The position numbers and the translations under genes were made by a program. The notes under the pieces were generated by a model. The model made no database searches. It had not been told where the DNA came from and worked only from the letters and a program-made list of their open reading frames with translations. DNA of 64,000 nucleotides. It comes from Elusimicrobia bacterium UBA5214. GTDB taxonomy: Bacteria; Elusimicrobiota; UBA5214. Location of the stretch: contig DHVG01000001.1 of the NCBI GenBank assembly GCA_002412545.1, positions 206,766 through 270,765 on the forward strand. Direction: 5' to 3'. Shown one piece after another: positions 1-64,000 of this stretch; positions within the stretch are counted from its first letter, which is position 1; each line of letters opens with the position of its first letter.

Positions 1-64
1 TCTTATGTAATTTTTATTACTTTTTGAAGAAATTCAAAAAATAAAAAAAATTTAGAAAATATAC

Positions 65-93
65 TTGACAGTTTTTTATATAGGATGTATAAT
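65..93 (+). promoter_or_regulatory. Consensus sigma70-type promoter: TTGACA (65-70), 17-bp spacer, TATAAT (88-93), upstream of the MerR-like gene
   Basis: Exact -35 and -10 hexamers with 17-bp spacing, read directly from the sequence; the ATG of the downstream ORF lies about 65 nt further on. Confidence 0.5.
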
Positions 94-160
94 TTACAAT
101 ACTTGGTGTTTCGTATACCATACGCTAATCAAAAGATACTATAAAAAGGAAATTAAAACT

Positions 161-445
161 ATGAAAAACAAAAACACGGTGGTTATTCCTTTCACTCTCG
201 GTGCGGTATCCAAAAAAACAAGTGTGCCGAAAGGTACCCTGCGTTATTGGCAAGATAGACATAATCTTTTTAAACCTATTGCTCACGATGAACAAGGTAA
301 TCCTCTTTATTCTCCAGAAGTTGTAGAAAGGATAAAAAAAATTAAGTTATTTCGTAATTCTGGTCTTGAGATAGGTGCAGTGAAAAATAGACTTCGGATA
401 ATAGGAAATTCCAAGAGAAAAAAACGCTGGGTTGAAAAAGGGTAA
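161..445 (+). CDS. MerR-family HTH transcriptional regulator (short form, about 94 aa; the track ORF 65..445 probably starts at the internal ATG 161)
   Basis: The segment TSVPKGTLRYWQDRHNLFKP...YSPEVVERIKKIKLFRNSGLEI matches the MerR HTH signature. The stop overlaps the next start (ATGA at 445), which implies translational coupling. Confidence 0.6.
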   Translation: MKNKNTVVIPFTLGAVSKKTSVPKGTLRYWQDRHNLFKPIAHDEQGNPLYSPEVVERIKKIKLFRNSGLEIGAVKNRLRIIGNSKRKKRWVEKG

Positions 446-2280
446 TGATTAAAACTATTATCTCAATCATTTCAATTCTTTTATTATTTTGTGAGAGTGG
501 AAGTCCACAAAGAGAAAGTATTGGAATTGGTAAAAAAATTGCCGACCTTGAACTGAATAGGAGAGAAGAAGCAATTGGTGAAAAAATAAAAAACCGTATA
601 GAAGAAACTCTCAATCGTTACTATTCAAGAGAAAGTTATATAGTCCAGGTATACGTATCTTTAGAAAAAATGCTTCCCACAGAACCTCCTAAGCTTAGTA
701 AGAAAGTTAAAGTTGAAAAGGAAACATTTCTTCCTGGTTTACCTGCGTTGCCACTTGAAGAGTCATCACCTGAATTGAAAGATATCCTTGTTGACCAGTT
801 GACTTTTTCACCTAACTTCAGAATATTATCTATTATTGTAAATATTCTCTTAGATGAAAGAAAATTTTCCACTGCTGATGTAGATTTTGTTAAAAAAGTT
901 ATCCCCACTTGTGTTGTTTTAGATGAAACGCGTGGGGATACTTTGAATGTTAAAGTTATGCCTTTCCCCCCATCAATTACTTCATTAATAGAAAAAAAAG
1001 TGAAAGAAGAAGTAGTTTCTTCAGAAAAAGAAATTTCTATTTTTGTTCGCTATTTTCCCTATTTACAAATTGGGTTGGGTATATTGGTTTTATTGCTTTT
1101 AGGAATAATGCTGATGGAAATCACAAGTTTAAAAAAGAGTAAAAAGGTACCCGAAGAAATATTACCTACGGGTGTTTATCTTAGACCTACGGGCACACCC
1201 CCTCTTCAAGCACCACCTGCACCAGTTGGGATACAGACTGAATTACCTAAATTAGTGACTGTTGAAGAAGGTAAAACTCTTTTTTATGAATTGAGGCAAC
1301 TTATGGTAACTACTCTTGTAGGTAATCCGGAGATTGTATCAGAAATATTCCACCGTTGGGTTGAACAGGACAAAGAAAACGGCATAAAATCAGTTGCCAA
1401 TTTTTTGAAAGCGACCGAACCCCGACTTATAGAATTACTTGCTCCTCGCTGGGAAGAAGAATTGAGAACAAAGGTTGAATCTGCTATGGGTCAAATAACT
1501 ACTATTGAAAAAGACAGCGTAATAGAAACTTTTAAAAAATTTAGAGAAGAATTTCAAAAAGAACAAGAAATAACAACAACTAGTCAACATAAAGAAGATA
1601 TATTTTATTTTTTAAAACAGTTGGAACCGCATCAAGTTCTTCATATTATTAAAGATGAACCCGTAGGAATAATTGCTATTGCCTTAGCGATGGCAAGACC
1701 TGATGTTTCTACATTAGTTATGAAAGAGTTACCGCAAGAAATATCCGCAAGAATTCCTGTGGAAATGGGTAAACTTAAAAAAATACCCTTAACTACTCTT
1801 TCAGAAATTGCTGATAGATTATCAAAAAAAGCACTACAGATTGAAAGTCTGAAGTATGTATCTACTGACGGTACTAAAGCGATAATTGATTTACTTGAAC
1901 ATTCTTCACCGGAAATGGAAAAACAAATCTTGGCTAATATTGTCCATCAAGATCTTAAACTTGCTGAAGAAATAAAAAAACAATATCTTACTTTTGATGA
2001 TTTAACTCTCGTTATGGACAAACCTTTATCTGAAGTATTGAGAACTATTGATGCTGAGGTCATTGTCAAAATGTTAGTTGGTTCACCAGTTGAAATAAAA
2101 GAAAAAATTTTAGCCAATTTACCCAGTAGGATGAAAACTATTGTTACTGACGGTCTTTCTGCAATTAAAGAAGAAATTTCTTCTGAAGAAATACAGGAAG
2201 CACGAAAAGTGTTATTGGCGAAATTGCGCGATTTAGCAAAAAGTGGTAAGCTTGAGTTGACTAAAAAAATAATTTCATAG
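445..2280 (+). CDS. Membrane protein with a FliF-like N-terminal part (signal/TM, about 180-aa periplasmic domain, second TM) fused to FliG-like middle and C-terminal torque domains
   Basis: Hydrophobic N-terminus and a TM helix at about aa 206-226 (GLGILVLLLLGIMLMEI). A periplasmic stretch ending in ...DETRGDTLNVKVMPF resembles the FliF/YscJ ring-motif C-terminus. Residues about 380-440 (EPHQVLHIIKDEPVGIIAIALAMARPDV...LPQEISARI) resemble the FliG middle domain. Residues about 500-611 (YLTFDDLTLVMDKPLSEVLRTID...ILANLPSRMKTIV...EEIQEARKVLLAKLRDLAKSGKLEL) match the FliG C-terminal domain pattern. Confidence 0.6.
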   Translation: MIKTIISIISILLLFCESGSPQRESIGIGKKIADLELNRREEAIGEKIKNRIEETLNRYYSRESYIVQVYVSLEKMLPTEPPKLSKKVKVEKETFLPGLPALPLEESSPELKDILVDQLTFSPNFRILSIIVNILLDERKFSTADVDFVKKVIPTCVVLDETRGDTLNVKVMPFPPSITSLIEKKVKEEVVSSEKEISIFVRYFPYLQIGLGILVLLLLGIMLMEITSLKKSKKVPEEILPTGVYLRPTGTPPLQAPPAPVGIQTELPKLVTVEEGKTLFYELRQLMVTTLVGNPEIVSEIFHRWVEQDKENGIKSVANFLKATEPRLIELLAPRWEEELRTKVESAMGQITTIEKDSVIETFKKFREEFQKEQEITTTSQHKEDIFYFLKQLEPHQVLHIIKDEPVGIIAIALAMARPDVSTLVMKELPQEISARIPVEMGKLKKIPLTTLSEIADRLSKKALQIESLKYVSTDGTKAIIDLLEHSSPEMEKQILANIVHQDLKLAEEIKKQYLTFDDLTLVMDKPLSEVLRTIDAEVIVKMLVGSPVEIKEKILANLPSRMKTIVTDGLSAIKEEISSEEIQEARKVLLAKLRDLAKSGKLELTKKIIS

Positions 2281-2320
2281 GAAGTGTCAACATAAAAATA
2301 AAAACTTAAAGGAAAAACAC

Positions 2321-3394
2321 ATGCTAAAAGAGAAGAAAATTAATAAATTGGTAATATTTCTTTTTTTGTTGACGGTTTTAACCAGTGCTCAATTCATTTA
2401 TGCAGAAGGATTGGCTGAGCAAGAAGTAATTGACCTTTTAGATATTTCTTTAAGAAACTTAACTCAGGAGTTGAAAACTCTGAATCCAGAAATTAGGAAG
2501 GTTCTTTTCTATTCGTTAAAAGGAGACCGGAGAAACATTTCTCAGCCGCTTCTTCGGCAACTACAAGGTAAAATAGAATCCACCTTTGTCACTGCTGGAC
2601 TTAAATTAGTTTATGCACCGGGATTTAAACCGATACAAATTGGTGTAAGTGAAGAGCGTGTTTCTTTAGTTTCCGGATTTAAAGACATTGATGAAATGAG
2701 AGAAACAGCGGCGAAACTAAAATTAGATGGTTTTATGGAAGGAGAACTATTTCTTGCCGAAAGAAGACTTCATTTGAATATAAGAATTTTTGATGCGGAG
2801 ACAATGGCTATTGTTTGGAGTAAAGATTTCAGCAATATTCTTCCTACGCCACCACCTAAACCGCGTACAACTGGAATAGATATTGGTTTTGGAGGAGCAG
2901 GTCTAAGTTTGAGTAGAACTGTAGATTCACAAGACCTTTCTGTGCCTTCTTTTGTTTATTATTATACTGCTGACTTGAGGATTACTCAGACATCCGAATT
3001 GATTAAAAACTCAAGGTATATATTTGGTGGACAGATATTTTATCTTTCTGAAGGGGTGGAAAGCAAAAAGATTAGTTTGGTTTCTGGCAAGTTAGTTGGT
3101 GGTGGATTCGCTTTGCGTGGAGGTATTTATTTATCTTTGATTAAAGCACCAACTAAATCTAAGAATAGAAGTTGGTTAGCAACGGAACTTAGTCTAGGTA
3201 AAATATTCAGTCCGGGTGTTTCACAAACAGCTTTTTTTCTTGGTGTAGAGTGTGACATTACCGAGGATATGTCGTCTGCCTTTAGGGTTGCTTATGTTAT
3301 CCCGAAAGAAATTACTGTAGAAACAAGTAAGAAAGTATCTGCAGGTGGAATTTATTATGAAATATCGTTACTGCGTTTCAATTTTAACCCTTAG
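2321..3394 (+). CDS. Secreted, probably outer-membrane-associated protein: CsgG/FlgP/LpoB-like N-domain followed by a beta-strand-rich C-terminal half
   Basis: Signal peptide (LVIFLFLLTVLTSAQFIYAEG). The N-domain pattern (ERVSLVSGF...DEMRETAAKLKLDGFMEGELFLAERRLHLNIRIFDAETMAIVWS) is the same fold-level motif found in the lipoprotein at 47209..48567. The C-terminal half alternates hydrophobic residues and is Gly/Ser-rich, as expected for a beta-barrel or sheet. Confidence 0.45.
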   Translation: MLKEKKINKLVIFLFLLTVLTSAQFIYAEGLAEQEVIDLLDISLRNLTQELKTLNPEIRKVLFYSLKGDRRNISQPLLRQLQGKIESTFVTAGLKLVYAPGFKPIQIGVSEERVSLVSGFKDIDEMRETAAKLKLDGFMEGELFLAERRLHLNIRIFDAETMAIVWSKDFSNILPTPPPKPRTTGIDIGFGGAGLSLSRTVDSQDLSVPSFVYYYTADLRITQTSELIKNSRYIFGGQIFYLSEGVESKKISLVSGKLVGGGFALRGGIYLSLIKAPTKSKNRSWLATELSLGKIFSPGVSQTAFFLGVECDITEDMSSAFRVAYVIPKEITVETSKKVSAGGIYYEISLLRFNFNP

Positions 3395-4475
3395 TACTAT
3401 TGTTTTTTTCTCGGTGAACTTTGTCAAAGATAGACGTATTTTTGCGGCAGAAGCTCCAGCAGTGAGTATTTCTACCCCGGTTACTCCCGGGATACGCGCA
3501 ACAGAAAGTGAATTGAAATATTTTGCAATTCAAGAGGAAATTCGTCAAAAGTATGAAATACGTCTTGCTGAACAAGAAGAAAAAACAAGAAAACTAGAAT
3601 TATTACTTACAGCGTTATCTAACCTTGTGGAACAAGCGATTGCAGAAAAAATGGAATTCGCCAAGAAAATAGAATCACTCTCTGAACAATTAGAAAAGTT
3701 GAGCCAGAGAAAAGATATTTCCCAACCTACACCTGTGGAGAGTGCCCCGGCAAAAAAAGTTGAAAAAACAAAAGTTACCCCGACAAAAAAAGTTGAAGAA
3801 CCACTAAAAAAAGAAATTAGCGAAGGTACAACAAAACAGATGAAAATTGATGAAAAAAGTGGAAAATCTACTTCAGTAGACCAGTATGTTAAAGTCAGAG
3901 TAAAAGATGGAGACCAGGAAGTAGAAATGGTTCTGGACCCCACTTATACTGATATGGCATTTGAATTTCAAGGCAAGAAGCGTCCTACTGAGTTAAAGAT
4001 AGAACCTGAAACAGTGGAAGAAGTACTCCCACCTACAAAAAGCGATATTCAGGTAAAAAAAAGTATTGAAAAAATAATGAAAAAAATTGACGAACTTAGT
4101 TACGATATAGCCGAATTGAAAAGTGAAAAAGGACCACTGCTAGCTGTTCCACCCAGTGAGAAGGGTGTCCCTGTTCCTCCAAGTGAACCCAAAAAAGCGG
4201 AATTGCCTGAATTACCTAAGGATGTTACTGAAGATGTCTTAGTAAGTATTCATCAAGCACAAAAACTATTTTACGCAGGGAAACATCAAGATGCACTGCG
4301 TGAAGTGCGAAAATCGCTTTCTAAAAAGGAAACTGCCTTAGGTTATGCATTATTAGGTTCTATTTACTTTACGATGGGTGACCTTGATTCGGCTCTGTCC
4401 TCCTGGGATGTTGCATTGGAAATAGACCCACTGATGACTGAAGTATCTGAAATATTAGAAAAATACAAAAGATAA
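3357..4475 (+). CDS. Periplasmic coiled-coil protein with a Lys/Pro-rich linker and C-terminal TPR (CpoB/MotX-like architecture); start uncertain (3345 or 3357)
   Basis: N-terminal hydrophobic signal (CVSILTLSTIVFFSV), long heptad-like coiled coil (EQEEKTRKLELLLTALSNLVEQAIAEKMEFAKKIESLSEQLEKL), and C-terminal TPR (ALGYALLGSIYFTMGDLDSALSSWDVALEIDP). Confidence 0.45.
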   Translation: MKYRYCVSILTLSTIVFFSVNFVKDRRIFAAEAPAVSISTPVTPGIRATESELKYFAIQEEIRQKYEIRLAEQEEKTRKLELLLTALSNLVEQAIAEKMEFAKKIESLSEQLEKLSQRKDISQPTPVESAPAKKVEKTKVTPTKKVEEPLKKEISEGTTKQMKIDEKSGKSTSVDQYVKVRVKDGDQEVEMVLDPTYTDMAFEFQGKKRPTELKIEPETVEEVLPPTKSDIQVKKSIEKIMKKIDELSYDIAELKSEKGPLLAVPPSEKGVPVPPSEPKKAELPELPKDVTEDVLVSIHQAQKLFYAGKHQDALREVRKSLSKKETALGYALLGSIYFTMGDLDSALSSWDVALEIDPLMTEVSEILEKYKR

Positions 4476-4479
4476 ATAA

Positions 4480-5394
4480 ATGGGCACTTTTATTGGTATT
4501 CTCATCGGTTTAGGTTTGACTGTTTATTCAGTGTATGCAAGTTGGGAAATTGCGGCATCGACCAAACAAACGCTTACTCTTGCTGCAGCATTCATTAATA
4601 TACCGGGTTTTCTATTAGTAATCGGTGGTGTGATTGCAGCGACCCTTGTATCTTTTCCTCTAAAGGATGTCACGGAAAGTTTTGTTTCTTTTTTCCGAGT
4701 ATTTTTCCGAAAAGAACATAGTTTTATTAAGCGAATAAATGATATTGCTGAAACTTCAGCACTTTATACTAAAAATGGTATTTCGGCATTAGAAGAAAAA
4801 GTGAAAAATAGTGAGATGTCTTTTTATCGTGATGCGTTAGAAATGTTTGTCAATGGTTACAAAAAAGAAGAAATAGTAAAAGTTTGCGAAGATATGATAA
4901 ACGCAAGATATGAACGTGAAGTTATTCAAGCAGATGTATTTAAAGTTATTGCACGAAGTGCCCCTGCTTTTGGTATGATTGGCACGGTTGTTGGTATGAT
5001 TGGTATGTTTGGGAAACTTGCAGAAAAATTCCGTTTAGAAGCAACTATTGGTGAAGCGACTACCGCAGCGGGGTCTGATGCTGCTGGGTTACAATTTACC
5101 ATATTTTTTCTAATGATGGTTGCTCTGACGACAACTTTTTATGGTTTGATTATTGCGAATTTGGTATTTGGTCCAATGGCAAACAAAATTGTCAATCGCA
5201 GTGATTCTACCAGAGCATACTTGTATATGACTCTTAAGGGGGTATTACTCATTTGTGATAAGAGGCACCCCCTATACATCAAAGATATTCTCATCGGGTA
5301 TTTACCCCCAAAATACAGAAAAGAGTTATACAAAGAATTGGAAAAAGAAACATCGCCAGCACGAGTGCCTACACCAAAACCAGCTAAGAAATAA
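4480..5394 (+). CDS. motA: MotA/PomA-family proton-channel stator subunit (4 TM helices, large TM2-TM3 cytoplasmic loop)
   Basis: Two TM helices, then an about 100-aa cytoplasmic loop, then TM3/TM4 carrying the MotA motif APAFGMIGTVVGMIGMF. This topology differs from ExbB/TolQ (3 TM). Confidence 0.7.
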   Translation: MGTFIGILIGLGLTVYSVYASWEIAASTKQTLTLAAAFINIPGFLLVIGGVIAATLVSFPLKDVTESFVSFFRVFFRKEHSFIKRINDIAETSALYTKNGISALEEKVKNSEMSFYRDALEMFVNGYKKEEIVKVCEDMINARYEREVIQADVFKVIARSAPAFGMIGTVVGMIGMFGKLAEKFRLEATIGEATTAAGSDAAGLQFTIFFLMMVALTTTFYGLIIANLVFGPMANKIVNRSDSTRAYLYMTLKGVLLICDKRHPLYIKDILIGYLPPKYRKELYKELEKETSPARVPTPKPAKK

Positions 5395-5408
5395 CCATTC
5401 AACCTCAA

Positions 5409-6341
5409 ATGGAAAACAATCTTGAGCGATTTTCAGAGTCTAATAAACTCAATAAAAAAGAAGATGAAGGTGAATTATGGATACTCTCATACGGTGACCT
5501 AGTCACGTTGTTAGCATGTTTTTTTGTCTTTCTTGTTGGTTTTTCTACCCTTGACTTAAGAGGTTTGTCTAAAACATTGTTCCCCATAGAAACACCCCCA
5601 GAAAAAATAAAACTTGCTTTAGACGAATTTATCAAGGCACGTAAAGAGTTGATTGGTAGTACAAGAACAGAAATACAAAAGGAGGGTGTAATGTTTGAAA
5701 TATATAACGATGCTCTATTATTCCCGGCTGGTAGCGCACAACTTAAAGAAGGTGCAAAAATTTTATTAAAAGACCTATCAAAATTAATGCAGTCTAATCC
5801 ATTCATTAAAGGGCAATCGGTAAGTATAGAAGGACATACTGATTGTGTGCCGATATCCGGTAAACTTGCGGCTATTTATCCTTCTAACTGGGAACTTTCC
5901 GCTGCACGTGCAGCGAGTGTGGCTAGATACCTTATTGAAGAATGTAATTTGGAAGATGACCGTTTTATGGTCTTAGGATTTTCCGACACAAAACCAAGAT
6001 TAAATCCGGATAATCCCAATAAACCGATAAGTGAAAACCGAAGAGTAATTTTTAAGTTTAAGGATTATAAATTCAAAGCACCAAGTTGGAGGAAACTGGT
6101 TCCAAAAAGAACATATAAGACCATTCCTTTAGAGACACAGACGATGCTACCCACAACAACCAGTAACAACAAAAATACTGCACCGCAAACAAAACTTCTC
6201 TGGGCTGCAGCAGAAAAGTTAAGGCAGGAAGGAAAGTATACTGAGGCAAAAGTTTTATATTTGAAAATTCTTCAGGTAGTTCCGAATCATTCACCTTCAA
6301 TAAGAAAACTTCAATTGATTGCAGAAAGTACAAAAAAGTAA
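5409..6341 (+). CDS. motB: MotB-family stator subunit with OmpA-like peptidoglycan-binding domain and C-terminal TPR-like extension
   Basis: Single N-terminal TM with the conserved Asp (ILSYGDLVTLLACFFVFLV). OmpA/MotB motif NWELSAARAASVARYL. C-terminal helical repeat LYLKILQVVPNH. Confidence 0.75.
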   Translation: MENNLERFSESNKLNKKEDEGELWILSYGDLVTLLACFFVFLVGFSTLDLRGLSKTLFPIETPPEKIKLALDEFIKARKELIGSTRTEIQKEGVMFEIYNDALLFPAGSAQLKEGAKILLKDLSKLMQSNPFIKGQSVSIEGHTDCVPISGKLAAIYPSNWELSAARAASVARYLIEECNLEDDRFMVLGFSDTKPRLNPDNPNKPISENRRVIFKFKDYKFKAPSWRKLVPKRTYKTIPLETQTMLPTTTSNNKNTAPQTKLLWAAAEKLRQEGKYTEAKVLYLKILQVVPNHSPSIRKLQLIAESTKK

Positions 6342-6350
6342 AATATTTCC

Positions 6351-7373
6351 TTAATTATCTGCAAAGACAACACAGTTTCTTCCTATTTTCTTTGCCACAT
6401 AAAGTCTCTTGTCAGCTAATTCCACTAAACTTTCAAGATTCTTTCCTTCATCTGGGTATGAACTAACTCCAATTGATACGGTTACTTTACCTAAAGGTTG
6501 TCTCTTACCACCTGGATAGTCAGTATTTTCAATATTTCTCCGCACATCTTCAATAATTGCGATTGACTTTTCTCTTGGTAAATCGTAAAAAGCAATAGCA
6601 AATTCTTCACCGCCATAACGTCCGTAGATGCTATTTTCTTCTCTTATTGTTAACCTCATAACTTCAGCAGTAATTTTAATTGCTTGATTACCGGCTTGAT
6701 GTCCATTGTTATCGTTATAAACTTTAAAATAGTCAATATCAATAATCGCAAAAATTAGAGTATTTACTCCCGATTTCAATATTTCAGTAATTGTGCGCTG
6801 AACATATCCCGAGTTATAGAGATTAGTTAGAGGGTCAGTGATTGCATTTTCGTAAGTGCGTGCATTATGGATAGAAATAGCTACCACATTTGCTAATGCT
6901 TCAATAATTTTCAAATCCTGTGAGTTGAAGAAACCACTTCCGCTTCGTTTATTCAGAATTTCGATTACTCCTAAAAGCCTGTCTGCAAAAACTAACGGTA
7001 CCGCAATCATTGATTTAGTTTTAAATCCGGTTTTCAGGTCAACCCATTTCAAATGTTGTGTAGTATTCCCCACATTGTTCACAATGACTGACTTTAATGT
7101 TTCCGCTACCTTGCCTGCTATTCCCTTACCTAAGGGGATTCTGACCTCTTTTAGTTCATTTGCTTTTTCTCCTAAAGCAACATCAAAATAAAGTTCTTTA
7201 CTTAATTCATCATAAAGCAAAACTGATGCTGCTTCACAGTTTAAAATCTTCTTTGTATTTTCAAGTATCTTAGGTAATAGGTCTTTAAGATTTAATGTCG
7301 AAGAGAATTCTTTTGCTGAGTTAAATAGTAATGTTAAATACTTTTTGGGTAATTCAATAGTTCTTGTTCTCAT
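6351..7373 (-). CDS. GAF domain-GGDEF diguanylate cyclase
   Basis: N-terminal GAF-like region. GG(E)EF active site RYGGEEFAIAF with upstream DxLT..N..Y motifs. Confidence 0.8.
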   Translation of the reverse strand: MRTRTIELPKKYLTLLFNSAKEFSSTLNLKDLLPKILENTKKILNCEAASVLLYDELSKELYFDVALGEKANELKEVRIPLGKGIAGKVAETLKSVIVNNVGNTTQHLKWVDLKTGFKTKSMIAVPLVFADRLLGVIEILNKRSGSGFFNSQDLKIIEALANVVAISIHNARTYENAITDPLTNLYNSGYVQRTITEILKSGVNTLIFAIIDIDYFKVYNDNNGHQAGNQAIKITAEVMRLTIREENSIYGRYGGEEFAIAFYDLPREKSIAIIEDVRRNIENTDYPGGKRQPLGKVTVSIGVSSYPDEGKNLESLVELADKRLYVAKKIGRNCVVFADN

Positions 7374-7471
7374 TTTAGAGCAGACATATTTTTTGAATTA
7401 ATGAATAATTCAATTTTAAGAAACTTCTTTCTTTTTGTCAACCGATGGGTAGTTAGTACACTTTTTATCTT

Positions 7472-9571
7472 CTAACCAATTTCTAAAAGTTGCATACCCT
7501 GTCCGTATTTCCGATAAACAACCGTGCGTAATTCACTCGCGGTGGGTTGCCAGAAATCTTTTTTCAAGAAGACTGATGCAAGTTTGTTTGTCTGTTGGAG
7601 TAATTGGTAATCTCTGAGTGGGTTGCCAATTTTGTATTCCGGTAGACCATGTTGGACAGTACCAAAGAATTCACCCGGTCCGCGCAGTTTTAAATCTTCT
7701 TCAGCAATCCGAAATCCATCAGTTGTAGAGAGCATAATCTCGCGCCGGCGACGGGCTTCTTCAGTTTTTGGTGCACCAAGTAAAATGCAGTATGATTTTT
7801 CTCCTCCTCTACCAATGCGTCCACGCAGTTGATGTAAGGTAGCTAAACCGAAACGGTCAGCATGTTCAATCACCATTATGGTGGCATTAGGGATGTCAAT
7901 TCCTACCTCAATCACGGTGGTGGCAATTAAAATATGGTATTTTTTTTCACGGAAGACAGACATAATTTCTTCTTTTTCTTTACCCGGTAATTGTCCATGA
8001 ATTAAACCTACTCGGTAGTGAAAAAAGATATCTTTTTTTAACCGTTCTGCTTCAGTAGTTGCTGCTTTCAGTTCAAGTTTATCGGATTCTTCAATTAGTG
8101 GATAAACAATGTATGCCTGACGACCATCTGCCACAGTGGATTTGACAAAATTATACGCCTCTGTTTCAGATAAATGTAAGGTCTCAATTTTTTGTCTTCC
8201 CGGTGGTAGTTCGTTAAGTAGAGAAACATCTAAGTCACCATATAAAGTCAGGGCTAAACTACGGGGAATTGGTGTTGCCGTAAGCACAAGGACATCCGGG
8301 TTTTCTCCCTTTTCGCGTATTTGTGCCCTTTGAATTACACCGAAACGATGTTGTTCATCAATGACAACTAATTTTAAATTCCTGAAAGTAACTTTTTTTT
8401 CAAGTAGTGCATGAGTACCAAGAAGAATAGAAATTTCGCCAGTTTTTAATTTTTCCAAAATATTTTTTCTTTCCTTTCTACTTGTTTTACTGGTTAATAA
8501 AGCAAAATTTATTGGTAGACCTCTTAAGAAATGTTTAAAGGTTAAATAATGTTGTTCGGCAAGTATTTCAGTAGGTGCAAGAAAGGCGGATTGGTAGTTA
8601 TTTTCGGTAGCTAAAAGTATTGCCGATAAAGCTACCACTGTTTTACCTGAGCCGACATCACCTTGGAGCAGACGGTTCATTGGAGAAGAAGATTGTAAAT
8701 CATAGAAAATCTCATTGATTACTTTTTTCTGTGTCTTGGTAAAATCAAACCCAAGATTTTTACGGAAAGGTGTAAGCAGGTTTCGTTTTATTTGATAAGT
8801 GTGATGTTTGAATGTTTTCTTAACTTTTTGCCGTTTTAACGCTAAGGCCAATTGAAAAAGAAAAAATTCTTCAAAAACAAGTCGGTGATACGCTTTTTGT
8901 TTTTCAGCAAAATTTTTTGGGAAATGAATTGCTTCTAAAGCATCTCGGTAGGAAAGAAGATTATGACGATTTTTTAAACTTTCAGGTAGAATGTCCTTAG
9001 TAAAAGAAAGATAACTATTTAATGCAGTTCTAACCAATTCACGGAAAAATTCTTCATTTACTCCTTCAGTTAAATGATATAAAGGAACGATTCTTCCCAA
9101 ATGTAAATTTGACTCAGCCGGACTGCCATTCAAAACTTTGCAAATCTCAACACTTAGTTCTTTGTAATTTCCTGCTGTCGGCGGCAATACACTCCCATAA
9201 ACAAGTATTTCCTTACCGCGCTGGATACTTTTTCTTAATTTACTGAATACATCATAATGAGGATTATCTCTTTTAAACCAAAGAGCATAAACTATACCCG
9301 TTTGGTCAGAAACAGCGACTTTAAATATTTTTAACCGTTTTTGAGTATGCAGAATATCTAATAATTCAACCCGTCCCCGAATGAGAACTTTTTCTCCAGG
9401 TTTTGCTTCCCCAATTAAGACAATTCGTGAACGGTCTTCCCAGTCACGAGGAAAATAAGTTATTAGGTCATTAGTTGTTTGAATCCCTAATCTTTTCAAA
9501 AGTTTAGCTCGTCTTGGTCCAACACCTTTAATAAATTGCACATCAGTATCTAAAAGATTCTTTGTTTGCAT
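7472..9571 (-). CDS. recG: ATP-dependent DNA helicase RecG
   Basis: N-terminal wedge region (IKGVGPRRAKLLKRLGIQTTNDLITYFPRDWEDR). Helicase motifs GDVGSGKT, VIDEQHRFG, and LRGRIGRG. Confidence 0.9.
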   Translation of the reverse strand: MQTKNLLDTDVQFIKGVGPRRAKLLKRLGIQTTNDLITYFPRDWEDRSRIVLIGEAKPGEKVLIRGRVELLDILHTQKRLKIFKVAVSDQTGIVYALWFKRDNPHYDVFSKLRKSIQRGKEILVYGSVLPPTAGNYKELSVEICKVLNGSPAESNLHLGRIVPLYHLTEGVNEEFFRELVRTALNSYLSFTKDILPESLKNRHNLLSYRDALEAIHFPKNFAEKQKAYHRLVFEEFFLFQLALALKRQKVKKTFKHHTYQIKRNLLTPFRKNLGFDFTKTQKKVINEIFYDLQSSSPMNRLLQGDVGSGKTVVALSAILLATENNYQSAFLAPTEILAEQHYLTFKHFLRGLPINFALLTSKTSRKERKNILEKLKTGEISILLGTHALLEKKVTFRNLKLVVIDEQHRFGVIQRAQIREKGENPDVLVLTATPIPRSLALTLYGDLDVSLLNELPPGRQKIETLHLSETEAYNFVKSTVADGRQAYIVYPLIEESDKLELKAATTEAERLKKDIFFHYRVGLIHGQLPGKEKEEIMSVFREKKYHILIATTVIEVGIDIPNATIMVIEHADRFGLATLHQLRGRIGRGGEKSYCILLGAPKTEEARRRREIMLSTTDGFRIAEEDLKLRGPGEFFGTVQHGLPEYKIGNPLRDYQLLQQTNKLASVFLKKDFWQPTASELRTVVYRKYGQGMQLLEIG

Positions 9572-9649
9572 TTTTTCTTAAAGTATGCTATTATTACTAC
9601 AATGTCAAATGTCAAAGCCCAAATAACAAATGAAATCCAAATCTGATAA

Positions 9650-9692
9650 ATCCAAATGTCAAAATCCCAATTCCAAAATTTGACATTTGGAT
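9650..9692. repeat. Near-perfect 16-bp inverted repeat (ATCCAAATGTCAAAAT / ATTTTGACATTTGGAT) in the recG-rpmB intergenic region, preceded by direct TGTCAAA repeats
   Basis: Read directly from the sequence. Lies between the divergent recG (minus) and rpmB (plus) starts. Confidence 0.6.
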
Positions 9693-9750
9693 TTCCTTTG
9701 ATATTTGAGCTTTGGAATTTGTTTTTTTTCGCATTAAAGGAGAAAAGATT

Positions 9751-9942
9751 ATGTCTTTCAAATGTATTATCTGTGGTAAAAAACCAACTGCTGGCAAATC
9801 AGTAAGTCATTCCCATAAAGCAAGCCGTCGTTGGTTTCGCCCGAATTTGCAGAAGATGAAAATTTCTTTTAAGGGTAAGGTTTGTCATGCCTATGTTTGC
9901 ACTTCTTGTCTGCGTTTAGGTAAAGTACAAAAAGTCATTTAG
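9751..9942 (+). CDS. rpmB: 50S ribosomal protein L28 (the track ORF 9712..9942 starts too early; the real start is MSFKC at 9751)
   Basis: MSFKCIICGKKPTAGKSVSHSHKASRRWFRPNLQK matches the L28 signature. An AAAGGAGAAAAG ribosome-binding site lies upstream of 9751. Confidence 0.85.
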   Translation: MSFKCIICGKKPTAGKSVSHSHKASRRWFRPNLQKMKISFKGKVCHAYVCTSCLRLGKVQKVI

Positions 9943-9951
9943 TGATGCGAT

Positions 9952-11673
9952 TCAAACAGAATCCCACAATTGCAACTGATAAAGTCGCCTATAAGTATGA
10001 CATTTCTCCAGTAATTCTTCATGTTTTCCTGAAGCAACAATCACACCCCGGTCAAGAACAATAATCTTATTTGCTTTTTTTATCGTTGAAAGACGGTGAG
10101 CAATAACTAAAGTTGTCCGGTTTTCCATCAGACGGTCTAATGCTTCGTAGACCAGTTTTTCCGTTTCCGGGTCAAGAGCAGAAGTTGCTTCATCAAGAAT
10201 CAGAATTGGTGGGTTTTTTAGTACTGCCCGGGCAATGGCAATCCGTTGTCTCTCCCCCCCGGAGAGCATTATCCCCCGCTCTCCGATGATTGTATTATAT
10301 CCTTGTGGAAGTGTAAGAATAAAATCGTGGACATTGGCAATTTTTGCCGCTTGGAAAATTTCGTTTTCAGTTGCTTCTGGTTTAGCGTAGGCAATATTGT
10401 TCCTTACGGTGTTGTTAAAAAGGATTACCTCCTGCATCACTATCCCGATTTGTTCTCTTAGAGATTTTAAATTTAGTTCACCAGTTTCATCCCCGTCAAT
10501 ATAAATTTTACCTTTTTGCGGAATATAGAATCTGGGAAGTAAATTTACTAAAGTAGTTTTTCCTGCCCCCGAAGGTCCAACTAAAGCGACAATTTCTCCT
10601 TGTTTGACGGTTAGATTGATATCTTGCAGTACATAATCTCTGCCATTATAGGCAAATCCCACATTTTGATAAAGAATTTCTTCTTTGAAAGGAGGTAAAA
10701 TTTTTGCCTCTTTTGGTTCTAACACAGTAGGTTTTTCGTCAAGGAGAGAAAAAATACGTTCACTGGCGGCGAGTGCTTGTTGTAAAATAGGGTTAAAATT
10801 AGAGAAATTTCTAATTGGTTGGTAAGTGGAGAGAACTGCACCGAGAAAAGCAAAAAATGCACCTGGTTTCCAGAAACCCATAATTACATCATAACCACCA
10901 TAAAGAAGGATAAAACTCGCCGCAATTGCTCCTAAGAATTCCATCACCGGACTGGACAACACTTCAACTCTAATGAAACGCACAATAATCTTGAAAAAAC
11001 TATCATTTTCTTTACGGAAATGTTCAATTTCTTTTTCTTCTTGACCGAATGACTTTACTACACTTATCCCGAAGACCAATTCTTGAATCAAAGCGTAAAG
11101 GTCAGACATCTTTTCCTGTCCTAAACGGCTTATCTTGCGCATTTTTCGGGAAAATTCTCTTAAAGGATATAGAGAAAGAGGAAAGACAACCAAACTGATC
11201 AGCGCAAATTTCCAATGTAAGTAAAAAAGTAAACCGACCAAAAAAATTAGAGTTAAACTATCGCGCACCAAAGTTGCTGGAATATTAATTAAAGCCGTTT
11301 CTAAAAGTTTTACATCATTAGTCAAACGAGAAATAATTCTTCCGGTAGAACTCTTATCATAAAAATCAAAAGAAAGTGTCTGTAAATGGGTAAAAAGTTC
11401 ATTACGGATATCTCGGGTAATTTTCTGAGCGATATAGTTCATCAAATAATTCTGAAAATAAACAAATAAACCCTTAAATAAATAAAGAATCGGAATAATA
11501 ATTACTAACCGAATCAATAGGAGTGAGTTTTTAGCAATCAGAGCATTATCAACTACTGTCTTTAATAACCACATTGATGCGGTAGTTAGACCAGCGACAC
11601 CCGCCATACAAACTAATGCCTGAATGAATTTTATCCGATAAGGATAAAAATATTTAATTAACCGTTTATACAT
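9952..11673 (-). CDS. msbA: ABC exporter with fused permease and ATPase, probably lipid A flippase MsbA
   Basis: Six-TM N-terminal domain plus Walker A (GPSGAGKTT), signature LSGGERQRIAIARA, and Walker B ILILDEATS. Overlaps lpxB in an lpx cluster. Confidence 0.7.
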   Translation of the reverse strand: MYKRLIKYFYPYRIKFIQALVCMAGVAGLTTASMWLLKTVVDNALIAKNSLLLIRLVIIIPILYLFKGLFVYFQNYLMNYIAQKITRDIRNELFTHLQTLSFDFYDKSSTGRIISRLTNDVKLLETALINIPATLVRDSLTLIFLVGLLFYLHWKFALISLVVFPLSLYPLREFSRKMRKISRLGQEKMSDLYALIQELVFGISVVKSFGQEEKEIEHFRKENDSFFKIIVRFIRVEVLSSPVMEFLGAIAASFILLYGGYDVIMGFWKPGAFFAFLGAVLSTYQPIRNFSNFNPILQQALAASERIFSLLDEKPTVLEPKEAKILPPFKEEILYQNVGFAYNGRDYVLQDINLTVKQGEIVALVGPSGAGKTTLVNLLPRFYIPQKGKIYIDGDETGELNLKSLREQIGIVMQEVILFNNTVRNNIAYAKPEATENEIFQAAKIANVHDFILTLPQGYNTIIGERGIMLSGGERQRIAIARAVLKNPPILILDEATSALDPETEKLVYEALDRLMENRTTLVIAHRLSTIKKANKIIVLDRGVIVASGKHEELLEKCHTYRRLYQLQLWDSV

Positions 11674-12800
11674 TTCTTTATTTCTTCAGCGATAAGTTTA
11701 GCAACACCGGGTTGACCTGCCTCCTCGGCAGGACGAGAAGGACTGCCTAATTTTTTACGCAGGTCAATCAATTCTTGATGTATTTTCTGCCATTCTTGCG
11801 GATTATTCAACCAAGATTCAGCTTTTTCTACAATTTTTTCAGTTTTTATTTTATGCTGAATGAATTCGGGAAAAAGATTTTTGCCAGAAATTATATTCAC
11901 CAATCCGATATAAGGAACTTTTACCAAACTGCGCGCAACAAGATAAAAAAACCAGGTCGTTTTGTAAATGATTATCGTCGGAATACCAAGCAGGGCATTT
12001 TCTAAAGTTGCTGTGCCGGAACAGGCAAAAGCAATCCTAAATTTTTTTCGTTCTTCATAATTTTCATCGTTGACTAAAGAAATATCAACCGGACTTGTTT
12101 TCACCATTTCTTGCAAATAATCAATCGGCATATTTTTTGTCCAAGGAAGAAAAAATCTACTCTCCGGAAATTTTTCTTTAATCATTTTAGCAAGGTTAAA
12201 AAGTAAAGGCAAATGTCGAGAAATGACTGATTTACGACTACCCGGGAGAAGACCGATGTGGCAGTTAATAGTTGATAGTTGATGGTTGATAGCAGGAACA
12301 ATATCAAGTAAGGGGTGACCAAAGAAAACCGTATCTACCCCGGCATCTTGATAAATTTCTTCTTCAAAAGGTAAAATTACAATCATTTTATCAATACACC
12401 GGGCTAATTTTTTTACTCTCCCCGGACGGCTTGCCCAGACCTGTGGACTGATATAATAAATTACCGGGATATTCCGTTTTTTTGCTTCCCGGGCAAGATG
12501 AATATTGAACCCGTAGAAATCAATCGGAATTACACAATCCGGTCTTTCTGCATCAAGGAATTTCAGTACTACCTCTTGGAAAATTCTCCGGAAAAAGAAA
12601 TAATTTTTTATACTGTCTCCTAATCCGAATACTGCTAACTCAACTAAATTGTAAAGAAATTGGTCAGAAACCGACGAGAGATGTAAACCACCCAAAGAAG
12701 AAATTTTTATTTCCGGTAAAATTTTTTTCAATTCCTTAACTAAATTTGCACCATGTAAATCCGCTGAAGTGTCACCAGCTACTAACAGAATTTTTTTCAT
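11658..12800 (-). CDS. lpxB: Lipid-A-disaccharide synthase LpxB
   Basis: N-terminal MKKILLVAGDTSADLHGANLVKEL matches the LpxB (GT19) family. Carries an in-frame AGTTGAT heptamer repeat at 12265-12293. Confidence 0.85.
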   Translation of the reverse strand: MKKILLVAGDTSADLHGANLVKELKKILPEIKISSLGGLHLSSVSDQFLYNLVELAVFGLGDSIKNYFFFRRIFQEVVLKFLDAERPDCVIPIDFYGFNIHLAREAKKRNIPVIYYISPQVWASRPGRVKKLARCIDKMIVILPFEEEIYQDAGVDTVFFGHPLLDIVPAINHQLSTINCHIGLLPGSRKSVISRHLPLLFNLAKMIKEKFPESRFFLPWTKNMPIDYLQEMVKTSPVDISLVNDENYEERKKFRIAFACSGTATLENALLGIPTIIIYKTTWFFYLVARSLVKVPYIGLVNIISGKNLFPEFIQHKIKTEKIVEKAESWLNNPQEWQKIHQELIDLRKKLGSPSRPAEEAGQPGVAKLIAEEIKKCING

Positions 12801-13747
12801 TACACTGTTTTGATTTTCTTAAGGATTTCCAAACCAAGTTCTAAAGCGTCACGCCCATGTTCACCGGTGACTAAAGGTTTTTTCCCTTCCTGAACACATT
12901 CAATAAAATGACTTAATTCTTTTTCTAAAGGTTCATATTTTTCTAATTTCGGACTGATTACTTGAATATCTTTAAGGGACTTTACCACGGAGAATTTTTT
13001 TTGATAAATTTTGATTCGTTTTTCTTGATAATCTAAAGAAATATAAGAATCCGGTTGGAATATTCTTATCTTCCGAAAGGGGGCCAGGGAAATACGACTT
13101 GCCGAAAGGTCAGCAACACAACCGTTCTCAAATTTTATTCTTACATTAGCAATGTCCTCATGTTCGCTAAATACCGAAGTTCCCAAAGCATCTAATTCTC
13201 TTATTTTTGAGTCTACCAGAGATAATACGATATCTAAATCATGAATCATCAAATCAAGGACAACACCGATATGACTCACTCGCGGGTCGTAAGGACCAAG
13301 TCGTCTACTCTCAATATATTTTGGTTCGTGGATATACTTTCTTGCGGCGATGACTGCCGGATTAAATCTTTCAATATGTCCAATTTGGAGAATTACATTT
13401 TTTTCTTTTCCTAAATCAAGTATTTCTTCGGCATCTTCAAGATTGTCAGTAATTGGTTTTTCAATTAAACAATGAATTGAATAAGAAATAAAATCTTTAC
13501 TTATCGGGTAATGTGTTGGTGTAGGTGTAGCAATGGTTACGGCATCAACTAAGCCCAAGATTTTTTGGTAATCTGTATAAGATAAAGTGTGATAAAGAGA
13601 GGCGATTTTTTTTGCGCGTTCGGGAAGAATATCAACTACCGCGGTTAGTTCTACATTAGTATTTTTTGAGAGGATACGAGCATGGTGTTGTCCTAATTTT
13701 CCTACACCAATGACTGCTACTTTAAGTTTCTTCATCCTTCGGTTCAC
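12800..13747 (-). CDS. Gfo/Idh/MocA-family NAD-dependent oxidoreductase (lpx-cluster associated)
   Basis: N-terminal Rossmann motif LKVAVIGVGKLGQHHARIL and the EKP motif (CLIEKPIT). Confidence 0.7.
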   Translation of the reverse strand: MNRRMKKLKVAVIGVGKLGQHHARILSKNTNVELTAVVDILPERAKKIASLYHTLSYTDYQKILGLVDAVTIATPTPTHYPISKDFISYSIHCLIEKPITDNLEDAEEILDLGKEKNVILQIGHIERFNPAVIAARKYIHEPKYIESRRLGPYDPRVSHIGVVLDLMIHDLDIVLSLVDSKIRELDALGTSVFSEHEDIANVRIKFENGCVADLSASRISLAPFRKIRIFQPDSYISLDYQEKRIKIYQKKFSVVKSLKDIQVISPKLEKYEPLEKELSHFIECVQEGKKPLVTGEHGRDALELGLEILKKIKTV

Positions 13748-13792
13748 TCAGGATGACCCTTCAGGGTGAACCCTGAATTTGTTGAAGGGTCA

Positions 13793-14605
13793 TTAGATAC
13801 ACACAACCGATAAATTATTCTTTTCTGCTTCTTTTAGAAATTTTTCTTTCTCCAGAATAAGTGTTTTTTTTGCTTCACAAACTAAAACTCGTGCTTTTAC
13901 TTTTTTTAAAATTTTTAGTGTCTTGAGACCAACTACCGGAGGGTCAAAACGCATTTCCTGTTTTGGTCTCGCAACTTTGACTACAATAAGACCATTGTTA
14001 TTTATTCTACCCGCACGTTCAATACATTTATCTGTTCCTTCCATTGCCTCAACGGCAATTACCGCTTTATCTTTGACGACTACAGTTTGACCAATATCTA
14101 AACCGGCGAGCATTTTAGCGATTTTGTAGCCGAATTTGATATCTGCCCATTCTCTTTCAGTTGGTTCTAACTTAGTCAATGTCCCACCTGAAGCAAGAAA
14201 AGGTTTAAGAAAAACCGTCGGAGAGATAACTTCAATTCCTTTTCCCGCAAGAATCTTTGTTGCTGCTTTAATTAAGGTTGTTGCTTTTTTATCTTTTAGA
14301 TTATTCCACAATTCTTTCGTTTTTTGGTCAAATTGCCAAGGGTTAAAGATATAACTATGTTTAATTGCACCTAACAGCACTACCTTTTTTACGTTTTCTT
14401 TTTGTAAAAAATGGGCAATTTCTTCCCAACGGTCTAATTCTGCCCAATGGATTGAGTCAACTACTTTGGTTAATCTCGGGTCAGTAATACCCTTGAAGCC
14501 AATGGCACTGATTTCACATTTATTCTTCACTTTCTGAGCAAAAAGGAGCGGCAATTTACCTTCCCCAGCAATTAAACCAATGAAATTTGTTGGTGAATTA
14601 GCCAT
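13793..14605 (-). CDS. lpxI: UDP-2,3-diacylglucosamine hydrolase LpxI (DUF1009 family)
   Basis: N-terminal IGLIAGEGKLPLLFA is typical of LpxI. Size about 270 aa. Sits between lpxA and lpxB. Confidence 0.65.
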   Translation of the reverse strand: MANSPTNFIGLIAGEGKLPLLFAQKVKNKCEISAIGFKGITDPRLTKVVDSIHWAELDRWEEIAHFLQKENVKKVVLLGAIKHSYIFNPWQFDQKTKELWNNLKDKKATTLIKAATKILAGKGIEVISPTVFLKPFLASGGTLTKLEPTEREWADIKFGYKIAKMLAGLDIGQTVVVKDKAVIAVEAMEGTDKCIERAGRINNNGLIVVKVARPKQEMRFDPPVVGLKTLKILKKVKARVLVCEAKKTLILEKEKFLKEAEKNNLSVVCI

Positions 14606-14611
14606 TTATTT

Positions 14612-15379
14612 TTAGCGACAGAAACCACGGTTACTTGTTTTAAGAAAATCAACAAGATATTTTACTTCTCGGTTATTCAACTGTTGTTCTATTTTTTCTA
14701 CCGCTTCTTTGAACATTAATTTTGAACGGAAAAGAATCCGATATGCTTTTTTTAAAGCGATAATTGTCTCTCGGCTATATCCCCGTCTGTGTAAACCAAT
14801 TACGTTCAGTCCGTAAAGTTTCACCCGGTCACCACAAGCTTGCATGAATGGTGGCACATCTAAAGTAACCATCGCCCCGCCACCAAGCATTACTAATTTT
14901 CCAATCCGGACAAACTGATGTACGGCAACTAATCCGCCAAGTACTGCATAATCCCCAACTTGCACATGTCCACCTAAAGTAGCGTTATTTGCCATAATTA
15001 CTTCGTCACCGATTACGCAATCATGAGCAATATGTGCGTAAGCCATCAAAAAACAGCGTTTACCAATTTTTGTTTCACCTTTCATTGCTGTTCCGCGGTT
15101 TATGGTTACATATTCACGAATAAGTGTTTCATCAGCGATTGTAAGACGTGTTTTTTCGTTACGATATTTCCAATCCTGCGGTGGTGTCCCCAGAATTGCA
15201 CCCGTATAAATTTGACAATTTTCACCAATTTGTGTTTCACCTTCAATATGCACATAAGGACCAATCTTTGTCCCCCGTCCAATTTTTACATTCTCAGAAA
15301 TTACCACATAGGGACCAATTTCTACATCCGGTCCAATTTGTGTTTCCGGATGAACAATTGCCGTTGGATGAATTTTCAT
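14612..15379 (-). CDS. lpxA: UDP-N-acetylglucosamine O-acyltransferase LpxA (the track ORF extends to 15406; the likely true start is MKIHPTAIVHP at 15379)
   Basis: Left-handed beta-helix hexapeptide repeats and the N-terminal IHPTAIV motif. An SD-like GGAAGAAAGAG sits upstream of the internal ATG. Confidence 0.85.
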   Translation of the reverse strand: MKIHPTAIVHPETQIGPDVEIGPYVVISENVKIGRGTKIGPYVHIEGETQIGENCQIYTGAILGTPPQDWKYRNEKTRLTIADETLIREYVTINRGTAMKGETKIGKRCFLMAYAHIAHDCVIGDEVIMANNATLGGHVQVGDYAVLGGLVAVHQFVRIGKLVMLGGGAMVTLDVPPFMQACGDRVKLYGLNVIGLHRRGYSRETIIALKKAYRILFRSKLMFKEAVEKIEQQLNNREVKYLVDFLKTSNRGFCR

Positions 15380-15390
15380 CTCTTTCTTCC

Positions 15391-15537
15391 CGCACCTTTC
15401 AGACATCCAACGATTTTTTTAAGTTAGTTATGAATAAGTTAGAAAATATTAAAAGGTAAAAATCAGTATCTAAAAGCACGCAGAGGATAACTTTATCGTT
15501 GGGAAGAAACTAAAACTGACTATGTCTGAAAGGTGCG
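15391..15537. promoter_or_regulatory. Long-range perfect 16-nt inverted repeat (CGCACCTTTCAGACAT at 15391-15406 and ATGTCTGAAAGGTGCG at 15522-15537) bracketing the lpxC/fabZ-lpxA intergenic region
   Basis: Read directly from the sequence. The first arm covers the SD region of lpxA on the minus-strand transcript. Confidence 0.5.
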
Positions 15538-15549
15538 AGATCTCCTCCT

Positions 15550-16848
15550 TTATTTATTTACTAAGTAGAACATAAATTCTGCTTCCGCAACTAAGCGACC
15601 GTTAACATAAGCATTTCCTTTAACTTTGCCACCTTTTTCTCGTGCTCGTAGAACTTCAATTTGTAATTCTAAAAGGTCACCCGGATATACCGGTTGACGA
15701 AATTTTGCATCATTAATACTCATAAAGTAAGCAAGTTTTTCACTATGTTCAGGATGAGCAAGGAATAATACACAGGAAGTTTGTGCCATTGCTTCCACAA
15801 CTAAGACACCAGGCATAATTGGTCTTCCCGGGAAATGTCCCTGGAAAAAGTCCTCTTTTCCGGTGAGGTGTTTGTATCCAACGGCTTTTATTCGGTTCGT
15901 AATTGTTACTTGGTCAAGAAAAAGAAAAGGATACCGATGGGGGATAACTTTTTTTATTTCTTCATGGTTTAAAGTTCGTCCTTCTACTTGGGGAAAGTCA
16001 ATTTTTTTCGTCTGTAAAGTTTCAGTAAGTAATTTGGTAAAGGCAATATTGTGACTATGTCCACAACGAATAGCAATAATCTCCGCTTTCAGAGGCCCCC
16101 CGAGAAGATACAAATCACCAAGTAAATCAAGAATTTTATGACGCACAAATTCATCAGCAAAACGTAAACTTTTTTCTTTATTATGGATACGGTCCATACC
16201 AATTACTACCGCATTATCTAAACTTCCACCCTTTGCTAATCCTTTTTTCTTTAAAGATTCAATTTCATAGTCAAAACAGAAAGTTCTTGCGGAGGATAAC
16301 TCTTTCTTAAAGGTCTCCGCGGTAATCAAAAAAGATGCATATTGGCTTTTTAACATTGGATGATGATAGTCAATAGTGCAGGAAATTCTCAAATTTTCAC
16401 TTGGGAAAGCAATCAATTCAGTCTCATCTTGGACATAATGCAAAGGTTGAAGAAGAGTAAAATATTTTTTTTCTGCTTCTTGTTCAATAAGACCAGCTTT
16501 TTCCAAAATCTGCACGAAAGGTAATACTGAACCATCAGCAACCGGTGGTTCATTAGTATTAATTTCAATGATTAAATTATCGATTCCTAAACCATAAAAA
16601 GTTGCTAAAAGATGTTCCGTAGTGTGAATACGAACATCATCGTTACCGAGGGTAGTTCCCCGAATTACCCCAAGTACATTTTTGGAGTTCATTTCAATTA
16701 TGGGTTTATCCGGTAAATCTACCCGGATAAATTTTATTCCCGAGTTTACCGGTGCAGGTTTAAAAACTACTGTGCTTAGACTACCTGTATGTAAAGAAAT
16801 ACCCGTATAAGAAATTTCTTTAGCGATAGTTTTTTGTCTTTCACTCAT
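15550..16848 (-). CDS. lpxC-fabZ: Bifunctional LpxC (UDP-3-O-acyl-GlcNAc deacetylase) / FabZ (3-hydroxyacyl-ACP dehydratase) fusion
   Basis: N-terminal LpxC features (YTGISLHTGSLSTVVFKPAP, HHP, HSHN motifs). C-terminal FabZ hot-dog features (HRYPFLFLD...GHFPGRPIMPGVLVVEAMAQ). Confidence 0.85.
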   Translation of the reverse strand: MSERQKTIAKEISYTGISLHTGSLSTVVFKPAPVNSGIKFIRVDLPDKPIIEMNSKNVLGVIRGTTLGNDDVRIHTTEHLLATFYGLGIDNLIIEINTNEPPVADGSVLPFVQILEKAGLIEQEAEKKYFTLLQPLHYVQDETELIAFPSENLRISCTIDYHHPMLKSQYASFLITAETFKKELSSARTFCFDYEIESLKKKGLAKGGSLDNAVVIGMDRIHNKEKSLRFADEFVRHKILDLLGDLYLLGGPLKAEIIAIRCGHSHNIAFTKLLTETLQTKKIDFPQVEGRTLNHEEIKKVIPHRYPFLFLDQVTITNRIKAVGYKHLTGKEDFFQGHFPGRPIMPGVLVVEAMAQTSCVLFLAHPEHSEKLAYFMSINDAKFRQPVYPGDLLELQIEVLRAREKGGKVKGNAYVNGRLVAEAEFMFYLVNK

Positions 16849-17894
16849 TTTTCTTTTTTTCTCCCTAAATCTTTTGACGAAGTTGGTCTCTTTCGCAGTT
16901 TACGAAAATATTGATATAGTTCAGGTAAGCGGTCAATCAATGCTTGAATTCTTAACATTTTACGGTGTTCTCTTGCTGGATAACCGGAAACTATTAATCC
17001 GTCAGCGATATTACCGATTACCCCTGCTTGGGCAGCTACTTTTACTCCTTGACCAATAGAGATGTGGTCAGCTACACCTGCCTGCCCGCCAAAAAATACA
17101 TTATTTCCAATTTTTGTTGAACCAGCAATACCAACCTGCCCGGCAAGAACACAATTTTCGCCAATTTCTACATTATGTCCGATTTGTACTAAATTATCAA
17201 TTTTTGTCCCTGAACCAATTTTTGTTTTACCAACTGTAGCACGGTCAATAGTACAGTTTGCACCGATTTCTACACTGTTGCCAATTTCTACTCTACCAAT
17301 TTGTGGTATTTTTTCCTGTTTACCTTCAACACTTAAGAAACCAAACCCATCGCTACCAATGACTGTACCGGAATGAATAATTACATTATCACCGATATCC
17401 GTTTTTTCCCGGATACACACTCGTGAGTAAATTAGACAATTTTTACCAATTTTTGTTTCTTTACCGATATAACAAAGTGGATAGACAATTGTTCCTTTAC
17501 CAATTTCTGTGTTATCTTCAATAACCGTATAAGCGCCAAGCGTAACTTCTTTGTCTAATTTTACATTTTTGCCAATTAATGCTGTGGGATGAATACCTTG
17601 GGGATGAATAACCAAAGCGGATTCTTCATTAACTAAATTTAAAACTTTGACAAAAGCAAGATAAGGATTTTTAACTTTGATTAAATTTTTTTCTGGGAGG
17701 ACGATATTTTCAGAAACAATTACTGCCCCGGCTTTTGTCTTCTTTAATTGGGGTAAATACTTGATATCCGAAAGAAAGGAAATTTCTTCTTTTCTTGCCT
17801 CGGACAATCCAGATACACCCTTAATAAGAATATTCTCATTACCTTCTATTTTTCCTTGAACAAGTTTTGCTATTTCTTTTAATTTTAATTCCAT
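16845..17894 (-). CDS. lpxD: UDP-3-O-acylglucosamine N-acyltransferase LpxD
   Basis: N-terminal LpxD-like domain followed by extended hexapeptide-repeat beta-helix. Overlaps lpxC-fabZ. Confidence 0.85.
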   Translation of the reverse strand: MELKLKEIAKLVQGKIEGNENILIKGVSGLSEARKEEISFLSDIKYLPQLKKTKAGAVIVSENIVLPEKNLIKVKNPYLAFVKVLNLVNEESALVIHPQGIHPTALIGKNVKLDKEVTLGAYTVIEDNTEIGKGTIVYPLCYIGKETKIGKNCLIYSRVCIREKTDIGDNVIIHSGTVIGSDGFGFLSVEGKQEKIPQIGRVEIGNSVEIGANCTIDRATVGKTKIGSGTKIDNLVQIGHNVEIGENCVLAGQVGIAGSTKIGNNVFFGGQAGVADHISIGQGVKVAAQAGVIGNIADGLIVSGYPAREHRKMLRIQALIDRLPELYQYFRKLRKRPTSSKDLGRKKEK

Positions 17895-17895
17895 A

Positions 17896-20148
17896 TTAGA
17901 ATATGTTTCCCATACTGAAATAAAATTGCCATTCCTTTTTTTCTTTATTCAAAGGATAACCCCAATCAAATCTTAGAGGAAAAACTGGACTTATCATTCT
18001 TATTCCAAAACCAATACCTGATTTCATCCAATTCTCGGGTGTGCCAATATGGAAATTTATATCATTTCTTTCTGCCCAAGTACCTCCGAGGTCATAAAAA
18101 ATTGCTCCTTGCACTACGGTTCTTCCTCTTTCCATTGAAATTGGGAAACGATATTCGGCATTAAACACGGCCATATATTTTCCCCCTTCTTTAGCTCCAA
18201 TTTCACCACCGTAAGCATATGCTCTCACCGTGTCCGCACCGCCAATAAAAAATCGTTCATATACCGGGACATCAGTTGAATTTATCCCTTCTACAAAAGC
18301 AACACGGGCGTTTAGAGCTAAAACAAATTTCCAAAATGTCGGCAAGAACCAGCTGGAAGAAAGAGTTGGCTTATAAAAATTTACATTCCCACCGAGTAAA
18401 CTACCTGCTAACTGTATGGAGAAAGTATCCTTTGTCCCGTGTGCCGGGTCAAAAATATTATCCCGGCTATCATAATTTATACTGCTTGTAAGACTGGAAG
18501 TTACTTTCGTTTCTTCTTTGATTCCCGTAGGATTAGTTGGATATTTATATTCTTCTTTAATGTTGAAAATACCTATTTTTTCGTAAGCATAAGCAAAATT
18601 TAAACCTAAATAATCGGAGAGACGCGGACCCAATCTTAAACCGCCACCTTCACGCTTTTCTTCGTATGCTGATTCTTCAGTTCTATATTGTTTGGTGGTT
18701 AGAGTATTAAAAACATCTACTCCCAAAGACATTGGTTTTTGTAAAAACCAAGGGTCAGTGAAACTAACATCGTAATTTTGTTTCCGGGCACCAAATTCCC
18801 AGAGTAAATTTAACTGGTATGCCCGACCGAATAGATTCTTGTGTTGTACCTGTAAAGTACCAACTAAACGGTCAGTTGAAGAATAACCCGCACCGGCAGA
18901 AAGCATACCTGGTTTACCCTCACTAATCGTAAAAACTAAGTCCGCCAGATTGGGGCTTTTCACTTGTTGTACATCAACTTTGACATCATCAAGAAAACCT
19001 AAGTTATAAAGTCGTTCCAAACTGCGACGTACTTTATTCGCCAAAAGCGGTACACCTTCTTGGACTAATAATTCTCGCCGGAAAACATATTCTTTAGTGG
19101 AAGTATTACCTTCAATGTAAATACGTTCTATGTTTACTACTTCACCTTCATTGATTTGGAATTTTATTTTCAAGTTACCTTTTTCGCTGTCTTCAATCAT
19201 TTCCGGTTCAATAGATGCATGCAAGTAACCTTTATCGCCATAGAGAGTTTGTAAATTGATTAAGGTTTCTTCATATTTTGCCTGTTCAAAATTTTTGCCC
19301 TTTTTTAAAGTAACTACTTTTTCTAATTCCTTTTCACTTAAGATTTTATTTCCCATAAATTCAAATTCTTGCACTTTAAATTTTGTTCCTTCATTTATTT
19401 GTAGAGTAATTTGCATTTCGGTGCGTGCGGGATTAAAAGTTATCATTGGTGCTTCGAGTTTCATCTTTAAATATCCGTGGTTTTTGTAAAAGGATTCTAT
19501 TTCCTTCAAGTCGTTATCTAAATCTTCTTTCTGGTATACTTTTTTTGTTTTTGTCTTCATCAATTTGAATATTTTTTTTGGTGGGAAAGATTTTACTCCT
19601 TCAAATTTTATCTCCTGAATAACAATTTGATTCCCTTCGGTAATAAAAATATTAACCGTAACTTTATTTTCTATTTCAGCAGTTTCATAACCTTCTACCC
19701 GGCAATCAGCATAACCTTTATCTTTATATAAATCAACAATTTTAGCAATGTCTTCTTGCAATTTTTTCTGGTCAAAAAATTCCTTTTCTTTCAGAGAAAA
19801 TTCACCTTTCAATTTGCGGTCAGAAAAATGTTTGTTCCCCCGAAAGACGATTTTTTTAATTTGTGGTTTTTCTTTAACATTGAAAATAAGTTTTACTCCT
19901 TTTTCTACTTCTACGGTTTCGGCATTAACTTCAAGAAAAAAACCAAGGGAAACAATATTTTCAATATCTTCTTTTAGTGCTTGTTCAGTTAAAAGGTCTC
20001 CTTTACTGAGTTTAATTTTTTCTCGGATTTCATTTTTTGAGACATAACGATTTCCTTGTATTTCAATACTTCTAATCTTTTTCAATTCCGCAAAGAGAGT
20101 AGTGGTAAAAAAAGTGGTCAAAAAAAAGAAAAAAAACATTCTTTTCAT
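17896..20148 (-). CDS. bamA: Outer membrane protein assembly factor BamA (Omp85 with POTRA repeats)
   Basis: Signal peptide, multiple POTRA-like repeats, and a C-terminal Omp85 barrel ending ...FYFSMGNIF. Confidence 0.85.
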   Translation of the reverse strand: MKRMFFFFFLTTFFTTTLFAELKKIRSIEIQGNRYVSKNEIREKIKLSKGDLLTEQALKEDIENIVSLGFFLEVNAETVEVEKGVKLIFNVKEKPQIKKIVFRGNKHFSDRKLKGEFSLKEKEFFDQKKLQEDIAKIVDLYKDKGYADCRVEGYETAEIENKVTVNIFITEGNQIVIQEIKFEGVKSFPPKKIFKLMKTKTKKVYQKEDLDNDLKEIESFYKNHGYLKMKLEAPMITFNPARTEMQITLQINEGTKFKVQEFEFMGNKILSEKELEKVVTLKKGKNFEQAKYEETLINLQTLYGDKGYLHASIEPEMIEDSEKGNLKIKFQINEGEVVNIERIYIEGNTSTKEYVFRRELLVQEGVPLLANKVRRSLERLYNLGFLDDVKVDVQQVKSPNLADLVFTISEGKPGMLSAGAGYSSTDRLVGTLQVQHKNLFGRAYQLNLLWEFGARKQNYDVSFTDPWFLQKPMSLGVDVFNTLTTKQYRTEESAYEEKREGGGLRLGPRLSDYLGLNFAYAYEKIGIFNIKEEYKYPTNPTGIKEETKVTSSLTSSINYDSRDNIFDPAHGTKDTFSIQLAGSLLGGNVNFYKPTLSSSWFLPTFWKFVLALNARVAFVEGINSTDVPVYERFFIGGADTVRAYAYGGEIGAKEGGKYMAVFNAEYRFPISMERGRTVVQGAIFYDLGGTWAERNDINFHIGTPENWMKSGIGFGIRMISPVFPLRFDWGYPLNKEKKEWQFYFSMGNIF

Positions 20149-20216
20149 ATTTTACTTTACTTTCCGTTGTATTTTAATAAAAATTTTGAAAAAACACAAC
20201 ATTGAAACAAATATTC

Positions 20217-23200
20217 TTATTCTTCCCAGCCGAAACGCCAGCGGGGTTCAAGATAAATTTTTCTTTCCGGTGCTGCACTACCCGAAGTAGTTTGTCCTTT
20301 TTCTAATTCGTAAGTTGCCCTCAGGAGCACATCCCCTTTCCAGTGGAAACGATAAGCGAGTTCAAGTTCATGTTTTAAATCAAGACGGTTGACCAAAGTA
20401 TCTAATTTTACGCTGTAACCCAAAAGGACATTTTGTAAGACATATTTCTCAAATGTAACTTTACTGCCCTTAACTAACTCACGCCAATCGGTTGGTAGAG
20501 GAATCTTCTCCGGTGTCATTTCTTTGCCAGTTTCTCGTTCCATTTTTACGGTATCTACCAAGCCAGTGTAACCAAGAATATTTTTTATTAACGGTGTAGT
20601 CAAACTTGTATCTAACCAACGCAATATTTCACGCCGGAAAAGAACCATTTGTTCTTCCTGAGTAAGCGCCGATGTATCTACATTAGCAAAAACATATTTT
20701 AATGCTTTCTCTTGGGTTAATAAAGGATAATTTTTAGAATAAAATTTAGGTTGGGCTTCAACTAATTTACTACGGTCAATGACCATTACTACAGTATCCG
20801 GTGACATTTGTTTACTCTCCGGGTCTAAGACTGAAGTTTTTGTTTCCGCTACCCCTTCAAGATAACAGATATTAGCAATTACTTCAAAAATTGCTTTTTT
20901 TATTTCAAAATTATGGTTCAAATAACTAAGATTGCCCCGTAGTGTTTCAATCTTTCCGTTAACTTTTATTTTGTCTTTATCGGTGGTCAATTTCAAGAAA
21001 CCATTGATATTTGTATCTACTAATTCGTTTTCATACCAGACATTATCTTTAGCTCTAATTTCCAAATTGAAATCAAGGAAGTTAAAGATTTTGTTCCAGG
21101 TTTCATCGGTTTCTTTATCTTTTGGGGGATAGGTAAAATGAGTATTGCTTAATTCAATAATACCATCTAATATTGGTTTGTGTTTTCCTTTGACCATACT
21201 GAGATTAACTTTTATTTCACCTTGGGATGGTGCATAAACTAAACGTTTAAAGACAGTAGAACGCGGAATGACTAAATTTTCCAAAACGATACTTATACCT
21301 TTGGCATTAGTTGATTTCAAAGAAAAAACATAATCTTTTATTTTGAAGTAAGGGAACTCATCCTGGGTAGAAAGAATTAACTCTACTTTTCCATCGGCTT
21401 CAATTTTTCCTTGTCCAATTTTAGCACTTGCCGAACGCAAGAAGATATCTTGTCCACTAAATTCCAATTCAGTATTTAATTCGCTAATTTTTTTTAATCC
21501 ATACTTGGTCTCAATCTCACCGTTAGAAATAGATAAATTACCCTCAATTTGAGGAGAATCGGTGTTTCCTTTGATTATTATTTTACCGTTAATCTTTCCT
21601 TTTGATTCACTAATTTGGGGAGTTATATTCTTTAAAAAGGAAAGGTTTCCTTCTTCTAATGAAAGAGTAAGAATAAATGATTTCAGTCCAAATTTATCTT
21701 TTCCGGTTAGGGGAAGTTCACCAAACCCGCTGAGTGAATATTCCCCGGGAGAATAAACCTTCAAATTGTCAAGAAAAAAAGTATTTTTTTCTAAACGGAA
21801 ACTGGTAGTAAAAGTAGTAAATGATAATTCATATATTTTACTTTTGTTTAAGTTAAATTCACCAGTGATTAAAGGTTGGTGATAAGAACCCTTAGCAAGT
21901 AATTTAAAATTTATTTCTCCTTGGCAAGGAATCTTCTGGTTGGTTAATTCAACTAAATCCGGGAGAGAGAACTTTTCACTATTTAGAGAAAAAGTGAAAT
22001 TGTTTTCTTCAAACATTCCTTGAGCAGTAAGAATTGTTTTTCCTGCTTGAGTTAAATTTAAACTTTTCAAATAAACTTTAGGATATTGGGTAAAATCAAT
22101 TTCACTAGTGAGATTTTGGAATTGTTTCTCAGCAGATAAAAAAGTCAATTTTCTATTTGTGTATTGAATGTAGAATTGCGCTGTTCGAAAATTATGTTGG
22201 TTAATCCAAAAATTATCAGTATTGACTTTTGCCTCAAGAATAAGTTCCTGAGCAGTTTTTATTTCACCATCTAAGTTTAATTTTCCAAATAGAATTAAAT
22301 TTGCCAAATGCAAATTGCGTATTTCGGTAAGAAGAATAAATTTATCTTTTTCAATATATGAACCATCAAGAAAATAAATTTCACTTTCTTTAATCTTAGT
22401 CTGAAACGAATCAAATAAAATTCGTTCTTTTTCGTTATGTAGTTTGAGTTTTGTTTTTTCCAAGATAAGATTTTTGGAGAGAAGAAGTTTCTCACTTTCA
22501 ATTAATCCAGTTAATTTCAGGTAATCACCTTTGAAAACTGAAAGAGGGTCATCTATGTTTAACTTACTTTTTATTTCACCAGAAAAAGGTTCTTGGAAAG
22601 AAAAAGATGTCTCTAACTTTAGAGGTGACCGAAATCCGTCATCTTGGATGGCAGAGCCTTTGAGTAAAAATTTTATCCCCTGCCAGTTTCCTTCTTGAAT
22701 TTTAAATTTACCTTCTAATTTAGGTTGGGACAGTTTACCGGTTAAACTAAAAAACGCATCAAATTTACCATCAGGAGAATATTTATTTTTTCCACCGGAA
22801 GTAATTATTTTTTCTAATCTTTTCAAATCAATAGGTTTAATTTCAAGTGTTCCTTTGATTTCTTCTTTCCCTTGTGGAGAAAAACTCACTTCACTTTCTA
22901 TTTGAGCAAAATCATCAATTGAAGAAAAAAAAGTTAGGTTCTTATTAGCATAATGAATTTTCCCTTGCGCCTTTTCTAAATTTATCTGATTGATTTGTAT
23001 TGGTGAAATTGAAAAATCAGCATCAAGTTCCCCGGAAGAGAATTTATGTGTACCGGTAATGTCTAAAATTCCGTTAAGAAGAGTATTTGACCAAGAAAAA
23101 TTTCTTGCTTCAGTATGAGAAACAAATTTAGAAATATTTAACTGCCGGTCAGTGCTGACTGACTGCCGGTCGGTGCTAACCGACTGCCAGTTAAGTTGGA

Positions 23201-24881
23201 ATGAAAGATTACCTTCTTTTTGTTTAATAAAACACTTATTGAAATTGAAATATTCTTTTGTGTAAATAAAAGAACTTTCTACCTCATCCCAAAATAATTT
23301 TTTCCAGTACCCTTGGTTAATTTTGACATTCGTACTTAGGGTAGGTTTTTCTTTTGTTCCATCATATTCCAAGAAAGCGTAAAATTTACCCTGCAGTTCT
23401 TCTTCGGAATAATCAAGAAAAGTTGAAACCAAATTGAGGTTACTGGAAAGGTTACCTTTAAATAAAGGTTTATTATTCTGAAAAATAAGAGTCCCTTGAA
23501 ATTCTGAAACACCACTTAAATGTTTTTTCCCCGGCACGACAACCGCAAGGAGTAGTTTCTCAATAGATATTTCTTCTGGTTTTCGTTTGGCATTTAATTG
23601 AAATTTATAAATTTGTTTTTTGTCTTTACTTCTAATTTGTAATTTGTCATTTCGGTAAATTATGTCCAGCTCAAACTTATCTAATTCAGGTAGATTTTTA
23701 TTAATTGTGAGATGCTCAATTCTAATTTTACTTTTAATTTGAGGCAGATTAAATCCTTGTCTAAAATCCAGAGAAAGGTTACCGTTTACCTTTCCTTCGT
23801 TAAGGTCAAAGGCTAAGGAGTCAATATTTAGTGTTTTTGACCCGTAATTGATTTCAAATGATAAATTGCTTAATTTTACTTTTTGCCAATTTGAGGGAAT
23901 CACCGCTAAAGAAGCACATTCCACTTTTCCGTTCAAGGAAGGACTTTCATAGGGAGGATATATTTCACCCTTCAGTTTTAAAAATGAATTACCATATTTT
24001 GCTTGACTAATGTTAAAAATACATTTTTCCTTATTAAAATTGATTTCCGCTGAAATCTCGTTCAAATTAAGAGGTAAATCAGTCAGTTCAATTTTAGTTT
24101 TTTCCAAAGAAACTTTTCCTCGGTAATCCCATTGTTTTGGATTTTGCCAATTATTACTCTGGACATCTACGGTAAAACTAACTGTTCCCTGGACCCGCCT
24201 GAGGCGGGTTGACCATTCAGAAAAAGTGAAAGGAAAACTTTTTCCCTCCATCTGGAAAAGAATGTTGTCTCTTTCGGTATAAACTCTACCGTTTAATTTC
24301 CATTCTTTGGAAGTGATTCCATCATTCCCCCAGAAATTAAAGATTATTTTCTTTTCACGGAATAAGAGAAAACCAGTAATATTAGTAATATTCAATCCGG
24401 GCAGTTTGTTGCTTACATCTTCGGTTTTTAAGAGAAAGTTTTTGAAGTGCACTTGGGGAATTGTGAAAATCGGAAGTAAATTCTTTTTTTCTATTGGTGT
24501 CTCACCAAATGAGAAACGGTTAGTAAGAAAGATTTCCCCTTGGTTAAAAGTAAGTTTTTTGATACTTTGGAATGGTTCTTTCCAGTGAACGAGCAGGTTA
24601 ATAATATTGAAACGGAAAGAGATGGTTCTACTTTTTAAAAGAAATCTCTCAGTAGATAACAAATCATAATAAATAGTTACATTATCCAAATAGAAATTGG
24701 TGAAAAAATTTGTCCGCAATTTAGTAAAATTAATCCTTCTTCCAGTACTTTTTTCAATTGATGAAATGAAGTTTTTTACTGGTGGGAATAGTTCAGGTGA
24801 GATACCAATATAAGAAAAATATAAGAAAATACTTCCCGCAAGGGAAAAAAGTAAAATAAAAATGATAGATTTTTTAGCCAA
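20217..24881 (-). CDS. tamB: TamB/AsmA-like giant periplasm-spanning protein (translocation and assembly module)
   Basis: 1554 aa with an N-terminal TM anchor, beta-rich repetitive body and a DUF490-like C-terminus. Adjacent to bamA. Contains an internal 21-nt tandem duplication (STDRQSV x2) at 23141-23190. Confidence 0.65.
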   Translation of the reverse strand: MAKKSIIFILLFSLAGSIFLYFSYIGISPELFPPVKNFISSIEKSTGRRINFTKLRTNFFTNFYLDNVTIYYDLLSTERFLLKSRTISFRFNIINLLVHWKEPFQSIKKLTFNQGEIFLTNRFSFGETPIEKKNLLPIFTIPQVHFKNFLLKTEDVSNKLPGLNITNITGFLLFREKKIIFNFWGNDGITSKEWKLNGRVYTERDNILFQMEGKSFPFTFSEWSTRLRRVQGTVSFTVDVQSNNWQNPKQWDYRGKVSLEKTKIELTDLPLNLNEISAEINFNKEKCIFNISQAKYGNSFLKLKGEIYPPYESPSLNGKVECASLAVIPSNWQKVKLSNLSFEINYGSKTLNIDSLAFDLNEGKVNGNLSLDFRQGFNLPQIKSKIRIEHLTINKNLPELDKFELDIIYRNDKLQIRSKDKKQIYKFQLNAKRKPEEISIEKLLLAVVVPGKKHLSGVSEFQGTLIFQNNKPLFKGNLSSNLNLVSTFLDYSEEELQGKFYAFLEYDGTKEKPTLSTNVKINQGYWKKLFWDEVESSFIYTKEYFNFNKCFIKQKEGNLSFQLNWQSVSTDRQSVSTDRQLNISKFVSHTEARNFSWSNTLLNGILDITGTHKFSSGELDADFSISPIQINQINLEKAQGKIHYANKNLTFFSSIDDFAQIESEVSFSPQGKEEIKGTLEIKPIDLKRLEKIITSGGKNKYSPDGKFDAFFSLTGKLSQPKLEGKFKIQEGNWQGIKFLLKGSAIQDDGFRSPLKLETSFSFQEPFSGEIKSKLNIDDPLSVFKGDYLKLTGLIESEKLLLSKNLILEKTKLKLHNEKERILFDSFQTKIKESEIYFLDGSYIEKDKFILLTEIRNLHLANLILFGKLNLDGEIKTAQELILEAKVNTDNFWINQHNFRTAQFYIQYTNRKLTFLSAEKQFQNLTSEIDFTQYPKVYLKSLNLTQAGKTILTAQGMFEENNFTFSLNSEKFSLPDLVELTNQKIPCQGEINFKLLAKGSYHQPLITGEFNLNKSKIYELSFTTFTTSFRLEKNTFFLDNLKVYSPGEYSLSGFGELPLTGKDKFGLKSFILTLSLEEGNLSFLKNITPQISESKGKINGKIIIKGNTDSPQIEGNLSISNGEIETKYGLKKISELNTELEFSGQDIFLRSASAKIGQGKIEADGKVELILSTQDEFPYFKIKDYVFSLKSTNAKGISIVLENLVIPRSTVFKRLVYAPSQGEIKVNLSMVKGKHKPILDGIIELSNTHFTYPPKDKETDETWNKIFNFLDFNLEIRAKDNVWYENELVDTNINGFLKLTTDKDKIKVNGKIETLRGNLSYLNHNFEIKKAIFEVIANICYLEGVAETKTSVLDPESKQMSPDTVVMVIDRSKLVEAQPKFYSKNYPLLTQEKALKYVFANVDTSALTQEEQMVLFRREILRWLDTSLTTPLIKNILGYTGLVDTVKMERETGKEMTPEKIPLPTDWRELVKGSKVTFEKYVLQNVLLGYSVKLDTLVNRLDLKHELELAYRFHWKGDVLLRATYELEKGQTTSGSAAPERKIYLEPRWRFGWEE

Positions 24882-24949
24882 TTTTTGACCAACTTCACCC
24901 CGTTAGAAAATCCGCCATAAATATCAGGAAGGGTTTATGGGGTAGACCC

Positions 24950-24996
24950 CGTAGATTGAAAATCCTCGTAAAGAGGCGTGGCCTCCACGAGGCTTT
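24950..24996 (-). terminator. Imperfect GC-rich hairpin immediately downstream of the clpC stop (CGTAAAGAGGCGTGGCCTCCACGAGGCTTTACG)
   Basis: 7-bp plus 4-bp stems with an internal bulge, seen in the sequence. Position fits an operon terminator, but the U-tract is weak. Confidence 0.3.
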
Positions 24997-25002
24997 ACGG
25001 CT

Positions 25003-27474
25003 TTACGGGGTAGATGAAACTTCTTTAAGGGGTTTACCAGCAAAAGTTAACTTTTTTTCTTCCGGATTGAATTCTGCATATATTTTAGAAGGGGAGGCGA
25101 ATTTTTTTGCTAAGATTTCTTCCGCTAAAGGGTCAGAAAGAAGACGCTGAATTGTTCTTTGTAAAGGTCGTGCGCCATAATGAGGGTCAAATCCTTTTTC
25201 TAAAAGGAAATCTTTCGCTGGTTCACTTAATTCAATTTCATATCCCTGTTCAGCAAGTCTATTTTTAAAACGGTTCAGTAGTAACTCTAAAATTTTGCGC
25301 ATTTCTTCGCGGGAGAGCGGATGGAACACAACAATCTCATCAATCCGGTTCAAAAATTCGGGATTAAAAGTTTTTTTCACTTCATCCATCACTGTTTCTT
25401 TCATCGTCTGATAATCGCGTAAACTATCTTCCTGAACCAAAAATCCAAGAGCTTTACCTTTGGAAATTAAGCGTGCTCCAACATTGGAGGTCATAATGAT
25501 TACCGTATTTTTAAAATTTACCTTATGTCCTAAACCATCAGTAAGAACACCGTTATCAAAAATTTGTAGAAGGATGTTAAATACTTCAGTATGTGCTTTC
25601 TCAATTTCATCAAGAAGAACTACGGAGTAAGGCTTACGTCTTACTGCTTCCGTAAGTTGTCCTCCTTCTTCATAGCCGACATACCCCGGTGGAGCACCGA
25701 TTAAACGAGAGACAGAAAATTTTTCCATATATTCGGACATATCCACTCTGACTAATGAATCTTCGTTCCCAAAAAGAAATTCAGCTAATGTCCGGGCAAG
25801 TTCAGTTTTACCTACACCAGTTGGTCCAAGAAAAATGAAACTACCTATTGGTCGTTTTAAATCTTTTAGACCAGTTCTACTGCGTCTAATCGCTTGAGAA
25901 ACAACTTTTATTGCTTCATCCTGTCCGATTACCCGTTTATGTAGTTCGTCCTCCATATGTAACAACTTTTCTGATTCTTTTTCGGTCAACCGTTGCACCG
26001 GTATACCGGTCCATTTGGAAACAATATTAGCAATATCTTCTTCAGTCACCGTAGGAATTAGATTATTTCTTTTTTCACGCCATTTTTTCTTTAACTCTTC
26101 TAAGTTTTTTCTTAATTCTTTTTCTTTATCTCTCAAACGTGCTGCTTTTTCATATTCTTGTTGAACAATTGCCGTTTCTTTTTCCTTCGTAACTTTGAGA
26201 ATTTCTAATTCTTTATCTTTAAACTGTGAAGGAAGAATTGTTGATTGCAGACGCGCTCGTGAACCTGCCTCATCAATTAAATCAATTGCCTTATCCGGTA
26301 GGTAACGGTCAGAAATATAACGGTCAGATAACTCAGCCGCAGTTTTTAATGCCTCTTCACTGAATTTTACCCGGTGGTGTGTTTCGTATTTTTCCTGTAT
26401 ACCTTGAAGGATATTTGTTGTTTCCTCAACGGTTGGCGGGTCAACATTAATCGGTTGGAAACGACGTTCTAAAGCGGCATCATGTTCAATGTGTCGGCGA
26501 TATTCATCTAAAGTTGTTGCACCAATACATTGTAATTCACCCCTTGCCAAAGCTGGTTTAAGCATATTTGAGGCATCAATTGCTCCCTCCGCAGCACCTG
26601 CACCAATTACCGTATGTAGTTCGTCAACAAAAAGGATGATTGTATTTTTGGCTCTTCTAATTTCGTCAATAATATTTTTTAGACGCTGTTCAAATTCACC
26701 ACGATATTTTGTTCCGGCAACTACGGCCGCCAAATCTAAAGTAACTACTCTCCTATTGAGTAGAATTTCCGGTGCTTCACCGTGAGCAATTTTCTGAGCT
26801 AAACCTTCCACGATTGCTGTTTTGCCAACTCCGGGGTCACCAATGAGAACTGGATTATTTTTTGTTCTCCGAGAAAGAATTTGAATTAAACGTTCAATTT
26901 CATTTTCTCGTCCAATGATTGGGTCAAGTTTACCTTCTTTAGCCATTTGGGTAAGGTCGCGACCGAAATCATCAAGAGTGGGTGTACGGGAACGCGTTTT
27001 TCCCGGTGCCACTGTTGGGGGTCCATAGGTCGGTTGCATTTCACCAAGTAGATTGATTACTTCCTCACGAACTGTTTCCAATCGCACCCCTAAATTTTCC
27101 AACACCCTTGCGGATACACCTTCTTCTTGACGGATTAGCCCAAGAAGGATATGTTCAGTACCGACATAGTTATGTCCAAGATTTTGTGCTTCTTCAACTG
27201 CAAATTCTAACACTTTTTTTGCTTGCGGTGTGAAAGGTATTTCGCCTAAAAGAAGAATATTATCACCGGTGCCAACAATTTTTTCTACTTCGGCACGCAG
27301 ACGGCGTAAATCAACCCCTAAATTCGCCAGGACTTGTGCCGCTACACCTTCACCTAAAGCGACTAATCCTAAAAGTAGATGCTCAGTACCGACATAATCA
27401 TGATTTAATCTTTTTGCTTCCTCTTGAGCAATAAGAATTACTCTTTGTGCACGTTCAGTAAAACGATTAGACAT
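25003..27474 (-). CDS. clpC: AAA+ chaperone ClpC (two Clp_N repeats, two nucleotide-binding domains, short UVR-containing middle domain)
   Basis: Clp_N repeats at the N-terminus, a Walker A (GDPGVGKT) in each NBD, and a short (about 60-aa) M-domain with UVR motif, which favours ClpC over ClpB. Confidence 0.85.
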   Translation of the reverse strand: MSNRFTERAQRVILIAQEEAKRLNHDYVGTEHLLLGLVALGEGVAAQVLANLGVDLRRLRAEVEKIVGTGDNILLLGEIPFTPQAKKVLEFAVEEAQNLGHNYVGTEHILLGLIRQEEGVSARVLENLGVRLETVREEVINLLGEMQPTYGPPTVAPGKTRSRTPTLDDFGRDLTQMAKEGKLDPIIGRENEIERLIQILSRRTKNNPVLIGDPGVGKTAIVEGLAQKIAHGEAPEILLNRRVVTLDLAAVVAGTKYRGEFEQRLKNIIDEIRRAKNTIILFVDELHTVIGAGAAEGAIDASNMLKPALARGELQCIGATTLDEYRRHIEHDAALERRFQPINVDPPTVEETTNILQGIQEKYETHHRVKFSEEALKTAAELSDRYISDRYLPDKAIDLIDEAGSRARLQSTILPSQFKDKELEILKVTKEKETAIVQQEYEKAARLRDKEKELRKNLEELKKKWREKRNNLIPTVTEEDIANIVSKWTGIPVQRLTEKESEKLLHMEDELHKRVIGQDEAIKVVSQAIRRSRTGLKDLKRPIGSFIFLGPTGVGKTELARTLAEFLFGNEDSLVRVDMSEYMEKFSVSRLIGAPPGYVGYEEGGQLTEAVRRKPYSVVLLDEIEKAHTEVFNILLQIFDNGVLTDGLGHKVNFKNTVIIMTSNVGARLISKGKALGFLVQEDSLRDYQTMKETVMDEVKKTFNPEFLNRIDEIVVFHPLSREEMRKILELLLNRFKNRLAEQGYEIELSEPAKDFLLEKGFDPHYGARPLQRTIQRLLSDPLAEEILAKKFASPSKIYAEFNPEEKKLTFAGKPLKEVSSTP

Positions 27475-27490
27475 TTTTGATTTACCCCCA

Positions 27491-28600
27491 CTAAGTAGTA
27501 TTTTTGTTTATCTTTTTTTGGTCAATTTTATTTTTTGTTGTTTTATTTAATTTTTGACGGATAAATTCTGCCCTAAGCACATCTCTCTGAGTTGAGGATA
27601 ATTCTTTATTAGCAATTTCCTGCAAGTGTGCTGGTTGAGCAAGTAATAAAAGTTCATTTAGTATATTTATGTCCACCGGCAAATTTAAACCAAGATAGAT
27701 ACCTAAACGAATTTTTGATAAATGATTGATTGTTTCTTCGTAAGTAATTGTACGTGCATTGGCTAAAAGTCCGTAAGCACGGTAAATTGTGTCTTCAGTT
27801 TTAGTTTTAGTGATACTTTCAGTAAGAAGTTTTGTACGACTTTTCTTTTCGTAATCAATAATTTGTTTACCTACACGGCTAAGGTTATCAACAATTTCAT
27901 TTTCTGTTTGTCCTAAGGTAGTAGCATTAGAAATCTGAAAAAAATCACCCAATACTTTTGTTCCCTCACCGTAAAACCCACGCGCAACTATACCAATTTT
28001 TGACAGATTTTGGAGCACATGTTCTATTTCTTCACTATGGACCAAGGCTGGTAAATGCATTAAACAAGATGTTCTTAAACCGGTACCCGTATTTGTCGGA
28101 CAGGCAGTAAGAAAACCCCACTGTTGAGAAAAAGCAAAAGGTAGAAATTTTGCCAGTTCGTCGTCTAAAGAGTTTAAATTATCCCAAGCATTATTTAAAG
28201 CAAATCCCGGTTCTAATGACTGTAAACGTAGATGGTCTTCTTCATTAATCATCATACTAATTTTTTCTCCCGGACCAATCATTACTCCCCGGACGAAATT
28301 TGCTTGTGCATGTTCGTAGGAAATAAGATGGCGTTCCATCAAAAATTGGCGGTCAATTTTATCTAATCCGCCCGGTGCGGACAGATTAAGAAAAGTTGCT
28401 TCCGACATTGATGTTTTCTTAACCGTTTCTTCAACTAGATTTAATATTTCCTGTTGTATACTCCGATTTGCTCTTGCCGGAAAGGGTTTCCCGGAGATAT
28501 TTCGTGCTAAACGTATTCTTGAGGAAAGCACGACCTCGCTTTCTGGACCTTCACCGGAGAGCCAAACAGTTTTATTTTTTGCCATTTCCTGTAACTGCAT
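27491..28600 (-). CDS. mcsB: Protein-arginine kinase McsB
   Basis: Phosphagen-kinase signature CPTNTGTGLRTS and conserved EEDHLRLQ. Confidence 0.8.
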   Translation of the reverse strand: MQLQEMAKNKTVWLSGEGPESEVVLSSRIRLARNISGKPFPARANRSIQQEILNLVEETVKKTSMSEATFLNLSAPGGLDKIDRQFLMERHLISYEHAQANFVRGVMIGPGEKISMMINEEDHLRLQSLEPGFALNNAWDNLNSLDDELAKFLPFAFSQQWGFLTACPTNTGTGLRTSCLMHLPALVHSEEIEHVLQNLSKIGIVARGFYGEGTKVLGDFFQISNATTLGQTENEIVDNLSRVGKQIIDYEKKSRTKLLTESITKTKTEDTIYRAYGLLANARTITYEETINHLSKIRLGIYLGLNLPVDINILNELLLLAQPAHLQEIANKELSSTQRDVLRAEFIRQKLNKTTKNKIDQKKINKNTT

Positions 28601-28632
28601 AGGAACTCCTTTTGCGTTTTCGCGTTATTGGG

Positions 28633-29169
28633 TTATAGCGTTTTTGCGTTAAAAGTAAGTTTACGGAGTCGGTCACGTATTTCTGCAGCCTGTTCGTACT
28701 TTTCGTTCTTGATTGCTTCTTTCAGTTCTTTCTGTAATGAAACAATTGTTTCTTTTATTCGTTTATCGTCTGTTGGTGTTTTTTCTTCTCCATTACTGAC
28801 CATTGAGGTTAATTTCTTCCCGGTATGACACGGGAAACCATGAATACGTTTCAAGAGCGGAGCGAGTTGTTTATAAAAAGTTTGATAGCAGTCACTGCAA
28901 CCAAGTCTGCCTGTCTCTCTAAAATCAGAATCGGTTAATCCACAGGTCGGACAACATATTGTTTTTACCACCTTGGGTTCGTTCTCAAAACCTAAACCAG
29001 TCAATCCGGCTAAAAGGTCAGCGAGAGAAAAATGTGGAAATCCTTCACTGACATCAATACCTTTCTTTTTTGCACAATCTTCACATAGATGCATCTTGAT
29101 TACCTGATTATTGATAATTTCAGTAAGATGTATCGTTGCTTCGTTCTTGTGACAGACACTGCAATTCAT
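28633..29169 (-). CDS. mcsA: McsA (protein-arginine kinase activator; zinc-finger plus UVR domain)
   Basis: Paired CxxC zinc fingers (CSVCHKNEA...CEDCA, CPTCG...CSDCY) and a C-terminal UVR-like helix (EQAAEIRDRLRKL). Confidence 0.75.
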   Translation of the reverse strand: MNCSVCHKNEATIHLTEIINNQVIKMHLCEDCAKKKGIDVSEGFPHFSLADLLAGLTGLGFENEPKVVKTICCPTCGLTDSDFRETGRLGCSDCYQTFYKQLAPLLKRIHGFPCHTGKKLTSMVSNGEEKTPTDDKRIKETIVSLQKELKEAIKNEKYEQAAEIRDRLRKLTFNAKTL

Positions 29170-29180
29170 CTTTTTTCCTT

Positions 29181-29245
29181 ACGAATTAACACGAATTATT
29201 AGTGCGAATTCGCACGAATTTTTATTCGTGTGCATTCGTGTATAT
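29181..29245. promoter_or_regulatory. Cluster of ATTCGTG/CACGAAT motifs, including a perfect 14-bp palindrome GTGCGAATTCGCAC (29202-29215), upstream of the mcsA-mcsB-clpC operon
   Basis: Five or more direct or inverted copies of the heptamer within 65 bp. The same motif repeats upstream of leuS (57883-57928). It is not a CtsR or CIRCE consensus. Confidence 0.4.
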
Positions 29246-30139
29246 CGGTGTTCCACTGTTTCTCGTTAAATGGTGAAATTCTTCCCTTAACCGGCAGGTG
29301 GTTTTTCCCGGTTTACCTTCACCAATTATTCGTCCATCAATTTTTACTACCGGGATGATTTCCGCTGCCGTGCCGGTCAAAAAACATTCATCAGCGGTAT
29401 AAAGTTCATATTGAGTAAAAACATTTTCTTCCACTTTAAAATTAAGTTTTTCTTTAGCTATTTTTATTACTACATTACGGGTAATTCCTTCAAGGACACC
29501 AATATGTGTAGGTGGAGTAAAAATTTCCTTATCCTTGATGATGAAAATATTATCCCCGGTACATTCAGCAACGAAACCATCCTTATTGAGCATAATTGCT
29601 TCCGGTGTACCCCGCAGACCAGCTTCAATCTTTGCTAAAATATTATTTAGATAGTTCAATGATTTTATCGCTGGATTAAGTGCTTCCGGCAAATTACGTT
29701 TTGTGGCAACAGTGACTACTTCTAACCCCTGTGTATAATATTCTTCCGGATAAAGAACAATTTTATCCGTGATAATGACAATACTCGGTTGTGGACATTT
29801 CTTTGGGTCAAGTCCTAAATCACCTTCTCCGCGAGTAACCACTAAACGAATATAAGCATCAGATAATTTGTTTTCTCTCAAAGTAGAAATTACCGCTTTC
29901 CTTAATTTTTCTTTGCTTAAAGGAATGATAAGCATAATCGCTTGCGCGGAATTGTAAAGACGGTCCAAATGTTCATCTAAACAGAATACTTTTCCGGCAT
30001 AAGCACGAATACCTTCAAAAACACCGTCACCGTAAAGTAAGCCGTGGTCAAAGACCGAAATTTTTGCTTCTTCTTTCTCTACTAATTTACCATTAAGATA
30101 AATTTTCATTGAATTCTCCCTACCTCTTCGGTAGGTCAC
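29222..30139 (-). CDS. ilvE: Class IV (fold type IV) aminotransferase, branched-chain amino acid / D-amino acid aminotransferase family
   Basis: FDHGLLYGDGVFEGIRAY near the N-terminus, plus ECFLTGTAAEI. The start is probably the internal MKIYLNG (30109). Confidence 0.75.
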   Translation of the reverse strand: MTYRRGRENSMKIYLNGKLVEKEEAKISVFDHGLLYGDGVFEGIRAYAGKVFCLDEHLDRLYNSAQAIMLIIPLSKEKLRKAVISTLRENKLSDAYIRLVVTRGEGDLGLDPKKCPQPSIVIITDKIVLYPEEYYTQGLEVVTVATKRNLPEALNPAIKSLNYLNNILAKIEAGLRGTPEAIMLNKDGFVAECTGDNIFIIKDKEIFTPPTHIGVLEGITRNVVIKIAKEKLNFKVEENVFTQYELYTADECFLTGTAAEIIPVVKIDGRIIGEGKPGKTTCRLREEFHHLTRNSGTPIYTNAHE

Positions 30140-30845
30140 CGTTGAGGTGACCGTTAATTAAGATTAATATTCGTTCCGCACCTTTAGCAATTTCTTCATC
30201 GTGAGTAACAAAAAGTAACGAAGATTTCCGTTTTTTTACTTCTTCCCACAATATATATTTTACTTCTTCACCGGTCTCCCAGTCAAGATTACCCGTCGGT
30301 TCATCAGCTAAAATTATTTCCGGTTCATTGATTAAGGCACGGGCTAAAGCGACTCGTTGTGCTTCACCTAAAGAAAGTTCATTCGGACGATGATTTAAAC
30401 GGTTCCTCAAACCTAATTCTACAAGTAAAGATTTTGCTTTTTCTATACTTACTTTCTTATTTTCACCACCGATTATTGCTGGTAAATCAACATTTTCATA
30501 AGCACTAAATTCCGGTAAAAGATGATGACACTGGAAAACAAAACCTATTTTTTTGTTCCTTAAATTGGCACGTTCCTCATCATTAAGAAGTGATACTCTT
30601 CTATTTCCAATATAAATTTCTCCCTCGCTTGGTTTATCAAGTAAACCCAAAAGATGTAATAAAGTTGTTTTCCCTGCACCACTCGGTCCAACAATTGCTA
30701 AAATTTCATTATTCCGAAGTTCTAAATTTACCTCCTTGAGAACCGGTAAGGTATACTCACCAATGATATAATTTTTAGATAAATTTTCTGCTTTTAAAAC
30801 TGTTTTTTGGGTTGCGACTTTCTCTTTTTCTAAGGTTGTTATCAT
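30120..30845 (-). CDS. lolD: Lipoprotein-releasing system ATP-binding protein LolD
   Basis: Walker A ([15 protein letters not shown]), ABC signature [15 protein letters not shown], and the LolD-type segment around [18 protein letters not shown]. Confidence 0.8.
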
Positions 30846-30962
30846 TTTTTGTAATACCTGATTACAACGATTTTTTATAGAGTCCGACTACATGGATTAA
30901 TATCCCGATTACAGTGATAAGTCTTTAACTCATAACTCATAATTCATAACTCATACTTTGAC

Positions 30963-32186
30963 TCATTCGTATCTCAATGCTTCTGCCGGGTTTATCCGTG
31001 AAGCCTTATATGATGGATAGAAAGTTGAAAGTAAACTAATCAACAATGCCGATACACAGATTAAAAAAATATCTAAAGGCATAATTTTTACCGGTATGTT
31101 TTGAATATAATAAACATCAGCCGGTAATTTAATAAATTGGTAACGGTCTAAAAGTTTAGAAATAACGATTCCTAAAATACTCCCGCTGAAAATGCCTAAA
31201 ATACCGATACTTAGCCCTTCGTAGAGAAAAATGCGTAAGATATTCTTTTTCTTTGCACCGAGTGCCTGGAGGATAGCGATATCTTTAATTTTTTCCATGG
31301 TCATCAGCATTAAAGTAGAAAAAATATTAAACGCAGCAACTAAAATAATCAGAGTCAAAACAATAAACATCATTATTTTTTCTAATTTTAAAGCGGAAAA
31401 GAGATTCTTGTTCATACTTGTCCAGGGACGTGCCCAAACCGAAAAACCAAGTAGTTTTTCTATCTTATCTGCTAAACGATCTGCCTGATAAATATCTTTA
31501 ATTTTCAACTGATAGCCGGTAATACCTTGTCCAAGATTAAATATTTCTTGTGCTTTTCTTAATGAAATGTAGGCTAAAGAATTGTCATATTCATACATTC
31601 CTGATTCAAAAATGCCTGCAACACGAATTTTTTCTATTTTTGGTAGAGTCATACCAGTAAAATTAGTTTCTTGTTGTAGAGAGAATAAAAATATTTCTTC
31701 ACCAAGGGAAACACCTAAATTTTTTGCTAATTCTTTCCCGAGAATAATTCTCGGTTCCGAAGAGTTTAATGTAGTCAAATTTATTGTCGGATTCTGCCGG
31801 GTTAAATTAGTTACTCTTATTTCTTCCTCCGGAATAATTCCCTTAAGCACTGCACCTACCGATTTGTTTCTTGCACGGAGAAGTGTTTGTCCGTAGATAA
31901 AAGGTGAGCCAGCAATAACTTCTGGTAAATTCGTAACCTGATTAAGAATTTCCGGTGCAGGTTTGAAAACTTTCTCTCCATTCGGCAGAAGAAGAATATG
32001 TGCTTGAGTACCCAGTATTTTATCTCTAATTTCGTTCTGAAACCCGTTCATTATGGATAAAGTTACCACTAATGCGGCTACACCTAAAGTAATACCACTG
32101 ATTCCAACTAAAGTAGTAAAAAGAGTAAAAATTTGTTTTCTTCGTGCCGATAAATAACGTTTAACAACTAAAATTTCCCAGTTCAT
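30963..32186 (-). CDS. lolE: Lipoprotein-releasing system permease LolC/E (FtsX-like)
   Basis: N-terminal TM (SIMNGFQNEIRDKILG), large periplasmic domain, and a C-terminal FtsX four-helix bundle. Confidence 0.8.
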   Translation of the reverse strand: MNWEILVVKRYLSARRKQIFTLFTTLVGISGITLGVAALVVTLSIMNGFQNEIRDKILGTQAHILLLPNGEKVFKPAPEILNQVTNLPEVIAGSPFIYGQTLLRARNKSVGAVLKGIIPEEEIRVTNLTRQNPTINLTTLNSSEPRIILGKELAKNLGVSLGEEIFLFSLQQETNFTGMTLPKIEKIRVAGIFESGMYEYDNSLAYISLRKAQEIFNLGQGITGYQLKIKDIYQADRLADKIEKLLGFSVWARPWTSMNKNLFSALKLEKIMMFIVLTLIILVAAFNIFSTLMLMTMEKIKDIAILQALGAKKKNILRIFLYEGLSIGILGIFSGSILGIVISKLLDRYQFIKLPADVYYIQNIPVKIMPLDIFLICVSALLISLLSTFYPSYKASRINPAEALRYE

Positions 32187-32270
32187 CTTTTTCTCGCAAA
32201 AGTGCTAAACGCAAAATCACAAAATATTCGCAAAAACGCAAAAGGACTTTTTTGGCGCTTTGGCGGAAAT

Positions 32271-33758
32271 TTAGCGGTTTAGCGTGTCAGGACGTAATAA
32301 CGGAAAAGGTATCGTTTCCCGAATTGAAGAAGTATTAGTTAAAAGCATTACTAAACGGTCAATACCAATTCCTAAACCTGCTGCTGGTGGCATACCGTGT
32401 TCTAAAGCGGTAAGGAAATCCTCATCTAAAAGCATTGCTTCCTCATCACCTTTTGCTTTTGCTTTCGCTTGTTCCTCAAGCCGTTTACGCTGTTCTCTCG
32501 GGTCATTAAGTTCGGAGTAAGCATTAGCAATTTCTTCACCAGCAATAAAGAGTTCAAAACGTTCAACTATTTCTGAGTTATCTTTCTTACTTTTTGCTAA
32601 CGGTGTCCACTTCTTTAGATAATCAGTAACAAAAATCGGTTCGCTTGAGGTGATTACCTCTAATTCAGGTAATATTTTCTGGTCAAAAATATAGTCAAAA
32701 ATTTTATGTTCCGGGGTATCGGTTTTGAGTTCAATTCCTAAATCTTTAGCTAATTTTGCTAAGTTTATATCGGGTAAATCTTCTTTTATTCCGATATATT
32801 TTTTGAATAAGTCAGAAAGTTTAACCCGTTGAAAAGGTAGTTTGAGAGAAATCGTTTTATCTTGATACTCAAATTCTTCTTTACCAGTGATTTCTTTTGC
32901 TAAAAAACAAATCATTTCTTCACTGATTCTCATCATTTCTTCATAGTCAACATACGCTTGGTATACTTCCAACATCATAAATTCCGGATTATGTCGGGTA
33001 GAGATACCTTCATTACGGAAATTCTTGTTCAATTCGTATATTTTTTCATAACCAGCGACAAGTAAACGTTTAAGATGGAGTTCCGGAGCAATCCGTAAAT
33101 ATAAATCTACCCCCAAAGCATTATGGTAAGTGGAAAAAGGTTTTGCGGTTGCTCCCCCAGGTAAAACCTGCAACATTGGTGTTTCTACTTCTAAGAAACC
33201 TTTCTGGTCAAGATAATTGCGAATTAAACGAATAACCTTGCTCCGGGTTTCAACAATTTTATTTATTTCCGGGTTGACAATTATATCTAAATACCTTTGC
33301 CGATAACGGGTTTCTACATCTTTAAGTCCATGCCATTTTTCCGGTAAAGGACGTAATGACTTACTTAAAATTTGAAATTTTTCTACTAAAATGGTTAATT
33401 CACCAGTTTTTGTACGGAAAACTTGTCCTTCCACACCTAAAAAATCAGCTAAATCAATCGTTTTCAAAAAAAGGTCATAATTCTCTTTAGCGACAATATC
33501 CTCTCGTAAATAAACTTGTATTTTTCCTTTACTATCTTGAAGATGTAAAAAGGTTGACCGTCCCATTTCCCGTAAAGAAATAATCCGTCCGGCAAAAGAA
33601 ACTTTCTTTTCACTTTTTTCTCCATTTTTTAAGAAACCAAATTCAGTAATCAGATTTTCACTGGAATGGGTTACCGTAAATTTTGTCGGATAAGGGTCAA
33701 TCTTTTTTTCTTCTAAGATTTTTAATTTTTCTTTTCTCTGTTCTATAAGTTTTTCCAT
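32271..33758 (-). CDS. lysS: Lysine--tRNA ligase (class II)
   Basis: N-terminal OB anticodon-binding domain and class II motifs (FRNEG, GIGIDRLVMLL). Confidence 0.9.
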   Translation of the reverse strand: MEKLIEQRKEKLKILEEKKIDPYPTKFTVTHSSENLITEFGFLKNGEKSEKKVSFAGRIISLREMGRSTFLHLQDSKGKIQVYLREDIVAKENYDLFLKTIDLADFLGVEGQVFRTKTGELTILVEKFQILSKSLRPLPEKWHGLKDVETRYRQRYLDIIVNPEINKIVETRSKVIRLIRNYLDQKGFLEVETPMLQVLPGGATAKPFSTYHNALGVDLYLRIAPELHLKRLLVAGYEKIYELNKNFRNEGISTRHNPEFMMLEVYQAYVDYEEMMRISEEMICFLAKEITGKEEFEYQDKTISLKLPFQRVKLSDLFKKYIGIKEDLPDINLAKLAKDLGIELKTDTPEHKIFDYIFDQKILPELEVITSSEPIFVTDYLKKWTPLAKSKKDNSEIVERFELFIAGEEIANAYSELNDPREQRKRLEEQAKAKAKGDEEAMLLDEDFLTALEHGMPPAAGLGIGIDRLVMLLTNTSSIRETIPFPLLRPDTLNR

Positions 33759-33906
33759 AAAAATCGCGCCAAATCGCCAAAATACTGCTAAATCGCTAAA
33801 AAGAATCTCCGCAAGACCGCCGGGAACTTCATTTTAGGATTTTTTGTGCAAGTGTTTAAGAACTTTTTCAAAATTCATTTTACTAAATTTTTCTCTCTAT
33901 GTCAAA

Positions 33907-35038
33907 CTAATGACTTTCGCTCCTCATTCGCCAATCTAAATAGGACTCAATAAACTGGTCAAGTTCACCGTCCATTACTGCGTTAATGTTGCCGGTTTCC
34001 ATTCCGGTGCGATGGTCTTTAACCATCTGGTAAGGCATAAAGATATAAGAACGAATCTGACTACCCCAAGCAATTTCACCTTTCTCATCGTAATGTTTCT
34101 CTAAAGCGAGACGCTGTTTTTCCTTTTCTAACTCGGAGAGTTTTGCTTTTAGGACTTTTAAAGCGGTAATTTTATTTTTATATTGTGAACGTTCATTTTG
34201 GCATTGGACAACAATCCCCGTAGGGAGATGAGTTATTCTTACTGCCGAGTCAGTTTTCTGTAAATGTTGTCCCCCGTGTCCGGAAGCACGGAAGGTATCA
34301 ATTCTTAAATCTTCATCCTTAATTTCAATTTTGATTGTATCTTCTATTTCCGGTAAGACATCGCAGGAAGCAAAAGAGGTATGTCTTCGTTTATTAACAT
34401 CAAAAGGTGAAATGCGCACTAAACGATGGACACCGATTTCTGATTTCAAATAACCGTAAGCATATTCACCTTTGACTAAGAAAGTTACACTTTTTATTCC
34501 CGCTTCTTCACCCGGAGAAAGGTCAGTAATAATTGTCGGATATCCTTTCTTATCTGTCCAACGGAGATACATCCGGAGAAGCATCTCACACCAGTCACAA
34601 GCTTCCGTCCCACCAGCCCCGGCATGTAAAGTCACAATTGCATTGTCTCTATCTTCCGGTTGAGAAAGTTTAAGCCGAAAATCTAAATTATGGATATCTT
34701 TTTCTAAAGTTTTAACTTTTTCTTCAATCTCAGGGAGAAGAATTTTTTCTTCTTCTGGATGTCCACCTACGGCGGATTCGGCAAGTTCAAGAAGTGTTTC
34801 TAATTCTTCAGTTTCTTTTTTAAGTTGATACCAGGGATGGAGGACTTCTTTTAAATTGTTTAATTCCTGAAGGATTTTTTGTGCTTCCAGTGGGTTAGCC
34901 CAGAATTCTGGCTGGTGAGTTTTTTCTTCAAGTTGACGGATATATTTTTCTTTATTTTCAACTTCAAAGGCACCTCCGGAATTTATCTAATTTTTCTTTA
35001 AAAAGATTACTTTTTTCTTCCCATTCTTTTAACATCAT
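33907..35038 (-). CDS. prfB: Peptide chain release factor 2 with programmed +1 ribosomal frameshift (shift site CTT TGA A at 34969-34964 on the minus strand)
   Basis: The frame-0 N-terminal peptide MMLKEWEEKSNLFKEKLDKFRRCL ends at an in-frame TGA preceded by an SD-like GGAGGTG. The +1 frame continues EVENKEKYIRQLEEKTHQPEFWANPLEAQKIL...TLHAGAGGTEACDW. The downstream part carries the GGQ motif (SGHGGQHLQKT). Confidence 0.85.
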
Positions 35039-36701
35039 TTTTTACCTCTTTTTTAATATACAATAAATTTGCCAAAAAAACAAGAGTTATTCCTAAACCT
35101 AACCAAACAAAAAGATCACCGTAAAGGGTATAAAAAGTCATCTTCTTTTGGGGATAAATTTGTTCGGAAAGATCAGCAGTGATAAATATTGGTGTTTGTT
35201 TGATTACTCTTCCATAAGGGTCAATAAATGCAGAAATACCGGTATTGGCAGAGCGAACTACATATCTGCGGTTTTCCACAGCACGGAAAATGTTCATTGT
35301 GAAATGTTGATAAGGAGCAGAAGTTTGTAAAAACCAAGCATCGTTGGTTAAATTAACAATAATTTCTGCACCGTTTTTGACAAAATTGCGTACTAAATGG
35401 GGAAAAATTGCTTCAAAACAGATGTTCACACCAAACTTGGTGAGTGGTGAGTGGCGAGTGGTAAGTGGTAAATTAAAAACCGTAAAGTCTTTGCCGGAAG
35501 AGAAGTCACCGAGTTCGTTAAGGACTTTAATATACTTGGAAAGAAAATCTTTTAAAGGGATAGTTTCGCCAAAAGGGACAGGATGGATTTTATCATATTC
35601 GGCAAGTAATTTTCCTTCTGGTGAGAAAAGAAATACTGAATTATAGAGTTTATCTTTTTTGTAATGGACTGAGCCGATAAGATGGTAACAATTACTCTGT
35701 TGAATAATCTTTTTTACCTGTTCATAAAGATGTCGTTCATAAAGAAGATATCCGGGAATAGCACTTTCGGGCCAGATTATCAAAGAGGGTGATTGGGTAA
35801 TTCGGTGATTAGGTGATTGGGGATTAGGAATGGATAAGCGAGTAGTTTGTTTGATGAGATTTTCGTAAGTGTCCATAATTTCTTTTTCATATTCTTTTGA
35901 CCATTTTTTGTATTGGTCAATGTTGCCTTGAAGTAAAACTACCATAAGTGGTGAGTGATTAGTGGTTAGTGGTGATTGGTGAGTGGTGTGTGGTGAAAGG
36001 ACCAAAAACCCATAGACCAAACAAAATAAAAAAACAGTTAAAGTAGGTAAAACTATTCTTATTTTTTCTCGCCACTTCCCACTTCCCGCCTCCCACAACC
36101 TAAATAAGGTAGTGTTTACTAAAACAATAAGGAAGGATACACCGTAGACACCGGTAAATTCAGAAATTTGTATAACCGGTAAAAAATTCCATTGGGTATA
36201 GCCGAGTAAAGCCCAAGGGAAACCAGTAAAAAGATGACTGCGGAGATATTCTAAGGAAACCCAGAGAAAAGCAGAAAATAAGTTGATAGTTGGTAGTGGA
36301 TAGTGGATAGTGAAAAGACGGAAACAAAGAGTAAAAAATCCAAAATAAAGAGCGAGATAGGCGGATAAAAGGATAAGACAAAGAATGCCAAGGAATAAAG
36401 ATTCGCCAGCAGTGGTAATGGTAGTAACAATCCAATAGAGTAAACCTAAATATGCAAGAAAACCCGTCAAAAAACCTAAAATAAAAGCACTTTTAGGAGA
36501 TGAATTTTCAATTGCTAAAAAAAGTGGAATTAAAGCAACCCAAGCAAGAGGGAAAAGGTTAAATTTAGGAAAACTTAGAATAAGCAGGAAAGTGGAAAGT
36601 AAAAGATAAACCCTGCCCTTTTGTTTAGAAAAGTTTTGTTTTTGGGGGATAACTTTTGTGAATTTGTCATATATCTTAAACAAAGGGGCGGGGCATTTCA
36701 T
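35007..36701 (-). CDS. lnt: Apolipoprotein N-acyltransferase Lnt (with several in-frame heptamer-repeat insertions)
   Basis: Multi-TM N-terminal domain plus a C-terminal CN-hydrolase domain with the catalytic Cys context GVNICFEAIFP. Repeat-encoded segments PLTTNHSPLTTNHSPL, SPNHRITQSPS and HHSPLTKF occur within the ORF. Confidence 0.75.
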   Translation of the reverse strand: MKCPAPLFKIYDKFTKVIPQKQNFSKQKGRVYLLLSTFLLILSFPKFNLFPLAWVALIPLFLAIENSSPKSAFILGFLTGFLAYLGLLYWIVTTITTAGESLFLGILCLILLSAYLALYFGFFTLCFRLFTIHYPLPTINLFSAFLWVSLEYLRSHLFTGFPWALLGYTQWNFLPVIQISEFTGVYGVSFLIVLVNTTLFRLWEAGSGKWREKIRIVLPTLTVFLFCLVYGFLVLSPHTTHQSPLTTNHSPLMVVLLQGNIDQYKKWSKEYEKEIMDTYENLIKQTTRLSIPNPQSPNHRITQSPSLIIWPESAIPGYLLYERHLYEQVKKIIQQSNCYHLIGSVHYKKDKLYNSVFLFSPEGKLLAEYDKIHPVPFGETIPLKDFLSKYIKVLNELGDFSSGKDFTVFNLPLTTRHSPLTKFGVNICFEAIFPHLVRNFVKNGAEIIVNLTNDAWFLQTSAPYQHFTMNIFRAVENRRYVVRSANTGISAFIDPYGRVIKQTPIFITADLSEQIYPQKKMTFYTLYGDLFVWLGLGITLVFLANLLYIKKEVKNDVKRMGRKK

Positions 36702-37615
36702 TTGCTATTTTTTTCTGTCGGTTGTGGTGTTTCCTTCTTGGGAGGAAGTTCTTCCTTTTTTCGGGTTTCGTCTTCTTGGACATAACCACGCAAGAGCCAG
36801 TGTTTCTGAGCAGCGATGATCAGTTTTTTTACTTCTTCAACAGTTTTTTTTGCTTCTTCAATAGTTTCCTGGACTTTGGTCACTGTCGGTGGAGCTTGAG
36901 CCGCTGACTTTTCTAAATTTTGACTTGCCATTTCTAAGTTACCAAGAATTCTCTTTGTGGTGCTAAATACTTCTTCAGCATTTTTGTACATTTTTCTATC
37001 ATCTTTGAGCAAGTAACCAATACTTCCTTTACCTTCATTTAGTTCAGTAGTAATCTCCCGAATGTTTTTCAGGACTATAGACAGTTCACCTTCCGGAGAG
37101 ACTAATTTTTCCGTAATTTGAAAAATATTATCAGAAATTTTTTCTATATATTCCAGGGTCGGAGTAATTTTCTGGGCAATATCGGTTATTTCTACTGCCA
37201 TATGCGCAGAGATTTTATCTTCATTTTCCAGAATTGGTGAATCAACTGCCCCGAGCGTAATATTAAGAAATTTTTCACCGGCTAGACCTTCGCGAGCTAT
37301 ACTTACAATTGAATTGTTTCTAATTTTTTCTTGGAATTTTTTTCTTATCTTCATAACTACTTCAACTTTATTTTCCGGAGTGAAATTTACCGAATCAACT
37401 GTACCTACTTCAATACCCGCAAGTTTAACGATTGTCCCGGGAGTTAGACCATAACCTTCATTAAGTATAGTCCGGATACGGTAGTCCTGTTCGAACATTC
37501 CTTTCTTTTTCCCAACAAAGAAAAAGGTTAAAAGAAGAAAAATTAAAGAAAAAAGAACAAAAAAAGTGATAATTTTTTCTAAAGTTTTAATCGAATAACG
37601 ATGGATATAATGCAT
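36698..37615 (-). CDS. mlaD: MlaD-like MCE-domain protein
   Basis: N-terminal TM plus the MCE domain motif (LNEGYGLTPGTIVKLAGIEVGTVDSVNF). Sits in an mlaE-mlaF-mlaD gene order. Confidence 0.75.
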   Translation of the reverse strand: MHYIHRYSIKTLEKIITFFVLFSLIFLLLTFFFVGKKKGMFEQDYRIRTILNEGYGLTPGTIVKLAGIEVGTVDSVNFTPENKVEVVMKIRKKFQEKIRNNSIVSIAREGLAGEKFLNITLGAVDSPILENEDKISAHMAVEITDIAQKITPTLEYIEKISDNIFQITEKLVSPEGELSIVLKNIREITTELNEGKGSIGYLLKDDRKMYKNAEEVFSTTKRILGNLEMASQNLEKSAAQAPPTVTKVQETIEEAKKTVEEVKKLIIAAQKHWLLRGYVQEDETRKKEELPPKKETPQPTEKNSK

Positions 37616-37635
37616 TTCTCTCTCCTCAAATAATT

Positions 37636-38370
37636 CTACTTTATTTTTGGTAAATGAGCAATAAGTTTATCTTTTACATCTTCTAAATGTTCAAATACTG
37701 ATATTTTAGCCGATTCAATTATAGCTAAACGTTTGGCTAATCTTAACACCGTAGGAATATTATAAGTAGCCACTATAGAAGTGATACCATTTTCGTTAAC
37801 TTTCTTGATTATCTCGGAAACTATTTCTCCACCTAAAGTATCAAGTTCAGCAGTAGGTTCATCGTAAAAAACAATTTCTGGTTCCATTATCAATGCCCGG
37901 GCAATACTGGCTCGTTTTTTAATGTTTGGCGTAAGTTCAGCTGGGAATTTGTTTTGGTATTCTACAATTTCCAGAAGGTTCATTTTTTCTTTCACTTTAG
38001 CGAGGATACTTTCTTCATCTAAGTTAGTGTGATAGCGTAAAGGTAAAGCAAGATTATCAATTATCCGCATATTACTCAGAAGTGCTGATTCTTGAAATAC
38101 AAAACCAATCTGAGAACGTATTTTTTGTAATTCACTGCTGGGGATGTTGTTAAGGTCAATTCCTTTGAATTTTACTGTCCCATTTGACGGTTTAAGTAGA
38201 CCAATACATAATTTGAGTAAATCGCTTTTATGTGAACCGCTGGGTGCAAAAATGACAAAAATTTCACCGGCATAAATTTGTAAACTAAACTCGGCAAATA
38301 CTTTTTCTCCATCAAGAGTAAAATAAACATTTTCTAATTCTAATACTATTGGGGCACTCAGGTTATCCAT
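37636..38370 (-). CDS. mlaF: MlaF-like ABC transporter ATP-binding protein
   Basis: Walker A-like motif (APSGSHKSDLLKL) and Walker B (IVFYDEPTAELD) in an ABC ATPase domain. Overlaps mlaE. Confidence 0.7.
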   Translation of the reverse strand: MDNLSAPIVLELENVYFTLDGEKVFAEFSLQIYAGEIFVIFAPSGSHKSDLLKLCIGLLKPSNGTVKFKGIDLNNIPSSELQKIRSQIGFVFQESALLSNMRIIDNLALPLRYHTNLDEESILAKVKEKMNLLEIVEYQNKFPAELTPNIKKRASIARALIMEPEIVFYDEPTAELDTLGGEIVSEIIKKVNENGITSIVATYNIPTVLRLAKRLAIIESAKISVFEHLEDVKDKLIAHLPKIK

Positions 38371-39166
38371 AAGTCAAGACGGTAACCGTACCATTAAGAA
38401 TAATAATGAAAATTATTGAATTAACGATTGCTCTCGTTGTCTGTTGTGGTATTTCCGTAGGTGATATTTTTACCGATAGCCCATGGTAGCAACTAATCAG
38501 CGAAATAATTAACCCGAAAGATAAACTCTTCAAGAGACAGATGAAAATATCTTTGAAACTTAAAGCCGAAATTAAGCTACTAAAAAGAGTATATAATGAT
38601 GCTTTAAGAAGGAAGGCAGAAACAATAAATCCGCCAAGGATAGAAACAAAATTAAAATACAAAGTTAAACAAAACATCGCTACAATACATCCGATAATTC
38701 GTGGGAAAATAATTAGATGGAATGGATTGATACCCATCACTTCTAAGACATCAATTTCGTTGGAAATTCTCATTGTCCCGATTTCCGTAGCAATCGCTGA
38801 ACCGGAACGGCTAATTACTAAAAATGCAGTCAGTAAAGGGCTCATTTCTCGGACAATTGCTAAAACCAGTATTTTACCGATTAAATTTACCGCTCCGACT
38901 TTTGACAACTGGGGTACAGCTTGGAGAATTACAATTACTCCTAAGGATAAGGCAATTACACTGACAATCAACAAAGCGTCAATACCGGTAAAAATAATTT
39001 GGTTTAAAGTAATTTTTCTTACTATTCTTCTGCCTTCTAAGGGAGCAAGAAAAAATATTTTTCCAGTTAAATATAACAGAAGAAAAAGGTCAGAAAGATA
39101 TCTAAAAAATGAAAGTATTCTTTTGTCAATAGTTCGAGTTATCTTATTTATTATTTCCCACAGCAT
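38363..39166 (-). CDS. mlaE: MlaE-like ABC transporter permease
   Basis: About 260-aa polytopic membrane protein with the MlaE/YrbE topology, upstream of mlaF-mlaD. Confidence 0.7.
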
Positions 39167-41763
39167 TTTTTATATTTTTTTCCACTACCACAAGGACAAG
39201 GGTCATTCCGACCAATCTTTTTCGGAAGATTAACCGATTCTTTTGAAGAACCAGAAGTAACCAACACCGGTTCTTTTTCTTTCCTTGGTGCACCGCTAAT
39301 CACTGGAGTTGCTCTTCTTACTGGTTGAGGTACAATTTGCAGACGGAAAAGATACTCTAAAGTCTCTTCACGGATACGACGCATCATATTCTGAAATAGA
39401 GCATTCGATTCGCTTTTATATTCTATGAGAGGGTCCTTCTGTCCGTAAGCACGTAAACCGATTCCTTTCCGTAACTGGTCTAAGTCATATAGATGCTCCT
39501 TCCAGCAAGTATCAATTACCTGTAAAAGGACCATTCTTTCTAAATGACGGATTAAATCCTTGCCAAGTTGATTTTCACGCATTTCGTAAGCAGTGGAAAG
39601 ATTTTTTTGTAAATACTCTACAAGATTTTCTTTCTTAAAAGTTAAAATTCTTTCTTTCTCTAAATTAAGTTCAATTCCGTAAACTCGCCGGAGCCAAATT
39701 TTTAGGTTATCTAAATCCCAATTTTCGGCATATTTATCGGTAGCATAGGTATCGGTTTTTTCCTCAATACTTTCGTCAAGCATATCTCTGATTCGTCCGG
39801 AGACATCTTCACCATCTAAAATTGCATTTCTTAAGGCGTAGATTGCCTCTCGTTGCATATTCATTACATTGTCATATTCAAGTAATTGCTTACGAATATC
39901 AAAATTTGTCGCTTCTACTCTTGCCTGTGCTTGTTCAATTGCTTTACTTATCCAGGGATGTTCAATTTGTTCCCCTTCCTGCATACCTAATTTTTCCATT
40001 AACGGTGCAATCCGGCCTGAACCAAAAAGACGCATCAGTTCATCTTCTAAAGAAAGATAAAATCGTGATGAACCGGGGTCACCCTGTCTTCCCGAGCGTC
40101 CGCGGAGTTGGTTATCAATTCGTCTCGCTTCGTGTCTTTCCGTACCAAGTATATGTAGTCCACCTAAAGAAACGACAAATTTCTGTTCTTCAAGGTCAGG
40201 AGGATTACCCCCAAGGATAATATCGGTTCCTCTTCCCGCCATATTCGTAGCAATAGTTACCATACTTTTCCGTCCGGCTTGAGCAATAATTTGTGCTTCC
40301 ATTTCGTGGTATTTAGCATTAAGTACATTATGCGGAACACCTTTACGGCGCAGTGTAGCGGAAAGTTTTTCACTTTTTTCAATTGACCTTGTTCCGACTA
40401 ATACCGGCTGTCCTTTTTTCCATAAATCTTCAATTTCATTAATTATTGCATTATCTTTTTCTTTCTCGGTTTTATAAATTGCATCAGGATAATCAAGACG
40501 AATCATTTGTTTATTTGGAGGCACTACCACCACGTCAAGTTTGTAAACACTGAAGAATTCTTCCGCTGAGGTTAATGCTGTGCCGGTCATCCCGGCAAGT
40601 TTTTTATAAAGACGGAAAAAATTTTGAAAAGTAATTGTAGCTAAAGTTTGGTTTTCTTCGGCAATCCTTAAATTTTCTTTCGCTTCAATTGCTTGGTGTA
40701 AACCTTCTGACCAACGTCTTCCGGGCATTAAACGTCCGGTGAATTCATCAACAATTACTACTTGACCATCTTTAACTACATAATCAACATCACGTTGGAA
40801 AAGTTTATGTGCCCGTAATGCCTGGGAGATATGGTGAACCCATTCCGATTGGATATTTTCATATAAATTTTTTACTCCGATTAATCTTTCACATTTAGCG
40901 ATTCCCTGGTCAGTCAGAGTTACATTTTTTGCTTTTTCGTCAAGGACATAGTCATATCCTTTAGTTAAATCAATACCTTTATATTTAGCGTCAATTTCTT
41001 CGGCCTCGCTGATAAATTTACCTTTAAGTTGCGGTACAATACGGTTAATGATGTAATATTTATCGGTAGATTCTTCGGCTGGTCCGGAGATGATTAATGG
41101 TGTCCTCGCTTCATCAATTAAAATAAAATCTACTTCGTCAACAATTGCGTAGTTTAATTCGCGTAAAACACGGTCTTCTTTACGCACGACCATATTATCG
41201 CGTAAATAATCAAAACCAATTTCGTTATTCGTTACATAAGTAATGTCACACTGGTATGCTTCTTTCCGTGTTTCATTATCTAAGTCATGCTGGATATATC
41301 CCACTTTTAAACCAAGAAATTCAAAGATTGGACCCATCCAATAACGGTCACGTTTAGCTAAATAATCGTTCACCGTAACAATGTGTACACCTTTACCTTC
41401 TAAAGCATTAAGATAAGCCGATAAAGTAGCGACCAAAGTTTTACCTTCACCGGTTTTCATTTCGGCAATTTTGCCCTGATGCAGAACTATCCCACCCATC
41501 AGTTGCACATCAAAATGTCTTAACCCGATAGTGCGTTTGCCTACTTCCCGAACTACGGCGAAAGTTTCCGGGAGAAGGTCGTCAAGTGTTTCCCCCTTGT
41601 TTAAGCGTTCTTTAAATTCAACAGTTTTTGCGGCTAATTCTTTATCCGCAAGGGCAGAAATATCGGGTTCTAAAGAATTTATCTCTTCAGCAATTGGTTG
41701 CAAACGACGTAAATCGCGTTGATTTTTTGACCCTAAAATTAGACGCAAAATTAAGTTCAACAT
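39151..41763 (-). CDS. secA: Preprotein translocase ATPase SecA
   Basis: DEAD-like motor motifs, preprotein cross-linking domain, and the C-terminal zinc-binding tail [15 protein letters not shown]. Confidence 0.95.
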
Positions 41764-41904
41764 TTACCTAAATATTGATTACAGCGATTATTAAAGGCGA
41801 TTACAGCGATTTTATCTATGTTGTTTATCACCATCATCGTTATTTTATCGTTGTAATCAAAGATTGTTGATTTTCCAACAATCTTATTGTACCAGATTTT
41901 TCCT

Positions 41905-42000
41905 AAAAAAACAAATCCCCCTCTTTTCTTGCTTGCCTCTGCGTCTCTCGACGCAAGTCGTGGCAGCGGGCGAAAGCAAGAAGGGGGGATTTGTTTTTTT
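41905..42000 (-). terminator. Long imperfect hairpin flanked by an A-run (left) and a T-run (right): bidirectional intrinsic terminator downstream of cspA
   Basis: AAAAAAACAAATCCCCCTCTTTTCTTGC...GCAAGAAGGGGGGATTTGTTTTTTT, read directly from the sequence. Confidence 0.7.
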
Positions 42001-42031
42001 CTGTCAATGCCTTTAAGGACTACTTGCAATA

Positions 42032-42235
42032 TTACTTCGCTTTGACTACATTTGCTGCTTTTGGTCCCTTGTCTGAGTCAACTATATCAAATTCAACAGC
42101 ATCACCTTCGCGTAGGGTCTTAAAACCGTCTCCCTTAATTGAAGAGAAATGGACAAACACATCACCTGAACCGTCATCTTTCGTAATGAAACCATAGCCT
42201 TTGCGGTCATTGAACCATTTTACTTTACCACGCAC
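42032..42235 (-). CDS. cspA: Cold-shock protein (CspA family)
   Basis: [17 protein letters not shown]...[10 protein letters not shown] carries RNP1 and RNP2 motifs. 67 aa. Confidence 0.9.
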
Positions 42236-42324
42236 TTCTCAGTTTACTCCTCTGTTTTCCATTTTGCTACTCCCCGATGTTACATCGGGAAGCAAGTCGA
42301 CCAGTTACAAAAAATCTAATAAAT

Positions 42325-43236
42325 TTATATTGAGATAATCCGTCCCAGAATATAAGCGAAACTTAATATCAGTCCGATAATTAGATGCAACTGTATTGTT
42401 CCCGCCATCGCCGGGATAAGTCCTTGAACATCAGCGTAAGACCTTAATGCAGTTTTACCAGATTTAATCGCTATCGGAAGAGTGAGAAAAGTCAACAACG
42501 CTAAGTAAGGAACTGCTTTCAGTCCCAGAGCAAAAAGAACCGTTAGATAAATCAACAGCAAAAGTAAAACATATCCCCGTGAAGCTTTTTCCCTTCCTAA
42601 AAGAACAACAAGATGATTTTTCCCCGCGGTTTTATCCGGTTCATAATCGGGGAATTCGTTAATATAAAGTATCCCCCCAACCAGAAGTCCAACCGGTAAG
42701 GAAACAAGGAATGCTTCCCAGGATAAAGTTTTCGCTTGGACATAATATGCACCAAGGACGGATAAAGGTCCCAAACAAAGAGCAACGACTAATTCACCTA
42801 ACCCGTGGTAATCAAGAAATAAGGGTGGTGCAGTATAAGAATAATTCAAAACAAAACCAATCAGGATAATATAAAGTAAAACCGGTCCAGTGCGATAAAC
42901 CAAATAAATACCAATAACTAACGAAATTAAATAAGCAATAATTGCACCTCTGAGGAACGCCTTTGCCGGAAGTAACCCTTTTTGGATAATCTGTGAACCA
43001 CCAGAGAACGGTGTAGGTTGGGGATTAATATTATCTGAAGGACGGTCAAAATAATCGTTAATTAGATTTACTGCTGCATTAAGACTGACATTAGCAATTA
43101 AGGCAAGAATAAATAAAAATAATGAAGAGAATTTACCCTGATAGAAAGCAACCGCTGTGCCTAAAATTACGGGTATTGCTGCGGCTTGAAAAAATGGTGC
43201 CCGTAATGCTCTAATCCATAAAATAAATCGGTTCAT
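42325..43236 (-). CDS. UbiA-family aromatic/polyprenyl prenyltransferase (membrane)
   Basis: Eight or nine TM helices and the NDYFDRPSD Asp-rich motif. Confidence 0.7.
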   Translation of the reverse strand: MNRFILWIRALRAPFFQAAAIPVILGTAVAFYQGKFSSLFLFILALIANVSLNAAVNLINDYFDRPSDNINPQPTPFSGGSQIIQKGLLPAKAFLRGAIIAYLISLVIGIYLVYRTGPVLLYIILIGFVLNYSYTAPPLFLDYHGLGELVVALCLGPLSVLGAYYVQAKTLSWEAFLVSLPVGLLVGGILYINEFPDYEPDKTAGKNHLVVLLGREKASRGYVLLLLLIYLTVLFALGLKAVPYLALLTFLTLPIAIKSGKTALRSYADVQGLIPAMAGTIQLHLIIGLILSFAYILGRIISI

Positions 43237-43304
43237 AAGCTTAACAAAACTTGTTTAAGTTTACAATTTCTTAAAAACTTTGTCAAGTGTTTCCAAAAAA
43301 ATAT

Positions 43305-43610
43305 TTATCTTTTCTTAAACCTTTTTTCTATCTTGAGCAACAGGGTTTTTTTCTTTAATCCTTGCGAATATCCGCCTAACGAACCATCCTTACGGATTAC
43401 CCGATGACAGGGAATAATTACCGGGAAAGGGTTATTCTTTAATGCTTGTCCTACCGCACGGGCTGCTTTCGCTGAACCGACTTTTTTTGCTACCCAACTA
43501 TAGGAGCGGACCTCACCTTTTGGGATTTGGGCGACTACTTTCCAAACTTTCTGGTAAAATTCAGGATATTTTTTTATTATTTCTTTTGTAAATAATTTTT
43601 TATTGCACAA
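43305..43610 (-). CDS. ogt: Methylated-DNA--protein-cysteine methyltransferase, stand-alone C-terminal DNA-binding/active-site domain (Ogt-like, 101 aa)
   Basis: IPCHRVI active-site motif with conserved flanking (VIIPCHRVIRKDGSLGGY). Confidence 0.75.
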   Translation of the reverse strand: MCNKKLFTKEIIKKYPEFYQKVWKVVAQIPKGEVRSYSWVAKKVGSAKAARAVGQALKNNPFPVIIPCHRVIRKDGSLGGYSQGLKKKTLLLKIEKRFKKR

Positions 43611-44916
43611 TTCTATCTAAATAAACAATTTTTTCTTTTGCGTTATAACCGAAGAGTTCGGCATATCTTCCCCAGGAAATAAGTGTCCTAAAAATTCGGT
43701 CCGGATTTTCAGTCGGTAAAAGTAAAATTAACTCGTCAATAATTACTTCCCGTGGAAGTTTCGTTTCTTTACTCTTTTTGAGCATATCAATAATAATCTT
43801 TGCTAAACCAAGATTTTGTAGTTGTTTATTCAAAATAATCTTGCGCTCATTAATATCACTACCAACAAACTTTTTACCTAAATCAGTAAAAATAATTTCG
43901 TGTTTCATACTGTCAATGAAATCAAGCAATTCTGCTGCTTTCACAATGAGAGCGATTCTTCCGAAATCTTTTCCTACCTCGCCAGCAAAATCAAAAATAT
44001 CTAATCTCCCTTGATTATCGTTTAGTGCTTCCAAAAGTCCAATAATTTCGGTCACTTCCGCACGCGGGACGGCATCCACACGGAAAGGTAACTTGAGTAA
44101 TTCGGCCTTGACTTCTACTGTTGGTTTCTCGGGGATAACCACACTGGTGATAATATCTTGGATTTTCTCTACCATTTCCATAAATAATCCCGAACGATAA
44201 TCCCTCGGATAAGGAATGTTATTCTCAATAATTGTATGAATTTTTGCTGGCGGTGGGGTGAGGATTACAATCCGACTTGCCAAATAAACTACTTCCTCAA
44301 TATTGTGACTGACTAAAAATATTGACTTCGGATTTTTTTCATGGGCTAACCAGAGATTAAGCACCTCGTCTCTTAAATGTATTGCGGTCAAGAGGTCAAG
44401 TTCACTAAATGGTTCATCCAGGCAAAGTAATTCAGTATCCGAAACCAAAGCACGAGCAATACCGACTCGTTGTTTCATCCCCCCGGATAATTCTCTTGGG
44501 TAGGCTTCTTCAAACCCGTCAAGACCAATTTTGTCAATTACTTTACTAATCATTTCTTTTTGCATATCAAGGTCAATACTTTTGCCTTCAAAACCGACCG
44601 CAATATTTTCTTGCACCGTCAACCAAGGGAAAAGAGCAAACTTTTGGAAAACAATACTTGCTTGAGGATTTATCCCACTTAAGAGTTGCCCGTAAGATAA
44701 TACTTCTCCCTCGGTAGGTTTAATCAGACCGGCAAGAATTCTTAAAATTGTAGATTTTCCTGAACCGGAAGGACCAAGGAGAGACAAGACCTCACCGGTT
44801 TTTACCGGAAGATTAAAATTTTCTACAACTTTAAAGGATTGACCTGAAGGTTGAGGAAAATAATGAGAAATATTTTTTAATTCAGCAATAATGTTGTTAT
44901 TTGAATTTCCAGCCAT
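43600..44916 (-). CDS. ABC transporter ATP-binding protein (NitT/TauT-like) with an about 180-aa C-terminal extension of unknown function
   Basis: Walker A GPSGSGKST, signature LSGGMKQRVGIARAL, and Walker B LLCLDEPFSELD. The C-terminal about 180 aa has no recognisable motif. Confidence 0.7.
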   Translation of the reverse strand: MAGNSNNNIIAELKNISHYFPQPSGQSFKVVENFNLPVKTGEVLSLLGPSGSGKSTILRILAGLIKPTEGEVLSYGQLLSGINPQASIVFQKFALFPWLTVQENIAVGFEGKSIDLDMQKEMISKVIDKIGLDGFEEAYPRELSGGMKQRVGIARALVSDTELLCLDEPFSELDLLTAIHLRDEVLNLWLAHEKNPKSIFLVSHNIEEVVYLASRIVILTPPPAKIHTIIENNIPYPRDYRSGLFMEMVEKIQDIITSVVIPEKPTVEVKAELLKLPFRVDAVPRAEVTEIIGLLEALNDNQGRLDIFDFAGEVGKDFGRIALIVKAAELLDFIDSMKHEIIFTDLGKKFVGSDINERKIILNKQLQNLGLAKIIIDMLKKSKETKLPREVIIDELILLLPTENPDRIFRTLISWGRYAELFGYNAKEKIVYLDRIVQ

Positions 44917-44929
44917 TAGTTATACCTAC

Positions 44930-46645
44930 TTAGATAAGTGCATATTTTGTTCGGGCAATTGAATATAACCTTTTCCAAACGAGACGATTAAATAATACAA
45001 CCATTAAAGCCATCACTAAAACACTACCAGAAAGGAGAGAAAAGTCCCCTTTGGATGTAGATAGAGTAATCAATGAACCTAATCCAGTTGCTGAAATCGT
45101 TCGTCCTTTAAAGTGGATATATTCCGCAACAATACTGGCATTCCATGCTCCGCCCATCGCAGTAACCCAACCGGTAACTAAATAAGGAAAAATCGTCGGA
45201 AGAATTACTCTTCTCCAGAATTTTGTTTTCTCTAAATGGTAAATTTTTCCTACTTCCACCAAATCGGTCGGAATAGTTGTTGCTCCGGCAATCGTATTAA
45301 ACAAAATATACCATTGTGTTCCAAGCATCATTAAAATTACTGCACCAAATTGTAAACTGATTCCGAAATAATTCATTATTACTATTACCAGAGGAAAAAG
45401 CATTGGTGCCGGGAAAGAAGCTGCAATTTGTGTTACCGGTTGCAGTATTTTTGATAAACGAGGATTCATCCCAATGGCTACACCGGTCGGTATTGCCCAG
45501 ATTGAACCGATAAATAGAGATAATAAAGTACGCAACAAGGTTAAAGAACCTCTTCCTAAGATAGTAGACCAATCGGCAAAAGAAACTTTGCTTAAAAGTG
45601 AAAACAAATGAATTATTCCATCAAGAATAAAAAATGTAACCAAAATAAGTAAAGTCCAACGGAAAATCTTACTCAAAGAAGTAACTTTTCTCTGGTTTAC
45701 TTTCCTCTGGGAAAGTATTTCTTTTATCTTAAGCAAAACCTTCTTATTTAGATAATCTACAAGTAAACTAATAATTTTTGATTCTTGAAATAAATCAAGA
45801 ATAAACGAGTTAGAAATTACTGCTGACTTTGTCTCTTCAAATTTAAACTTCTGTGACCAGACGACTAATGGACGCCAGAGTAAACGGTCAACACCGATAA
45901 TCATCAGAATCATTGTTAAAATTGCATAAAACATCGCCTGGATATTACCTTGTTCAATGGCTACACTCATATAAGAACCAATACCGGGCAGACGAAAATC
46001 TTTATTCCCGAGAACGAATGCTTCACAGATAGTCAAAAAAAACCAACCACCAGCCATTGACATCATACTATTCCAAATCAGACCAATTGATGCATAAGGT
46101 AGTTCCAGTCGCAATAATTTTTCTAACCGTCCAAATTTCCATACTTTAACTGTATCAATAAGGTCCTGAGGAATTGATTTTAAAGAAGAATAAAAACTAA
46201 AAGTCATATTCCAGACCTGCCCACTGAAAATCATCAAAATACAAGCTAATTCTAATCCAATATTCCAATGCGGGAAAATTGAAATAAAGGAGATAACTAA
46301 CCCGGGTAAAAAACCAAGCACTGGAATACTTTGTAAAATATCTAATATTGGAATCATTATTTTTTCCGCCTTTTTGTTATGAGCAGCGACATAGCCATAA
46401 ATAATCGTAAAAATTAAAGAAAGAAAATATGCCACAAATCCTCGGGATAAAGAAAACAAGGTATATTTCGGTAATGACCATGGACTTAAACTTATCTCAA
46501 CTAATGGTTGAACCGGTGCCCCCCATCTTTGTGCAATTTTAAGTAATGCCCAAAAAGCACCGAAAATAAAAATAAAAATAATTAAATCGGCTAAAAAAAA
46601 AGTTTTCTCTAATTTAACCTGTGATTTGATTAAACTCATAAACAA
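44930..46645 (-). CDS. ABC transporter permease with two fused BPD-type transmembrane domains (NitT/TauT-like)
   Basis: 571 aa, about 12 TM helices in two halves. Adjacent to the ATPase. No substrate-binding protein gene nearby. Confidence 0.65.
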   Translation of the reverse strand: MFMSLIKSQVKLEKTFFLADLIIFIFIFGAFWALLKIAQRWGAPVQPLVEISLSPWSLPKYTLFSLSRGFVAYFLSLIFTIIYGYVAAHNKKAEKIMIPILDILQSIPVLGFLPGLVISFISIFPHWNIGLELACILMIFSGQVWNMTFSFYSSLKSIPQDLIDTVKVWKFGRLEKLLRLELPYASIGLIWNSMMSMAGGWFFLTICEAFVLGNKDFRLPGIGSYMSVAIEQGNIQAMFYAILTMILMIIGVDRLLWRPLVVWSQKFKFEETKSAVISNSFILDLFQESKIISLLVDYLNKKVLLKIKEILSQRKVNQRKVTSLSKIFRWTLLILVTFFILDGIIHLFSLLSKVSFADWSTILGRGSLTLLRTLLSLFIGSIWAIPTGVAIGMNPRLSKILQPVTQIAASFPAPMLFPLVIVIMNYFGISLQFGAVILMMLGTQWYILFNTIAGATTIPTDLVEVGKIYHLEKTKFWRRVILPTIFPYLVTGWVTAMGGAWNASIVAEYIHFKGRTISATGLGSLITLSTSKGDFSLLSGSVLVMALMVVLFNRLVWKRLYSIARTKYALI

Positions 46646-46767
46646 CTATTTTAATAAACCTTAAGGAAAAAGTCAAAAATTTTGTTATTTTAAATCAGGC
46701 AGGAATGAATTGTAGCCGAGCCTTAAGGCTCGGCTGAATTATTGAACATTAACAACCGTCCCTAATT

Positions 46768-46797
46768 CTAAAATTGACACGGTTACCGAAGTCAATA
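46768..46797. repeat. Direct repeat copy 1 (CTAAAATTGACACGGTTACCGAAGTCAATA), left flank of the Bro-N fragment
   Basis: 27 of 29 nt identical to copy 2 at 47110-47138. Both copies are followed by TGTCACC-like sequence. Confidence 0.6.
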
Positions 46798-47022
46798 ACA
46801 AAAGGTAACTTCCAATTTCAGTCGGTGACAAAATGTCACCACCTCACTTCCTTCTTCTCTTAATCTTTGAGCAAGTTTATTCCAATATTTTCTAGCCGTA
46901 TAATCATCAACTTGGTCGGTTAATACTCGCACTACATCCACAACCGAAAACCACCATTCATTGTTAAATAGTGATCTTCTGATTCTTTTGCCTTTGAATA
47001 ATACAATTTTAGTTGTTTCCAT
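46792..47022 (-). pseudogene. Truncated Bro-N/KilA-N-like (phage antirepressor N-terminal domain) gene fragment, 76 aa
   Basis: The stretch KGKRIRRSLFNNEWWFSVVDVVRVLTDQ fits the Bro-N pattern (IR...E.WF.a.DVa.aL). The ORF is too short for a complete domain and is isolated between direct repeats. Confidence 0.45.
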
Positions 47023-47109
47023 AATTTACTCCTATCAAATTTAAGATTTAATCAGTTTGTAATCCAAATTTCAAGGCATTGGGGAGCCGATTTCTCACCC
47101 GATAAATTT

Positions 47110-47138
47110 GAAAATTGGCACGGTTACCAAAGTCAATA
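47110..47138. repeat. Direct repeat copy 2 (GAAAATTGGCACGGTTACCAAAGTCAATA), right flank of the Bro-N fragment
   Basis: See copy 1 at 46768-46797. Confidence 0.6.
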
Positions 47139-47208
47139 TGTCACCCTGAACATAAGTGAAGGGTCTCACATTTCTGACCCCATTCCCCTCAAGTTGTGTC
47201 TTATTCTT

Positions 47209-48567
47209 TTAATAATCAATATTAAAAAACTTTTTTAAATTTTGTCTTGCAGTTTCACTTCCTAAATCTGCCGCTTTTTGCCAGTCACTAATGCTTAATT
47301 TATTTAATCCTTTTTTATAATAAGCGACTCCACGATTATAGTAGGCATCTTCATGTTGTGGATATAAATCTATAGCTTTATTGTAATCTTTTATTGCTTC
47401 ATCATATAACTCTTTATCTATATAAATAGAAGCACGGTCATTATAAACAAAACGAAGTACCCACTCACTAGCTTCAAAAACTTCATCTTCTGGAAATAAA
47501 ACTAAGACTGCAGTAGTAATATCAAAATTACCTGTCGTAATTTTCGCTCTTTCAGTCCCGGAAGATGATAATACCCAGAAGTATGTTGTAATTTCCGATA
47601 ATCCGAAGTAATTGTAATTTGGGATTGAAGCTAATTGAATCGCTTCCGTATAATCTTGTATTGCTTTGTCATATAATCCTAATTTTCTATAAATGCCCCC
47701 GCGAATTCGATGTGCATTTGCATTTCTAGGTTTTAGTTCAATCCATTTTGTATAGTCGCTTATTGCCATGTAATTCAATTCCTTATTGGCATAAGCATCA
47801 CCGCGGTTCTCATAGGCATATGCATATTCGGGATTTACTTTTATTGCCTTTGTATAGTCTTCTATTGCTTCGTCATCCAATTTTTTATAATAATGATAAA
47901 TAAACCCACGGGCAATGTATGCCTTTGCATATTTTGAGTCCAATTCGATTGCTTTTGTAAAATATTCTATTGCTTTATCAAAAAGATGTAAATAATATAC
48001 TTCTTCACCTTTAATAAACCATTGGTATGCGGTTAGGTTTTCGGTCGGATTAACTTTTATTTCTTCTTTTTCTTTTTCACCCAAAACAATTTTCAAACTA
48101 TCCAATAAATTAAACGCAATTTCATCTTGAAGTTTAAAAATATCGGATATATTACCAGTTATTTCTGCTGTGTCAATTACTTCCCGGGTTTCCACATCCA
48201 CAAATCTTGCCGTAACTCTTAGTTTATCTCCCATAACCTGAAAAGAACCAAAAACTAACACATCGGCGCCATACATTTTGCCTATTTCAACTGCGGTTTT
48301 TTCATCAACGGCACCTGAATACTGAAACTTTATCTCTTCTAATATTTTTGACAGATATTCTCTTTCAAGTACGGTTATTTCGCTGACTTTAACTATTTTT
48401 GTAGTTAAGGTTTCTGAAAATCCCGCACCTATCCAGTTTTTTTCTTTATCTTCGGTTATATTTTGAAAAGGGATTACTGCAATATTTTTTGTCTGATTAG
48501 ACCCCTTCGGGGATAATACGGGGCAAGTAACAAACAAGATAATAATGGCTAGAAATATTTTTTTCAT
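47209..48567 (-). CDS. Lipoprotein with CsgG/FlgP/LpoB-like N-domain and multiple TPR repeats
   Basis: Lipobox LFVTC. N-domain NIAVIPFQNITEDKEKNWIGAGFSETLTTKIV...VLEREYLSKILEEIKFQYSGAVDEKTAVEIGKMYGADVLVFGS. C-terminal TPR units (AYIARGFIY, AYENRGDAY, AYYNRGVAY). Confidence 0.6.
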   Translation of the reverse strand: MKKIFLAIIILFVTCPVLSPKGSNQTKNIAVIPFQNITEDKEKNWIGAGFSETLTTKIVKVSEITVLEREYLSKILEEIKFQYSGAVDEKTAVEIGKMYGADVLVFGSFQVMGDKLRVTARFVDVETREVIDTAEITGNISDIFKLQDEIAFNLLDSLKIVLGEKEKEEIKVNPTENLTAYQWFIKGEEVYYLHLFDKAIEYFTKAIELDSKYAKAYIARGFIYHYYKKLDDEAIEDYTKAIKVNPEYAYAYENRGDAYANKELNYMAISDYTKWIELKPRNANAHRIRGGIYRKLGLYDKAIQDYTEAIQLASIPNYNYFGLSEITTYFWVLSSSGTERAKITTGNFDITTAVLVLFPEDEVFEASEWVLRFVYNDRASIYIDKELYDEAIKDYNKAIDLYPQHEDAYYNRGVAYYKKGLNKLSISDWQKAADLGSETARQNLKKFFNIDY

Positions 48568-48835
48568 TAAAATTCCTCCAAGGAAAACGGTGTCGGATTT
48601 AAAATTTTCAATCTTTTGTATCTTTGCCAGACTTGATTTCTTAATTTATTTCAACGATATAAATATAAAAACTATTTTATAAATCTAATCGCTACAAACC
48701 ACCGCTTTCAGCGGGGTCTCCGAAATACAAAAACCGACTTGGTGAGTTACATCATATTCTCCGGATTAATCCGCTTTTCCAAACACCTCGTTCAGTCCAT
48801 CAATGGTTTTTTGCATATCAAAGGATTTCTGGGCT

Positions 48836-48958
48836 TCAATTGTCAATACAGGAAACAGTAATATAATAATCTTTCTCAAGAAGCCTTAAAGGGAATCCTG
48901 TCTGTGCAGATGCTCTTTCAAGAATCTTAAGAAATTCCTCTTTATCGTTATGAAGCAT
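48836..48958 (-). pseudogene. abiEii: Truncated AbiEii/AbiGii-family nucleotidyltransferase toxin remnant (40 codons, then stop)
   Basis: Minus-strand ORF MLHNDKEEFLKILERASAQTGFPLRLLEKDYYITVSCIDN* carries the AbiEii N-terminal EKDY(W/Y)(V/I)T signature. Its ATG overlaps the abiEi stop by 11 nt (ATGCTTCATAA). The reading frame collapses after about 40 codons. Confidence 0.5.
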
Positions 48959-49748
48959 TTTCAATTAACATCCATTTTTTATTAACCTTGCCTTTCCTTG
49001 ATTTTGAAGGATAAAGGTTAATCAATGATGTTTTTTTAACCGCCTTCAGCAAAGGCACGAGCTCTTTATCAGGCACCCCTGCACTTTCAAGCACAAAGCC
49101 GATTCTCTTTGCTGTTGCGACATCAGGAAACCTCAGAGCATATCTTTTAAGCTTTCCTGCATCTATTTTCCTATTTTTTATCTGTTCTTTTAATATCTCA
49201 AATGCTTTTTTCATGCCTCCGATGGGGTCAGGAAAATAAACCAGGTCAACAAGAGTTCTCTCCCGGTCACTCACTATCACCCCGGTATCCTTGATTCTGA
49301 TTTTTTTAAGACCATACATCCTTTTCTGGGAAATCTTAACCATTTTAAAACGCATGCTGCCGATTACCTTTTCCCTCTGCAAAGAGGTATTTAGTATGTA
49401 CATCACCTGAAAAATTTGGTCAGTAAAGCCATAGTAGTTATACATAGGTGAATAACCGATGTAATAATTGTCTTTGGGAAAGAAAACTGAAGGAATAAGA
49501 AATTCATTGATATTGCTTCCGGCAGGTCCTGCCTCAAGAGGCGAATAAAGATAAACACCCTTCTTTATCTTTTTCAGGATGCCCTGCCTGTTGAGCCTGA
49601 AAAGTATTTTTTCCCTTGCCTTCTTAGGAAATCTAAAGTATCTGCCAAACTGCTCCAGGGTTACTATCGAAACCTTTTCGTAGGCAAGTCTTGCAATGAC
49701 TTTTTTTTCCCTGGGACTTAAATATTGCATTGTATTATTTTTTACCAT
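48948..49748 (-). CDS. abiEi: AbiEi-family type IV toxin-antitoxin antitoxin / transcriptional regulator (apparently orphaned)
   Basis: N-terminal wHTH-like segment (LSPREKKVIARLAYEKVSIVTLEQFGRYF). Immediately upstream of, and overlapping, an AbiEii-like remnant. The gene is about 45% GC against about 33% in its flanks. Confidence 0.5.
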   Translation of the reverse strand: MVKNNTMQYLSPREKKVIARLAYEKVSIVTLEQFGRYFRFPKKAREKILFRLNRQGILKKIKKGVYLYSPLEAGPAGSNINEFLIPSVFFPKDNYYIGYSPMYNYYGFTDQIFQVMYILNTSLQREKVIGSMRFKMVKISQKRMYGLKKIRIKDTGVIVSDRERTLVDLVYFPDPIGGMKKAFEILKEQIKNRKIDAGKLKRYALRFPDVATAKRIGFVLESAGVPDKELVPLLKAVKKTSLINLYPSKSRKGKVNKKWMLIENAS

Positions 49749-49790
49749 TTTTCCATCTCTCGGAAATATTGTAAATTTCTATACAATATG

Positions 49791-49818
49791 ATTTTACATC
49801 TTTTTAGGCTTTTGTCAA
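49791..49818 (-). promoter_or_regulatory. Putative abiEi promoter on the minus strand (TTGACA, 16-bp spacer, TAAAAT), followed by an ATTGTA...TACAAT inverted repeat (49769-49788)
   Basis: Hexamers read from the reverse complement. The inverted repeat lies between the -10 element and the start codon, consistent with an autoregulatory operator. Confidence 0.35.
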
Positions 49819-49906
49819 GTCAAAAATGCTTGAATGCTCGCACAGTAAGAATCATTCCGCATTACTGTAACTAGTGTAGTGCGTCAAACAGATCTTTACA
49901 TTTGGT

Positions 49907-49980
49907 TGTCATTGCGAGGTCTCTTTTAAGAGACCGTGGCAATCCCATTATGAGATTGCTTCACTTCGTTCGCAATGACA
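49907..49980. mobile_element. MITE-like element copy A (74 bp) with terminal inverted repeats tGTCATTGCGAgg ... cgTTCGCAATGACa, abutting the uvrC stop codon
   Basis: Shares its termini and internal blocks (GGCAATCyCAT.A.GAGATT, GATTGCTTC) with copy B at 51396-51519. Confidence 0.6.
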
Positions 49981-49994
49981 TTTCAGTGTAATCA

Positions 49995-51383
49995 TTAGCC
50001 GGGAGTGACTTTTGCGATAGGCTGAAATTTATCTTTTTTGCGCAGGAGTTTGTGGTAGGAAATAGCGAAGCGGTGGGCTTCGTCACGAATCCGCTGGAGT
50101 AGTTGTAAAGCCGGTGAATTTGCCGGTAAATTAAGAGGTTTACTTTTTTTCGGCAATCCCTCCTTCACTAAAGCTTCCTCTTTCGCCAAGGCTTTAGAGG
50201 ACAAGTCGGAGGGCAGGTAGATTTCTTCTTTTTCTTTAGCTAAAGCGATTATAGGTAGTGTAAGGTGTAAGGTGTTAAGTGTTTCCACTGCGGTAGATAG
50301 ATGTCCTTTACCACCGTCAATGAGAATAAGGTCGGGAAATTTCTCCCCCGCTTCCAGAATTCTTTTGTATCGCCGGGAAAGAACTTCGCTAATCATTTTA
50401 TAATCGTCAATTTTATTTACTGTCTTTATTTTATATCTCCGGTATAAGTTTTTGTTCGGTTCACCTTTTTCAAAAACAACTAAAGAACCTACTGCCTGTT
50501 TACCGGAAATATTGGAAATATCAAACGCTTCAATATGTAAAGGTACATTGGGTAAGGAGAACAACTTTTTCAGTTCGCTTAAACCTTGAGTAATTTTGAT
50601 TTTTTTCGGTAAATCTGTTTCTCGGACTTCTTTAAAATCAATCCGCTCGGGAATATTTTGGATTGCGGAAATCGTATCGCGGATTTTTCTTGCTTCTTCA
50701 AAATCAAGTTTTTTTGAATATTGCTGCATTTGTTTTTCTAAATGCTTAAGTAATTCTTGATGGTTCCCTTCTAAAAAAAGAATAACTTGGTTAACTATTT
50801 CCCGATATTTTTTTTGACTAATTTCACCAAGACAGGGTGCGGGACATTGTTTTATATGATAATAAAGGCAGGAACGCACTTTTTTTTCCGGTATCGGTGT
50901 ATCTTTAGAAAGCGGGTATTTACAGAGACGGAGTGGGAACACCCGCTGTAACCAGCGTAAAGTCCTGCGGGTTTGTCCGACTTCAGTGTAAGGTCCGAAA
51001 TAACGGGCATTTTTTACTCTCCCTTCCCGTTTTCTTGCCAGGAATAAACGCGGAAACTCTTCACCCAAAGTGAGCATTAAATGCGGGTAGGATTTATCGT
51101 CCCGCCAGAGGATATTGTATTTCGGCTGGTATCTTCTAATCAGTTTACTTTCTAAAATTAACGCTTCGGTTTCGGTTTTTGTTACCAAGTAGTCAATTTT
51201 GGCAATTTGCGGGAGCATAATTGCATTTTTTGTAGATTGTTCAATATGTGGGTAAAAATAGGAAGCGACCCGTTTTTTTAGAGAAGTAGCTTTACCGATG
51301 TAGATGATTTGACTGCTGCTATTCTGCATTAAATATACGCCGGGTGCAGAAGGTAAGTTTTTCAGTTTTTCTTTTAGATTCAT
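49995..51383 (-). CDS. uvrC: Excinuclease ABC subunit C lacking the C-terminal (HhH)2 domain (462 aa)
   Basis: N-terminal GIY-YIG domain (APGVYLMQNSSSQIIYIGKATSLKKRV), the UvrBC-interacting region, and the RNase H-like endonuclease domain (IEAFDISNISGKQAVGSLVVF...YRRYKIK, DLILIDGGKGHLS, RDEAHRFAISYH). The ORF ends right at MITE copy A. Carries a GGTGTAA heptamer-repeat insertion at 50256-50284. Confidence 0.8.
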   Translation of the reverse strand: MNLKEKLKNLPSAPGVYLMQNSSSQIIYIGKATSLKKRVASYFYPHIEQSTKNAIMLPQIAKIDYLVTKTETEALILESKLIRRYQPKYNILWRDDKSYPHLMLTLGEEFPRLFLARKREGRVKNARYFGPYTEVGQTRRTLRWLQRVFPLRLCKYPLSKDTPIPEKKVRSCLYYHIKQCPAPCLGEISQKKYREIVNQVILFLEGNHQELLKHLEKQMQQYSKKLDFEEARKIRDTISAIQNIPERIDFKEVRETDLPKKIKITQGLSELKKLFSLPNVPLHIEAFDISNISGKQAVGSLVVFEKGEPNKNLYRRYKIKTVNKIDDYKMISEVLSRRYKRILEAGEKFPDLILIDGGKGHLSTAVETLNTLHLTLPIIALAKEKEEIYLPSDLSSKALAKEEALVKEGLPKKSKPLNLPANSPALQLLQRIRDEAHRFAISYHKLLRKKDKFQPIAKVTPG

Positions 51384-51395
51384 TTAAGCGATGCA

Positions 51396-51519
51396 GTCAT
51401 TGCGAAGCCCGAATGTTCTATTGGGCTGAGGCAATCTCATGAGATTTAAGAGCCTGTTCCGAGCTAAGTGAGGAATCTTGATTTGAGATTGCTTCGTCAT
51501 TTCATTCCTCGCAATGACA
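51396..51519. mobile_element. MITE-like element copy B (124 bp): GTCATTGCGAag ... cCTCGCAATGAC, upstream of uvrC
   Basis: Same terminal inverted repeats and internal conserved blocks as copy A. A solo right-end copy (TTCATTCCTCGCAATGACAC) follows at 51573-51593. Confidence 0.6.
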
Positions 51520-51664
51520 CTTATCGGTAAACTGGTTTATGGTTTACCGGCCTATTCTCTTTCGTTAACTGGTTTCATTCCTCGCAATGACACGATTGCT
51601 ATTATCCGTGCAATCACGATTAATAATCTGTGTAATCTATGTTTTAGAAATCTGCGTAATCTAT

Positions 51665-53215
51665 TTACAGTTCACCGGTTTCTTCTTTTTCGAGGACTGC
51701 GAATAATGTCTTGCTTTCTTCCATTTTCAAGAAATGGGTGAGCAGAAAATAAATAACTACACCGCTGGTAATCGGGATGATTACCGAAAGGAACTTTGAC
51801 CAGGGGAAAAAATGGTAAGCGAGAAGATAGCAGACTATAGCCATAATCAGAGTAGCGAGCAGAGTGCGTTTGACCGTTTCTATTATTCTTCTTAATCCTA
51901 CTTTGCCAATCCGCAGGCGGAGAATAATTAAGAGGATACTGAAATTGACAATTGAAGAAATTGCCGTGGCTAAAGCTAATCCACCGACACCCATTATTTC
52001 CATAAGGATGAGATTGAGGACAACATTTAAACTTAAAGCCAAAACCGCTACTTTTAAGGGTGTTTTTGTATCCTGCAAGGAATAAAAAACTGCAGCGACA
52101 ATTTTTGTCCCGGCATAAGCGAAAGTCCCTAAAGCATAATAGAAGAGTGCCTGACTGGTTAGTTTTGTTGCTTCAGCAGTGAAAGCACCACGCTGGAAAA
52201 GTAAACGCACAATCGGTTCGGCAAGAACCATCAGTCCTACCGAAGCCGGGATGATAATAAAGAATACGGTTCTTAGAGATAAGGAGAGCGTATCTTTTAA
52301 TTCAGTAAAATTCTTTGCACTTACGCTTTTTGCCATCATCGGTAAAGAAACCGTCGCCATTGCGATACCGAAAAGAGCTAACGGGAGTTGCATTAAACGG
52401 TTAGAATAATAAAGTGCAGTTACACTGCCTTCTCTTAGGAACGAACCGCAGAGAGTATCAACAAAGGAATTAATTTGTTCTACGGAAAAACCAATCATTG
52501 CCGGTAACATTAAAAGAAAGATTCTTCTTAAGCCGGGATGACGAAAATTAATCTTAAACCGTAATTGCCAGCCGTGTTTAAAAAGTATTGGTAACTGGTA
52601 GGCAAATTGTCCCAAGCCACCGATTACTACCGCGACGGCTAATCCTTTAATTGGTGAAAGTAGATAACCAGCAATTAGTAAAATATAGATTATTTCGGCA
52701 AAGTCAAGGTAAAGCGGTGATAAGGCGGGAAGAAAAAAGATATGTAAAGCATTCAAAGTTCCTAAAAGTAATGCGGCTAAACAAATTAGAAGTAGGTAAG
52801 GGAACATTATTCGGACCAGAGTAATGGTAAGTTCTAATTTTTTTGGACTGATTTCAAATCCCCAGGCGACAAGTTTAGTAATTTCGGATGCAAAAATTAT
52901 ACCTAAAATAGTTAAGATAGAAAGAATTATAAAGAGTGTCGTAAAAACTGCATTTAATAAGTCCTGAGTTTCTTCTTTACTTTTTGTGTTCAGGTATTCG
53001 GTAAAGACCGGCACAAAGGATGCGGAAAACGCACCTTCACCGAGAAGACGGCGGAAAAGGTTAGGTATGCGGTAGGCGGCATAGAATGCATCGGCAAAAA
53101 GCCCGGCACCAAAAAATTTTGCTACGAACATATCCCGGATATAACCGAAAATCCGGCAAATTAGAATAGCAAAACTAACTTTCCCGAAATATTGGGTAAT
53201 TTTTTTTGTAGACAT
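51665..53215 (-). CDS. murJ: Lipid II flippase MurJ (MviN)
   Basis: 14-TM MOP-superfamily protein. The N-terminus ITQYFGKVSFAILICRIFGYIRDMFVAKFFGAG is typical of MurJ. Confidence 0.85.
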   Translation of the reverse strand: MSTKKITQYFGKVSFAILICRIFGYIRDMFVAKFFGAGLFADAFYAAYRIPNLFRRLLGEGAFSASFVPVFTEYLNTKSKEETQDLLNAVFTTLFIILSILTILGIIFASEITKLVAWGFEISPKKLELTITLVRIMFPYLLLICLAALLLGTLNALHIFFLPALSPLYLDFAEIIYILLIAGYLLSPIKGLAVAVVIGGLGQFAYQLPILFKHGWQLRFKINFRHPGLRRIFLLMLPAMIGFSVEQINSFVDTLCGSFLREGSVTALYYSNRLMQLPLALFGIAMATVSLPMMAKSVSAKNFTELKDTLSLSLRTVFFIIIPASVGLMVLAEPIVRLLFQRGAFTAEATKLTSQALFYYALGTFAYAGTKIVAAVFYSLQDTKTPLKVAVLALSLNVVLNLILMEIMGVGGLALATAISSIVNFSILLIILRLRIGKVGLRRIIETVKRTLLATLIMAIVCYLLAYHFFPWSKFLSVIIPITSGVVIYFLLTHFLKMEESKTLFAVLEKEETGEL

Positions 53216-53233
53216 TTTTTAGCAATTAACCCC

Positions 53234-53262
53234 TTGACTAAATTAATATTTTTTGTTACACT
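53234..53262 (+). promoter_or_regulatory. Putative promoter TTGACT, 17-bp spacer, TACACT upstream of rpsT
   Basis: Hexamers and spacing read from the sequence. It lies about 175 nt upstream of the rpsT ATG, so assignment to rpsT is tentative. Confidence 0.3.
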
Positions 53263-53436
53263 GGTATTTTAAGACCGTTGAAAAAGAACGATTACAGCGA
53301 TTACCGACTTTCAATCTGCGTAATCTGTTTTTTTAATCTGCGTAATCAGAAATTGCAAGCAATCTCATTTTAATAAATCCAGACGAATAAATCAAGGTAT
53401 AAACCAAAAAGGTTCATACTGAAGAAAGGAAAAAAA

Positions 53437-53739
53437 ATGGCAGCGAAACTACCTAAGGGAAGACACCGTTCAGCAATAAAAGAAGCAAGGAAGGCAAAAA
53501 AACACTATCTGCGCAACCGGGCAGTAAAAAAGAAAATACATTCGTTAGTTAAAAAGTTAGAACTTGCCAGTAAAGAGAAAAAGCAGAATGAAGCGAAAGA
53601 GTTACTTTCACAAATATTTACTGCTTATGATAAAGCAGCAAAACGGAGAATAATTCATCCTAATACCGCGGCACGGAAAAAATCACGTCTTTCCCATAGA
53701 TACAATACGCTCTTCAGTACCGGTCAGCCGAAAAATTAA
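53437..53739 (+). CDS. rpsT: 30S ribosomal protein S20
   Basis: Basic protein, 100 aa. MAAKLPKGRHRSAIKEARKAKK...AYDKAAKRRIIHPNTAARKKSRL matches the S20 pattern. Confidence 0.8.
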   Translation: MAAKLPKGRHRSAIKEARKAKKHYLRNRAVKKKIHSLVKKLELASKEKKQNEAKELLSQIFTAYDKAAKRRIIHPNTAARKKSRLSHRYNTLFSTGQPKN

Positions 53740-54711
53740 GTTCTCCAGAGCGATTTGTGCGGTTTTCTTCCCGGTTTTCATCTCGTAATCTGCTTGCTGG
53801 CAGTATTCCAAAAATCTGACTAATATTTTTTTGTCAAACTTTCTTACCTGTTTAAAAAAAAGCGGGTCATAAGATTTGTAAATTCTTAATTTTGTGCTGA
53901 TTTCTTCATCAGATAATTCTTGCTCTTTAAAAGATAAGGCGTAAATGAATTGTCTGATTCTTCGGGAAATTGCTCCTAAAATTATTTCCGGTCTTTCATT
54001 TTCAATAAATAGGTTGTTGAGAATTTTTAATGTTTGTTCCAGTTTATTTTCAAATAAAATTTTAGCCAATTCGTTAATTTGATAAATTCTTCCTTCAGCA
54101 CTAAGTGAGAAAACAATCTTTTCATTGATTTCCCTTTTTTCTTTATTGTAGAGACAGATTTTGTCAATTTCATTATTCAAATTAGATAAATTGTTACCGG
54201 TAAGTTCAAGTAGTAATTGTGCCGCCGGTGTGGAAATTGTTTTTTCTTCACTACTAAACCTTTTTCTAATCCAGAATAGAATTTCTCCCTCATTAAGATT
54301 CTTACAGTTAACAATTAAGCCAACTTGATTGATTTTTGTGTGTAAAAGATTTTTGGAATCAACTCTTCTGTTAGTTAATACCAAACAACTATTTAAAGAA
54401 GGTTTATCTAAATAGTTAATAATCTGTTGCTCATCTTTCTCTTTCCAATCATCAATATTTTCAACTACGATGAGGCGTTTTTCGGCAAGAAAAGGGACAG
54501 TGGCAAGGGTATCAATTATTACTTTTGGTGGAATGTCTGAGGCAGAATAAGAATTGTAGTTTAATTCTTTATTTTCGGCATTGAGAAGTGTTCTCTCTAT
54601 TTTTTTAAGCGCTTCTTGTTTTAGGTAGTTTTCTTCACCAGAAAAGAGATATACTGGAGATATTTTATTTTCTTTGAGGTGTTGAAGAAATTGAGTATAG
54701 TTAATAGTCAT
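53683..54711 (-). CDS. holA: DNA polymerase III delta subunit HolA
   Basis: N-terminal PVYLFSGEENYLKQEALKKI and overall size and helical C-terminus match HolA. Conserved leuS-lptE-holA synteny. Confidence 0.7.
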   Translation of the reverse strand: MTINYTQFLQHLKENKISPVYLFSGEENYLKQEALKKIERTLLNAENKELNYNSYSASDIPPKVIIDTLATVPFLAEKRLIVVENIDDWKEKDEQQIINYLDKPSLNSCLVLTNRRVDSKNLLHTKINQVGLIVNCKNLNEGEILFWIRKRFSSEEKTISTPAAQLLLELTGNNLSNLNNEIDKICLYNKEKREINEKIVFSLSAEGRIYQINELAKILFENKLEQTLKILNNLFIENERPEIILGAISRRIRQFIYALSFKEQELSDEEISTKLRIYKSYDPLFFKQVRKFDKKILVRFLEYCQQADYEMKTGKKTAQIALENLIFRLTGTEERIVSMGKT

Positions 54712-55298
54712 TCACTTCGGCTTGGTATTTTTCGTTCAGAAGCACCAGTAACGGTGCCGAAACCATATATCGTACGATGTAAAATATCACGGGATAAAAT
54801 ATTCCAAAGCTCCTCCCGTGCATCTTCTTCAGTAATACCTCCGGGTAATGTCGGGGCAAGAAAACGATATACACCTTCAAGATTTTTTTCTTCCCAGAGC
54901 GGTTCTTCTTTATCTTTTTCGTAAAGGGCAAGGTCAAAAATTACCCAGAGTTTATATTCTTTAACAACAAAATCAGCAGTATAAGTTAGCGGTTCAAGTA
55001 CATAACGAGTGATTTCACCCTTGATTAGAGCATCAGCATTTTCTTCTTTAGTAATTTCTAACCGTCCGTCACGAAGAAATTCTTCAATTACTCTTAAAGT
55101 AAACTTTTCCTCAATTCCATAGTAAATAGTTTTATTTTCAAAAGTAGGAATTACAATCTTCTTTATGTTGGGCGGTAGAATTTGAGGAGCGGGCATATAA
55201 CCGGCACAACCAATTAAACCAATAACCAATAACCAACAACCAATAACCAGCGAGATTTTTTTCATTTGTTTTTCCTCCCGATATTTATTGAGTAACAA
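54708..55298 (-). CDS. lptE: LPS-assembly lipoprotein LptE-like
   Basis: Lipobox LIGCAG and about 190 aa. Sits between leuS and holA, as in the conserved leuS-lptE-holA operon. Its signal peptide region carries a CCAATAA heptamer repeat. Confidence 0.5.
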   Translation of the reverse strand: MLLNKYREEKQMKKISLVIGCWLLVIGLIGCAGYMPAPQILPPNIKKIVIPTFENKTIYYGIEEKFTLRVIEEFLRDGRLEITKEENADALIKGEITRYVLEPLTYTADFVVKEYKLWVIFDLALYEKDKEEPLWEEKNLEGVYRFLAPTLPGGITEEDAREELWNILSRDILHRTIYGFGTVTGASERKIPSRSE

Positions 55299-57861
55299 TA
55301 TTTACTAACTTTTTACGAATATGGATAATTTTATTTATTTTTTTGTTAGAGAGATAATTTTGTACTTTTGTTTCGTTCAGGACTTTTTCTTCAGTTTCCT
55401 TTTCCGTAAGCAGAGAGTCAACTTTTATTCTCGTCCGTAATTTGCCATCAATCTGAACCGCAATTTCAATTTCCTCCGAAGTCAATAATTGAGAATTATA
55501 TTCTGGCCAAGGAAGATAATCAAGTTCCAATTTATCAGAAGCAAATTTTTCCCATAACTCGTTGCTTAAATGCGGAGCAAAAGGATGGAGAAGGAGAATT
55601 AAATTTTTTATTGTTTCTCGCGATGTGTTATCACCAAGATAATTATAACGATAAAGAAAATTGACTAATTCCATAATTGCCGCAATTGCCGTATTGAACT
55701 GTATTCTTTTTTCAATATCTTCAGTAACCCGTTTGATAGTCAAATTTGTCAAACGAACAAGTTCCTTAGTTTCAGGTTTCAGGTTACCGGTTTCAGGTTT
55801 TTTCTCTCCACTTGTAACTTGTAACTTGTAACTTGTAACTTGATTTACTAAGCGGTATACGCGGTTCAAGAAACGCCAGCAACCTTCAATACCTTGTTCT
55901 GACCATTCTAAATCCTTTTCCGGTGGACTGGCAAAGAGGATAAAAAGTCGTAAAGCATCAACACCATATTTTTCAATCATTGTTTCCGGCTCAACAACAT
56001 TTCCTCTTGATTTGGACATCGCTAAACCGCCGAGGGTAACCATCCCTTGGGTAAGCAGATTAGTAAAAGGTTCATCACAGGTTACTAAGTTCAAATCACG
56101 CATTACTTTATGAAAGAAACGGGCATAAATCAAATGCATACAAGCATGTTCAATTCCACCGACATACTGGTTCACCGGTAGCCAGGGATTAACTTTATCC
56201 GCAGCGAAAGGTAGCTCATTATTCTTCGGGTCACAATAACGAGCATAATACCACGAAGAATCAACAAAAGTATCCATCGTATCGGTTTCCCGACGAGCAG
56301 GTGAATTACATTTCGGACATTTAGTTTCTACAAATTCTTTTACCTTAGTGAGCGGTGATTCTCCGGTACCGGTAAAAGGGACATCTTTGGGTAAGGTTAC
56401 CGGTAAATTTTCTTCTTTTTCCGGAACGATTCCACATTGTTCACAGTAAATCATCGGTATTGGTGTTCCCCAGTATCTCTGTCGTGAGATTAGCCAATCT
56501 TTAATCCGGTATTCAACCTTTCTTTTCCCGAGATTTTTATTTTCTAACCAGCGGATAATTTTTTCTTTACCTTCGTTTGAATCAAGACCATTGAATTCAC
56601 CGGAATTGACCATTATTCCTTCACCTTCATAAACTTGGTGATTAGGTAATTGGGTTATTAGGTGATTAGGTGATTGAGTGATTAGGTTATTAGGTGACTG
56701 ACCGGATGGACGGATAACTTCACGAATCGGAAGATTATATTTCTTTGCAAAATCAAAATCTCTCTGGTCATGAGCGGGAACAGACATAATTGCTCCGGTA
56801 CCATATTCCATGGTTACATAATCAGCAATAAAAACTGGTATTTTTTCGTTATTTACCGGATTAATTGCAAAGATTCCTTCTAATTTTATGCCGGTTTTTT
56901 CAGTTGTCCTTTCCTGGATATTTTTTTGCCGGCATTTTGCTATGTATTTTTTCACTTCGTTATAGTTCTTAATATTTGATTCTAAATTTTTTCCACCCGA
57001 GGCGGATCCGCCTTTGGCGGAAATTATTGGATGTTCCGGAGCAAGAACCATAAAAGTTGCTCCAAATAAAGTATCCGGTCTAGTAGTAAAAACGGTAATT
57101 GTATAATTAGGTGATTGCTCGCCCGCCGTAGCTTTAGCGAAGGCGGGGGTGATTGGGAAATTAACTAAGACACCTTCACTTTCACCAATCCAATTTTTTT
57201 GCATTAAAATTACGCGTTCCGGCCAACCCGATTTTAATTTTTCTAAATCGGCAAGCAATTCTTGAGCATAAGCACGAATACGGAAAAACCATTGTTCAAG
57301 TTCTTTCTGCTCAACAAGGAAATTGCAACGCCAGCATTCACCACTTGCTGAAACTTGTTCATTAGCTAATACGGTTTGACAAGAAGGGCACCAGTTCACC
57401 GCTGATTTTGCGCGGTAGACTAACCCTTTTTCATAAAATTTTAAAAAAAACCATTGATTCCATTTGTAATATACAGGTTCACAAGTAGCAATTTCTCGTG
57501 TCCAATCATAGGATATCCCCAGATTTTTTAATTGTTTACGCATCTGGGTAATGTTATCTTTTGTCCATTGGGAAGGACTTATTTGCCGTTGAATAGCGGC
57601 ATTTTCTGCTGGCATTCCGAAAGCATCCCAGCCGATTGGATGAAGGACATTGTATCCTTTTCTTCTTTTGTAGCGGGCTAACACATCTCCAATAAGATAA
57701 TTTCGTGCATGTCCCATATGTATTTTCCCTGAAGGATAAGGATACATTACTAAACAATAATAGTTTTTCTTTTTCGGGTCAGGATGTAGGTTATATATTC
57801 CTTCCTCCTGCCAAATTTTTTGCCATTTAGATTCTATTTTCTTGAAATCGTATTTATCCAT
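55285..57861 (-). CDS. leuS: Leucine--tRNA ligase
   Basis: HIGH-region motif (PYPSGKIHMGHARNY), KMSKS (LAMSKSRGN), and CP1 editing domain. Carries two in-frame repeat insertions (see findings). Confidence 0.95.
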   Translation of the reverse strand: MDKYDFKKIESKWQKIWQEEGIYNLHPDPKKKNYYCLVMYPYPSGKIHMGHARNYLIGDVLARYKRRKGYNVLHPIGWDAFGMPAENAAIQRQISPSQWTKDNITQMRKQLKNLGISYDWTREIATCEPVYYKWNQWFFLKFYEKGLVYRAKSAVNWCPSCQTVLANEQVSASGECWRCNFLVEQKELEQWFFRIRAYAQELLADLEKLKSGWPERVILMQKNWIGESEGVLVNFPITPAFAKATAGEQSPNYTITVFTTRPDTLFGATFMVLAPEHPIISAKGGSASGGKNLESNIKNYNEVKKYIAKCRQKNIQERTTEKTGIKLEGIFAINPVNNEKIPVFIADYVTMEYGTGAIMSVPAHDQRDFDFAKKYNLPIREVIRPSGQSPNNLITQSPNHLITQLPNHQVYEGEGIMVNSGEFNGLDSNEGKEKIIRWLENKNLGKRKVEYRIKDWLISRQRYWGTPIPMIYCEQCGIVPEKEENLPVTLPKDVPFTGTGESPLTKVKEFVETKCPKCNSPARRETDTMDTFVDSSWYYARYCDPKNNELPFAADKVNPWLPVNQYVGGIEHACMHLIYARFFHKVMRDLNLVTCDEPFTNLLTQGMVTLGGLAMSKSRGNVVEPETMIEKYGVDALRLFILFASPPEKDLEWSEQGIEGCWRFLNRVYRLVNQVTSYKLQVTSGEKKPETGNLKPETKELVRLTNLTIKRVTEDIEKRIQFNTAIAAIMELVNFLYRYNYLGDNTSRETIKNLILLLHPFAPHLSNELWEKFASDKLELDYLPWPEYNSQLLTSEEIEIAVQIDGKLRTRIKVDSLLTEKETEEKVLNETKVQNYLSNKKINKIIHIRKKLVNIVTQ

Positions 57862-57882
57862 TATTGCTTAATACAAATTTTT

Positions 57883-57928
57883 ATTCGTGTATATTCGTGT
57901 ATCTTTTTACATTCGTGTGTATTCGTGT
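57883..57928. promoter_or_regulatory. Four direct copies of ATTCGTGT (spacings 10, 18 and 10) immediately upstream of the leuS start
   Basis: Read directly from the sequence. The same heptamer family occurs upstream of mcsA (29181-29245) and inside tlyA (58975-59045). Confidence 0.4.
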
Positions 57929-58579
57929 TTATTTAATTGTCATTAATGCTTGGGCAACATATTGTTTGACTTGTTCGTCTTTTAGACCTAATAATAATGC
58001 CGGTACTGCTGGACGACCGATATTACCTAATGCTTCGGCAGCGTAACGACGGACAAAATCGTTTTCATCTTTAAGTGAACGATACAATGACGGTATTGCT
58101 CGCGGGTCAGCGATACAACCCAAGGCAATAGCTGCTTTCATTCGTGCTACTGCACTCGGGTCTTCCAGAGATTTAATTAAAGCCGGAACCGCTAAACGGT
58201 CACGCAGATGTCCCAAAACACCCGCTACCGTAATTCTCACTTCTTCACTCTCATCATGTAAAGTTTCAATCAATGCTGGAACTGCTTTATGTTCTCCGAT
58301 ATACCCTAAAGCAATCGCTGCTTTTTCTCGGACATATTTTGAAGGGTCTTTAAGCGAGAGTATAAGTTGGTCAACTGCTTTCTTTTCTTTCATTCTTCCG
58401 AGTACTTCTGCAGATACTGCCCGCACAAATGGTTCCCTATCTTTCAAACTGTCAACCAAAGCAACATTAGTTTTCTTTTTCAATTCTTCTTCCACACTAA
58501 CCGGTACTCTTTTTGGAGCAAAGATGATTTTCATTCCTTCTTTGAGCCATTCTCCACCGACAAAACGTATTTTTTTCAT
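57929..58579 (-). CDS. HEAT-repeat (PBS-lyase type) protein
   Basis: Tandem repeats of about 31 aa of the form ...R..AA.ALG.IG...AVP.LI..L.D....VR..AA.AL... Confidence 0.7.
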   Translation of the reverse strand: MKKIRFVGGEWLKEGMKIIFAPKRVPVSVEEELKKKTNVALVDSLKDREPFVRAVSAEVLGRMKEKKAVDQLILSLKDPSKYVREKAAIALGYIGEHKAVPALIETLHDESEEVRITVAGVLGHLRDRLAVPALIKSLEDPSAVARMKAAIALGCIADPRAIPSLYRSLKDENDFVRRYAAEALGNIGRPAVPALLLGLKDEQVKQYVAQALMTIK

Positions 58580-58622
58580 TTTAGGTACGACTCCTCCTTA
58601 AAGTAATCACTTCTTGGAATAA

Positions 58623-59456
58623 TTATTTCTCCATTGCAATTAGATATTCTGTGTTACCTTTTGGTCCTTTTAATGGCGAAGGAATTATTCCAGATATTCC
58701 CAACCCTAAATTTTGCATAAATTTTTTTATTTTTTCAATAACTTCATCCTGAATTTTTTTATCTTTAACTACTCCCTTTTTGACTTTATCTTTTCCTGCT
58801 TCAAATTGTGGTTTAATCAAAGCAATAATTTTACTTTTTTCCTTTAACAATTCGCAGACCCTCGGCAAGACTTTTTCTAAAGAAATGAAAGAAACATCAA
58901 TGGTTACTAAGTCGGGGAGAAGAGAGTTGAGAGTGGAGAGTGGATAGTGGATAGTTTTAGGGTTGAGAGTTGAAGAGATTCGTGGGGATTCGTGTTCAAT
59001 AATTCGAGGTAATTCGTTTTCTATAATTAGTGCCAATTCGTGTTTACCAAAGTAACGGATATTAGTTTTTTCAATATTTACTACCCGTGGGTTGTTTCTC
59101 AACGACCAGTCAAGTTGTCCGTAACCCACATCTAAGGCATAAACCAATTTTGCACCGTGTTTCAATAAACAATCAGTAAAACCGCCGGTTGATGCACCGA
59201 CATCAAGACAGATTTTATCTTTTGCTTCAATATTAAAGAAAGAAAGTGCTTTTTCTAATTTTAAACCTCCGCGGGATACATAAGGGAACCTTTTCCTGAC
59301 TTCAATTTTAGAGTCGGGGTCAATTAATTTGGATGGTTTACTAATTTTTTCTTGGTTAACATAAATTTCACCAGCAAGGATAAGTCTTTCCGCTTTATTG
59401 CGTGTGTTAACTAACCTTTTCGTTACTAATAATTTATCTAACCTTTCTTTTCCCAC
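58623..59456 (-). CDS. tlyA: TlyA-family rRNA 2'-O-methyltransferase (S4 domain plus FtsJ-like methyltransferase)
   Basis: N-terminal S4 motif (RLDKLLVTKRLVNTRNKAERLILAGEIYVN), then an AdoMet-binding motif (LDVGASTGGFTD). Contains an insertion of about 125 nt of tandem repeats (58921-59045). Confidence 0.8.
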   Translation of the reverse strand: MGKERLDKLLVTKRLVNTRNKAERLILAGEIYVNQEKISKPSKLIDPDSKIEVRKRFPYVSRGGLKLEKALSFFNIEAKDKICLDVGASTGGFTDCLLKHGAKLVYALDVGYGQLDWSLRNNPRVVNIEKTNIRYFGKHELALIIENELPRIIEHESPRISSTLNPKTIHYPLSTLNSLLPDLVTIDVSFISLEKVLPRVCELLKEKSKIIALIKPQFEAGKDKVKKGVVKDKKIQDEVIEKIKKFMQNLGLGISGIIPSPLKGPKGNTEYLIAMEK

Positions 59457-59470
59457 TTAGAATAAGCAGA

Positions 59471-61330
59471 TTAACCAGCAAGAAAATCTTTTATCTTTTT
59501 TACAATTTTTTCTGGAGATAAACCATATTCTTCTTTGAGTAATTCTATTTCACCTTGTTCAACAAACTGGTCAGGTAAGCCGATAGACAATATTTCTACT
59601 TTTTCTTTACTGAATATCTCCTTTACTGCACCTCCTAAACCACTAACTACATTTTCTTCAATCGTAACAATTCGGGGGTGGACCGATTCTTTAAGTTTTT
59701 CTCTAATGAGAACTTCATCTAAAGGTTTAAGAAAACGTAAATTGATTAAAGTGGAATAGATATTTTCTTTTTCTAATTGTTTTATTGCTTCTAATGCCGG
59801 GTAAACCATACTACCAATAGCGACAATCAACAAATCTTTACCCGAGATAAGAATTTCACCTTTACCATATGGCAATTTCTTGAAATCAGGGTCAAAGTTT
59901 ATACCTTTTCCTTCTCCACGGGGATAACGAATTGCTACCGGTTTTTCCAGGTCAAGTGCGGTATAAAGCATATGGCGCAATTCATTTTCATCCGCTGGTG
60001 CCATTACCGTTAGATTAGGTATCATTCGCAAATAGGTTAAATCAAATATTCCTTGATGGGTCGGTCCATCTTCGCCAACTATTCCCGCACGGTCAATAGC
60101 AAAAATTACTGGTAACTTTTGTAAAGCAACATCGTGAATAATCTGGTCAAAAGCACGTTGTAAAAAGGTTGAGTAAATTACACATACTGGATGCATTCCT
60201 ACCGCAGCTAAACCAGCCGCAAAAGTTACCGCATGTTGTTCGGCAATTCCCACATCAAAAAATCTTTCCGGGAACTCTTTAGCGAATTCAGTTAGTCCGG
60301 TTCCTACCGACATTGCGGCGGTAATCGCACAAATATGTTTGTCTTCCTTTGCTAAATGGACTAAAGTTTGGCCAAAAACTGATGAGTAAGTTGGACAATT
60401 ACTAATTTTTAAGATGTTACCAGTTGTGATGTCGAAAGGTTCAATACCGTGAAATTTTGTTGGTTCTTTTTCGGCTAAAGGAAAACCTTTACCTTTTTTG
60501 GTGATGATATGGAGTAATAGTGGCCCTTTAAAATCTTTAAAATTTTTTATTCGTTCTAAAGTATCAATTAGTAAATTCAAGTCATGACCATCAATTGGAC
60601 CTAAATAAGAAAATCCTAACTCTTCAAAAAGCATACCCGGGAAAAAAAGAACTTTAAATCTCTTCGCTATCCTTAAGGTAAATAACCCGGCAAAATGTAA
60701 TCGGTGGAAAAAGTATTCAATTTTTCTTTCTGCTTTTTTTAATAGTCCAAGAGTGAGTATCCGGGTTAAATAACCAGCAATTGCACCAACCCGATGTGAA
60801 ATGAACATTTCGTTATCATTAAGAATAACTAATAAATTAGTCCGTAAATGTCCGGCATTATTCAACGCTTCGTAAGCCATTCCTCCGGTGATTGTACCGT
60901 CACCAATGACGGCAACCACACTATATTTTCCTTTGCTCAAATCTCGGGCGGTGGCTATTCCTAAAGCTGCAGAAACTGCAGTTGAAGAATGTCCGGTACC
61001 AAAAAAATCATATTCACTTTCTTCACGACGAGTAAATCCACTAATCCCTCCCCATTGGCGTAAGGTAGCAAATTTATCTTTTCTTCCAGTAAGTATCTTA
61101 TGAGCATAGGATTGATGCCCGACATCCCAGATGATTTTATCCTTAGGTGTATCATATACATAATGCAAAGCAATTGCTAACTCTACACATCCTAAAGAAG
61201 GGGCTAAGTGTCCACCAGTCTTTGCCACCGTCTCAATGATTAACTTCCGTATTTCTTCCGCCAATTGTGGAAGAAATTCTCTCCGTAGTAAGCGTAAATC
61301 TTCTGGTGAATTTATCTTTTCTAAAATCAT
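59471..61330 (-). CDS. dxs: 1-deoxy-D-xylulose-5-phosphate synthase
   Basis: ThDP-binding motifs (GDG...N at VAVIGDGTITGGMAYEALNNAG), transketolase-like Pyr and C-terminal domains. 619 aa. Confidence 0.9.
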   Translation of the reverse strand: MILEKINSPEDLRLLRREFLPQLAEEIRKLIIETVAKTGGHLAPSLGCVELAIALHYVYDTPKDKIIWDVGHQSYAHKILTGRKDKFATLRQWGGISGFTRREESEYDFFGTGHSSTAVSAALGIATARDLSKGKYSVVAVIGDGTITGGMAYEALNNAGHLRTNLLVILNDNEMFISHRVGAIAGYLTRILTLGLLKKAERKIEYFFHRLHFAGLFTLRIAKRFKVLFFPGMLFEELGFSYLGPIDGHDLNLLIDTLERIKNFKDFKGPLLLHIITKKGKGFPLAEKEPTKFHGIEPFDITTGNILKISNCPTYSSVFGQTLVHLAKEDKHICAITAAMSVGTGLTEFAKEFPERFFDVGIAEQHAVTFAAGLAAVGMHPVCVIYSTFLQRAFDQIIHDVALQKLPVIFAIDRAGIVGEDGPTHQGIFDLTYLRMIPNLTVMAPADENELRHMLYTALDLEKPVAIRYPRGEGKGINFDPDFKKLPYGKGEILISGKDLLIVAIGSMVYPALEAIKQLEKENIYSTLINLRFLKPLDEVLIREKLKESVHPRIVTIEENVVSGLGGAVKEIFSKEKVEILSIGLPDQFVEQGEIELLKEEYGLSPEKIVKKIKDFLAG

Positions 61331-62181
61331 TTCTTCCTTGTGCTAACCAGGTCAGCAAATTCTTTTAAAATTTTTCCTCTTGGACCAAAAATTTTCAGTG
61401 CTTTTTTCGCTTCCATAGTCAATTCTTTGATTCTCTTCTTAGTTTGTTTTATACCAAAAATTCGTGGATAAGTCCATAGTTTCATTTCTTTTTGCTGTTT
61501 ATAGTCAATAAGGTCATCACCGATCTGGAATGCTAAACCAATATTTTCACCGTATTTTTCTAAAGCACGTAATTGGTCTGATTTTGCTCCGGAAAGTAAA
61601 GCGCCGATTTTAAGACAAACTTTAATCAAGGCACCGGTTTTCTTCCGATAAATTTTTTCTAACTTTGAACTTTGAACTTTGAACTTTGAACTTAAGGTAA
61701 TATCCATTACCTGTCCACCAATCATTCCTTCTCCACCACAAGCGTAAGATACTTCTTTTAACACTTGTTTGAGTGAACCTGCTTCTTTTGTAGTTTCCGC
61801 GAGTATTTCAAATGCTTTAGTAAGTAAAGCATCACCAGCAAGGATTGCTAATGCTTCACCGAATTTTTTATGAGAAGAAAGTTTACCGCGACGGAAATCG
61901 TCATTATCTAAAGCGGGTAAATCGTCATGAATCAAAGAAAAAGTATGAATCATTTCCAAAGCACAAGCAGCCGGAAGGACATTTTCTATTTTTCCACCAA
62001 CCGATTCACTGGCGGCAAGCACAAGTAGAGGACGAAGACGTTTGCCACCGTCTAAAAGAGAATAGGCCATTACTTTGTAAAGTAAAGAATTTGAACGTAT
62101 ATATTTTTTTAATTCTTTTTCTAATAAAGGTAAATTTTTCTTCCAGAAAAAATTTAATCTCTCCATTTTTTTCTGCACCAT
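61327..62181 (-). CDS. ispA: Polyprenyl synthetase (farnesyl/geranylgeranyl diphosphate synthase, IspA-like)
   Basis: First Asp-rich motif (LIHDDLPALDNDDFRRG) and second Asp-rich motif (GLAFQIGDDLID). Contains a CTTTGAA/AACTTTG heptamer repeat at 61660-61692. Confidence 0.85.
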   Translation of the reverse strand: MVQKKMERLNFFWKKNLPLLEKELKKYIRSNSLLYKVMAYSLLDGGKRLRPLLVLAASESVGGKIENVLPAACALEMIHTFSLIHDDLPALDNDDFRRGKLSSHKKFGEALAILAGDALLTKAFEILAETTKEAGSLKQVLKEVSYACGGEGMIGGQVMDITLSSKFKVQSSKLEKIYRKKTGALIKVCLKIGALLSGAKSDQLRALEKYGENIGLAFQIGDDLIDYKQQKEMKLWTYPRIFGIKQTKKRIKELTMEAKKALKIFGPRGKILKEFADLVSTRKK

Positions 62182-62212
62182 TTTCTGTTTATAGAACTTC
62201 TATAATAAAGAT

Positions 62213-63043
62213 TTACATATCTCCCGCAGGTATTTGTAACCTTTTGATATTTGTCGCTTTACCACTTTTTTCGTCAAGGTCAATGATTACAGCAGAAAAA
62301 ATTAAATCTTTCGCTGCTACTTCAAAACGCAAGGGTATTTGAGTAAGATATTTTTTTAAAATAATTTCTTTCTTTATGCCGATAACACTATCTCGTGGAC
62401 CGGTCATTCCGCAATCAGTAATATAAGCCGTCCCCTCGGGAAGAATACGTTCATCGGCAGTTTGTACATGGGTATGTGTCCCGATTACCGCTGAGACCTT
62501 ACCATCAAGATACCAACCCAGAGCCTGTTTTTCGGAAGTAATCTCGGCATGGAAATCAACAATAATTAGATTTGTTTCTTTCTTGATTTCCGGAATAAGT
62601 GTATCCATACAACGAAATGGACAGTCCAAATCAGGCATATACACTCTTCCCATTAGATTAACTACCGAAATTTCTGTTTTCTGATTTGAAAAATAAAAAT
62701 TATATCCTTTACCGGGTGTAAAAGGTGGGTAATTTGCGGGTCGTAATATCCGTTGGTCGTCAATAATGTCTTTAATTTCTTTACGGTCCCAGACATGATT
62801 GCCGAGAGTTAAAACTTCTACTCCAGAATTAATAATCTCTTCAGCAACATTTTTTGTCAGTCCGAAACCACCTGCTGCATTTTCGGCATTAGCAATAGTA
62901 AATTCAATATTTTCCTTTTTCTTCAATTCGTTAAGAATCTTATTTACTGTCTTTCTACCCGGTTCTCCAATAATATCCGCAATAAATAGTATTTTTACCA
63001 TTTTCGTTTCACCTTGAGACTCTTCCCGTTCGGTGGGGGTCAT
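62213..63043 (-). CDS. ymdB: YmdB-family metallophosphoesterase (TIGR00282)
   Basis: N-terminal [17 protein letters not shown] and GNH..D metal-binding motifs. Conserved position downstream of rny. Confidence 0.8.
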
Positions 63044-64000
63044 TTAGCCGTTTCAATAGCTCTTAATTCACGGATTACCGTTACTTTTACTTGTCCGGGA
63101 TATTCTAACTCTTTTTCTACTTTCTTTGCAATTTCCTTAGCTAAGATTGCCGTTTGTGCGTCATCAATTTCTTCTGGTTCAACAACAATTCTTATTTCTC
63201 TACCGGCCTGAATTGCATAAGCATTCACTACTCCACGAAAAGAAGATGCTAATTTTTCTAATTTTTCAATTCTTTTCAGATAATGTTCTACACTTTCTTT
63301 ACGGGCACCCGGACGGGCTGCAGAAACCGCATCCGCCGCTGCCAAAATTACTGCTTCTAATGACTGAGGTTCCACATCTTCATGGTGAGATAAAATAGCG
63401 TTAATCATTTTTTCGCTTTCTCCATATTTTCTGGCAAGGTCAGCGGAAATTTGATGGTGTGTTCCTTCGACATCATGGTCAACCGCTTTACCAAGGTCAT
63501 GTAATAATGCAGCCTTTTTACAGAAACGTCCATCAGCATTTAATTCACCAGATAAAGCCCCAGCAATATAGGCAACTTCAAGTGTGTGTTGAAGTTGGTT
63601 TTGTCCGTAAGAAGTACGATATTTCAGTTTACCAAGAAGTTTAAGTAATTCAATTGACAATCCACTTACACCAACTTCTAAAGCAGCTTCTTCACCTATT
63701 TCCTTAAGATGTGTTTCCATATCCTTTTTTATTTTTTCTACTACCTCTTCTATTCTCCCCGGATGGATTCTTCCGTCGGCAATCAAGCGTTCCAAAGCAA
63801 GACGAGCAATTTCTCTTCTCACGCCGTCAAAAGCGCTCACCGTAATCGCTTCCGGAGTATCGTCAACGATTAAATCAACACCAGTCAGTTGTTCAAAAGT
63901 ACGGATATTCCTTCCTTCCCGACCAATAATTCTTCCTTTAACTTCGTCATTAGGTAAAGGTACAGTAGTAATAGTCACTTCTGCAGTATGGTCAGCAGCA
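63040..64000 (-). CDS. rny: Ribonuclease Y (partial: C-terminal KH and HD domains; the N-terminus lies beyond the window end)
   Basis: KH motif ([24 protein letters not shown]) and HD domain ([13 protein letters not shown]...LHDLGKA). The ORF is open at the window edge. Confidence 0.85.

Follow-up and report, generated by a model that had tools for sequence, protein, structure and literature searches.

The closest described relative of the protein analysed here is the FliF–FliG fusion of the Chlamydiaceae, a natural single chain with a shortened periplasmic region (Bergeron 2016, PMC4768692). It is ~330 aa long, keeps RBM2 and one further RBM-like region, has a cytoplasmic part that resembles FliG_M only, and has been discussed as a possible injectisome partner; the only chlamydial flagellar genes listed are those for FliF, FliL and FlhA (PMC4768692). 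Covalent fusions have also been engineered in Salmonella, where they assemble and rotate (Francis 1992; Thomas 2001; cited in PMC4768692), and a Vibrio FliF–FliG fusion was used for the structures 8z4d and 8z4g, so that a covalent FliF–FliG chain can evidently form a ring and, in Salmonella, can rotate. Outside the flagellum, ExbBD–TonB, TolQR–TolA–Pal, GldLM/T9SS, AglRQS–Glt and ZorAB are ion-driven machines with 5:2 motors; see also bioRxiv 10.1101/2024.03.12.584617. Within elaborate flagellar motors, Vibrio MotX/MotY/FlgT and Campylobacter PflA/PflB/FlgP form periplasmic stator scaffolds. To our knowledge, no role has been assigned to FliG beyond the torque-receiving ring of the flagellum, or to flagellar-type MotAB beyond its stator.

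Here we describe a fusion gene from a 64,000-nucleotide stretch of the genome of Elusimicrobia bacterium UBA5214, hereafter the window. Profile, structure and topology evidence shows it to be a natural head-to-tail FliF–FliG fusion, in which a reduced FliF-like anchor is joined to a cytoplasmic FliG. Like the chlamydial protein it is a single chain, and the organisms that carry the chlamydial protein are not thought to be flagellated; unlike the chlamydial protein, it has 611 aa, RBM3 only and a FliG that probably spans the N, M and C domains, with the torque domain, and it is linked to MotAB in every locus. The order of its parts is shared with the engineered Salmonella and Vibrio fusions, which, unlike it, were made in the laboratory and carry a full-length FliF within a complete flagellum. 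We found this family described nowhere in the full-text literature searched, where the chlamydial fusion came nearest, and a survey of Elusimicrobia genomes (bioRxiv 10.1101/765248) does not discuss motility. On balance we favour, by a modest margin, the reading that the fusion is the rotor subunit of a self-contained, non-flagellar machine of five genes, whose rotation, ring and output are all inferred.

Results

A natural FliF–FliG fusion

The features of the operon, all on the forward (+) strand of the window, are as follows.

65..93, +: sigma-70-type promoter ahead of the operon, TTGACA-17-TATAAT (12/12 consensus match only, no expression data)
161..445, +: MerR-family HTH regulator, 94 aa (ATG at 161; Pfam MerR_1, 6.2e-14)
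445..2280, +: FliF(RBM3)–FliG fusion gene, 611 aa, ATG start
451..501, +: N-terminal hydrophobic segment, signal peptide or TM1, cleavage undetermined (aa 3–19, hydropathy)
529..972, +: periplasmic FliF-RBM3-like ring-building domain (aa 29–176), with the near-invariant RGD...V..FP motif at its end
670..816, +: low-confidence insert of 49 aa (aa 76–124; pLDDT 50–58) at the position of the FliF beta-collar
1057..1125, +: TM2, followed by SLKKSKK (aa ~205–227; hydropathy, family topology)
1276..1374, +: conserved helix pair, candidate FliF tail equivalent (aa 278–310), consensus FYELRQLMVTTLVGNP..S.EIFK.W
1381..1599, +: probable FliG N-terminal domain (aa ~313–385; alignments to known FliG_N)
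1603..1854, +: FliG middle domain (aa 387–470; Pfam FliG_M, 1lkv alignment)
1939..2259, +: FliG C-terminal torque domain (aa 499–605; Pfam FliG_C, Salmonella FliG 8umd_B alignment)
2321..3394, +: secreted protein of 357 aa (LpoB-like domain in the periplasm, 8-stranded outer-membrane beta-barrel at the C-terminus)
3345..4475, +: periplasmic TPR protein, 376 aa (Pfam TPR_2, 5.1e-6; signal peptide)
4480..5394, +: MotA-type stator A subunit, 304 aa, 4 TM and a large cytoplasmic domain (Pfam MotA_ExbB, 1.5e-19)
5409..6341, +: MotB-type stator B subunit, 310 aa (Pfam MotB_plug, PF13677, 2.5e-9; OmpA, PF00691, 1.9e-15)

The original prediction, made from the sequence alone, proposed a single polypeptide joining a mini FliF-like membrane anchor (signal/TM1, a periplasmic domain of ~180 aa and TM2) to the FliG middle and C-terminal domains. 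The reading frame at 445–2280 exists exactly as described, and both the fusion itself and the make-up of its FliF part hold: the chain runs from signal/TM1 through the periplasmic domain, TM2 and a linker to FliG. The cytoplasmic part contains the FliG M and C domains, with Pfam matches above threshold to FliG_C (PF01706, aa 499–605; 6.9e-23, 81 bits, cut-off 23.3) and to FliG_M (PF14841, aa 395–467; 3.7e-9, 37.1 bits, cut-off 25). FliG_C aligns over its full length with 1lkv, 3hjl and 8umd, PDB matches of the fusion include T. maritima FliG (1lkv, 1.3e-18), and TIGR00207 (fliG) matches aa 375–603 at 5.6e-26. The protein reaches neither the TIGR00207 equivalog cut-off (91.7 bits versus 226.7) nor that of NF004260 (35 versus 550).

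Limiting FliG to M and C was where the original prediction failed, having missed the N-terminal domain. Residues ~313–385 align with FliG_N of A. aeolicus FliG (3hjl, from residue 40), with NF004260 from position 46, and with Vibrio FliG_N in chain 8z4d_1 (profile E 0.0042). FliG is thus likely complete, with N, M and C, the N domain resting on these alignments; a PF14842 (FliG_N) match of 26.9 bits lands on aa 411–500 and is a cross-match to the M region. Residues 280–310 (RQLMVTTLVGNP...) were considered as the first FliG_N helices and rejected, the profile-versus-PDB search having put FliG_N at aa ~313–385.

The FliF part retains the S-ring fold

Two membrane segments flank the periplasmic region, as in FliF. 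A hydrophobic N-terminal segment, at aa 1–19 in the window protein, is present in 115 of 123 fused family members, and the 15 residues flanking TM2 carry 3.8 Lys and Arg after the helix versus 1.2 before it across these 123 proteins, with more after than before in 114 and fewer in one. By the positive-inside rule, therefore, the FliF-like domain is periplasmic and FliG is predicted to be cytoplasmic; neither outcome that would have refuted the original prediction, a periplasmic FliG or the absence of any significant FliG_C, FliG_M or YscJ_FliF profile match, was found.

The periplasmic region forms one domain only in the AlphaFold model, and this domain has the FliF RBM3 (S-ring) fold. Its end had been likened to the C-terminus of the FliF/YscJ ring: the RGD..V..FP motif is indeed there, and the YscJ_FliF_C profile (PF08345) spans the RGD...PF motif then singled out, in a sub-threshold match (aa 124–174; 0.0072, 17 bits, cut-off 23.8). 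PF01514, the RBM1/RBM2 and SctJ-homology region, gives no match to the fusion at E<=1. The original prediction further held that FliG would be tethered without an MS-ring scaffold, which is probably wrong: RBM3 is retained and, since RBM3 is the S-ring-forming domain, the fusion most likely forms a reduced MS-like ring of its own.

The FliF beta-collar is ~110 aa in size. At its position the window protein has an insert in RBM3 with one short helix and no beta-collar in the monomer model; as the models are of monomers only, a short collar formed only in the oligomer remains possible. The insert carries a near-invariant LPGLP motif (aa 96–100), in which P97 is kept in 119 and G98 in 117 of 122 family members.

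Directly ahead of FliG_N lies FYELRQLMVTTLVGNPEIVSEIFHRW, which bears a weak resemblance to VRALVANEPELAAQVVKNWM, the C-terminal tail by which FliF binds FliG. Residues 288–310 are collinear with the FliF tail of Vibrio (chain 8z4d_1), scoring just 4.7 bits, and W305 of the helix pair is kept in 108/122 members. That the helix pair is the FliF tail equivalent is a possibility whose supporting similarity is statistically insignificant on its own, and we keep the assignment tentative because a tail-only profile search of the PDB gave no significant match.

The torque-helix arginine is conserved and the FliM-binding motif is not

In the alignment with Salmonella FliG (8umd_B), Arg281 (R562) and Asp288 (D569) are kept, and Asp289 (G570), Lys264 (V545) and Arg297 (S579) are not, so that the window protein retains two of the five charged torque-region residues. 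The check on Arg281, Asp288 and Asp289 suggested with the original prediction is therefore met in part. Across the family 120/122 proteins have R or K at the Arg281 position; D or E stands at the Asp288 position in 43 and E at the Asp289 position in 41 of the 122, and the equivalents of Lys264 and Arg297 are uncharged. The FliM-binding EHPQR motif is not retained in the 1lkv alignment, EHPQ being replaced by E405-P-V-G and Arg160 by E440. Its Glu (E405) is present in 100/122 members, the other residues of the motif vary, and at the Arg160 position 50 of the 122 have E, 18 have S and 13 have K.

A flagellar-type stator shares the operon

The stop codon of the MerR gene (TAA, 443–445) overlaps the ATG of the fusion gene; this regulator is not conserved upstream of the fusion in the other loci. 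A GGDEF gene lies near the window operon and a PilZ gene near that of locus L002. Rfam and tRNA scans of the window returned no RNA features.

The stator is of the flagellar MotA/MotB type, termed FIT in PMC12505986, and not of the Tol/Exb type. The MotA-type protein matches NCBIfam MotP/MotA/PomA models at 1e-34 to 1e-31 and TolQ at 0.007, without reaching the equivalog cut-offs (119 versus 394), and its residues 37–193 and 210–285 align with C. sporogenes MotA (6ysf; PDB, 9.8e-26). All six aligned MotA sequences have the equivalents of MotA Pro173 and Pro222 (P162 and P232). At the Glu98 position 8/9 loci have E or D, and at the Arg90 position no locus has a basic residue (T, S, A or Q in 9/9), with a Lys following this position in the window and L005. 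The MotB-type protein combines a TM helix bearing the ion-binding Asp (D30, present in 9/9 loci), a plug, an OmpA-like peptidoglycan-binding domain and a C-terminal TPR extension.

Between fusion and stator lie two overlapping genes. The barrel protein has no Pfam family, the faint match of FlgT_M to its aa 137–172 (0.053) aside. The TPR protein consists of a coiled-coil/Pro-Lys-rich spacer, the motif QYVKVRVKD..QEVE..LDP.Y.D and a conserved C-terminal TPR. A TonB/TolA-like membrane-anchored transducer was considered for it and rejected, because two homologues (L001 and L008) have lipoprotein signal peptides with a lipobox and none has a conserved TM motif.

The five-gene order is identical in nine loci

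The order fusion, barrel, TPR, MotA, MotB is identical in nine divergent, non-redundant loci (the window, L001, L002, L003, L005, L006, L008, L013 and L014) from Elusimicrobiota, Fibrobacterota and untyped metagenome contigs; L004, a second contig repeating the genes of L003, was left out of the count. The fusions are 24–43% identical, and all five proteins diverge in parallel (15–43% identity to the window). The flanks are unrelated, the junctions between the five genes are short or overlapping, and all five reading frames are intact in every locus. The surroundings of the window fusion gene, from -10 kb to +64 kb, hold no other flagellar gene, and neither do the stretches of up to 10 kb on either side of the other loci (less at contig ends). 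About 84 kb of the source genome were covered, and flagellar genes could still lie elsewhere in any of these genomes as a regulon.

The family is considerably wider than these loci; a contig scan with a single narrow peptide pattern returned three. The periplasmic domain is carried by 365 clusters at 50% identity, was fused to at least one FliG domain in 135 of the 176 proteins examined, and is present in full-length fused proteins that number at least 123, most of them representatives of clusters at 50% identity. LPGLP, RGD and FP are near-invariant, a conservation from which purifying selection on the family is the likely inference. Related proteins combine the same periplasmic domain with a peptidoglycan-binding LysM domain, without FliG.

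Discussion

Like the flagellar rotor of Salmonella and Vibrio (6scn, 8z5v, 8z4d, 8umd), the fusion has the RBM3 fold and the torque-helix Arg281 equivalent, places a tentative counterpart of the cytoplasmic FliG-binding region and then a probable FliG N-M-C after a TM helix, and follows a 1:1 FliF:FliG logic; like the flagellar stator, MotA has 4 TM, a large cytoplasmic domain and both prolines, and MotB has the Asp, plug and OmpA domain. Unlike the flagellar rotor, the fusion is one polypeptide and not two, lacks RBM1/RBM2, has a 49-aa LPGLP loop in place of the beta-collar and has lost EHPQR. The equivalents of Asp289, Lys264, Arg297 and MotA Arg90 are likewise not kept, and nearby export apparatus, rod, hook, filament and switch genes are absent, with barrel/LpoB-like and TPR partners instead.

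FliF assembles into a ring of ~33/34 subunits. By analogy, we hypothesize that the RBM3 and FliG domains would come together 1:1 in the inner membrane as a reduced MS-ring/FliG ring, and that a peptidoglycan-anchored, ion-driven MotA5B2 would turn MotA against the FliG torque helix through the conserved contact pair of MotA-Glu98 and FliG-Arg281 equivalents, so that the ring would rotate. In flagella, RBM1/RBM2 surround the export gate, the beta-collar holds the rod and EHPQR binds FliM; because all of these are missing, we infer that such a ring could not serve as the starting point for a type III export gate, a rod or a switch complex. The LPGLP loop, TPR and barrel proteins may pass motion to the outer envelope, where it could drive surface motility, move surface proteins or energise an outer-membrane process, the actual output not being known. 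Alternatively, they may form a periplasmic stator scaffold, a role played by MotX/MotY/FlgT or PflA/PflB in elaborate flagellar motors. These roles are guessed from fold and position only and are no more than possible. Like those scaffolds, TPR/Sel1-repeat and LpoB/FlgT-middle-domain-like outer-membrane-associated proteins are encoded with the stator; unlike them, the window proteins show no significant sequence similarity, and neither a barrel fusion nor the QYVKVRVKD motif is known to us in MotX/MotY/FlgT or PflA/PflB/FlgP proteins. Similarly to the 5:2-motor machines, an ion-driven inner-membrane motor is encoded with periplasmic TPR/coiled-coil and barrel proteins and without a filament. 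Those machines use Exb/Tol/Gld-type A subunits, transmit force via a B-subunit-like partner and have no FliG ring; the window stator, in contrast, is flagellar-type and peptidoglycan-anchored, with FliG as the inferred force acceptor.

Points that weigh against the machine reading include that just one of two canonical rotor–stator charge pairs is kept, and that some Fibrobacterota are flagellated. The rotor of a divergent true flagellum, with export gate, rod, hook, filament and FliM/N genes elsewhere in the genome, is one alternative: FliG, FliF RBM3 and flagellar-type MotAB are all flagellar parts, only ~84 kb of the source genome is covered, and engineered fusions function in Salmonella flagella (PMC4768692). 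We regard it as unlikely, since the fusion lacks the RBM1/RBM2 and beta-collar that surround export gate and rod in FliF, has lost EHPQR and scores far under the TIGR00207 equivalog cut-off (92 versus 227), and since the nine loci pair it with barrel and TPR genes, never with fliE/H/I/M/N or flg genes. Harder to set aside, and possible in our view, is a non-rotating, membrane-tethered FliG that docks and activates MotAB, opening its channel for regulated ion flux, envelope signalling or static anchoring. A plug-bearing MotB needs a partner to open, a role in which the rotor has been described (PMC12505986), one charge pair is conserved, the LysM relatives without FliG suggest static rings in this domain family, and GGDEF (window) and PilZ (L002) genes lie nearby. 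Against this platform stand the probably full N-M-C FliG and the torque-helix Arg, kept under strong selection, the expectation that a FliG-engaged MotA pentamer must turn its partner or stall, and the lack of a signalling output domain in profile searches of all five proteins.

A decaying, functionless remnant of a lost flagellum can draw on the partial flagellar gene sets that non-motile species can hold. It is very unlikely given that the five reading frames are intact everywhere, that gene order is kept across two phyla down to 24% identity, that LPGLP, RGD, W305, R562 and the MotB Asp are near-invariant, and that two non-flagellar partners have been acquired. Membership of the Zorya (ZorAB) MotAB-based anti-phage systems, for which a match of MotB to ZorB models (4e-15) speaks, can be all but excluded and was rejected: the match reflects generic MotB/OmpA similarity, PADLOC returns nothing for MotA, the fusion or either partner protein, and there is no ZorC/D-like gene.

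Returning to the rotor reading, a bolder form posits an autonomous, flagellum-independent ring of fusion subunits, spun by MotAB and coupled via LPGLP in place of the collar, TPR and barrel to cell-surface work, as a new class of ion-driven envelope machine in Elusimicrobiota and Fibrobacterota; this we hold somewhat less likely than not. That the module descends from a rotor–stator predating recruitment of type III export, and not from flagellum reduction, we consider very improbable.

The module keeps the S-ring motif, a probably full FliG and MotAB, has shed the parts by which an axial filament is exported and held, and has taken on partners in the outer envelope. It thereby raises the possibility, inferred as it is, of a rotary machine, ion-driven and so far undescribed, that operates in the absence of a flagellum. 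If true, the flagellar rotor–stator engine would be usable outside the flagellum, the fusion would offer structural and biophysical work a naturally minimal rotor with fixed 1:1 FliF:FliG and no switch complex, and the module would bear on the evolutionary assembly of the flagellar motor. Many non-motile genomes retain rotor genes (PMC12199754), and the machine would give such retention concrete content. It may also explain surface behaviours of the Elusimicrobiota and Fibrobacterota, phyla with few cultivated members.

A FliF ring-building motif joined to an apparently whole FliG

The fusion gene (445-2280, + strand) encodes a 611-aa protein whose cytoplasmic part is an apparently whole FliG. 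Matches to FliG_C (aa 499-605, 6.9e-23) and FliG_M (aa 395-467, 3.7e-9) exceed the Pfam cut-offs, and TIGR00207 (fliG) aligns to aa 375-603 at 5.6e-26, its 92 bits falling below the equivalog cut-off of 227 bits. The nearest solved structures are the FliG proteins of T. maritima, Aquifex, Helicobacter and Salmonella (1.3e-18 to 2e-10), and an identical protein is recorded in an Elusimicrobia MAG. The N region is covered as well: aa 312-605 align with residues 40-327 of full-length Aquifex FliG and aa 312-587 with positions 46-316 of NF004260, and an alignment profile of aa 272-392 (A5) has as its sole PDB match an engineered Vibrio FliF–FliG fusion chain (E 0.0042), onto whose FliG_N its positions 42-105 map. 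Positions 17-39 of this profile (VttlvGnPelsseilkkW) map onto FliF's last residues (VRALVANEPELAAQVVKNWM) at only 4.7 bits, and a profile restricted to the tail region finds no significant PDB match, so that a FliF tail ahead of FliG is a possible lead and no more. If correct, it would make the fusion resemble a simple read-through of adjacent fliF and fliG, with RBM1, RBM2 and the collar then deleted.

The resemblance to FliF is genuine and points specifically to its S-ring motif, RBM3. YscJ_FliF_C matches aa 124-174 at 0.0072, under the Pfam cut-off, and neither RBM1 nor RBM2 is detected, there being no PF01514 match and a single periplasmic domain. A structure model of aa 28-211, for which 23 aligned family members served as input (mean pLDDT 78, core >90), orders its elements as helix, strand, a 49-aa low-confidence insert, strand, helix and strand, which predicts a ring-building motif with an insertion at the position of the FliF beta-collar. 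Independently, Foldseek returns 16 matches at E≤1e-3, every one a FliF RBM3/S-ring chain; in structure comparison of the model all other chains, including the ring-building motifs of CdsD, SpoIIIAH, PrgH, EscJ, PrgK and SpoIIIAG, score 7.8 or less.

The protein has two hydrophobic segments, aa 1-19 and about 205-227 (TM2), and 115 of 123 fused members share the N-terminal one. Across these members the 15 residues after TM2 carry on average 3.8 Lys and Arg vs 1.2 in those before it (more after in 114, fewer in one), which, with the N-terminal segment, places the RBM3-like domain in the periplasm and FliG in the cytoplasm. The original prediction, made from sequence alone, of TM1, a periplasmic FliF-like domain and TM2 therefore held, with hydrophobic segments, model and Foldseek in agreement, as did that of FliG middle and C domains, both over their cut-offs; a periplasmic FliG, which would have refuted it, is contradicted by the charge counts. 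Its account of the FliG content was too narrow, since the N region aligns too, and among the profiles proposed as a check PF01514 had no match.

Scored against 1.84 billion representative proteins, the periplasmic-domain profile matches 365 clusters at E≤1e-3, of which 130 reach E≤1e-10, and 135 of 176 collected proteins have the domain fused to one or more FliG domains. A second architecture, LysM-RBM-TM of about 300 aa, occurs in Bacteroidales (e.g. P0088, at 3633-4601 of locus L009), with a small TPR gene as the sole neighbour noted and no MotAB; a third comprises lipoproteins in which two to four RBM repeats are combined with a TPR at the C-terminus. These non-FliG architectures, represented by P0088, P0094, P0140, P0159 and P0163, are uncharacterised families. 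Database labels of family members read only 'FliG C-terminal domain-containing protein', 'FliG-like protein' or 'flagellar motor switch protein FliG'.

Stator genes beside the fusion gene

Four genes follow the fusion gene on the same strand, with successive gaps of 40, -50, 4 and 14 nt. They encode a 357-aa barrel and LpoB-like protein; a 376-aa periplasmic protein that has, besides a spacer, two conserved elements, a beta motif and a C-terminal TPR, and of which two homologues carry lipoprotein signals; MotA; and, completing the set, MotB with plug and OmpA domain. The operon and its immediate surroundings contain:

65-93, perfect match to the sigma-70 consensus promoter (TTGACA-17-TATAAT)
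161-445, MerR-type regulator gene, stop overlapping the fusion-gene ATG (TAATG)
445-2280 (+), fusion gene
4480-5394, MotA
5409-6341, MotB
6351-7373 (-), GAF-GGDEF diguanylate cyclase, convergent with motB, 9-nt gap

The ORF list starts the merR-like gene at TTG 65, the position of the promoter match; the start is likely ATG 161, giving 94 aa. Given the overlap, the operon begins with this regulator, a feature of this genome alone.

The same five genes recur in the same order at loci L001, L002, L003 (repeated on L004), L005, L006, L008, L013 and L014; those named in source records come from Elusimicrobiota/Endomicrobiales and Fibrobacterota MAGs. The flanking genes are unrelated, and the five proteins have all diverged in step, with 15-43% identity to their window counterparts. 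A PilZ gene lies about 4 kb upstream of the L002 cluster; together with the GGDEF neighbour it suggests, tentatively, a link to c-di-GMP. Compared with five homologues, MotA of the window carries about 19 extra residues (aa ~187-205) in the periplasmic loop between TM3 and TM4, and MotB carries a C-terminal TPR extension in the window and L003 only. The 10 kb upstream of the window (L010) hold, at 1-8767 on the opposite strand and divergent to the operon, a type IV pilus set (PilM, prepilin peptidase, pilin, PilC, PilT, PilB and a Wzy_C/TPR protein), an adjacency not seen at other cluster loci.

In alignment with Salmonella FliG, Lys264 corresponds to V545, Arg281 to R562, Asp288 to D569, Asp289 to G570 and Arg297 to S579, so that the expected charged torque helix was only partly borne out: the Arg281 and Asp288 equivalents are kept and that of Asp289 is not.

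Residue conservation in 122 family members (median identity to the query 24%)
Arg281 equivalent: R 109, K 11
Asp288 equivalent: S 50, D 33, E 10
Asp289 equivalent: E 41
EHPQR (FliM-binding): Glu alone conserved, 100; Arg160 equivalent E, S or K
P97, LPGLP loop: 119
D165, RGD motif: 121
P175, FP motif: 117
W305: 108

MotA Glu98 is described as the partner of FliG Arg281, and MotA Arg90 as that of Asp288/289 (PMC7564593, PMC12505986). Eight of 9 loci have an acidic residue at the Glu98 position and none of the nine a basic one at the Arg90 position, which leaves one of these two canonical charge pairs intact on both sides. The equivalents of MotA Pro173 and Pro222 are invariant in six aligned sequences, and the MotB channel Asp is present in 9/9 loci. 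The conserved linkage is to a stator with every sequence feature required for ion-coupled rotation.

Other genes in the window

An outer-membrane biogenesis block (11658-24881, -) of lpxB, a GFO/IDH/MocA-family oxidoreductase, lpxI, lpxA, lpxC-fabZ (a single fused gene, 432 aa), lpxD, bamA and a TamB-like protein (1554 aa) confirms a diderm, LPS-making organism. The window also holds a trio of clpC, mcsB (arginine kinase) and mcsA-like (UVR motif) genes (25003-29169, -), an arrangement best known in Firmicutes. The prfB (RF2) reading frame (33907-35038, -) lacks its N-terminus, and a 24-aa ORF at 34964-35038 (MMLKEWEEKSNLFKEKLDKFRRCL, then stop) resembles an RF2 start preceding a programmed +1 frameshift. 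A 452-aa protein (47209-48567, -) has both a CsgG-like N-terminal region (1.9e-10) and multiple TPR repeats, and an AbiEi-type antitoxin domain protein (48948-49748, -) sits amid housekeeping genes.

Discussion

The domain make-up and topology of the fusion protein are established here, as is its loss of the FliF and FliG parts that contact the export gate, rod and FliM. Because it fails the FliG equivalog threshold, PF01514, EHPQR and flagellar genomic context, it should not be classed as a standard FliG or FliF. The nearest published case, the chlamydial FliF–FliG fusion (PMC4768692), differs in its FliF parts, keeping RBM2 and another RBM, and has only a FliG_M-like region as FliG content; the chlamydial flagellar genes are given as FliF, FliL and FlhA only (PMC4768692). 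No study of the present family appeared in the full-text literature searched.

Membership in a divergent true flagellum appears unlikely; no flagellar genes were found in the 64-kb window, in the 10 kb upstream, or within up to ±10 kb of the other cluster loci. Since no complete genome was inspected, a flagellum encoded elsewhere in the carrier genomes is not excluded. That the fusion protein is instead a static docking or regulatory platform is possible but less likely than not. We consider a dead relic very improbable, the rotor and stator residues being conserved as described, and a Zorya-type defence system is all but ruled out. With ring and rotation inferred, we lean modestly towards a flagellum-independent rotor–stator machine.

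It is very likely that the fusion protein works like a FliF/FliG rotor core, although ring formation and rotation are themselves inferences. We posit that it would assemble a reduced MS/FliG ring, since every solved case of a ring-building motif shows a ring, FliF and FliG stand at 1:1 in solved motors, and FliF–FliG fusions made by engineering both assemble and rotate (PMC4768692). The ring would in turn be driven by MotA5B2 units anchored to peptidoglycan, by way of a Glu98-Arg281-type contact. Candidate parts for the output of such a rotor–stator machine are the invariant LPGLP loop, the TPR protein and the barrel/LpoB-like protein, which may either pass motion to the outer envelope or scaffold the stator.

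Follow-up and report, generated by a model that had tools for sequence, protein, structure and literature searches.

Heptamer repeat families such as the STRR, TAACTGA and GGGAATC repeats have been known for decades and have been treated as intergenic. The survey of Mrazek (2007), as far as it is reported in PMC4679880, found heptanucleotides to be the commonest class of long SSRs (units of 5-11 nt) in many bacteria, and polymerase slippage was proposed for them. According to the same partial account, it is units with a length divisible by three that are likeliest to occur in coding regions (PMC4679880). The cyanobacterial STRR, the TAACTGA repeats of Beggiatoaceae and the GGGAATC repeats of Xanthomonas are mainly intergenic and have been discussed as regulatory, the published heptamer units being TAACTGA, GGGAATC and GGGGA(C/T)T (PMC4679880, PMC4692102). 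Within ORFs, the orientation of TAACTGA-type repeats is limited by stop codons, and the rare copies found there lie in variable surface loops, for example as LSVINYQLS in an RNA polymerase beta-prime-like protein (PMC4679880). The neuO gene of E. coli K1 carries a coding heptanucleotide VNTR, 5'-AAGACTC-3', which works by a slippage mechanism; the product is full-length if the unit number is a multiple of three and not otherwise (PMC13001214). The Rickettsia palindromic elements (RPEs) are MITE-like palindromes of ~150 bp that encode a conserved peptide (PMC10969869).

In this study, we analyzed tandem arrays in a 64,000-nt stretch of DNA from Elusimicrobia bacterium UBA5214 (hereafter the window), in which an initial annotation had pointed to five heptamer tracts inside lnt. 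Arrays were searched for with TRF and, separately, with a scan of our own that had its own threshold. The latter gave 12 period-7 arrays in the window, whereas dinucleotide-like shuffles gave 0.15; periods 4-6 and 8-13 yielded 0-3 arrays. The window arrays are head-to-tail and longer than expected by chance, as long SSRs are. About 17 arrays were found in total, 13 of them within conserved genes; intergenic DNA makes up 6% of the window, yet it is richer in arrays per kilobase. Within the window, lnt is a hotspot, with 4-5 arrays in 1.7 kb where 0.37-0.39 would be expected (Poisson P = 6e-5 to 6e-4). The flanks of lnt in related genomes are nearly free of arrays, with a density ~40-fold lower, although the counts are non-independent across species. 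It is nevertheless not the sole target, since leuS, tlyA and lptE of relatives also bear arrays at conserved sites; lnt is the richest host and not the only one. In our view, the lnt tracts are probably members of a family of arrays, specific to this lineage and built of 7- or 8-nt units, that reside inside intact coding sequences of one Elusimicrobiota clade.

The host gene, lnt (apolipoprotein N-acyltransferase; 35007-36701, minus strand), is an intact ORF of 564 aa. Its product matched the equivalog model TIGR00546 with an E-value of 3e-106 and 356 bits, the cut-off being 132.9, and both PF20154 (LNT_N) and PF00795 (CN_hydrolase) were matched in Pfam. It was aligned to E. coli Lnt (5VRG) with an E-value of 1.4e-40, and the WPE, K and C catalytic motifs lined up: IIWPES, YDKIHPVPFGE and NICFE are the counterparts of the 5VRG motifs. 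The columns of E312, K371 and C428 were invariant in 18 homologs. The equivalog match, the two domains and the Glu-Lys-Cys triad together identify the product of this ORF as Lnt, in agreement with the initial annotation. In the AlphaFold model of Lnt (pTM 0.86) all five arrays were located in loops or turns, which bears out the earlier suggestion that they occupy loops of a conserved enzyme. The extra array residues are missing from E. coli Lnt and from some relatives. The Lnt of this genome is missing from a large protein collection, in which its LeuRS is present.

The five arrays, all on the minus strand, are named E to A in the order of their coordinates (tracts 1 to 5 of the initial annotation). 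Array E (35438-35471; TRF 35438-35469, period 7, 4.6 copies) consists of 4.6-4.9 copies of the heptamer ACTCACC/ACTTACC and encodes LPLTTRHSPLTK (aa 411-422). In the model it forms the beta-hairpin loop immediately ahead of the strand bearing the catalytic Cys428, with coil at residues 412-420. The octamer AATCACCT (coding strand), which we take to be similar to the 3' end of 16S rRNA, is repeated 4-5.2 times in array D (35787-35828; TRF 35788-35828, periods 8 and 16). The encoded peptide, PNPQSPNHRITQSP (aa 292-305), is a low-confidence surface coil in the periplasmic nitrilase-like domain, with pLDDT below 50 at residues 292-300 of the model. Array C (35947-35996; TRF period 7, 7.1 copies) holds 7.0-7.1 copies of CACCACT, the same unit as in array E, and encodes SPHTTHQSPLTTNHSPL (aa 236-252). 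It constitutes the linker from the last N-terminal membrane helix to the nitrilase-like domain, modeled as coil at 241-251 with pLDDT below 50 at 243-246; its coding strand has no G at all, and its RNA fold energy is 0. Array A (36281-36313; TRF 36281-36312, period 7) contains 4.6 copies of CACTATC, a rotation of ACTATCC, encodes FTIHYPLPTINL (aa 130-141) and covers the short loop 134-137 between the modeled membrane helices H102-133 and H138-157.

Array B (36072-36096; TRF period 7) is weak. It has 3.6 copies of GAAGTGG (coding strand) encoding LWEAGSGKW (aa 202-210), in a turn (206-209) between membrane helices H185-205 and H210-235 of the model. Its TRF score is 36 with 83% matches, which is below the threshold of our own scan, and at this site the protein is equal in length to its closest ortholog, L001, with no added residues. 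The plus strand here is C-rich (CCACTTC; G4Hunter -1.28).

The initial annotation had described five 7-nt tracts in lnt. All five were recovered by TRF, the weak tract 4 (array B) among them as a heptamer array, but the unit of tract 2 (array D) is 8 nt. The peptides given there were only approximate, the actual ones being SPHTTHQSPLTTNHSPL, PNPQSPNHRITQSP and LPLTTRHSPLTK. It had also held that each tract preserves the reading frame. This is correct because the ORF is intact and because the comparison with orthologs agrees, not because of the spans quoted (33, 40, 49, 29 and 31 nt), which do not themselves follow multiples of three.

Outside lnt, eight strong arrays were found in six genes (lpxB, uvrC, lptE, leuS with three, a tlyA/FtsJ-like gene and a polyprenyl synthase gene), where the earlier reading had spoken of at least eight other genes. 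All are on the minus strand. The lpxB array (12263-12292) has 4.0-4.3 copies of ATCAACT and encodes INHQLSTIN; the uvrC array (50258-50283) has 3.7 copies of ACACCTT. The lptE array (55217-55249; TGGTTAT, 4.7 copies) lies in the lipoprotein signal peptide and encodes LVIGCWLLVIGLIGC; it is G/T-rich and represents the lnt-C family in inverted orientation. In leuS, 4.6 copies of AAACCTG (55769-55800) encode KPETGNLKPET, 4.7 perfect copies of CAAGTTA (55810-55842) encode QVTSYKLQVTS, and an octamer array (56637-56697) with 7.4-7.6 copies of AATCACCT encodes SPNNLITQSPNHLITQLPNHQ. The octamer array is a paralogue of lnt array D: the two are identical at 29/32 nt over a 32-nt stretch and have the irregular unit AAT(T/A)ACCC in common. 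The array of the tlyA/FtsJ-like methyltransferase gene (58922-58973; ACTATCC/ACTCTCC, 7.3 copies) is a paralogue of lnt array A, to which it is identical at 27/33 nt, and lnt array A is also related to the lpxB array. The polyprenyl synthase array (61661-61693) consists of 4.7 perfect copies of AAGTTCA. An intergenic array at 30926-30955 on the plus strand contains 4.3 copies of TAACTCA; its transcribed strand, TGAGTTA, has stop codons in all frames. Matches of 18-mers from the cassettes in the genes at 7472-9571, 59471-61330 and 2321-3394 were chance-like and were set aside. Rfam gave zero hits at the gathering threshold over the whole window.

GC-rich hairpin mini-elements, flanked by direct repeats of unit length, were found in association with the arrays. 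One of them, in leuS (57116-57152, minus strand), is translated in frame and lies between copies of the direct repeat GGTGATT(G); at this site, CCAATT(A/C) arrays are present in relatives. In the relative L085, whose LeuRS is 78% identical to that of the window, the AAACCTG array is nearly the same, and the counterpart of the CAAGTTA array is interrupted by two GC-rich hairpin inserts. Since relatives carry pure arrays at hairpin sites, the arrays preceded the hairpins, and the idea that the arrays are leftover 7-8-bp target-site duplications of the hairpin mini-elements was rejected on the same ground. The hairpins thus appear to land in arrays.

The copy numbers of the arrays depend on where they lie. 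Among 47 coding arrays, 28 were at 4.x copies, three at 7.x and none at 6.x, whereas non-coding arrays were spread over 2-6 copies (Fisher P=0.003, which is optimistic since homologous arrays were counted as independent). The clusters of coding arrays correspond to 1.x plus three or six units. Net insertions are likewise exactly three units at site E, where the loop is 7 aa longer in the window (heptamers) and 8 aa longer in L001 and L003 (octamers) than in orthologs without the array; the loop of the leuS octamer array exceeds LeuRS sequences without the array by 16 aa, that is, by six octamers. Array length ranges from 21 to 61 nt overall and is tight at ~30-37 nt for 7-mers and 8-mers alike. 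These results agree with the earlier proposal of a lineage-specific process at the DNA level that is filtered for reading frame. The coding strand was devoid of G in 20/47 arrays, compared with the 24% expected from stop-codon avoidance.

Arrays were also found in 15 related lnt sequences from ~13 species (47-67% aa identity; L001, L003, L006-L011, L014, L015, L074, L087-L089 and the protein P0036, which is without DNA), at the same five alignment sites and usually with species-specific units. All array-bearing lnt sequences (16/16) are intact and in frame. In distant Elusimicrobiota lnt genes the arrays are nearly absent, with three single octamer matches (L032, L037 and L042) among ~34, and a cluster of 517-aa Lnt proteins (86-96% pairwise identity) has none. 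The lnt of L012, considered as a frameshifted copy, proved on translation to be an intact gene with no arrays. The flanks of the lnt arrays show 78-89% nucleotide identity across species, while the arrays themselves differ; at site A the peptides are wholly different among species (FTIHYPLPTINL, KLSTFNLQLLT, FYSLFAIRYSLFA and SILNSKFSILNSF). At site C, species with 8-mers are one codon longer than species with 7-mers, which matches a change of -21/+24 nt. The arrays of L001 and L002 are identical, as are those of L003, L004 and L005, all from independent assemblies. Array lengths differ between species as three-unit steps predict; copy-number polymorphism was not seen directly, the sole near-identical strains (99.5%) having identical arrays.

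The comparison with orthologs, which the initial annotation had proposed for dating the insertions, thus cuts both ways. Because relatives have the same low-complexity loops, the array sites are old rather than recent insertions. The arrays are, however, not merely ancient protein features, because the repeats are kept near-perfect at the DNA level and their units are species-specific.

Where a base of the unit was changed in a species, the change was present in all units of the array and in many cases also in another array of that gene. At site A, for example, the unit is CTATTCG in L007, CTATACG in L010, CTACTCG in L009 and CTACTCC in L087, each uniform over 4-5 units. Arrays A and D carry CTACTCC and CTACTCC in L087, CTATACG and CTATACC in L010, and ACTTACC and ACTTACC in L014, in which site D was overwritten with its length unchanged. 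L088 has the unit ACTTACC at sites A, C and D, and L015 has TCCGCAA at sites B and C. The arrays at site A thus evolve in concert, and lnt arrays A and D co-vary. Identical units at different sites were found in 5/115 within-genome pairs as opposed to 2/951 pairs between genomes (P=2e-4); this P value, as the other one on arrays of related species, assumes that homologous arrays are independent and is optimistic. Three cassette families were recognized in the window, {lpxB, lnt-A, tlyA}, {lnt-C, lnt-E, inverted lptE} and {lnt-D, leuS}, so that a few heptamer units recur at many loci within 64 kb of the genome, as in STRR-type families. The near-identical cassettes at different sites of one genome, irregular units included, accord with the templated insertion that had been suggested.

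We consider it likely that the arrays are old, STRR-like arrays kept by slippage, by gene conversion and by selection for frame, for stop-free orientation and for position in loops. Of the molecular processes that we infer here, slipped-strand mispairing or short templated repair would amplify a local 7-8-nt seed. In genes, only a gain or loss of three units at once, of 21 or 24 nt, would keep the frame, and surviving arrays would therefore be found at 1.x+3 or 1.x+6 copies. The survivors would be those in orientations free of stops in all three frames and in loops that tolerate 7-16 extra residues, the encoded peptides themselves being presumably neutral to selection. An established array would remain in place as species diverge. 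Repeated shrinkage and regrowth would make it uniform, and short-patch gene conversion between arrays that share units would have the same effect, so that a base change could reach all units and sister arrays. The spread of such changes would give rise to species-specific units at conserved sites.

Two observations are awkward for this explanation. If an array first grew from 1.x to 4.x copies one unit at a time, lnt and leuS would pass through frameshifted states, so that a rare multi-unit event or some sheltering would be needed. In addition, near-identical cassettes of 30-33 nt with unrelated flanks (L088 and L014) are an ill fit for homology-dependent conversion and a better one for active copying. 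The G-poverty of the coding strand also far exceeds that from stop-codon avoidance, a bias for which old arrays kept by slippage and conversion do not account.

It is possible, if rather unlikely, that an active process, such as a micro mobile element or the templated addition of repeats, comparable to the cyanobacterial STRR and SDR, installs or overwrites genome-specific cassettes of ~30-35 nt at preferred sites, and that selection then purges the copies that are out of frame, contain stops or lie outside loops. The cassettes themselves speak for such a process: regular units and irregular variants alike occur at unrelated sites (29/32 nt for lnt-D and leuS, 27/33 for lnt-A and tlyA), one unit recurs at several sites of a gene (ACTTACC at A, C and D, CTACTCC at A and D, TCCGCAA at B and C), site D of L014 was overwritten at constant length, and lengths are bunched at 30-37 nt whether the unit is a 7-mer or an 8-mer. 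An intergenic repeat segment was found to be fully swapped between strains that are otherwise ~99.9% identical, and GC-rich hairpin mini-elements are nested within arrays. The intergenic heptamer arrays of Xanthomonas and Nostoc likewise favor four units (PMC4692102). On the other hand, neither terminal motifs nor target-site duplications were seen around the cassettes, no candidate enzyme was found within the window, and the net insertion is exactly three units rather than the whole cassette length. Units at the same site in relatives differ by single homogenized substitutions, which points to descent and not re-insertion, and the pure arrays of relatives at hairpin-insert sites indicate that the arrays came earlier. 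The narrower proposal that a process active in this clade, either a micro mobile element or a templated repair or addition activity such as has long been suspected behind the cyanobacterial STRRs, repeatedly copies or writes cassettes of ~30-35 nt onto fixed permissive loops of housekeeping genes, lnt and leuS among them, and that the arrays then serve as landing pads for hairpin mini-elements translated in frame, seems to us unlikely. If it were true, the origin of the heptamer repeat families of bacteria could be approached directly in this compact, gene-dense system.

The remaining explanations are weaker. The Pro/Thr/Ser/His/Leu-rich peptides might be kept as useful flexible linkers, with the DNA periodicity as a by-product; every array lies in a loop or linker, the sites are conserved among species, the leuS AAACCTG array is almost constant between the window and L085 (78% LeuRS identity), and the G-poor coding strand skips Gly, Arg, Asp and Glu codons. 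This is improbable, however, as peptides at site A are wholly unlike between species, the extra residues are missing from some relatives and from E. coli Lnt, and selection on the protein does not account for near-perfect nucleotide periodicity or for array-uniform substitutions. The initial annotation had also considered contingency loci; on this view, slippage by one unit would turn the expression of lnt and the other host genes off and on. A change of one unit in any array would indeed cause a frameshift, and a coding heptanucleotide tract is the mode of neuO, which is ON only at copy numbers divisible by three (PMC13001214). The arrays here have 4-7 copies, while neuO has 3-53 and most commonly 20, and 16/16 array-bearing lnt sequences are in frame, while 65.6% of neuO genomes are OFF (PMC13001214). 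Moreover, arrays were unchanged between strains ~0.5% apart and among L003, L004 and L005, and leuS, for which an OFF state should be lethal, is among the hosts; phase variation is thus very improbable. A G-quadruplex or another regulatory DNA or RNA structure on the G-rich strand (units GGTGAGT and GGTGATTA) is scarcely credible. Two-tetrad (G2) motifs do occur on the plus strand of tracts 1-3, and the G-rich heptamer repeats of Xanthomonas and Nostoc form G4 in vitro (PMC4692102). When the predictor was run as had been advised, however, no G3+ motif was found in the whole window, and G4Hunter gave 0.58-1.10 on the plus strand of four tracts, under the usual cut-off of 1.2-1.5, and -1.28 for tract 4. 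The plus strand had been said to be consistently G/T-rich; tract 4 is C-rich there, and the lptE array is also biased to the opposite strand. Many units of relatives have no G-runs on either strand, and the sense RNA of the arrays is fully unstructured, with a fold energy of 0. Finally, the chance that the tracts are assembly or sequencing artefacts is negligible: the arrays (at most 61 nt) are shorter than sequencing reads, more than 15 contigs that were assembled independently (JGI, NCBI, ENA and Logan) carry similar arrays at homologous sites, the sequence is identical in three assemblies of one species and two of another, and every ORF is intact. The tracts are real.

In this system, heptamer repeats reside in frame in conserved enzymes, among them Lnt and an aminoacyl-tRNA synthetase, at orthologous loops of more than 12 species. 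The reading frame itself serves as a recorder, as seen in the three-unit quantization, the orientation filter, the homogenized substitutions and the co-evolution of arrays 0.4 kb to 20 kb apart, so that comparative genomics can measure the birth, persistence and conversion of repeats directly. From the arrays it can also be read which loops of Lnt, LeuRS and other proteins put up with 7-16 extra residues. Automated annotation may be misled by such arrays.

Compared with the described systems, the arrays resemble RPEs in that repetitive DNA is found in frame in conserved metabolic genes that are unrelated to one another, at places that protein fold and function allow (PMC10969869). They differ in being tandem repeats of 21-61 nt with no inverted repeats or self-complementarity (fold energy 0), and only the GC-rich hairpin mini-inserts are reminiscent of RPEs. 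The Nostoc SDRs, which Elhai and co-workers reportedly described in 2008, are said to be very small and nested in other repeats, heptamer arrays included; the array-nested hairpins found here look analogous, with unrelated sequences. The neuO VNTR is likewise a heptanucleotide tandem repeat within a coding sequence, but its 3-53 copies vary within cultures and are OFF in 65.6% of genomes, whereas the arrays here, of 4-7 copies each, are in frame without exception and do not differ between close strains. With the long SSRs, as far as the partial account covers them, the arrays have in common head-to-tail 7-nt units far beyond chance, a restriction to some lineages and a proposed origin by slippage; the 7-/8-nt units in conserved housekeeping genes, the conserved sites and the three-unit quantization set them apart from what that account describes. 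The arrays are also like the STRR, TAACTGA and GGGAATC families, in which a few genome-specific heptamers are dispersed over many loci, with about four units favored in Xanthomonas and Nostoc. Those families are mainly intergenic, whereas 13 of the ~17 window arrays lie inside conserved genes, and instead of the published units we found ACTCACC, CACCACT, CACTATC, AATCACCT and others. To our knowledge, STRR-type repeats have not been described as keeping their sites from species to species or as co-evolving from array to array. The intergenic TAACTCA unit of the window, nevertheless, is only one base off the TAACTGA of Beggiatoaceae.

The open reading frame at 35007-36701 (minus strand) encodes a 564-residue apolipoprotein N-acyltransferase (Lnt). 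It scores 356 bits against TIGR00546 (cut-off 132.9), carries the LNT_N and CN_hydrolase domains, and aligns over its full length with E. coli Lnt structures (E=1e-40), the catalytic WPE, Lys and Cys motifs all being found. The G+C content of the window is 36%, and the closest relatives of its Lnt and LeuRS are proteins from Elusimicrobiota metagenome-assembled genomes. In a collection of 5.8 billion proteins, the best match to Lnt of this genome was at 67%, while its LeuRS was present at 100% (P0121); the repeat-laden lnt may be missing from the protein calls of the source annotation.

The initial annotation had described five in-frame heptamer tracts in lnt, G-rich on the plus strand. Tandem Repeats Finder detected all five in this minus-strand gene, at sites A (36281-36312; period 7, 4.6 copies), B (36072-36096; period 7, 3.6 copies), C (35947-35996; period 7, 7.1 copies), D (35788-35828; period 8, 5.2 copies) and E (35438-35469; period 7, 4.6 copies), but details needed correction. 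The unit at site D is an octamer (coding strand AATCACCT), and the array at site B is C-rich on the plus strand and also weak. The spans first quoted (33, 40, 49, 29 and 31 nt) do not themselves come in multiples of three.

The imprint of the reading frame was seen in copy number. Of the 47 arrays in coding sequence, 28 fall at 4.x copies, three at 7.x and none at 6.x, whereas the copy numbers of ten non-coding arrays scatter from 2 to 6 (P=0.003, an optimistic value since homologous arrays were treated as independent). The loop at site E has 18 residues without an array, 25 in the window (heptamer) and 26 in the related loci L001 and L003 (octamers); the gains of 21 and 24 nt are exactly three units. 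At site C, octamer species are one codon longer than heptamer species, as predicted for -21/+24 nt, and the octamer array of leuS adds 16 residues, or six units. Arrays within genes were seen only in stop-free orientations. The intergenic array TAACTCA (4.3 copies, 30926-30955) would give TGAGTTA on the strand that is transcribed, and every frame would then contain stop codons; its unit is one base off TAACTGA, a repeat found in marine Beggiatoaceae and in some cyanobacteria. The lptE array has the inverted, G/T-rich orientation of the family at site C and encodes a hydrophobic stretch in a lipoprotein signal peptide. At this array (55217-55249, residues 17-28) a lipobox-like segment is duplicated (LVIGC ... 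LIGC). In-frame tandem duplications with a 21-nt (seven-residue) period, in 2.0-2.3 copies, were also noted at 23141-23188 (TamB-like), 36824-36867 (MlaD-like) and 47943-47983; these may be three-unit products of the array process, or else ordinary duplications.

In an AlphaFold model of the window Lnt, built from 18 homologs (pTM 0.86), all five arrays fall between secondary-structure elements. Array A (residues 130-141) covers a short loop joining helices 102-133 and 138-157, and array B (202-211) a turn joining helices 185-205 and 210-235. Array C (236-252) is a low-confidence coil that joins the membrane domain with the nitrilase-like domain at its first strand, array D (292-305) a low-confidence surface coil, and array E (411-422) a hairpin loop preceding the strand that bears Cys428. 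Sites C and D are shorter in E. coli Lnt. Sites A and B would presumably be cytoplasmic and sites C-E periplasmic, as in the published E. coli topology.

A simple periodicity scan of the window found 12 period-7 arrays against 0.15 in shuffles, and just 0-3 arrays for each of the periods 4-6 and 8-13. The richest host is lnt, with 4-5 arrays against 0.37-0.39 expected (P = 6e-5 to 6e-4). Outside it, strong arrays lie in other conserved genes, namely lpxB, uvrC, lptE, leuS (three), a tlyA/FtsJ-like methyltransferase gene and a polyprenyl synthase gene; at least eight further host genes had been announced, and the count is six genes with eight arrays. Since cytoplasmic enzymes are among the hosts, the arrays are not peculiar to envelope proteins.

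We surveyed 80 Elusimicrobiota lnt loci, one genome per species, with extra contigs from exact-protein look-ups. In the nearest clade (47-67% amino acid identity to the window), lnt sequences have between one and four strong arrays; those with arrays are L001, L003, L006-L011, L014, L015, L074 and L087-L089. No array was found in L012 (47% identity), and L013 has a 21-nt repeat in place of arrays. This repeat, at site E (NKIVLRT), occurs in three, one and two copies in L013 and the proteins P0006 and P0023, the latter two being about 90% identical; it is the sole directly seen in-frame copy-number variation between relatives. Arrays are nearly absent from the 5-20 kb flanks of array-bearing lnt loci. 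Among about 34 more distant Elusimicrobiota lnt genes, no heptamer array was found, and only three (L032, L037, L042) have one octamer array each. When the residues that arrays encode were marked on a protein alignment, arrays of different species mapped to the common sites A-E with mostly different units; those of leuS, tlyA and lptE likewise occupy conserved sites in the syntenic relatives L085 and L086. Shared low-complexity loops in relatives had been proposed as a sign of ancient protein features rather than recent repeats. The loops are indeed shared, but each species' loop is encoded by a near-perfect DNA repeat. The array sites are old, and the repeats themselves are kept fresh. In lnt of L009 and L014, an in-frame insert of another kind, 22-23 residues long (QVCYQRSLGNSNKFDFTRSL), follows the conserved ...ASNDYK motif, with repeated DYK flanking it.

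Seven species were compared whose lnt genes share 78-89% identity once the arrays are set aside; the codons next to the arrays line up nucleotide by nucleotide, while the arrays themselves differ. At site A, units differ by single bases between species and are uniform, or nearly so, inside one species' array; the site D array, 430 nt away, varies in step. The units at A and D are CTATTCG and none in L007, CTATACG and CTATACC in L010, CTACTCG and a variable CTACC(T/G/C)T in L009, CTACTCC at both in L087, and ACTTACC at both in L014. ACTTACC stands at A, C and D of L088, and TCCGCAA at B and C of L015. With all arrays pooled, a unit recurred unchanged at different sites in 5/115 within-genome and 2/951 between-genome pairs (P=2e-4, optimistic for the same reason as above); the homogenised single-base differences are independent of these P values. 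Three cassette families were recognized in the window: lpxB, lnt-A and tlyA; lnt-C, lnt-E and inverted lptE; and lnt-D and leuS. The lnt-D array matches part of a leuS array at 29/32 nt, with the irregular unit AAT(T/A)ACCC in both, and lnt-A matches the tlyA array at 27/33, including a common degenerate 3' end.

Other repeats were also noted. In a 36% GC genome, small GC-rich hairpin inserts about 27-60 nt long (core CCCGCC...GGCGGG) are translated in frame within leuS or lnt: window 57116-57152 (leuS, minus strand), L085 11918-12040, L003 5730-5765 and 6059-6105, and L011 10602-10645. All lie inside or beside a heptamer or octamer array, with direct repeats of one unit length on either side; the CAAGTTA array, perfect in the window, is interrupted by two of them in L085. 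Their folds are stable in relatives (z = -3.3 to -3.7) and weaker in the window copy (z = -1.6). Octamer repeats of the CGCAAAA(N)/TTGCGTTA type lie between genes at 28610-28651, 32207-32284 and 33767-33781, and at L001 4123-4151. Intergenic ACACGAAT-type motifs recur at about 10-nt spacing upstream of leuS (57882-57933) and at L003 2631-2750, L007 14907-14969, L008 12720-12748, L074 17447-17465 and L086 1328-1350. The secA leader of L003 has direct, then inverted, copies. Its segment 2631-2750 was compared with L004 and L005; in L004, about 110 nt are wholly swapped for another decamer set (TTACAGTGAT type) with the architecture unchanged, which makes up nearly all L003/L004 differences. No Rfam match was found in the window. 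Between lnt and the RF2 ORF (33907-34635), a programmed +1 frameshift site of prfB (CTT TGA after a Shine-Dalgarno-like GGAGGT) lies at about 34969 (minus strand), because of which this ORF seems to start internally.

Several readings fared poorly. G-quadruplex formation, suggested initially, is disfavored by G4Hunter scores of 0.58-1.10 for four tracts, the tract at site B being on the opposite strand, and no G3 motif occurs within the 64-kb window. Sense-strand RNA from the arrays is unstructured (fold energy 0). Phase variation does not fit the low copy numbers, and no array-bearing lnt is out of frame; the lnt arrays of one species are the same in three assemblies that differ from one another at about 0.5% of sites. 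In neuO, the classic heptanucleotide switch, there are 3 to 53 copies, and 65.6% of genomes are OFF (PMC13001214). The arrays are not artefacts, being below read length and recurring in more than 15 independent assemblies.

The best-supported account combines slippage, conversion and selection. Slipped-strand mispairing, which is proposed for bacterial heptanucleotide repeats generally (PMC4679880), would generate the arrays; short-patch conversion would act between arrays with common units; and selection would then retain those that keep the frame, are oriented free of stops and lie in loops. An active copying or writing process appears unlikely to us as the maker of the arrays, and is kept alive by three awkward points. 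In essential genes, an initial rise from 1.x to 4.x copies has to bypass frameshifted intermediates; cassettes are found at sites with unrelated flanks and can replace a loop at unchanged length, as at site D of L014; and the coding strand is much poorer in G than stop avoidance demands (G-free arrays 20/47 vs 24% expected).

The arrays are a real, lineage-specific phenomenon. They can be grouped with long simple sequence repeats and the STRR, TAACTGA and GGGAATC heptamer families (PMC4679880, PMC4692102), with which they share units specific to a genome, a length of some four units and an orientation in ORFs that is limited by stop codons. Those families, however, are chiefly intergenic and discussed as regulatory. 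A literature search on Elusimicrobia and repeats returned nothing relevant; we found no earlier description of cross-species site conservation, three-unit quantisation or co-evolving arrays within housekeeping genes. Their consequences for proteins are similar to those of Rickettsia palindromic elements, in-frame repeats in metabolic genes (PMC10969869), but in structure the arrays are unlike these elements.

Follow-up and report, generated by a model that had tools for sequence, protein, structure and literature searches.

A 76-codon fragment of a Bro-N gene is the only open reading frame between two near-identical direct repeats in the spacer that separates uvrC from an ABC transporter permease gene in Elusimicrobia bacterium UBA5214. 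The question that this locus raises is where the fragment came from, and whether the repeats on either side of it record how it arrived. We analysed the whole 64,000-nucleotide stretch of contig DHVG01000001.1 in which it lies (hereafter the window). The initial annotation had recognised a phage antirepressor-type Bro-N motif in the ORF, had read the repeats as att-site or target-duplication remnants, and had proposed that they delineate a small degraded genomic island. Our analysis shows the locus to be an ordinary case of genome decay, in which defence DNA gained by horizontal transfer has eroded at a variable position of an Elusimicrobia metagenome-assembled genome.

The ORF is present between the repeats, as had been described, and lies on the minus strand (Table 1). 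Scored directly against the Pfam Bro-N model (PF02498), it reaches 14.6 bits (E = 0.053), under the gathering cut-off of 25.6 bits. Its Bro-N character is nevertheless borne out by homology, since it is 70-84% identical to the N-termini (residues 1-73) of Bro-N proteins of ~280 aa, and the full-length homologues at loci L005 and L047 pass the cut-off at 48.7 and 56.4 bits. We found 531 homologues of the stub, the best non-self match having E = 1.5e-33 and 81% identity. A genome scan returned more than 580 homologue loci in Patescibacteria, DPANN and methanogenic archaea, Omnitrophota, Desulfobacterota and others, and at most of these the gene is 275-290 aa long; an apparent family-wide truncation near codon 72 proved to be an artefact of short metagenome contigs, most genome copies being full length. 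The stub follows the family up to ...CHRLKLE, after which come four unrelated codons and a stop. The PADLOC phage defence candidate profile PDC-S13 matches it with E = 4.3e-21 over positions 1-71 of 286 only, whereas the match to the L005 homologue spans positions 1-272 of 286 (E = 3e-118). Judged by these alignments, the ORF is a fragment of a Bro-N gene with an incomplete domain, of which about two thirds is left, together with about a quarter of the protein; put in PADLOC terms, it is a dead 5' remnant of the candidate defence gene PDC-S13. The same stub protein, in unchanged surroundings, is found in GCA_002400355.1, GCA_003530275.1, a Logan assembly and JGI contig Ga0134309_00001 (642 kb).

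Nucleotide comparison extends the foreign DNA beyond the ORF and points to the kind of operon that it came from. By blastn the relic matches L005 at 84.9% (47027->46809), L006 at 78.2% (47069->46814) and L022 at 70.8%, and donor-type mod-dinD operons with 71-85% nucleotide identity to it occur in Patescibacteria, Desulfobacterales and Acetothermia. Homology to full-length dinD-like genes stops at 46809-46816 in every comparison. On the upstream side, homology to L006 and L022 runs on to 47069 and takes in the final ~44 nt of a gene of ~885 aa located ahead of dinD, which in L006 encodes a type III methyltransferase (E = 3.6e-224). In both L006 and L022 a type III methyltransferase gene stands ahead of the embedded dinD-like gene, which in L022 is followed by a 998-aa ORF, and the methyltransferase-then-dinD order of the relic is the same as in intact operons of other phyla. 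As both the methyltransferase 3' end and the dinD 5' part are homologous to intact loci, the relic is therefore a piece of 261 nt from inside a mod-dinD operon. The 35 nt and 11 nt that lie beside the repeats had no matched origin in the blastn comparisons.

The wider spacer is also peculiar to this lineage. The gene order leuS-lptE-holA-rpsT-murJ-uvrC-permease-ATPase-... is common to both relative lineages, and the interval from uvrC to the permease gene measures 55 nt in L100, 328 nt in L096-L099 and ~3.35 kb in the window. Shared sequence ends at ~50025, in the last uvrC codons, and resumes in the conserved permease promoter region, where L096 9913-9928 corresponds to window 46684-46669. 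The comparison with relatives that the initial annotation had proposed thus did find the shorter site, and its reading of the locus as a degraded island holds because uvrC adjoins the permease gene directly in two sister Elusimicrobia lineages; the AbiEii toxin gene within the block is itself a stub. These two lineages, the nearest relatives found, and that of the window are equidistant from one another (permease identity 84-85%), and the ancestral state therefore cannot be polarised. From uvrC onwards the block holds a 75-nt hairpin, AbiEi, the AbiEii stub, a CsgG-like/TPR gene, repeat copy 2, the relic, repeat copy 1 and a palindrome. Relatives of the TPR protein are found in Elusimicrobia at 52-57% identity and at other loci, and with even its closest relatives lying at unrelated loci, the gene gave no guidance on the donor or on intermediate stages. 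No integrase, transposase, resolvase or recombinase was found among the called genes within 10 kb on either side, nor by Pfam among 30 other large ORFs that cover most of the remaining window, and ARAGORN found no tRNA or tmRNA in the 64 kb. Base composition shows no anomaly (block GC 0.30-0.39 against 0.36 overall, with no change of skew), and a scan of 46400-50200 with the Rfam 15 covariance models, at E up to 5, gave nothing meaningful. To judge from these comparisons, the block between uvrC and the ABC transporter is lineage-specific decayed accessory DNA.

Table 1. Features of the uvrC-permease interval and their positions in the window.
Feature	Position	Strand	Remarks
Permease operon promoter-like site TTGACT-17-TAAAAT	46648..46676	-	conserved in sister lineages; shared sequence resumes there
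Lineage-specific block, maximal extent	46685..50024	.	uvrC homology ends ~50025; promoter homology starts ~46684
Perfect 22-nt palindrome AGCCGAGCCTTAAGGCTCGGCT	46714..46735	.	9-bp GC-rich stem, TTAA loop; permease-side edge of block
Direct repeat copy 1	46764..46797 (core 46770-46797)	.	overlaps stub ORF stop codon
76-aa ORF (stub)	46792..47022	-	first ~72 codons of DinD-like Bro-N / PDC-S13 gene, then 4 unrelated codons and stop
Foreign relic, 261 nt	46809..47069	-	~44 nt of type III methyltransferase gene 3' end, short spacer, 214 nt of dinD-like gene
Direct repeat copy 2	47105..47138 (core 47111-47138)		83-116 nt upstream of stub ATG; 70 nt downstream of TPR gene stop
CsgG-like N-terminal domain + TPR-repeat protein, 452 aa	47209..48567	-	within lineage-specific block
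AbiEii toxin stub, 42 aa	48836..48964	-	N-terminal ~36 of ~300 residues; PADLOC AbiEii E = 1.3e-6, positions 3-36/314
AbiEi antitoxin, full length	48948..49748	-	PADLOC AbiEi E = 9.2e-50; Pfam AbiEi_1
AbiEi promoter-like site	49818-49791		
Three-way-junction hairpin element, ~75 nt	49907..49980	-	directly after uvrC stop; uvrC-side block edge

Each edge of the block carries an element that can fold. The perfect GC palindrome noticed at the outset is exactly where it was placed, with copy 1 on one side and the permease promoter on the other. Of the only four perfect GC-rich palindromes with a stem of at least 8 in the window it is the longest; it is unique there and is absent from both sister spacers. 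As RNA it folds with -18.1 kcal/mol (z = -4.2), with no U-tract on either strand. It could possibly serve as a terminator or insulator hairpin, and a role as a read-through barrier before the permease promoter would be plausible. At the opposite edge, the element behind uvrC folds into a very stable structure with -38.4 kcal/mol (z = -7.8), and its arms recur in L106, L077, L063, L006 and more than 120 IMG/VR contigs, with ~50 full-length instances. It has no match in Rfam, and its sequence was not found in the relevant literature context. It is a member of a widespread palindromic element family and, with arms conserved at the nucleotide level across phyla, is possibly the more useful by-product of our analysis.

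How, then, are the repeats to be understood? The pair had been described as 30-bp units, both followed by TGTCACC-like sequence. Two near-identical copies are indeed present in direct orientation, with a unit of 28 nt instead of 30 (ATTGRCACGGTTACCRAAGTCAAT) and with starts that differ from those first given by 2 and 1 nt; TGTCACC stands directly after copy 2 (47139-47145), whereas the occurrence near copy 1 falls within the ORF (46834-46840), at a distance of 36 nt. The cores are identical at 26 of 28 positions (2 differences), and an extension to 34 nt retains 88% identity. Outside these 34 nt the flanks show no significant similarity (alignment score 39 against a null of 31.8 +/- 5.4), and no inverted repeats were found at the inner repeat edges. 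The pair encloses 341 bp, taken as the period, with 313 nt between the cores. The copies are also palindromic in themselves, though imperfectly so, with ATTGAC-N12-GTCAAT around a GGTTACC centre. The two copies are the sole matches in the window at up to 3 mismatches, where 100 shuffles expect 0.00. The best third match reaches 19/28, the level given by shuffles, and no further copy of the 28-mer is seen in the 64 kb even at 9/28 mismatches, a scan which rules out densities above ~1 copy per 20 kb and nothing lower.

Several identities for the repeat unit were considered and rejected. A chance origin of the pair is at odds with the shuffles, which expect none and place the third match at background. 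A structured RNA is unlikely, because each copy folds weakly (-7.5 and -6.5 kcal/mol) and in its own way; the 2 substitutions are not compensatory, and Rfam gives no match. A CRISPR-like array would have at least three regular repeats with spacers of ~30-40 nt, as against two copies and a 313-nt interval here. A dif site, or an element exploiting Xer recombination, would be expected at a GC-skew switch, whereas cumulative skew runs straight through the locus and the genes keep one orientation.

The 28-mer has no match in IMG/VR, and a metagenome scan gave 11 unrelated matches, all of them single, in a collection that does not include this genome. Most of the 11 fall within a conserved stretch that translates as IDFGNRGN, which we take to resemble TonB-dependent receptor coding sequence, and these look like chance matches. 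Both repeat copies in the window translate as IDFGNRxNF, and a 57-aa ORF in the L096 spacer ends in ...DFGNTHRLNF...; the in-frame 6-nt indel and the third-position changes between them are suggestive of the 3' end of a small ORF. As a source of the repeat, a 57-aa ORF of this type gave nothing by tblastn and belongs to no Pfam family. At 80 loci of Bro-N homologues the repeat is absent, save for the core in the leader of L047 and a partial match at L020.

Two leads bear on the origin of the unit. Among the sister-lineage loci, only the 328-nt spacer of L096 contains it, as a single diverged copy, TGACTTCGG......T.ACCGT.T.AATTTTA, which lies 107-138 nt upstream of the permease ATG, approximately in the position of copy 1 (score 30, shuffle P ~5e-4). 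Because this motif resembles copy 1 more than copy 2 (30 versus 20) and occupies an equivalent place, it suggests that copy 1 is the resident sequence and copy 2 its duplicate. The other lead comes from the homologues. On the gene strand the repeat core reads TTGACTTCGGTAACCGT and begins with the consensus -35 hexamer TTGACT, and it is 16/17 identical to the -35 region in the short leader of the full-length homologue L047, from a Daviesbacteria MAG (TTGACTTCGGTAAACGT ... TAATCT, 6 nt, ATG). The leader of L020 (ATTGACTTCGG ... TTTAAT, 7 nt, ATG) shares part of the sequence at the same position. The two leads may be reconciled if the resident unit is a type of promoter-like element that dinD cassettes also use, or if the L096 copy is itself a relic; alternatively, one of the two similarities may be fortuitous.

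The best explanation that we can offer, and one that we hold tentatively at somewhat less than an even chance, is an insertion of foreign DNA at a palindrome already resident there and promoter-like in sequence, with duplication of that site and subsequent decay of the insert. The insertion site would be the imperfect palindrome in the spacer (ATTGAC-N12-GTCAAT, on the gene strand TTGACT...). Restriction-modification or defence DNA would have inserted there and left the unit on both sides, whether as the shared core of att-type sites or through a long duplication of the target. Deletions within the insert, confined to the neutral zone from the TPR gene to the permease promoter, would then have removed all but 261 nt. 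This zone, measured from the TPR stop to the permease promoter, is only ~530 bp long, so whatever survives in it must lie near both repeats, and the tight bracketing is in itself unsurprising. What argues for insertion is that exactly two direct copies sit tightly around demonstrably foreign DNA, with 71-85% identity to mod-dinD operons, that sister lineages with an 84%-identical permease have a shorter or empty site while the flanks are dissimilar past 34 nt, and that the inverted 6-bp half-sites round a palindromic centre resemble a recombinase or protein-binding site. Insertion-generated repeats of variable length, from 8 to 514 bp, are on record for IS1549/IS1634 (PMC2266710). Counting against insertion are the lack of any integrase, transposase, resolvase, tRNA or tmRNA in the 64 kb and of terminal inverted repeats; a transposon with a target-site duplication would show such inverted repeats and a transposase gene between the direct repeats, and neither is found. 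Moreover, the relic is an internal operon fragment, and at least two later deletions, or the capture of a fragment, must therefore be assumed; and given the likeness of its core to the L047 leader, the unit may have arrived with the foreign DNA instead of being resident. The 35 nt and 11 nt without a matched origin and the equidistance of the three lineages also weigh against insertion. The repeats do not bound AbiEi, the AbiEii stub or the TPR gene, and this DNA must therefore have arrived or been rearranged separately. All in all, att or target-duplication remnants are the most likely reading of the repeats for the small relic; that the insertion created the duplication, and that the deletions followed it, is inferred.

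The part of the original proposal that does not stand is that the repeats delimit the island, as they lie 341 bp apart within a 3.3-kb block that has no third copy. The fullest form of that proposal, in which the repeats are attL and attR of the whole 46.7-50.0 kb island and a site-specific integrase brought it in, is consistent with the island being missing from relatives. It is contradicted by the geometry, with AbiE and the TPR gene outside the repeats and no third copy near uvrC; the missing integrase, tRNA and GC or skew anomaly also count against it, and we consider it the least credible of the readings. A better case can be made for the repeats being two cis-regulatory elements, a promoter or operator that travels with DinD-like cassettes and has nothing to do with an integration junction; the stub would once have had its promoter in copy 2, and a second cassette, now lost, would have had its own in copy 1. 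The -35 hexamer at the start of the unit on the gene strand, the operator-like palindromic half-sites and the position of copy 2 upstream of the stub ATG all accord with such a role, as does the match to the L047 leader with its echo in L020, for which we estimate a chance probability of ~1e-4 over 80 upstream regions. However, the -10 is poor (TTTAGA / TTTCAA at 17 nt, with TAGAAT only at 19 nt), and the promoter scan listed neither copy. What precedes the stub is the methyltransferase 3' end and not an L047-type leader, none of the remaining 78 loci with a homologue shows the motif, a conserved promoter lies nearer to the permease, and a duplication or two separate acquisitions would still be required. 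Regulation by travelling elements is thus an improbable account, albeit one that deserves to be taken seriously.

It is unlikely, too, that the 28-mer belongs to a low-copy family of dispersed repeats (REP-, MITE- or binding-site-like) and that two of its members, 341 bp apart, share a variable intergenic region by happenstance. The unit is palindromic, as in REP-type elements, a contig of the same-species assembly L004 (GCA_003530275.1) ends 32 nt outside copy 2, and the scan of this genome covers only ~70 kb, all of which would suit a dispersed family. Set against this are the lack of any other copy in the 64 kb at the mismatch level given above, its absence from the 80 homologue loci and from the sister-lineage loci save for the one diverged copy in the L096 spacer, the empty IMG/VR search, and metagenome matches that are all single and fall mostly in the chance-like IDFGNRGN stretch. 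A local tandem duplication with a 341-bp period, whose upstream unit has since been deleted or overwritten almost entirely, would equally leave two direct repeats at its ends. In its favour, the 8 nt that border copy 2 on its outer side (GGTGACAT) are found again 36 nt beyond copy 1, within the stub (...VVTFCH...), and the flank of copy 2 therefore looks like that of copy 1 minus 36 nt. Yet 12-mers of such quality are expected by chance in 2 kb, the flank alignment is not significant, and an intact TPR gene fills the space where the upstream unit should be, so that we regard this origin as quite unlikely. Insertion with a junction duplication followed by decay is the reading that we tentatively retain.

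Whether the duplication at this locus stands for something more general can be asked of the full-length homologues. Locus-specific direct repeats flank the gene in L067 (45 nt, 44 identical), L047 (56 nt) and L056 (44 nt, extendable to 117), and repeats of 126 nt and 82 nt are seen at L010 and L060. In L047, L067 and L056 the repeats of 44-56 nt stand off from the gene by ~90-150 nt on its upstream side and by 13-48 nt on its downstream side. A first comparison with neighbouring ORFs gave an apparent enrichment (7/63 versus 3/105); with tighter flanks and more controls it was 4/54 versus 5/213 neighbouring ORFs and not significant (p = 0.085). The ends of the cassettes vary from locus to locus, and in L047 the duplication takes in the 3' end of ppnK as well, which makes it non-collinear. 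A search of IMG/VR for empty sites of L047, L067 and L056 returned nothing, or random 17-mer matches only, and we found no literature linking Bro-N/DinD genes to flanking repeats. It would be bold to propose, and we think it very unlikely, that the ~30-nt duplication is the footprint of an unrecognised, recombinase-independent insertion of defence genes embedded in restriction-modification systems (PDC-S13/DinD-like), which would duplicate tens of bp of a palindromic, promoter-like target.

Taken alone, the locus matters little, being one more case of defence-gene debris in a variable intergenic spot. It is, though, a clean example, dated by its decay, of a gene that usually lies within a restriction-modification operon and is left here as a stub far from any such system, and it comes with three states of one interval (55 nt, 328 nt and 3.3 kb) in three sister lineages. 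For the question of how embedded defence genes move, the duplicated short palindrome on the two edges of the relic would be a lead.

Compared with known systems, the stub can be aligned residue for residue to the first ~72 aa of DinD / Bro-N proteins (PF02498) that are ~280 aa long, a comparison made with members other than E. coli DinD itself; JGI names its relatives 'DNA-damage-inducible protein D' or 'prophage antirepressor-like protein'. Those proteins are complete, whereas the stub is a quarter-length fragment predicted to be non-functional. PDC families are genes embedded in restriction-modification, BREX and DISARM systems (bioRxiv 10.1101/2024.01.29.577857), and the donor-type loci L006 and L022 fit this picture of an embedded gene, the name PDC-S13 being absent from the text of that paper; the fragment in the window, by contrast, is dead and lies outside any restriction-modification system. 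As in the AbiE type IV toxin-antitoxin and abortive-infection system, a full-length AbiEi gene adjoins the start of AbiEii, but the toxin gene is cut to 42 codons here and the system is therefore not intact. IS1549 and IS1634 are examples of insertions that can copy target stretches tens of bp long (PMC2266710), and unlike them the locus has no transposase gene or terminal inverted repeats. From att-flanked decayed genomic islets it differs in lacking an integrase and a tRNA target, in repeats that are a putative recombinase site at most, and in enclosing 341 bp and not an island. Integrase-less att-flanked remnants are treated as cis-mobilisable elements in the ICE/IME literature. Like such islets, the locus presents ~30-nt direct repeats round foreign DNA, and in its relatives the corresponding site is shorter or empty.

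The spacer between uvrC and the ABC permease is occupied by 3.35 kb in the window, by 328 nt in one sister Elusimicrobia lineage (L096) and by only 55 nt in another (L100). These three states of one intergenic site in three equidistant sister lineages mark the spacer as a variable hot spot. The 328-nt spacer contains a 57-aa ORF, which had no match in Pfam and ends in ...DFGNTHRLNFTVRF*; both repeat copies that bracket the 76-aa DinD-like stub of the window read IDFGNR(V/A)NF, which is alike, with an in-frame 6-nt indel between this reading and the end of the ORF.

The flanks of the window repeats were also inspected. Eight nucleotides adjoining the outer edge of copy 2, the repeat at 47105-47138, occupy 47139-47146 and read GGTGACAT on the minus strand; they occur again at 46834-46841, that is, 36 nt outside copy 1 and inside the stub, a recurrence that may be due to chance or may be the trace of a collapsed duplication. 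In one assembly of this species (GCA_003530275.1), contig DPTL01000261.1 begins at window position 47170, placing an assembly break 32 nt outside copy 2. Since the permease and its neighbouring genes are likewise called in pieces there, this break may reflect poor assembly rather than one induced by the repeat. The repeat core TTGNCACGGTTACCNAAGTCAA had 11 exact matches in metagenomes (L085-L095), seven of which lie within one conserved stretch translating as ...IDFGNRGNDINPEDIES..., presumably coding sequence of a TonB-dependent receptor (SusC-type). The match is attributed to chance together with the abundance of this receptor-like family, a warning for scans with short patterns.

Several full-length DinD-like/PDC-S13 genes in other phyla also have locus-specific direct repeats (44-126 nt) on both sides; the enrichment of flanking repeats over neighbouring ORFs was not significant (p = 0.085). 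At L047 the DinD-like gene stands alone amid housekeeping genes, with hrcA and a 231-aa ORF, read as NAD kinase, before it and lepA after it. Here and at another DinD-like locus, L020, TTGACTTCGG(T/G) occupies the -35 position of a very short leader, in which a -10-like hexamer precedes the ATG by 6-7 nt; the L047 motif shares 16 of 17 nt with the core of the window repeat. A second truncated DinD-like stub (L101) adjoins an ORF whose product, judged by eye, resembles the N-terminus of a RhuM-family protein, and similar promoter-like 33-nt sequences (27/33 identical) precede both this stub and the next gene.

Coordinates of the features compared
Feature	Locus	Position	Strand	Remark
uvrC-permease interval	window	46685-50024		3.35 kb
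uvrC-permease interval	L096	9673-10000		328 nt
uvrC-permease interval	L100	9946-10000		55 nt
Region of a repeat-flanked full-length DinD-like/PDC-S13 gene	L047	4085-5132
Same	L067	4853-5889
Same	L056	4767-5943
Same	L010, L060
Leader motif TTGACTTCGG(T/G)	L047	4189-4205
Leader motif	L020			~40 nt upstream of gene
Region of a truncated DinD-like stub	L101	4001-4491		84 aa; upstream of type I hsdS/hsdM genes
prfB (release factor 2)	window	33907-35000	minus	frame switch ~34963-34969
Hairpin element	window	49907-49980	minus	~75 nt; directly 3' of uvrC stop
Hairpin-element arm	L106	8520-8546
Same	L006	2054-2080
Same	L077	4038-4066
Same	L063	4106-4135

Elsewhere in the window, prfB occupies two reading frames that join at CTT TGA A, and GGAGG lies 3 nt upstream; this layout is the classical one of a programmed +1 frameshift.

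Beside uvrC lies a hairpin element with a predicted three-way junction fold (-38.4 kcal/mol, z = -7.8) and the arms GTCATTGCGAgCGAAGcGAAGCAATC ... CTCGCAATGAC. It had no match in Rfam, and its sequence was not found in any relevant context in the literature. The arms recur at 89-100% identity in MAGs labelled Elusimicrobia, Gammaproteobacteria, Saccharibacteria and Desulfobacterales, and in more than 120 IMG/VR contigs, some carrying several (L141 onwards). About 50 instances are complete hairpins of 64-93 nt (-30 to -65 kcal/mol), and at several loci the element adjoins toxin-antitoxin, restriction-modification or dinD cassettes.
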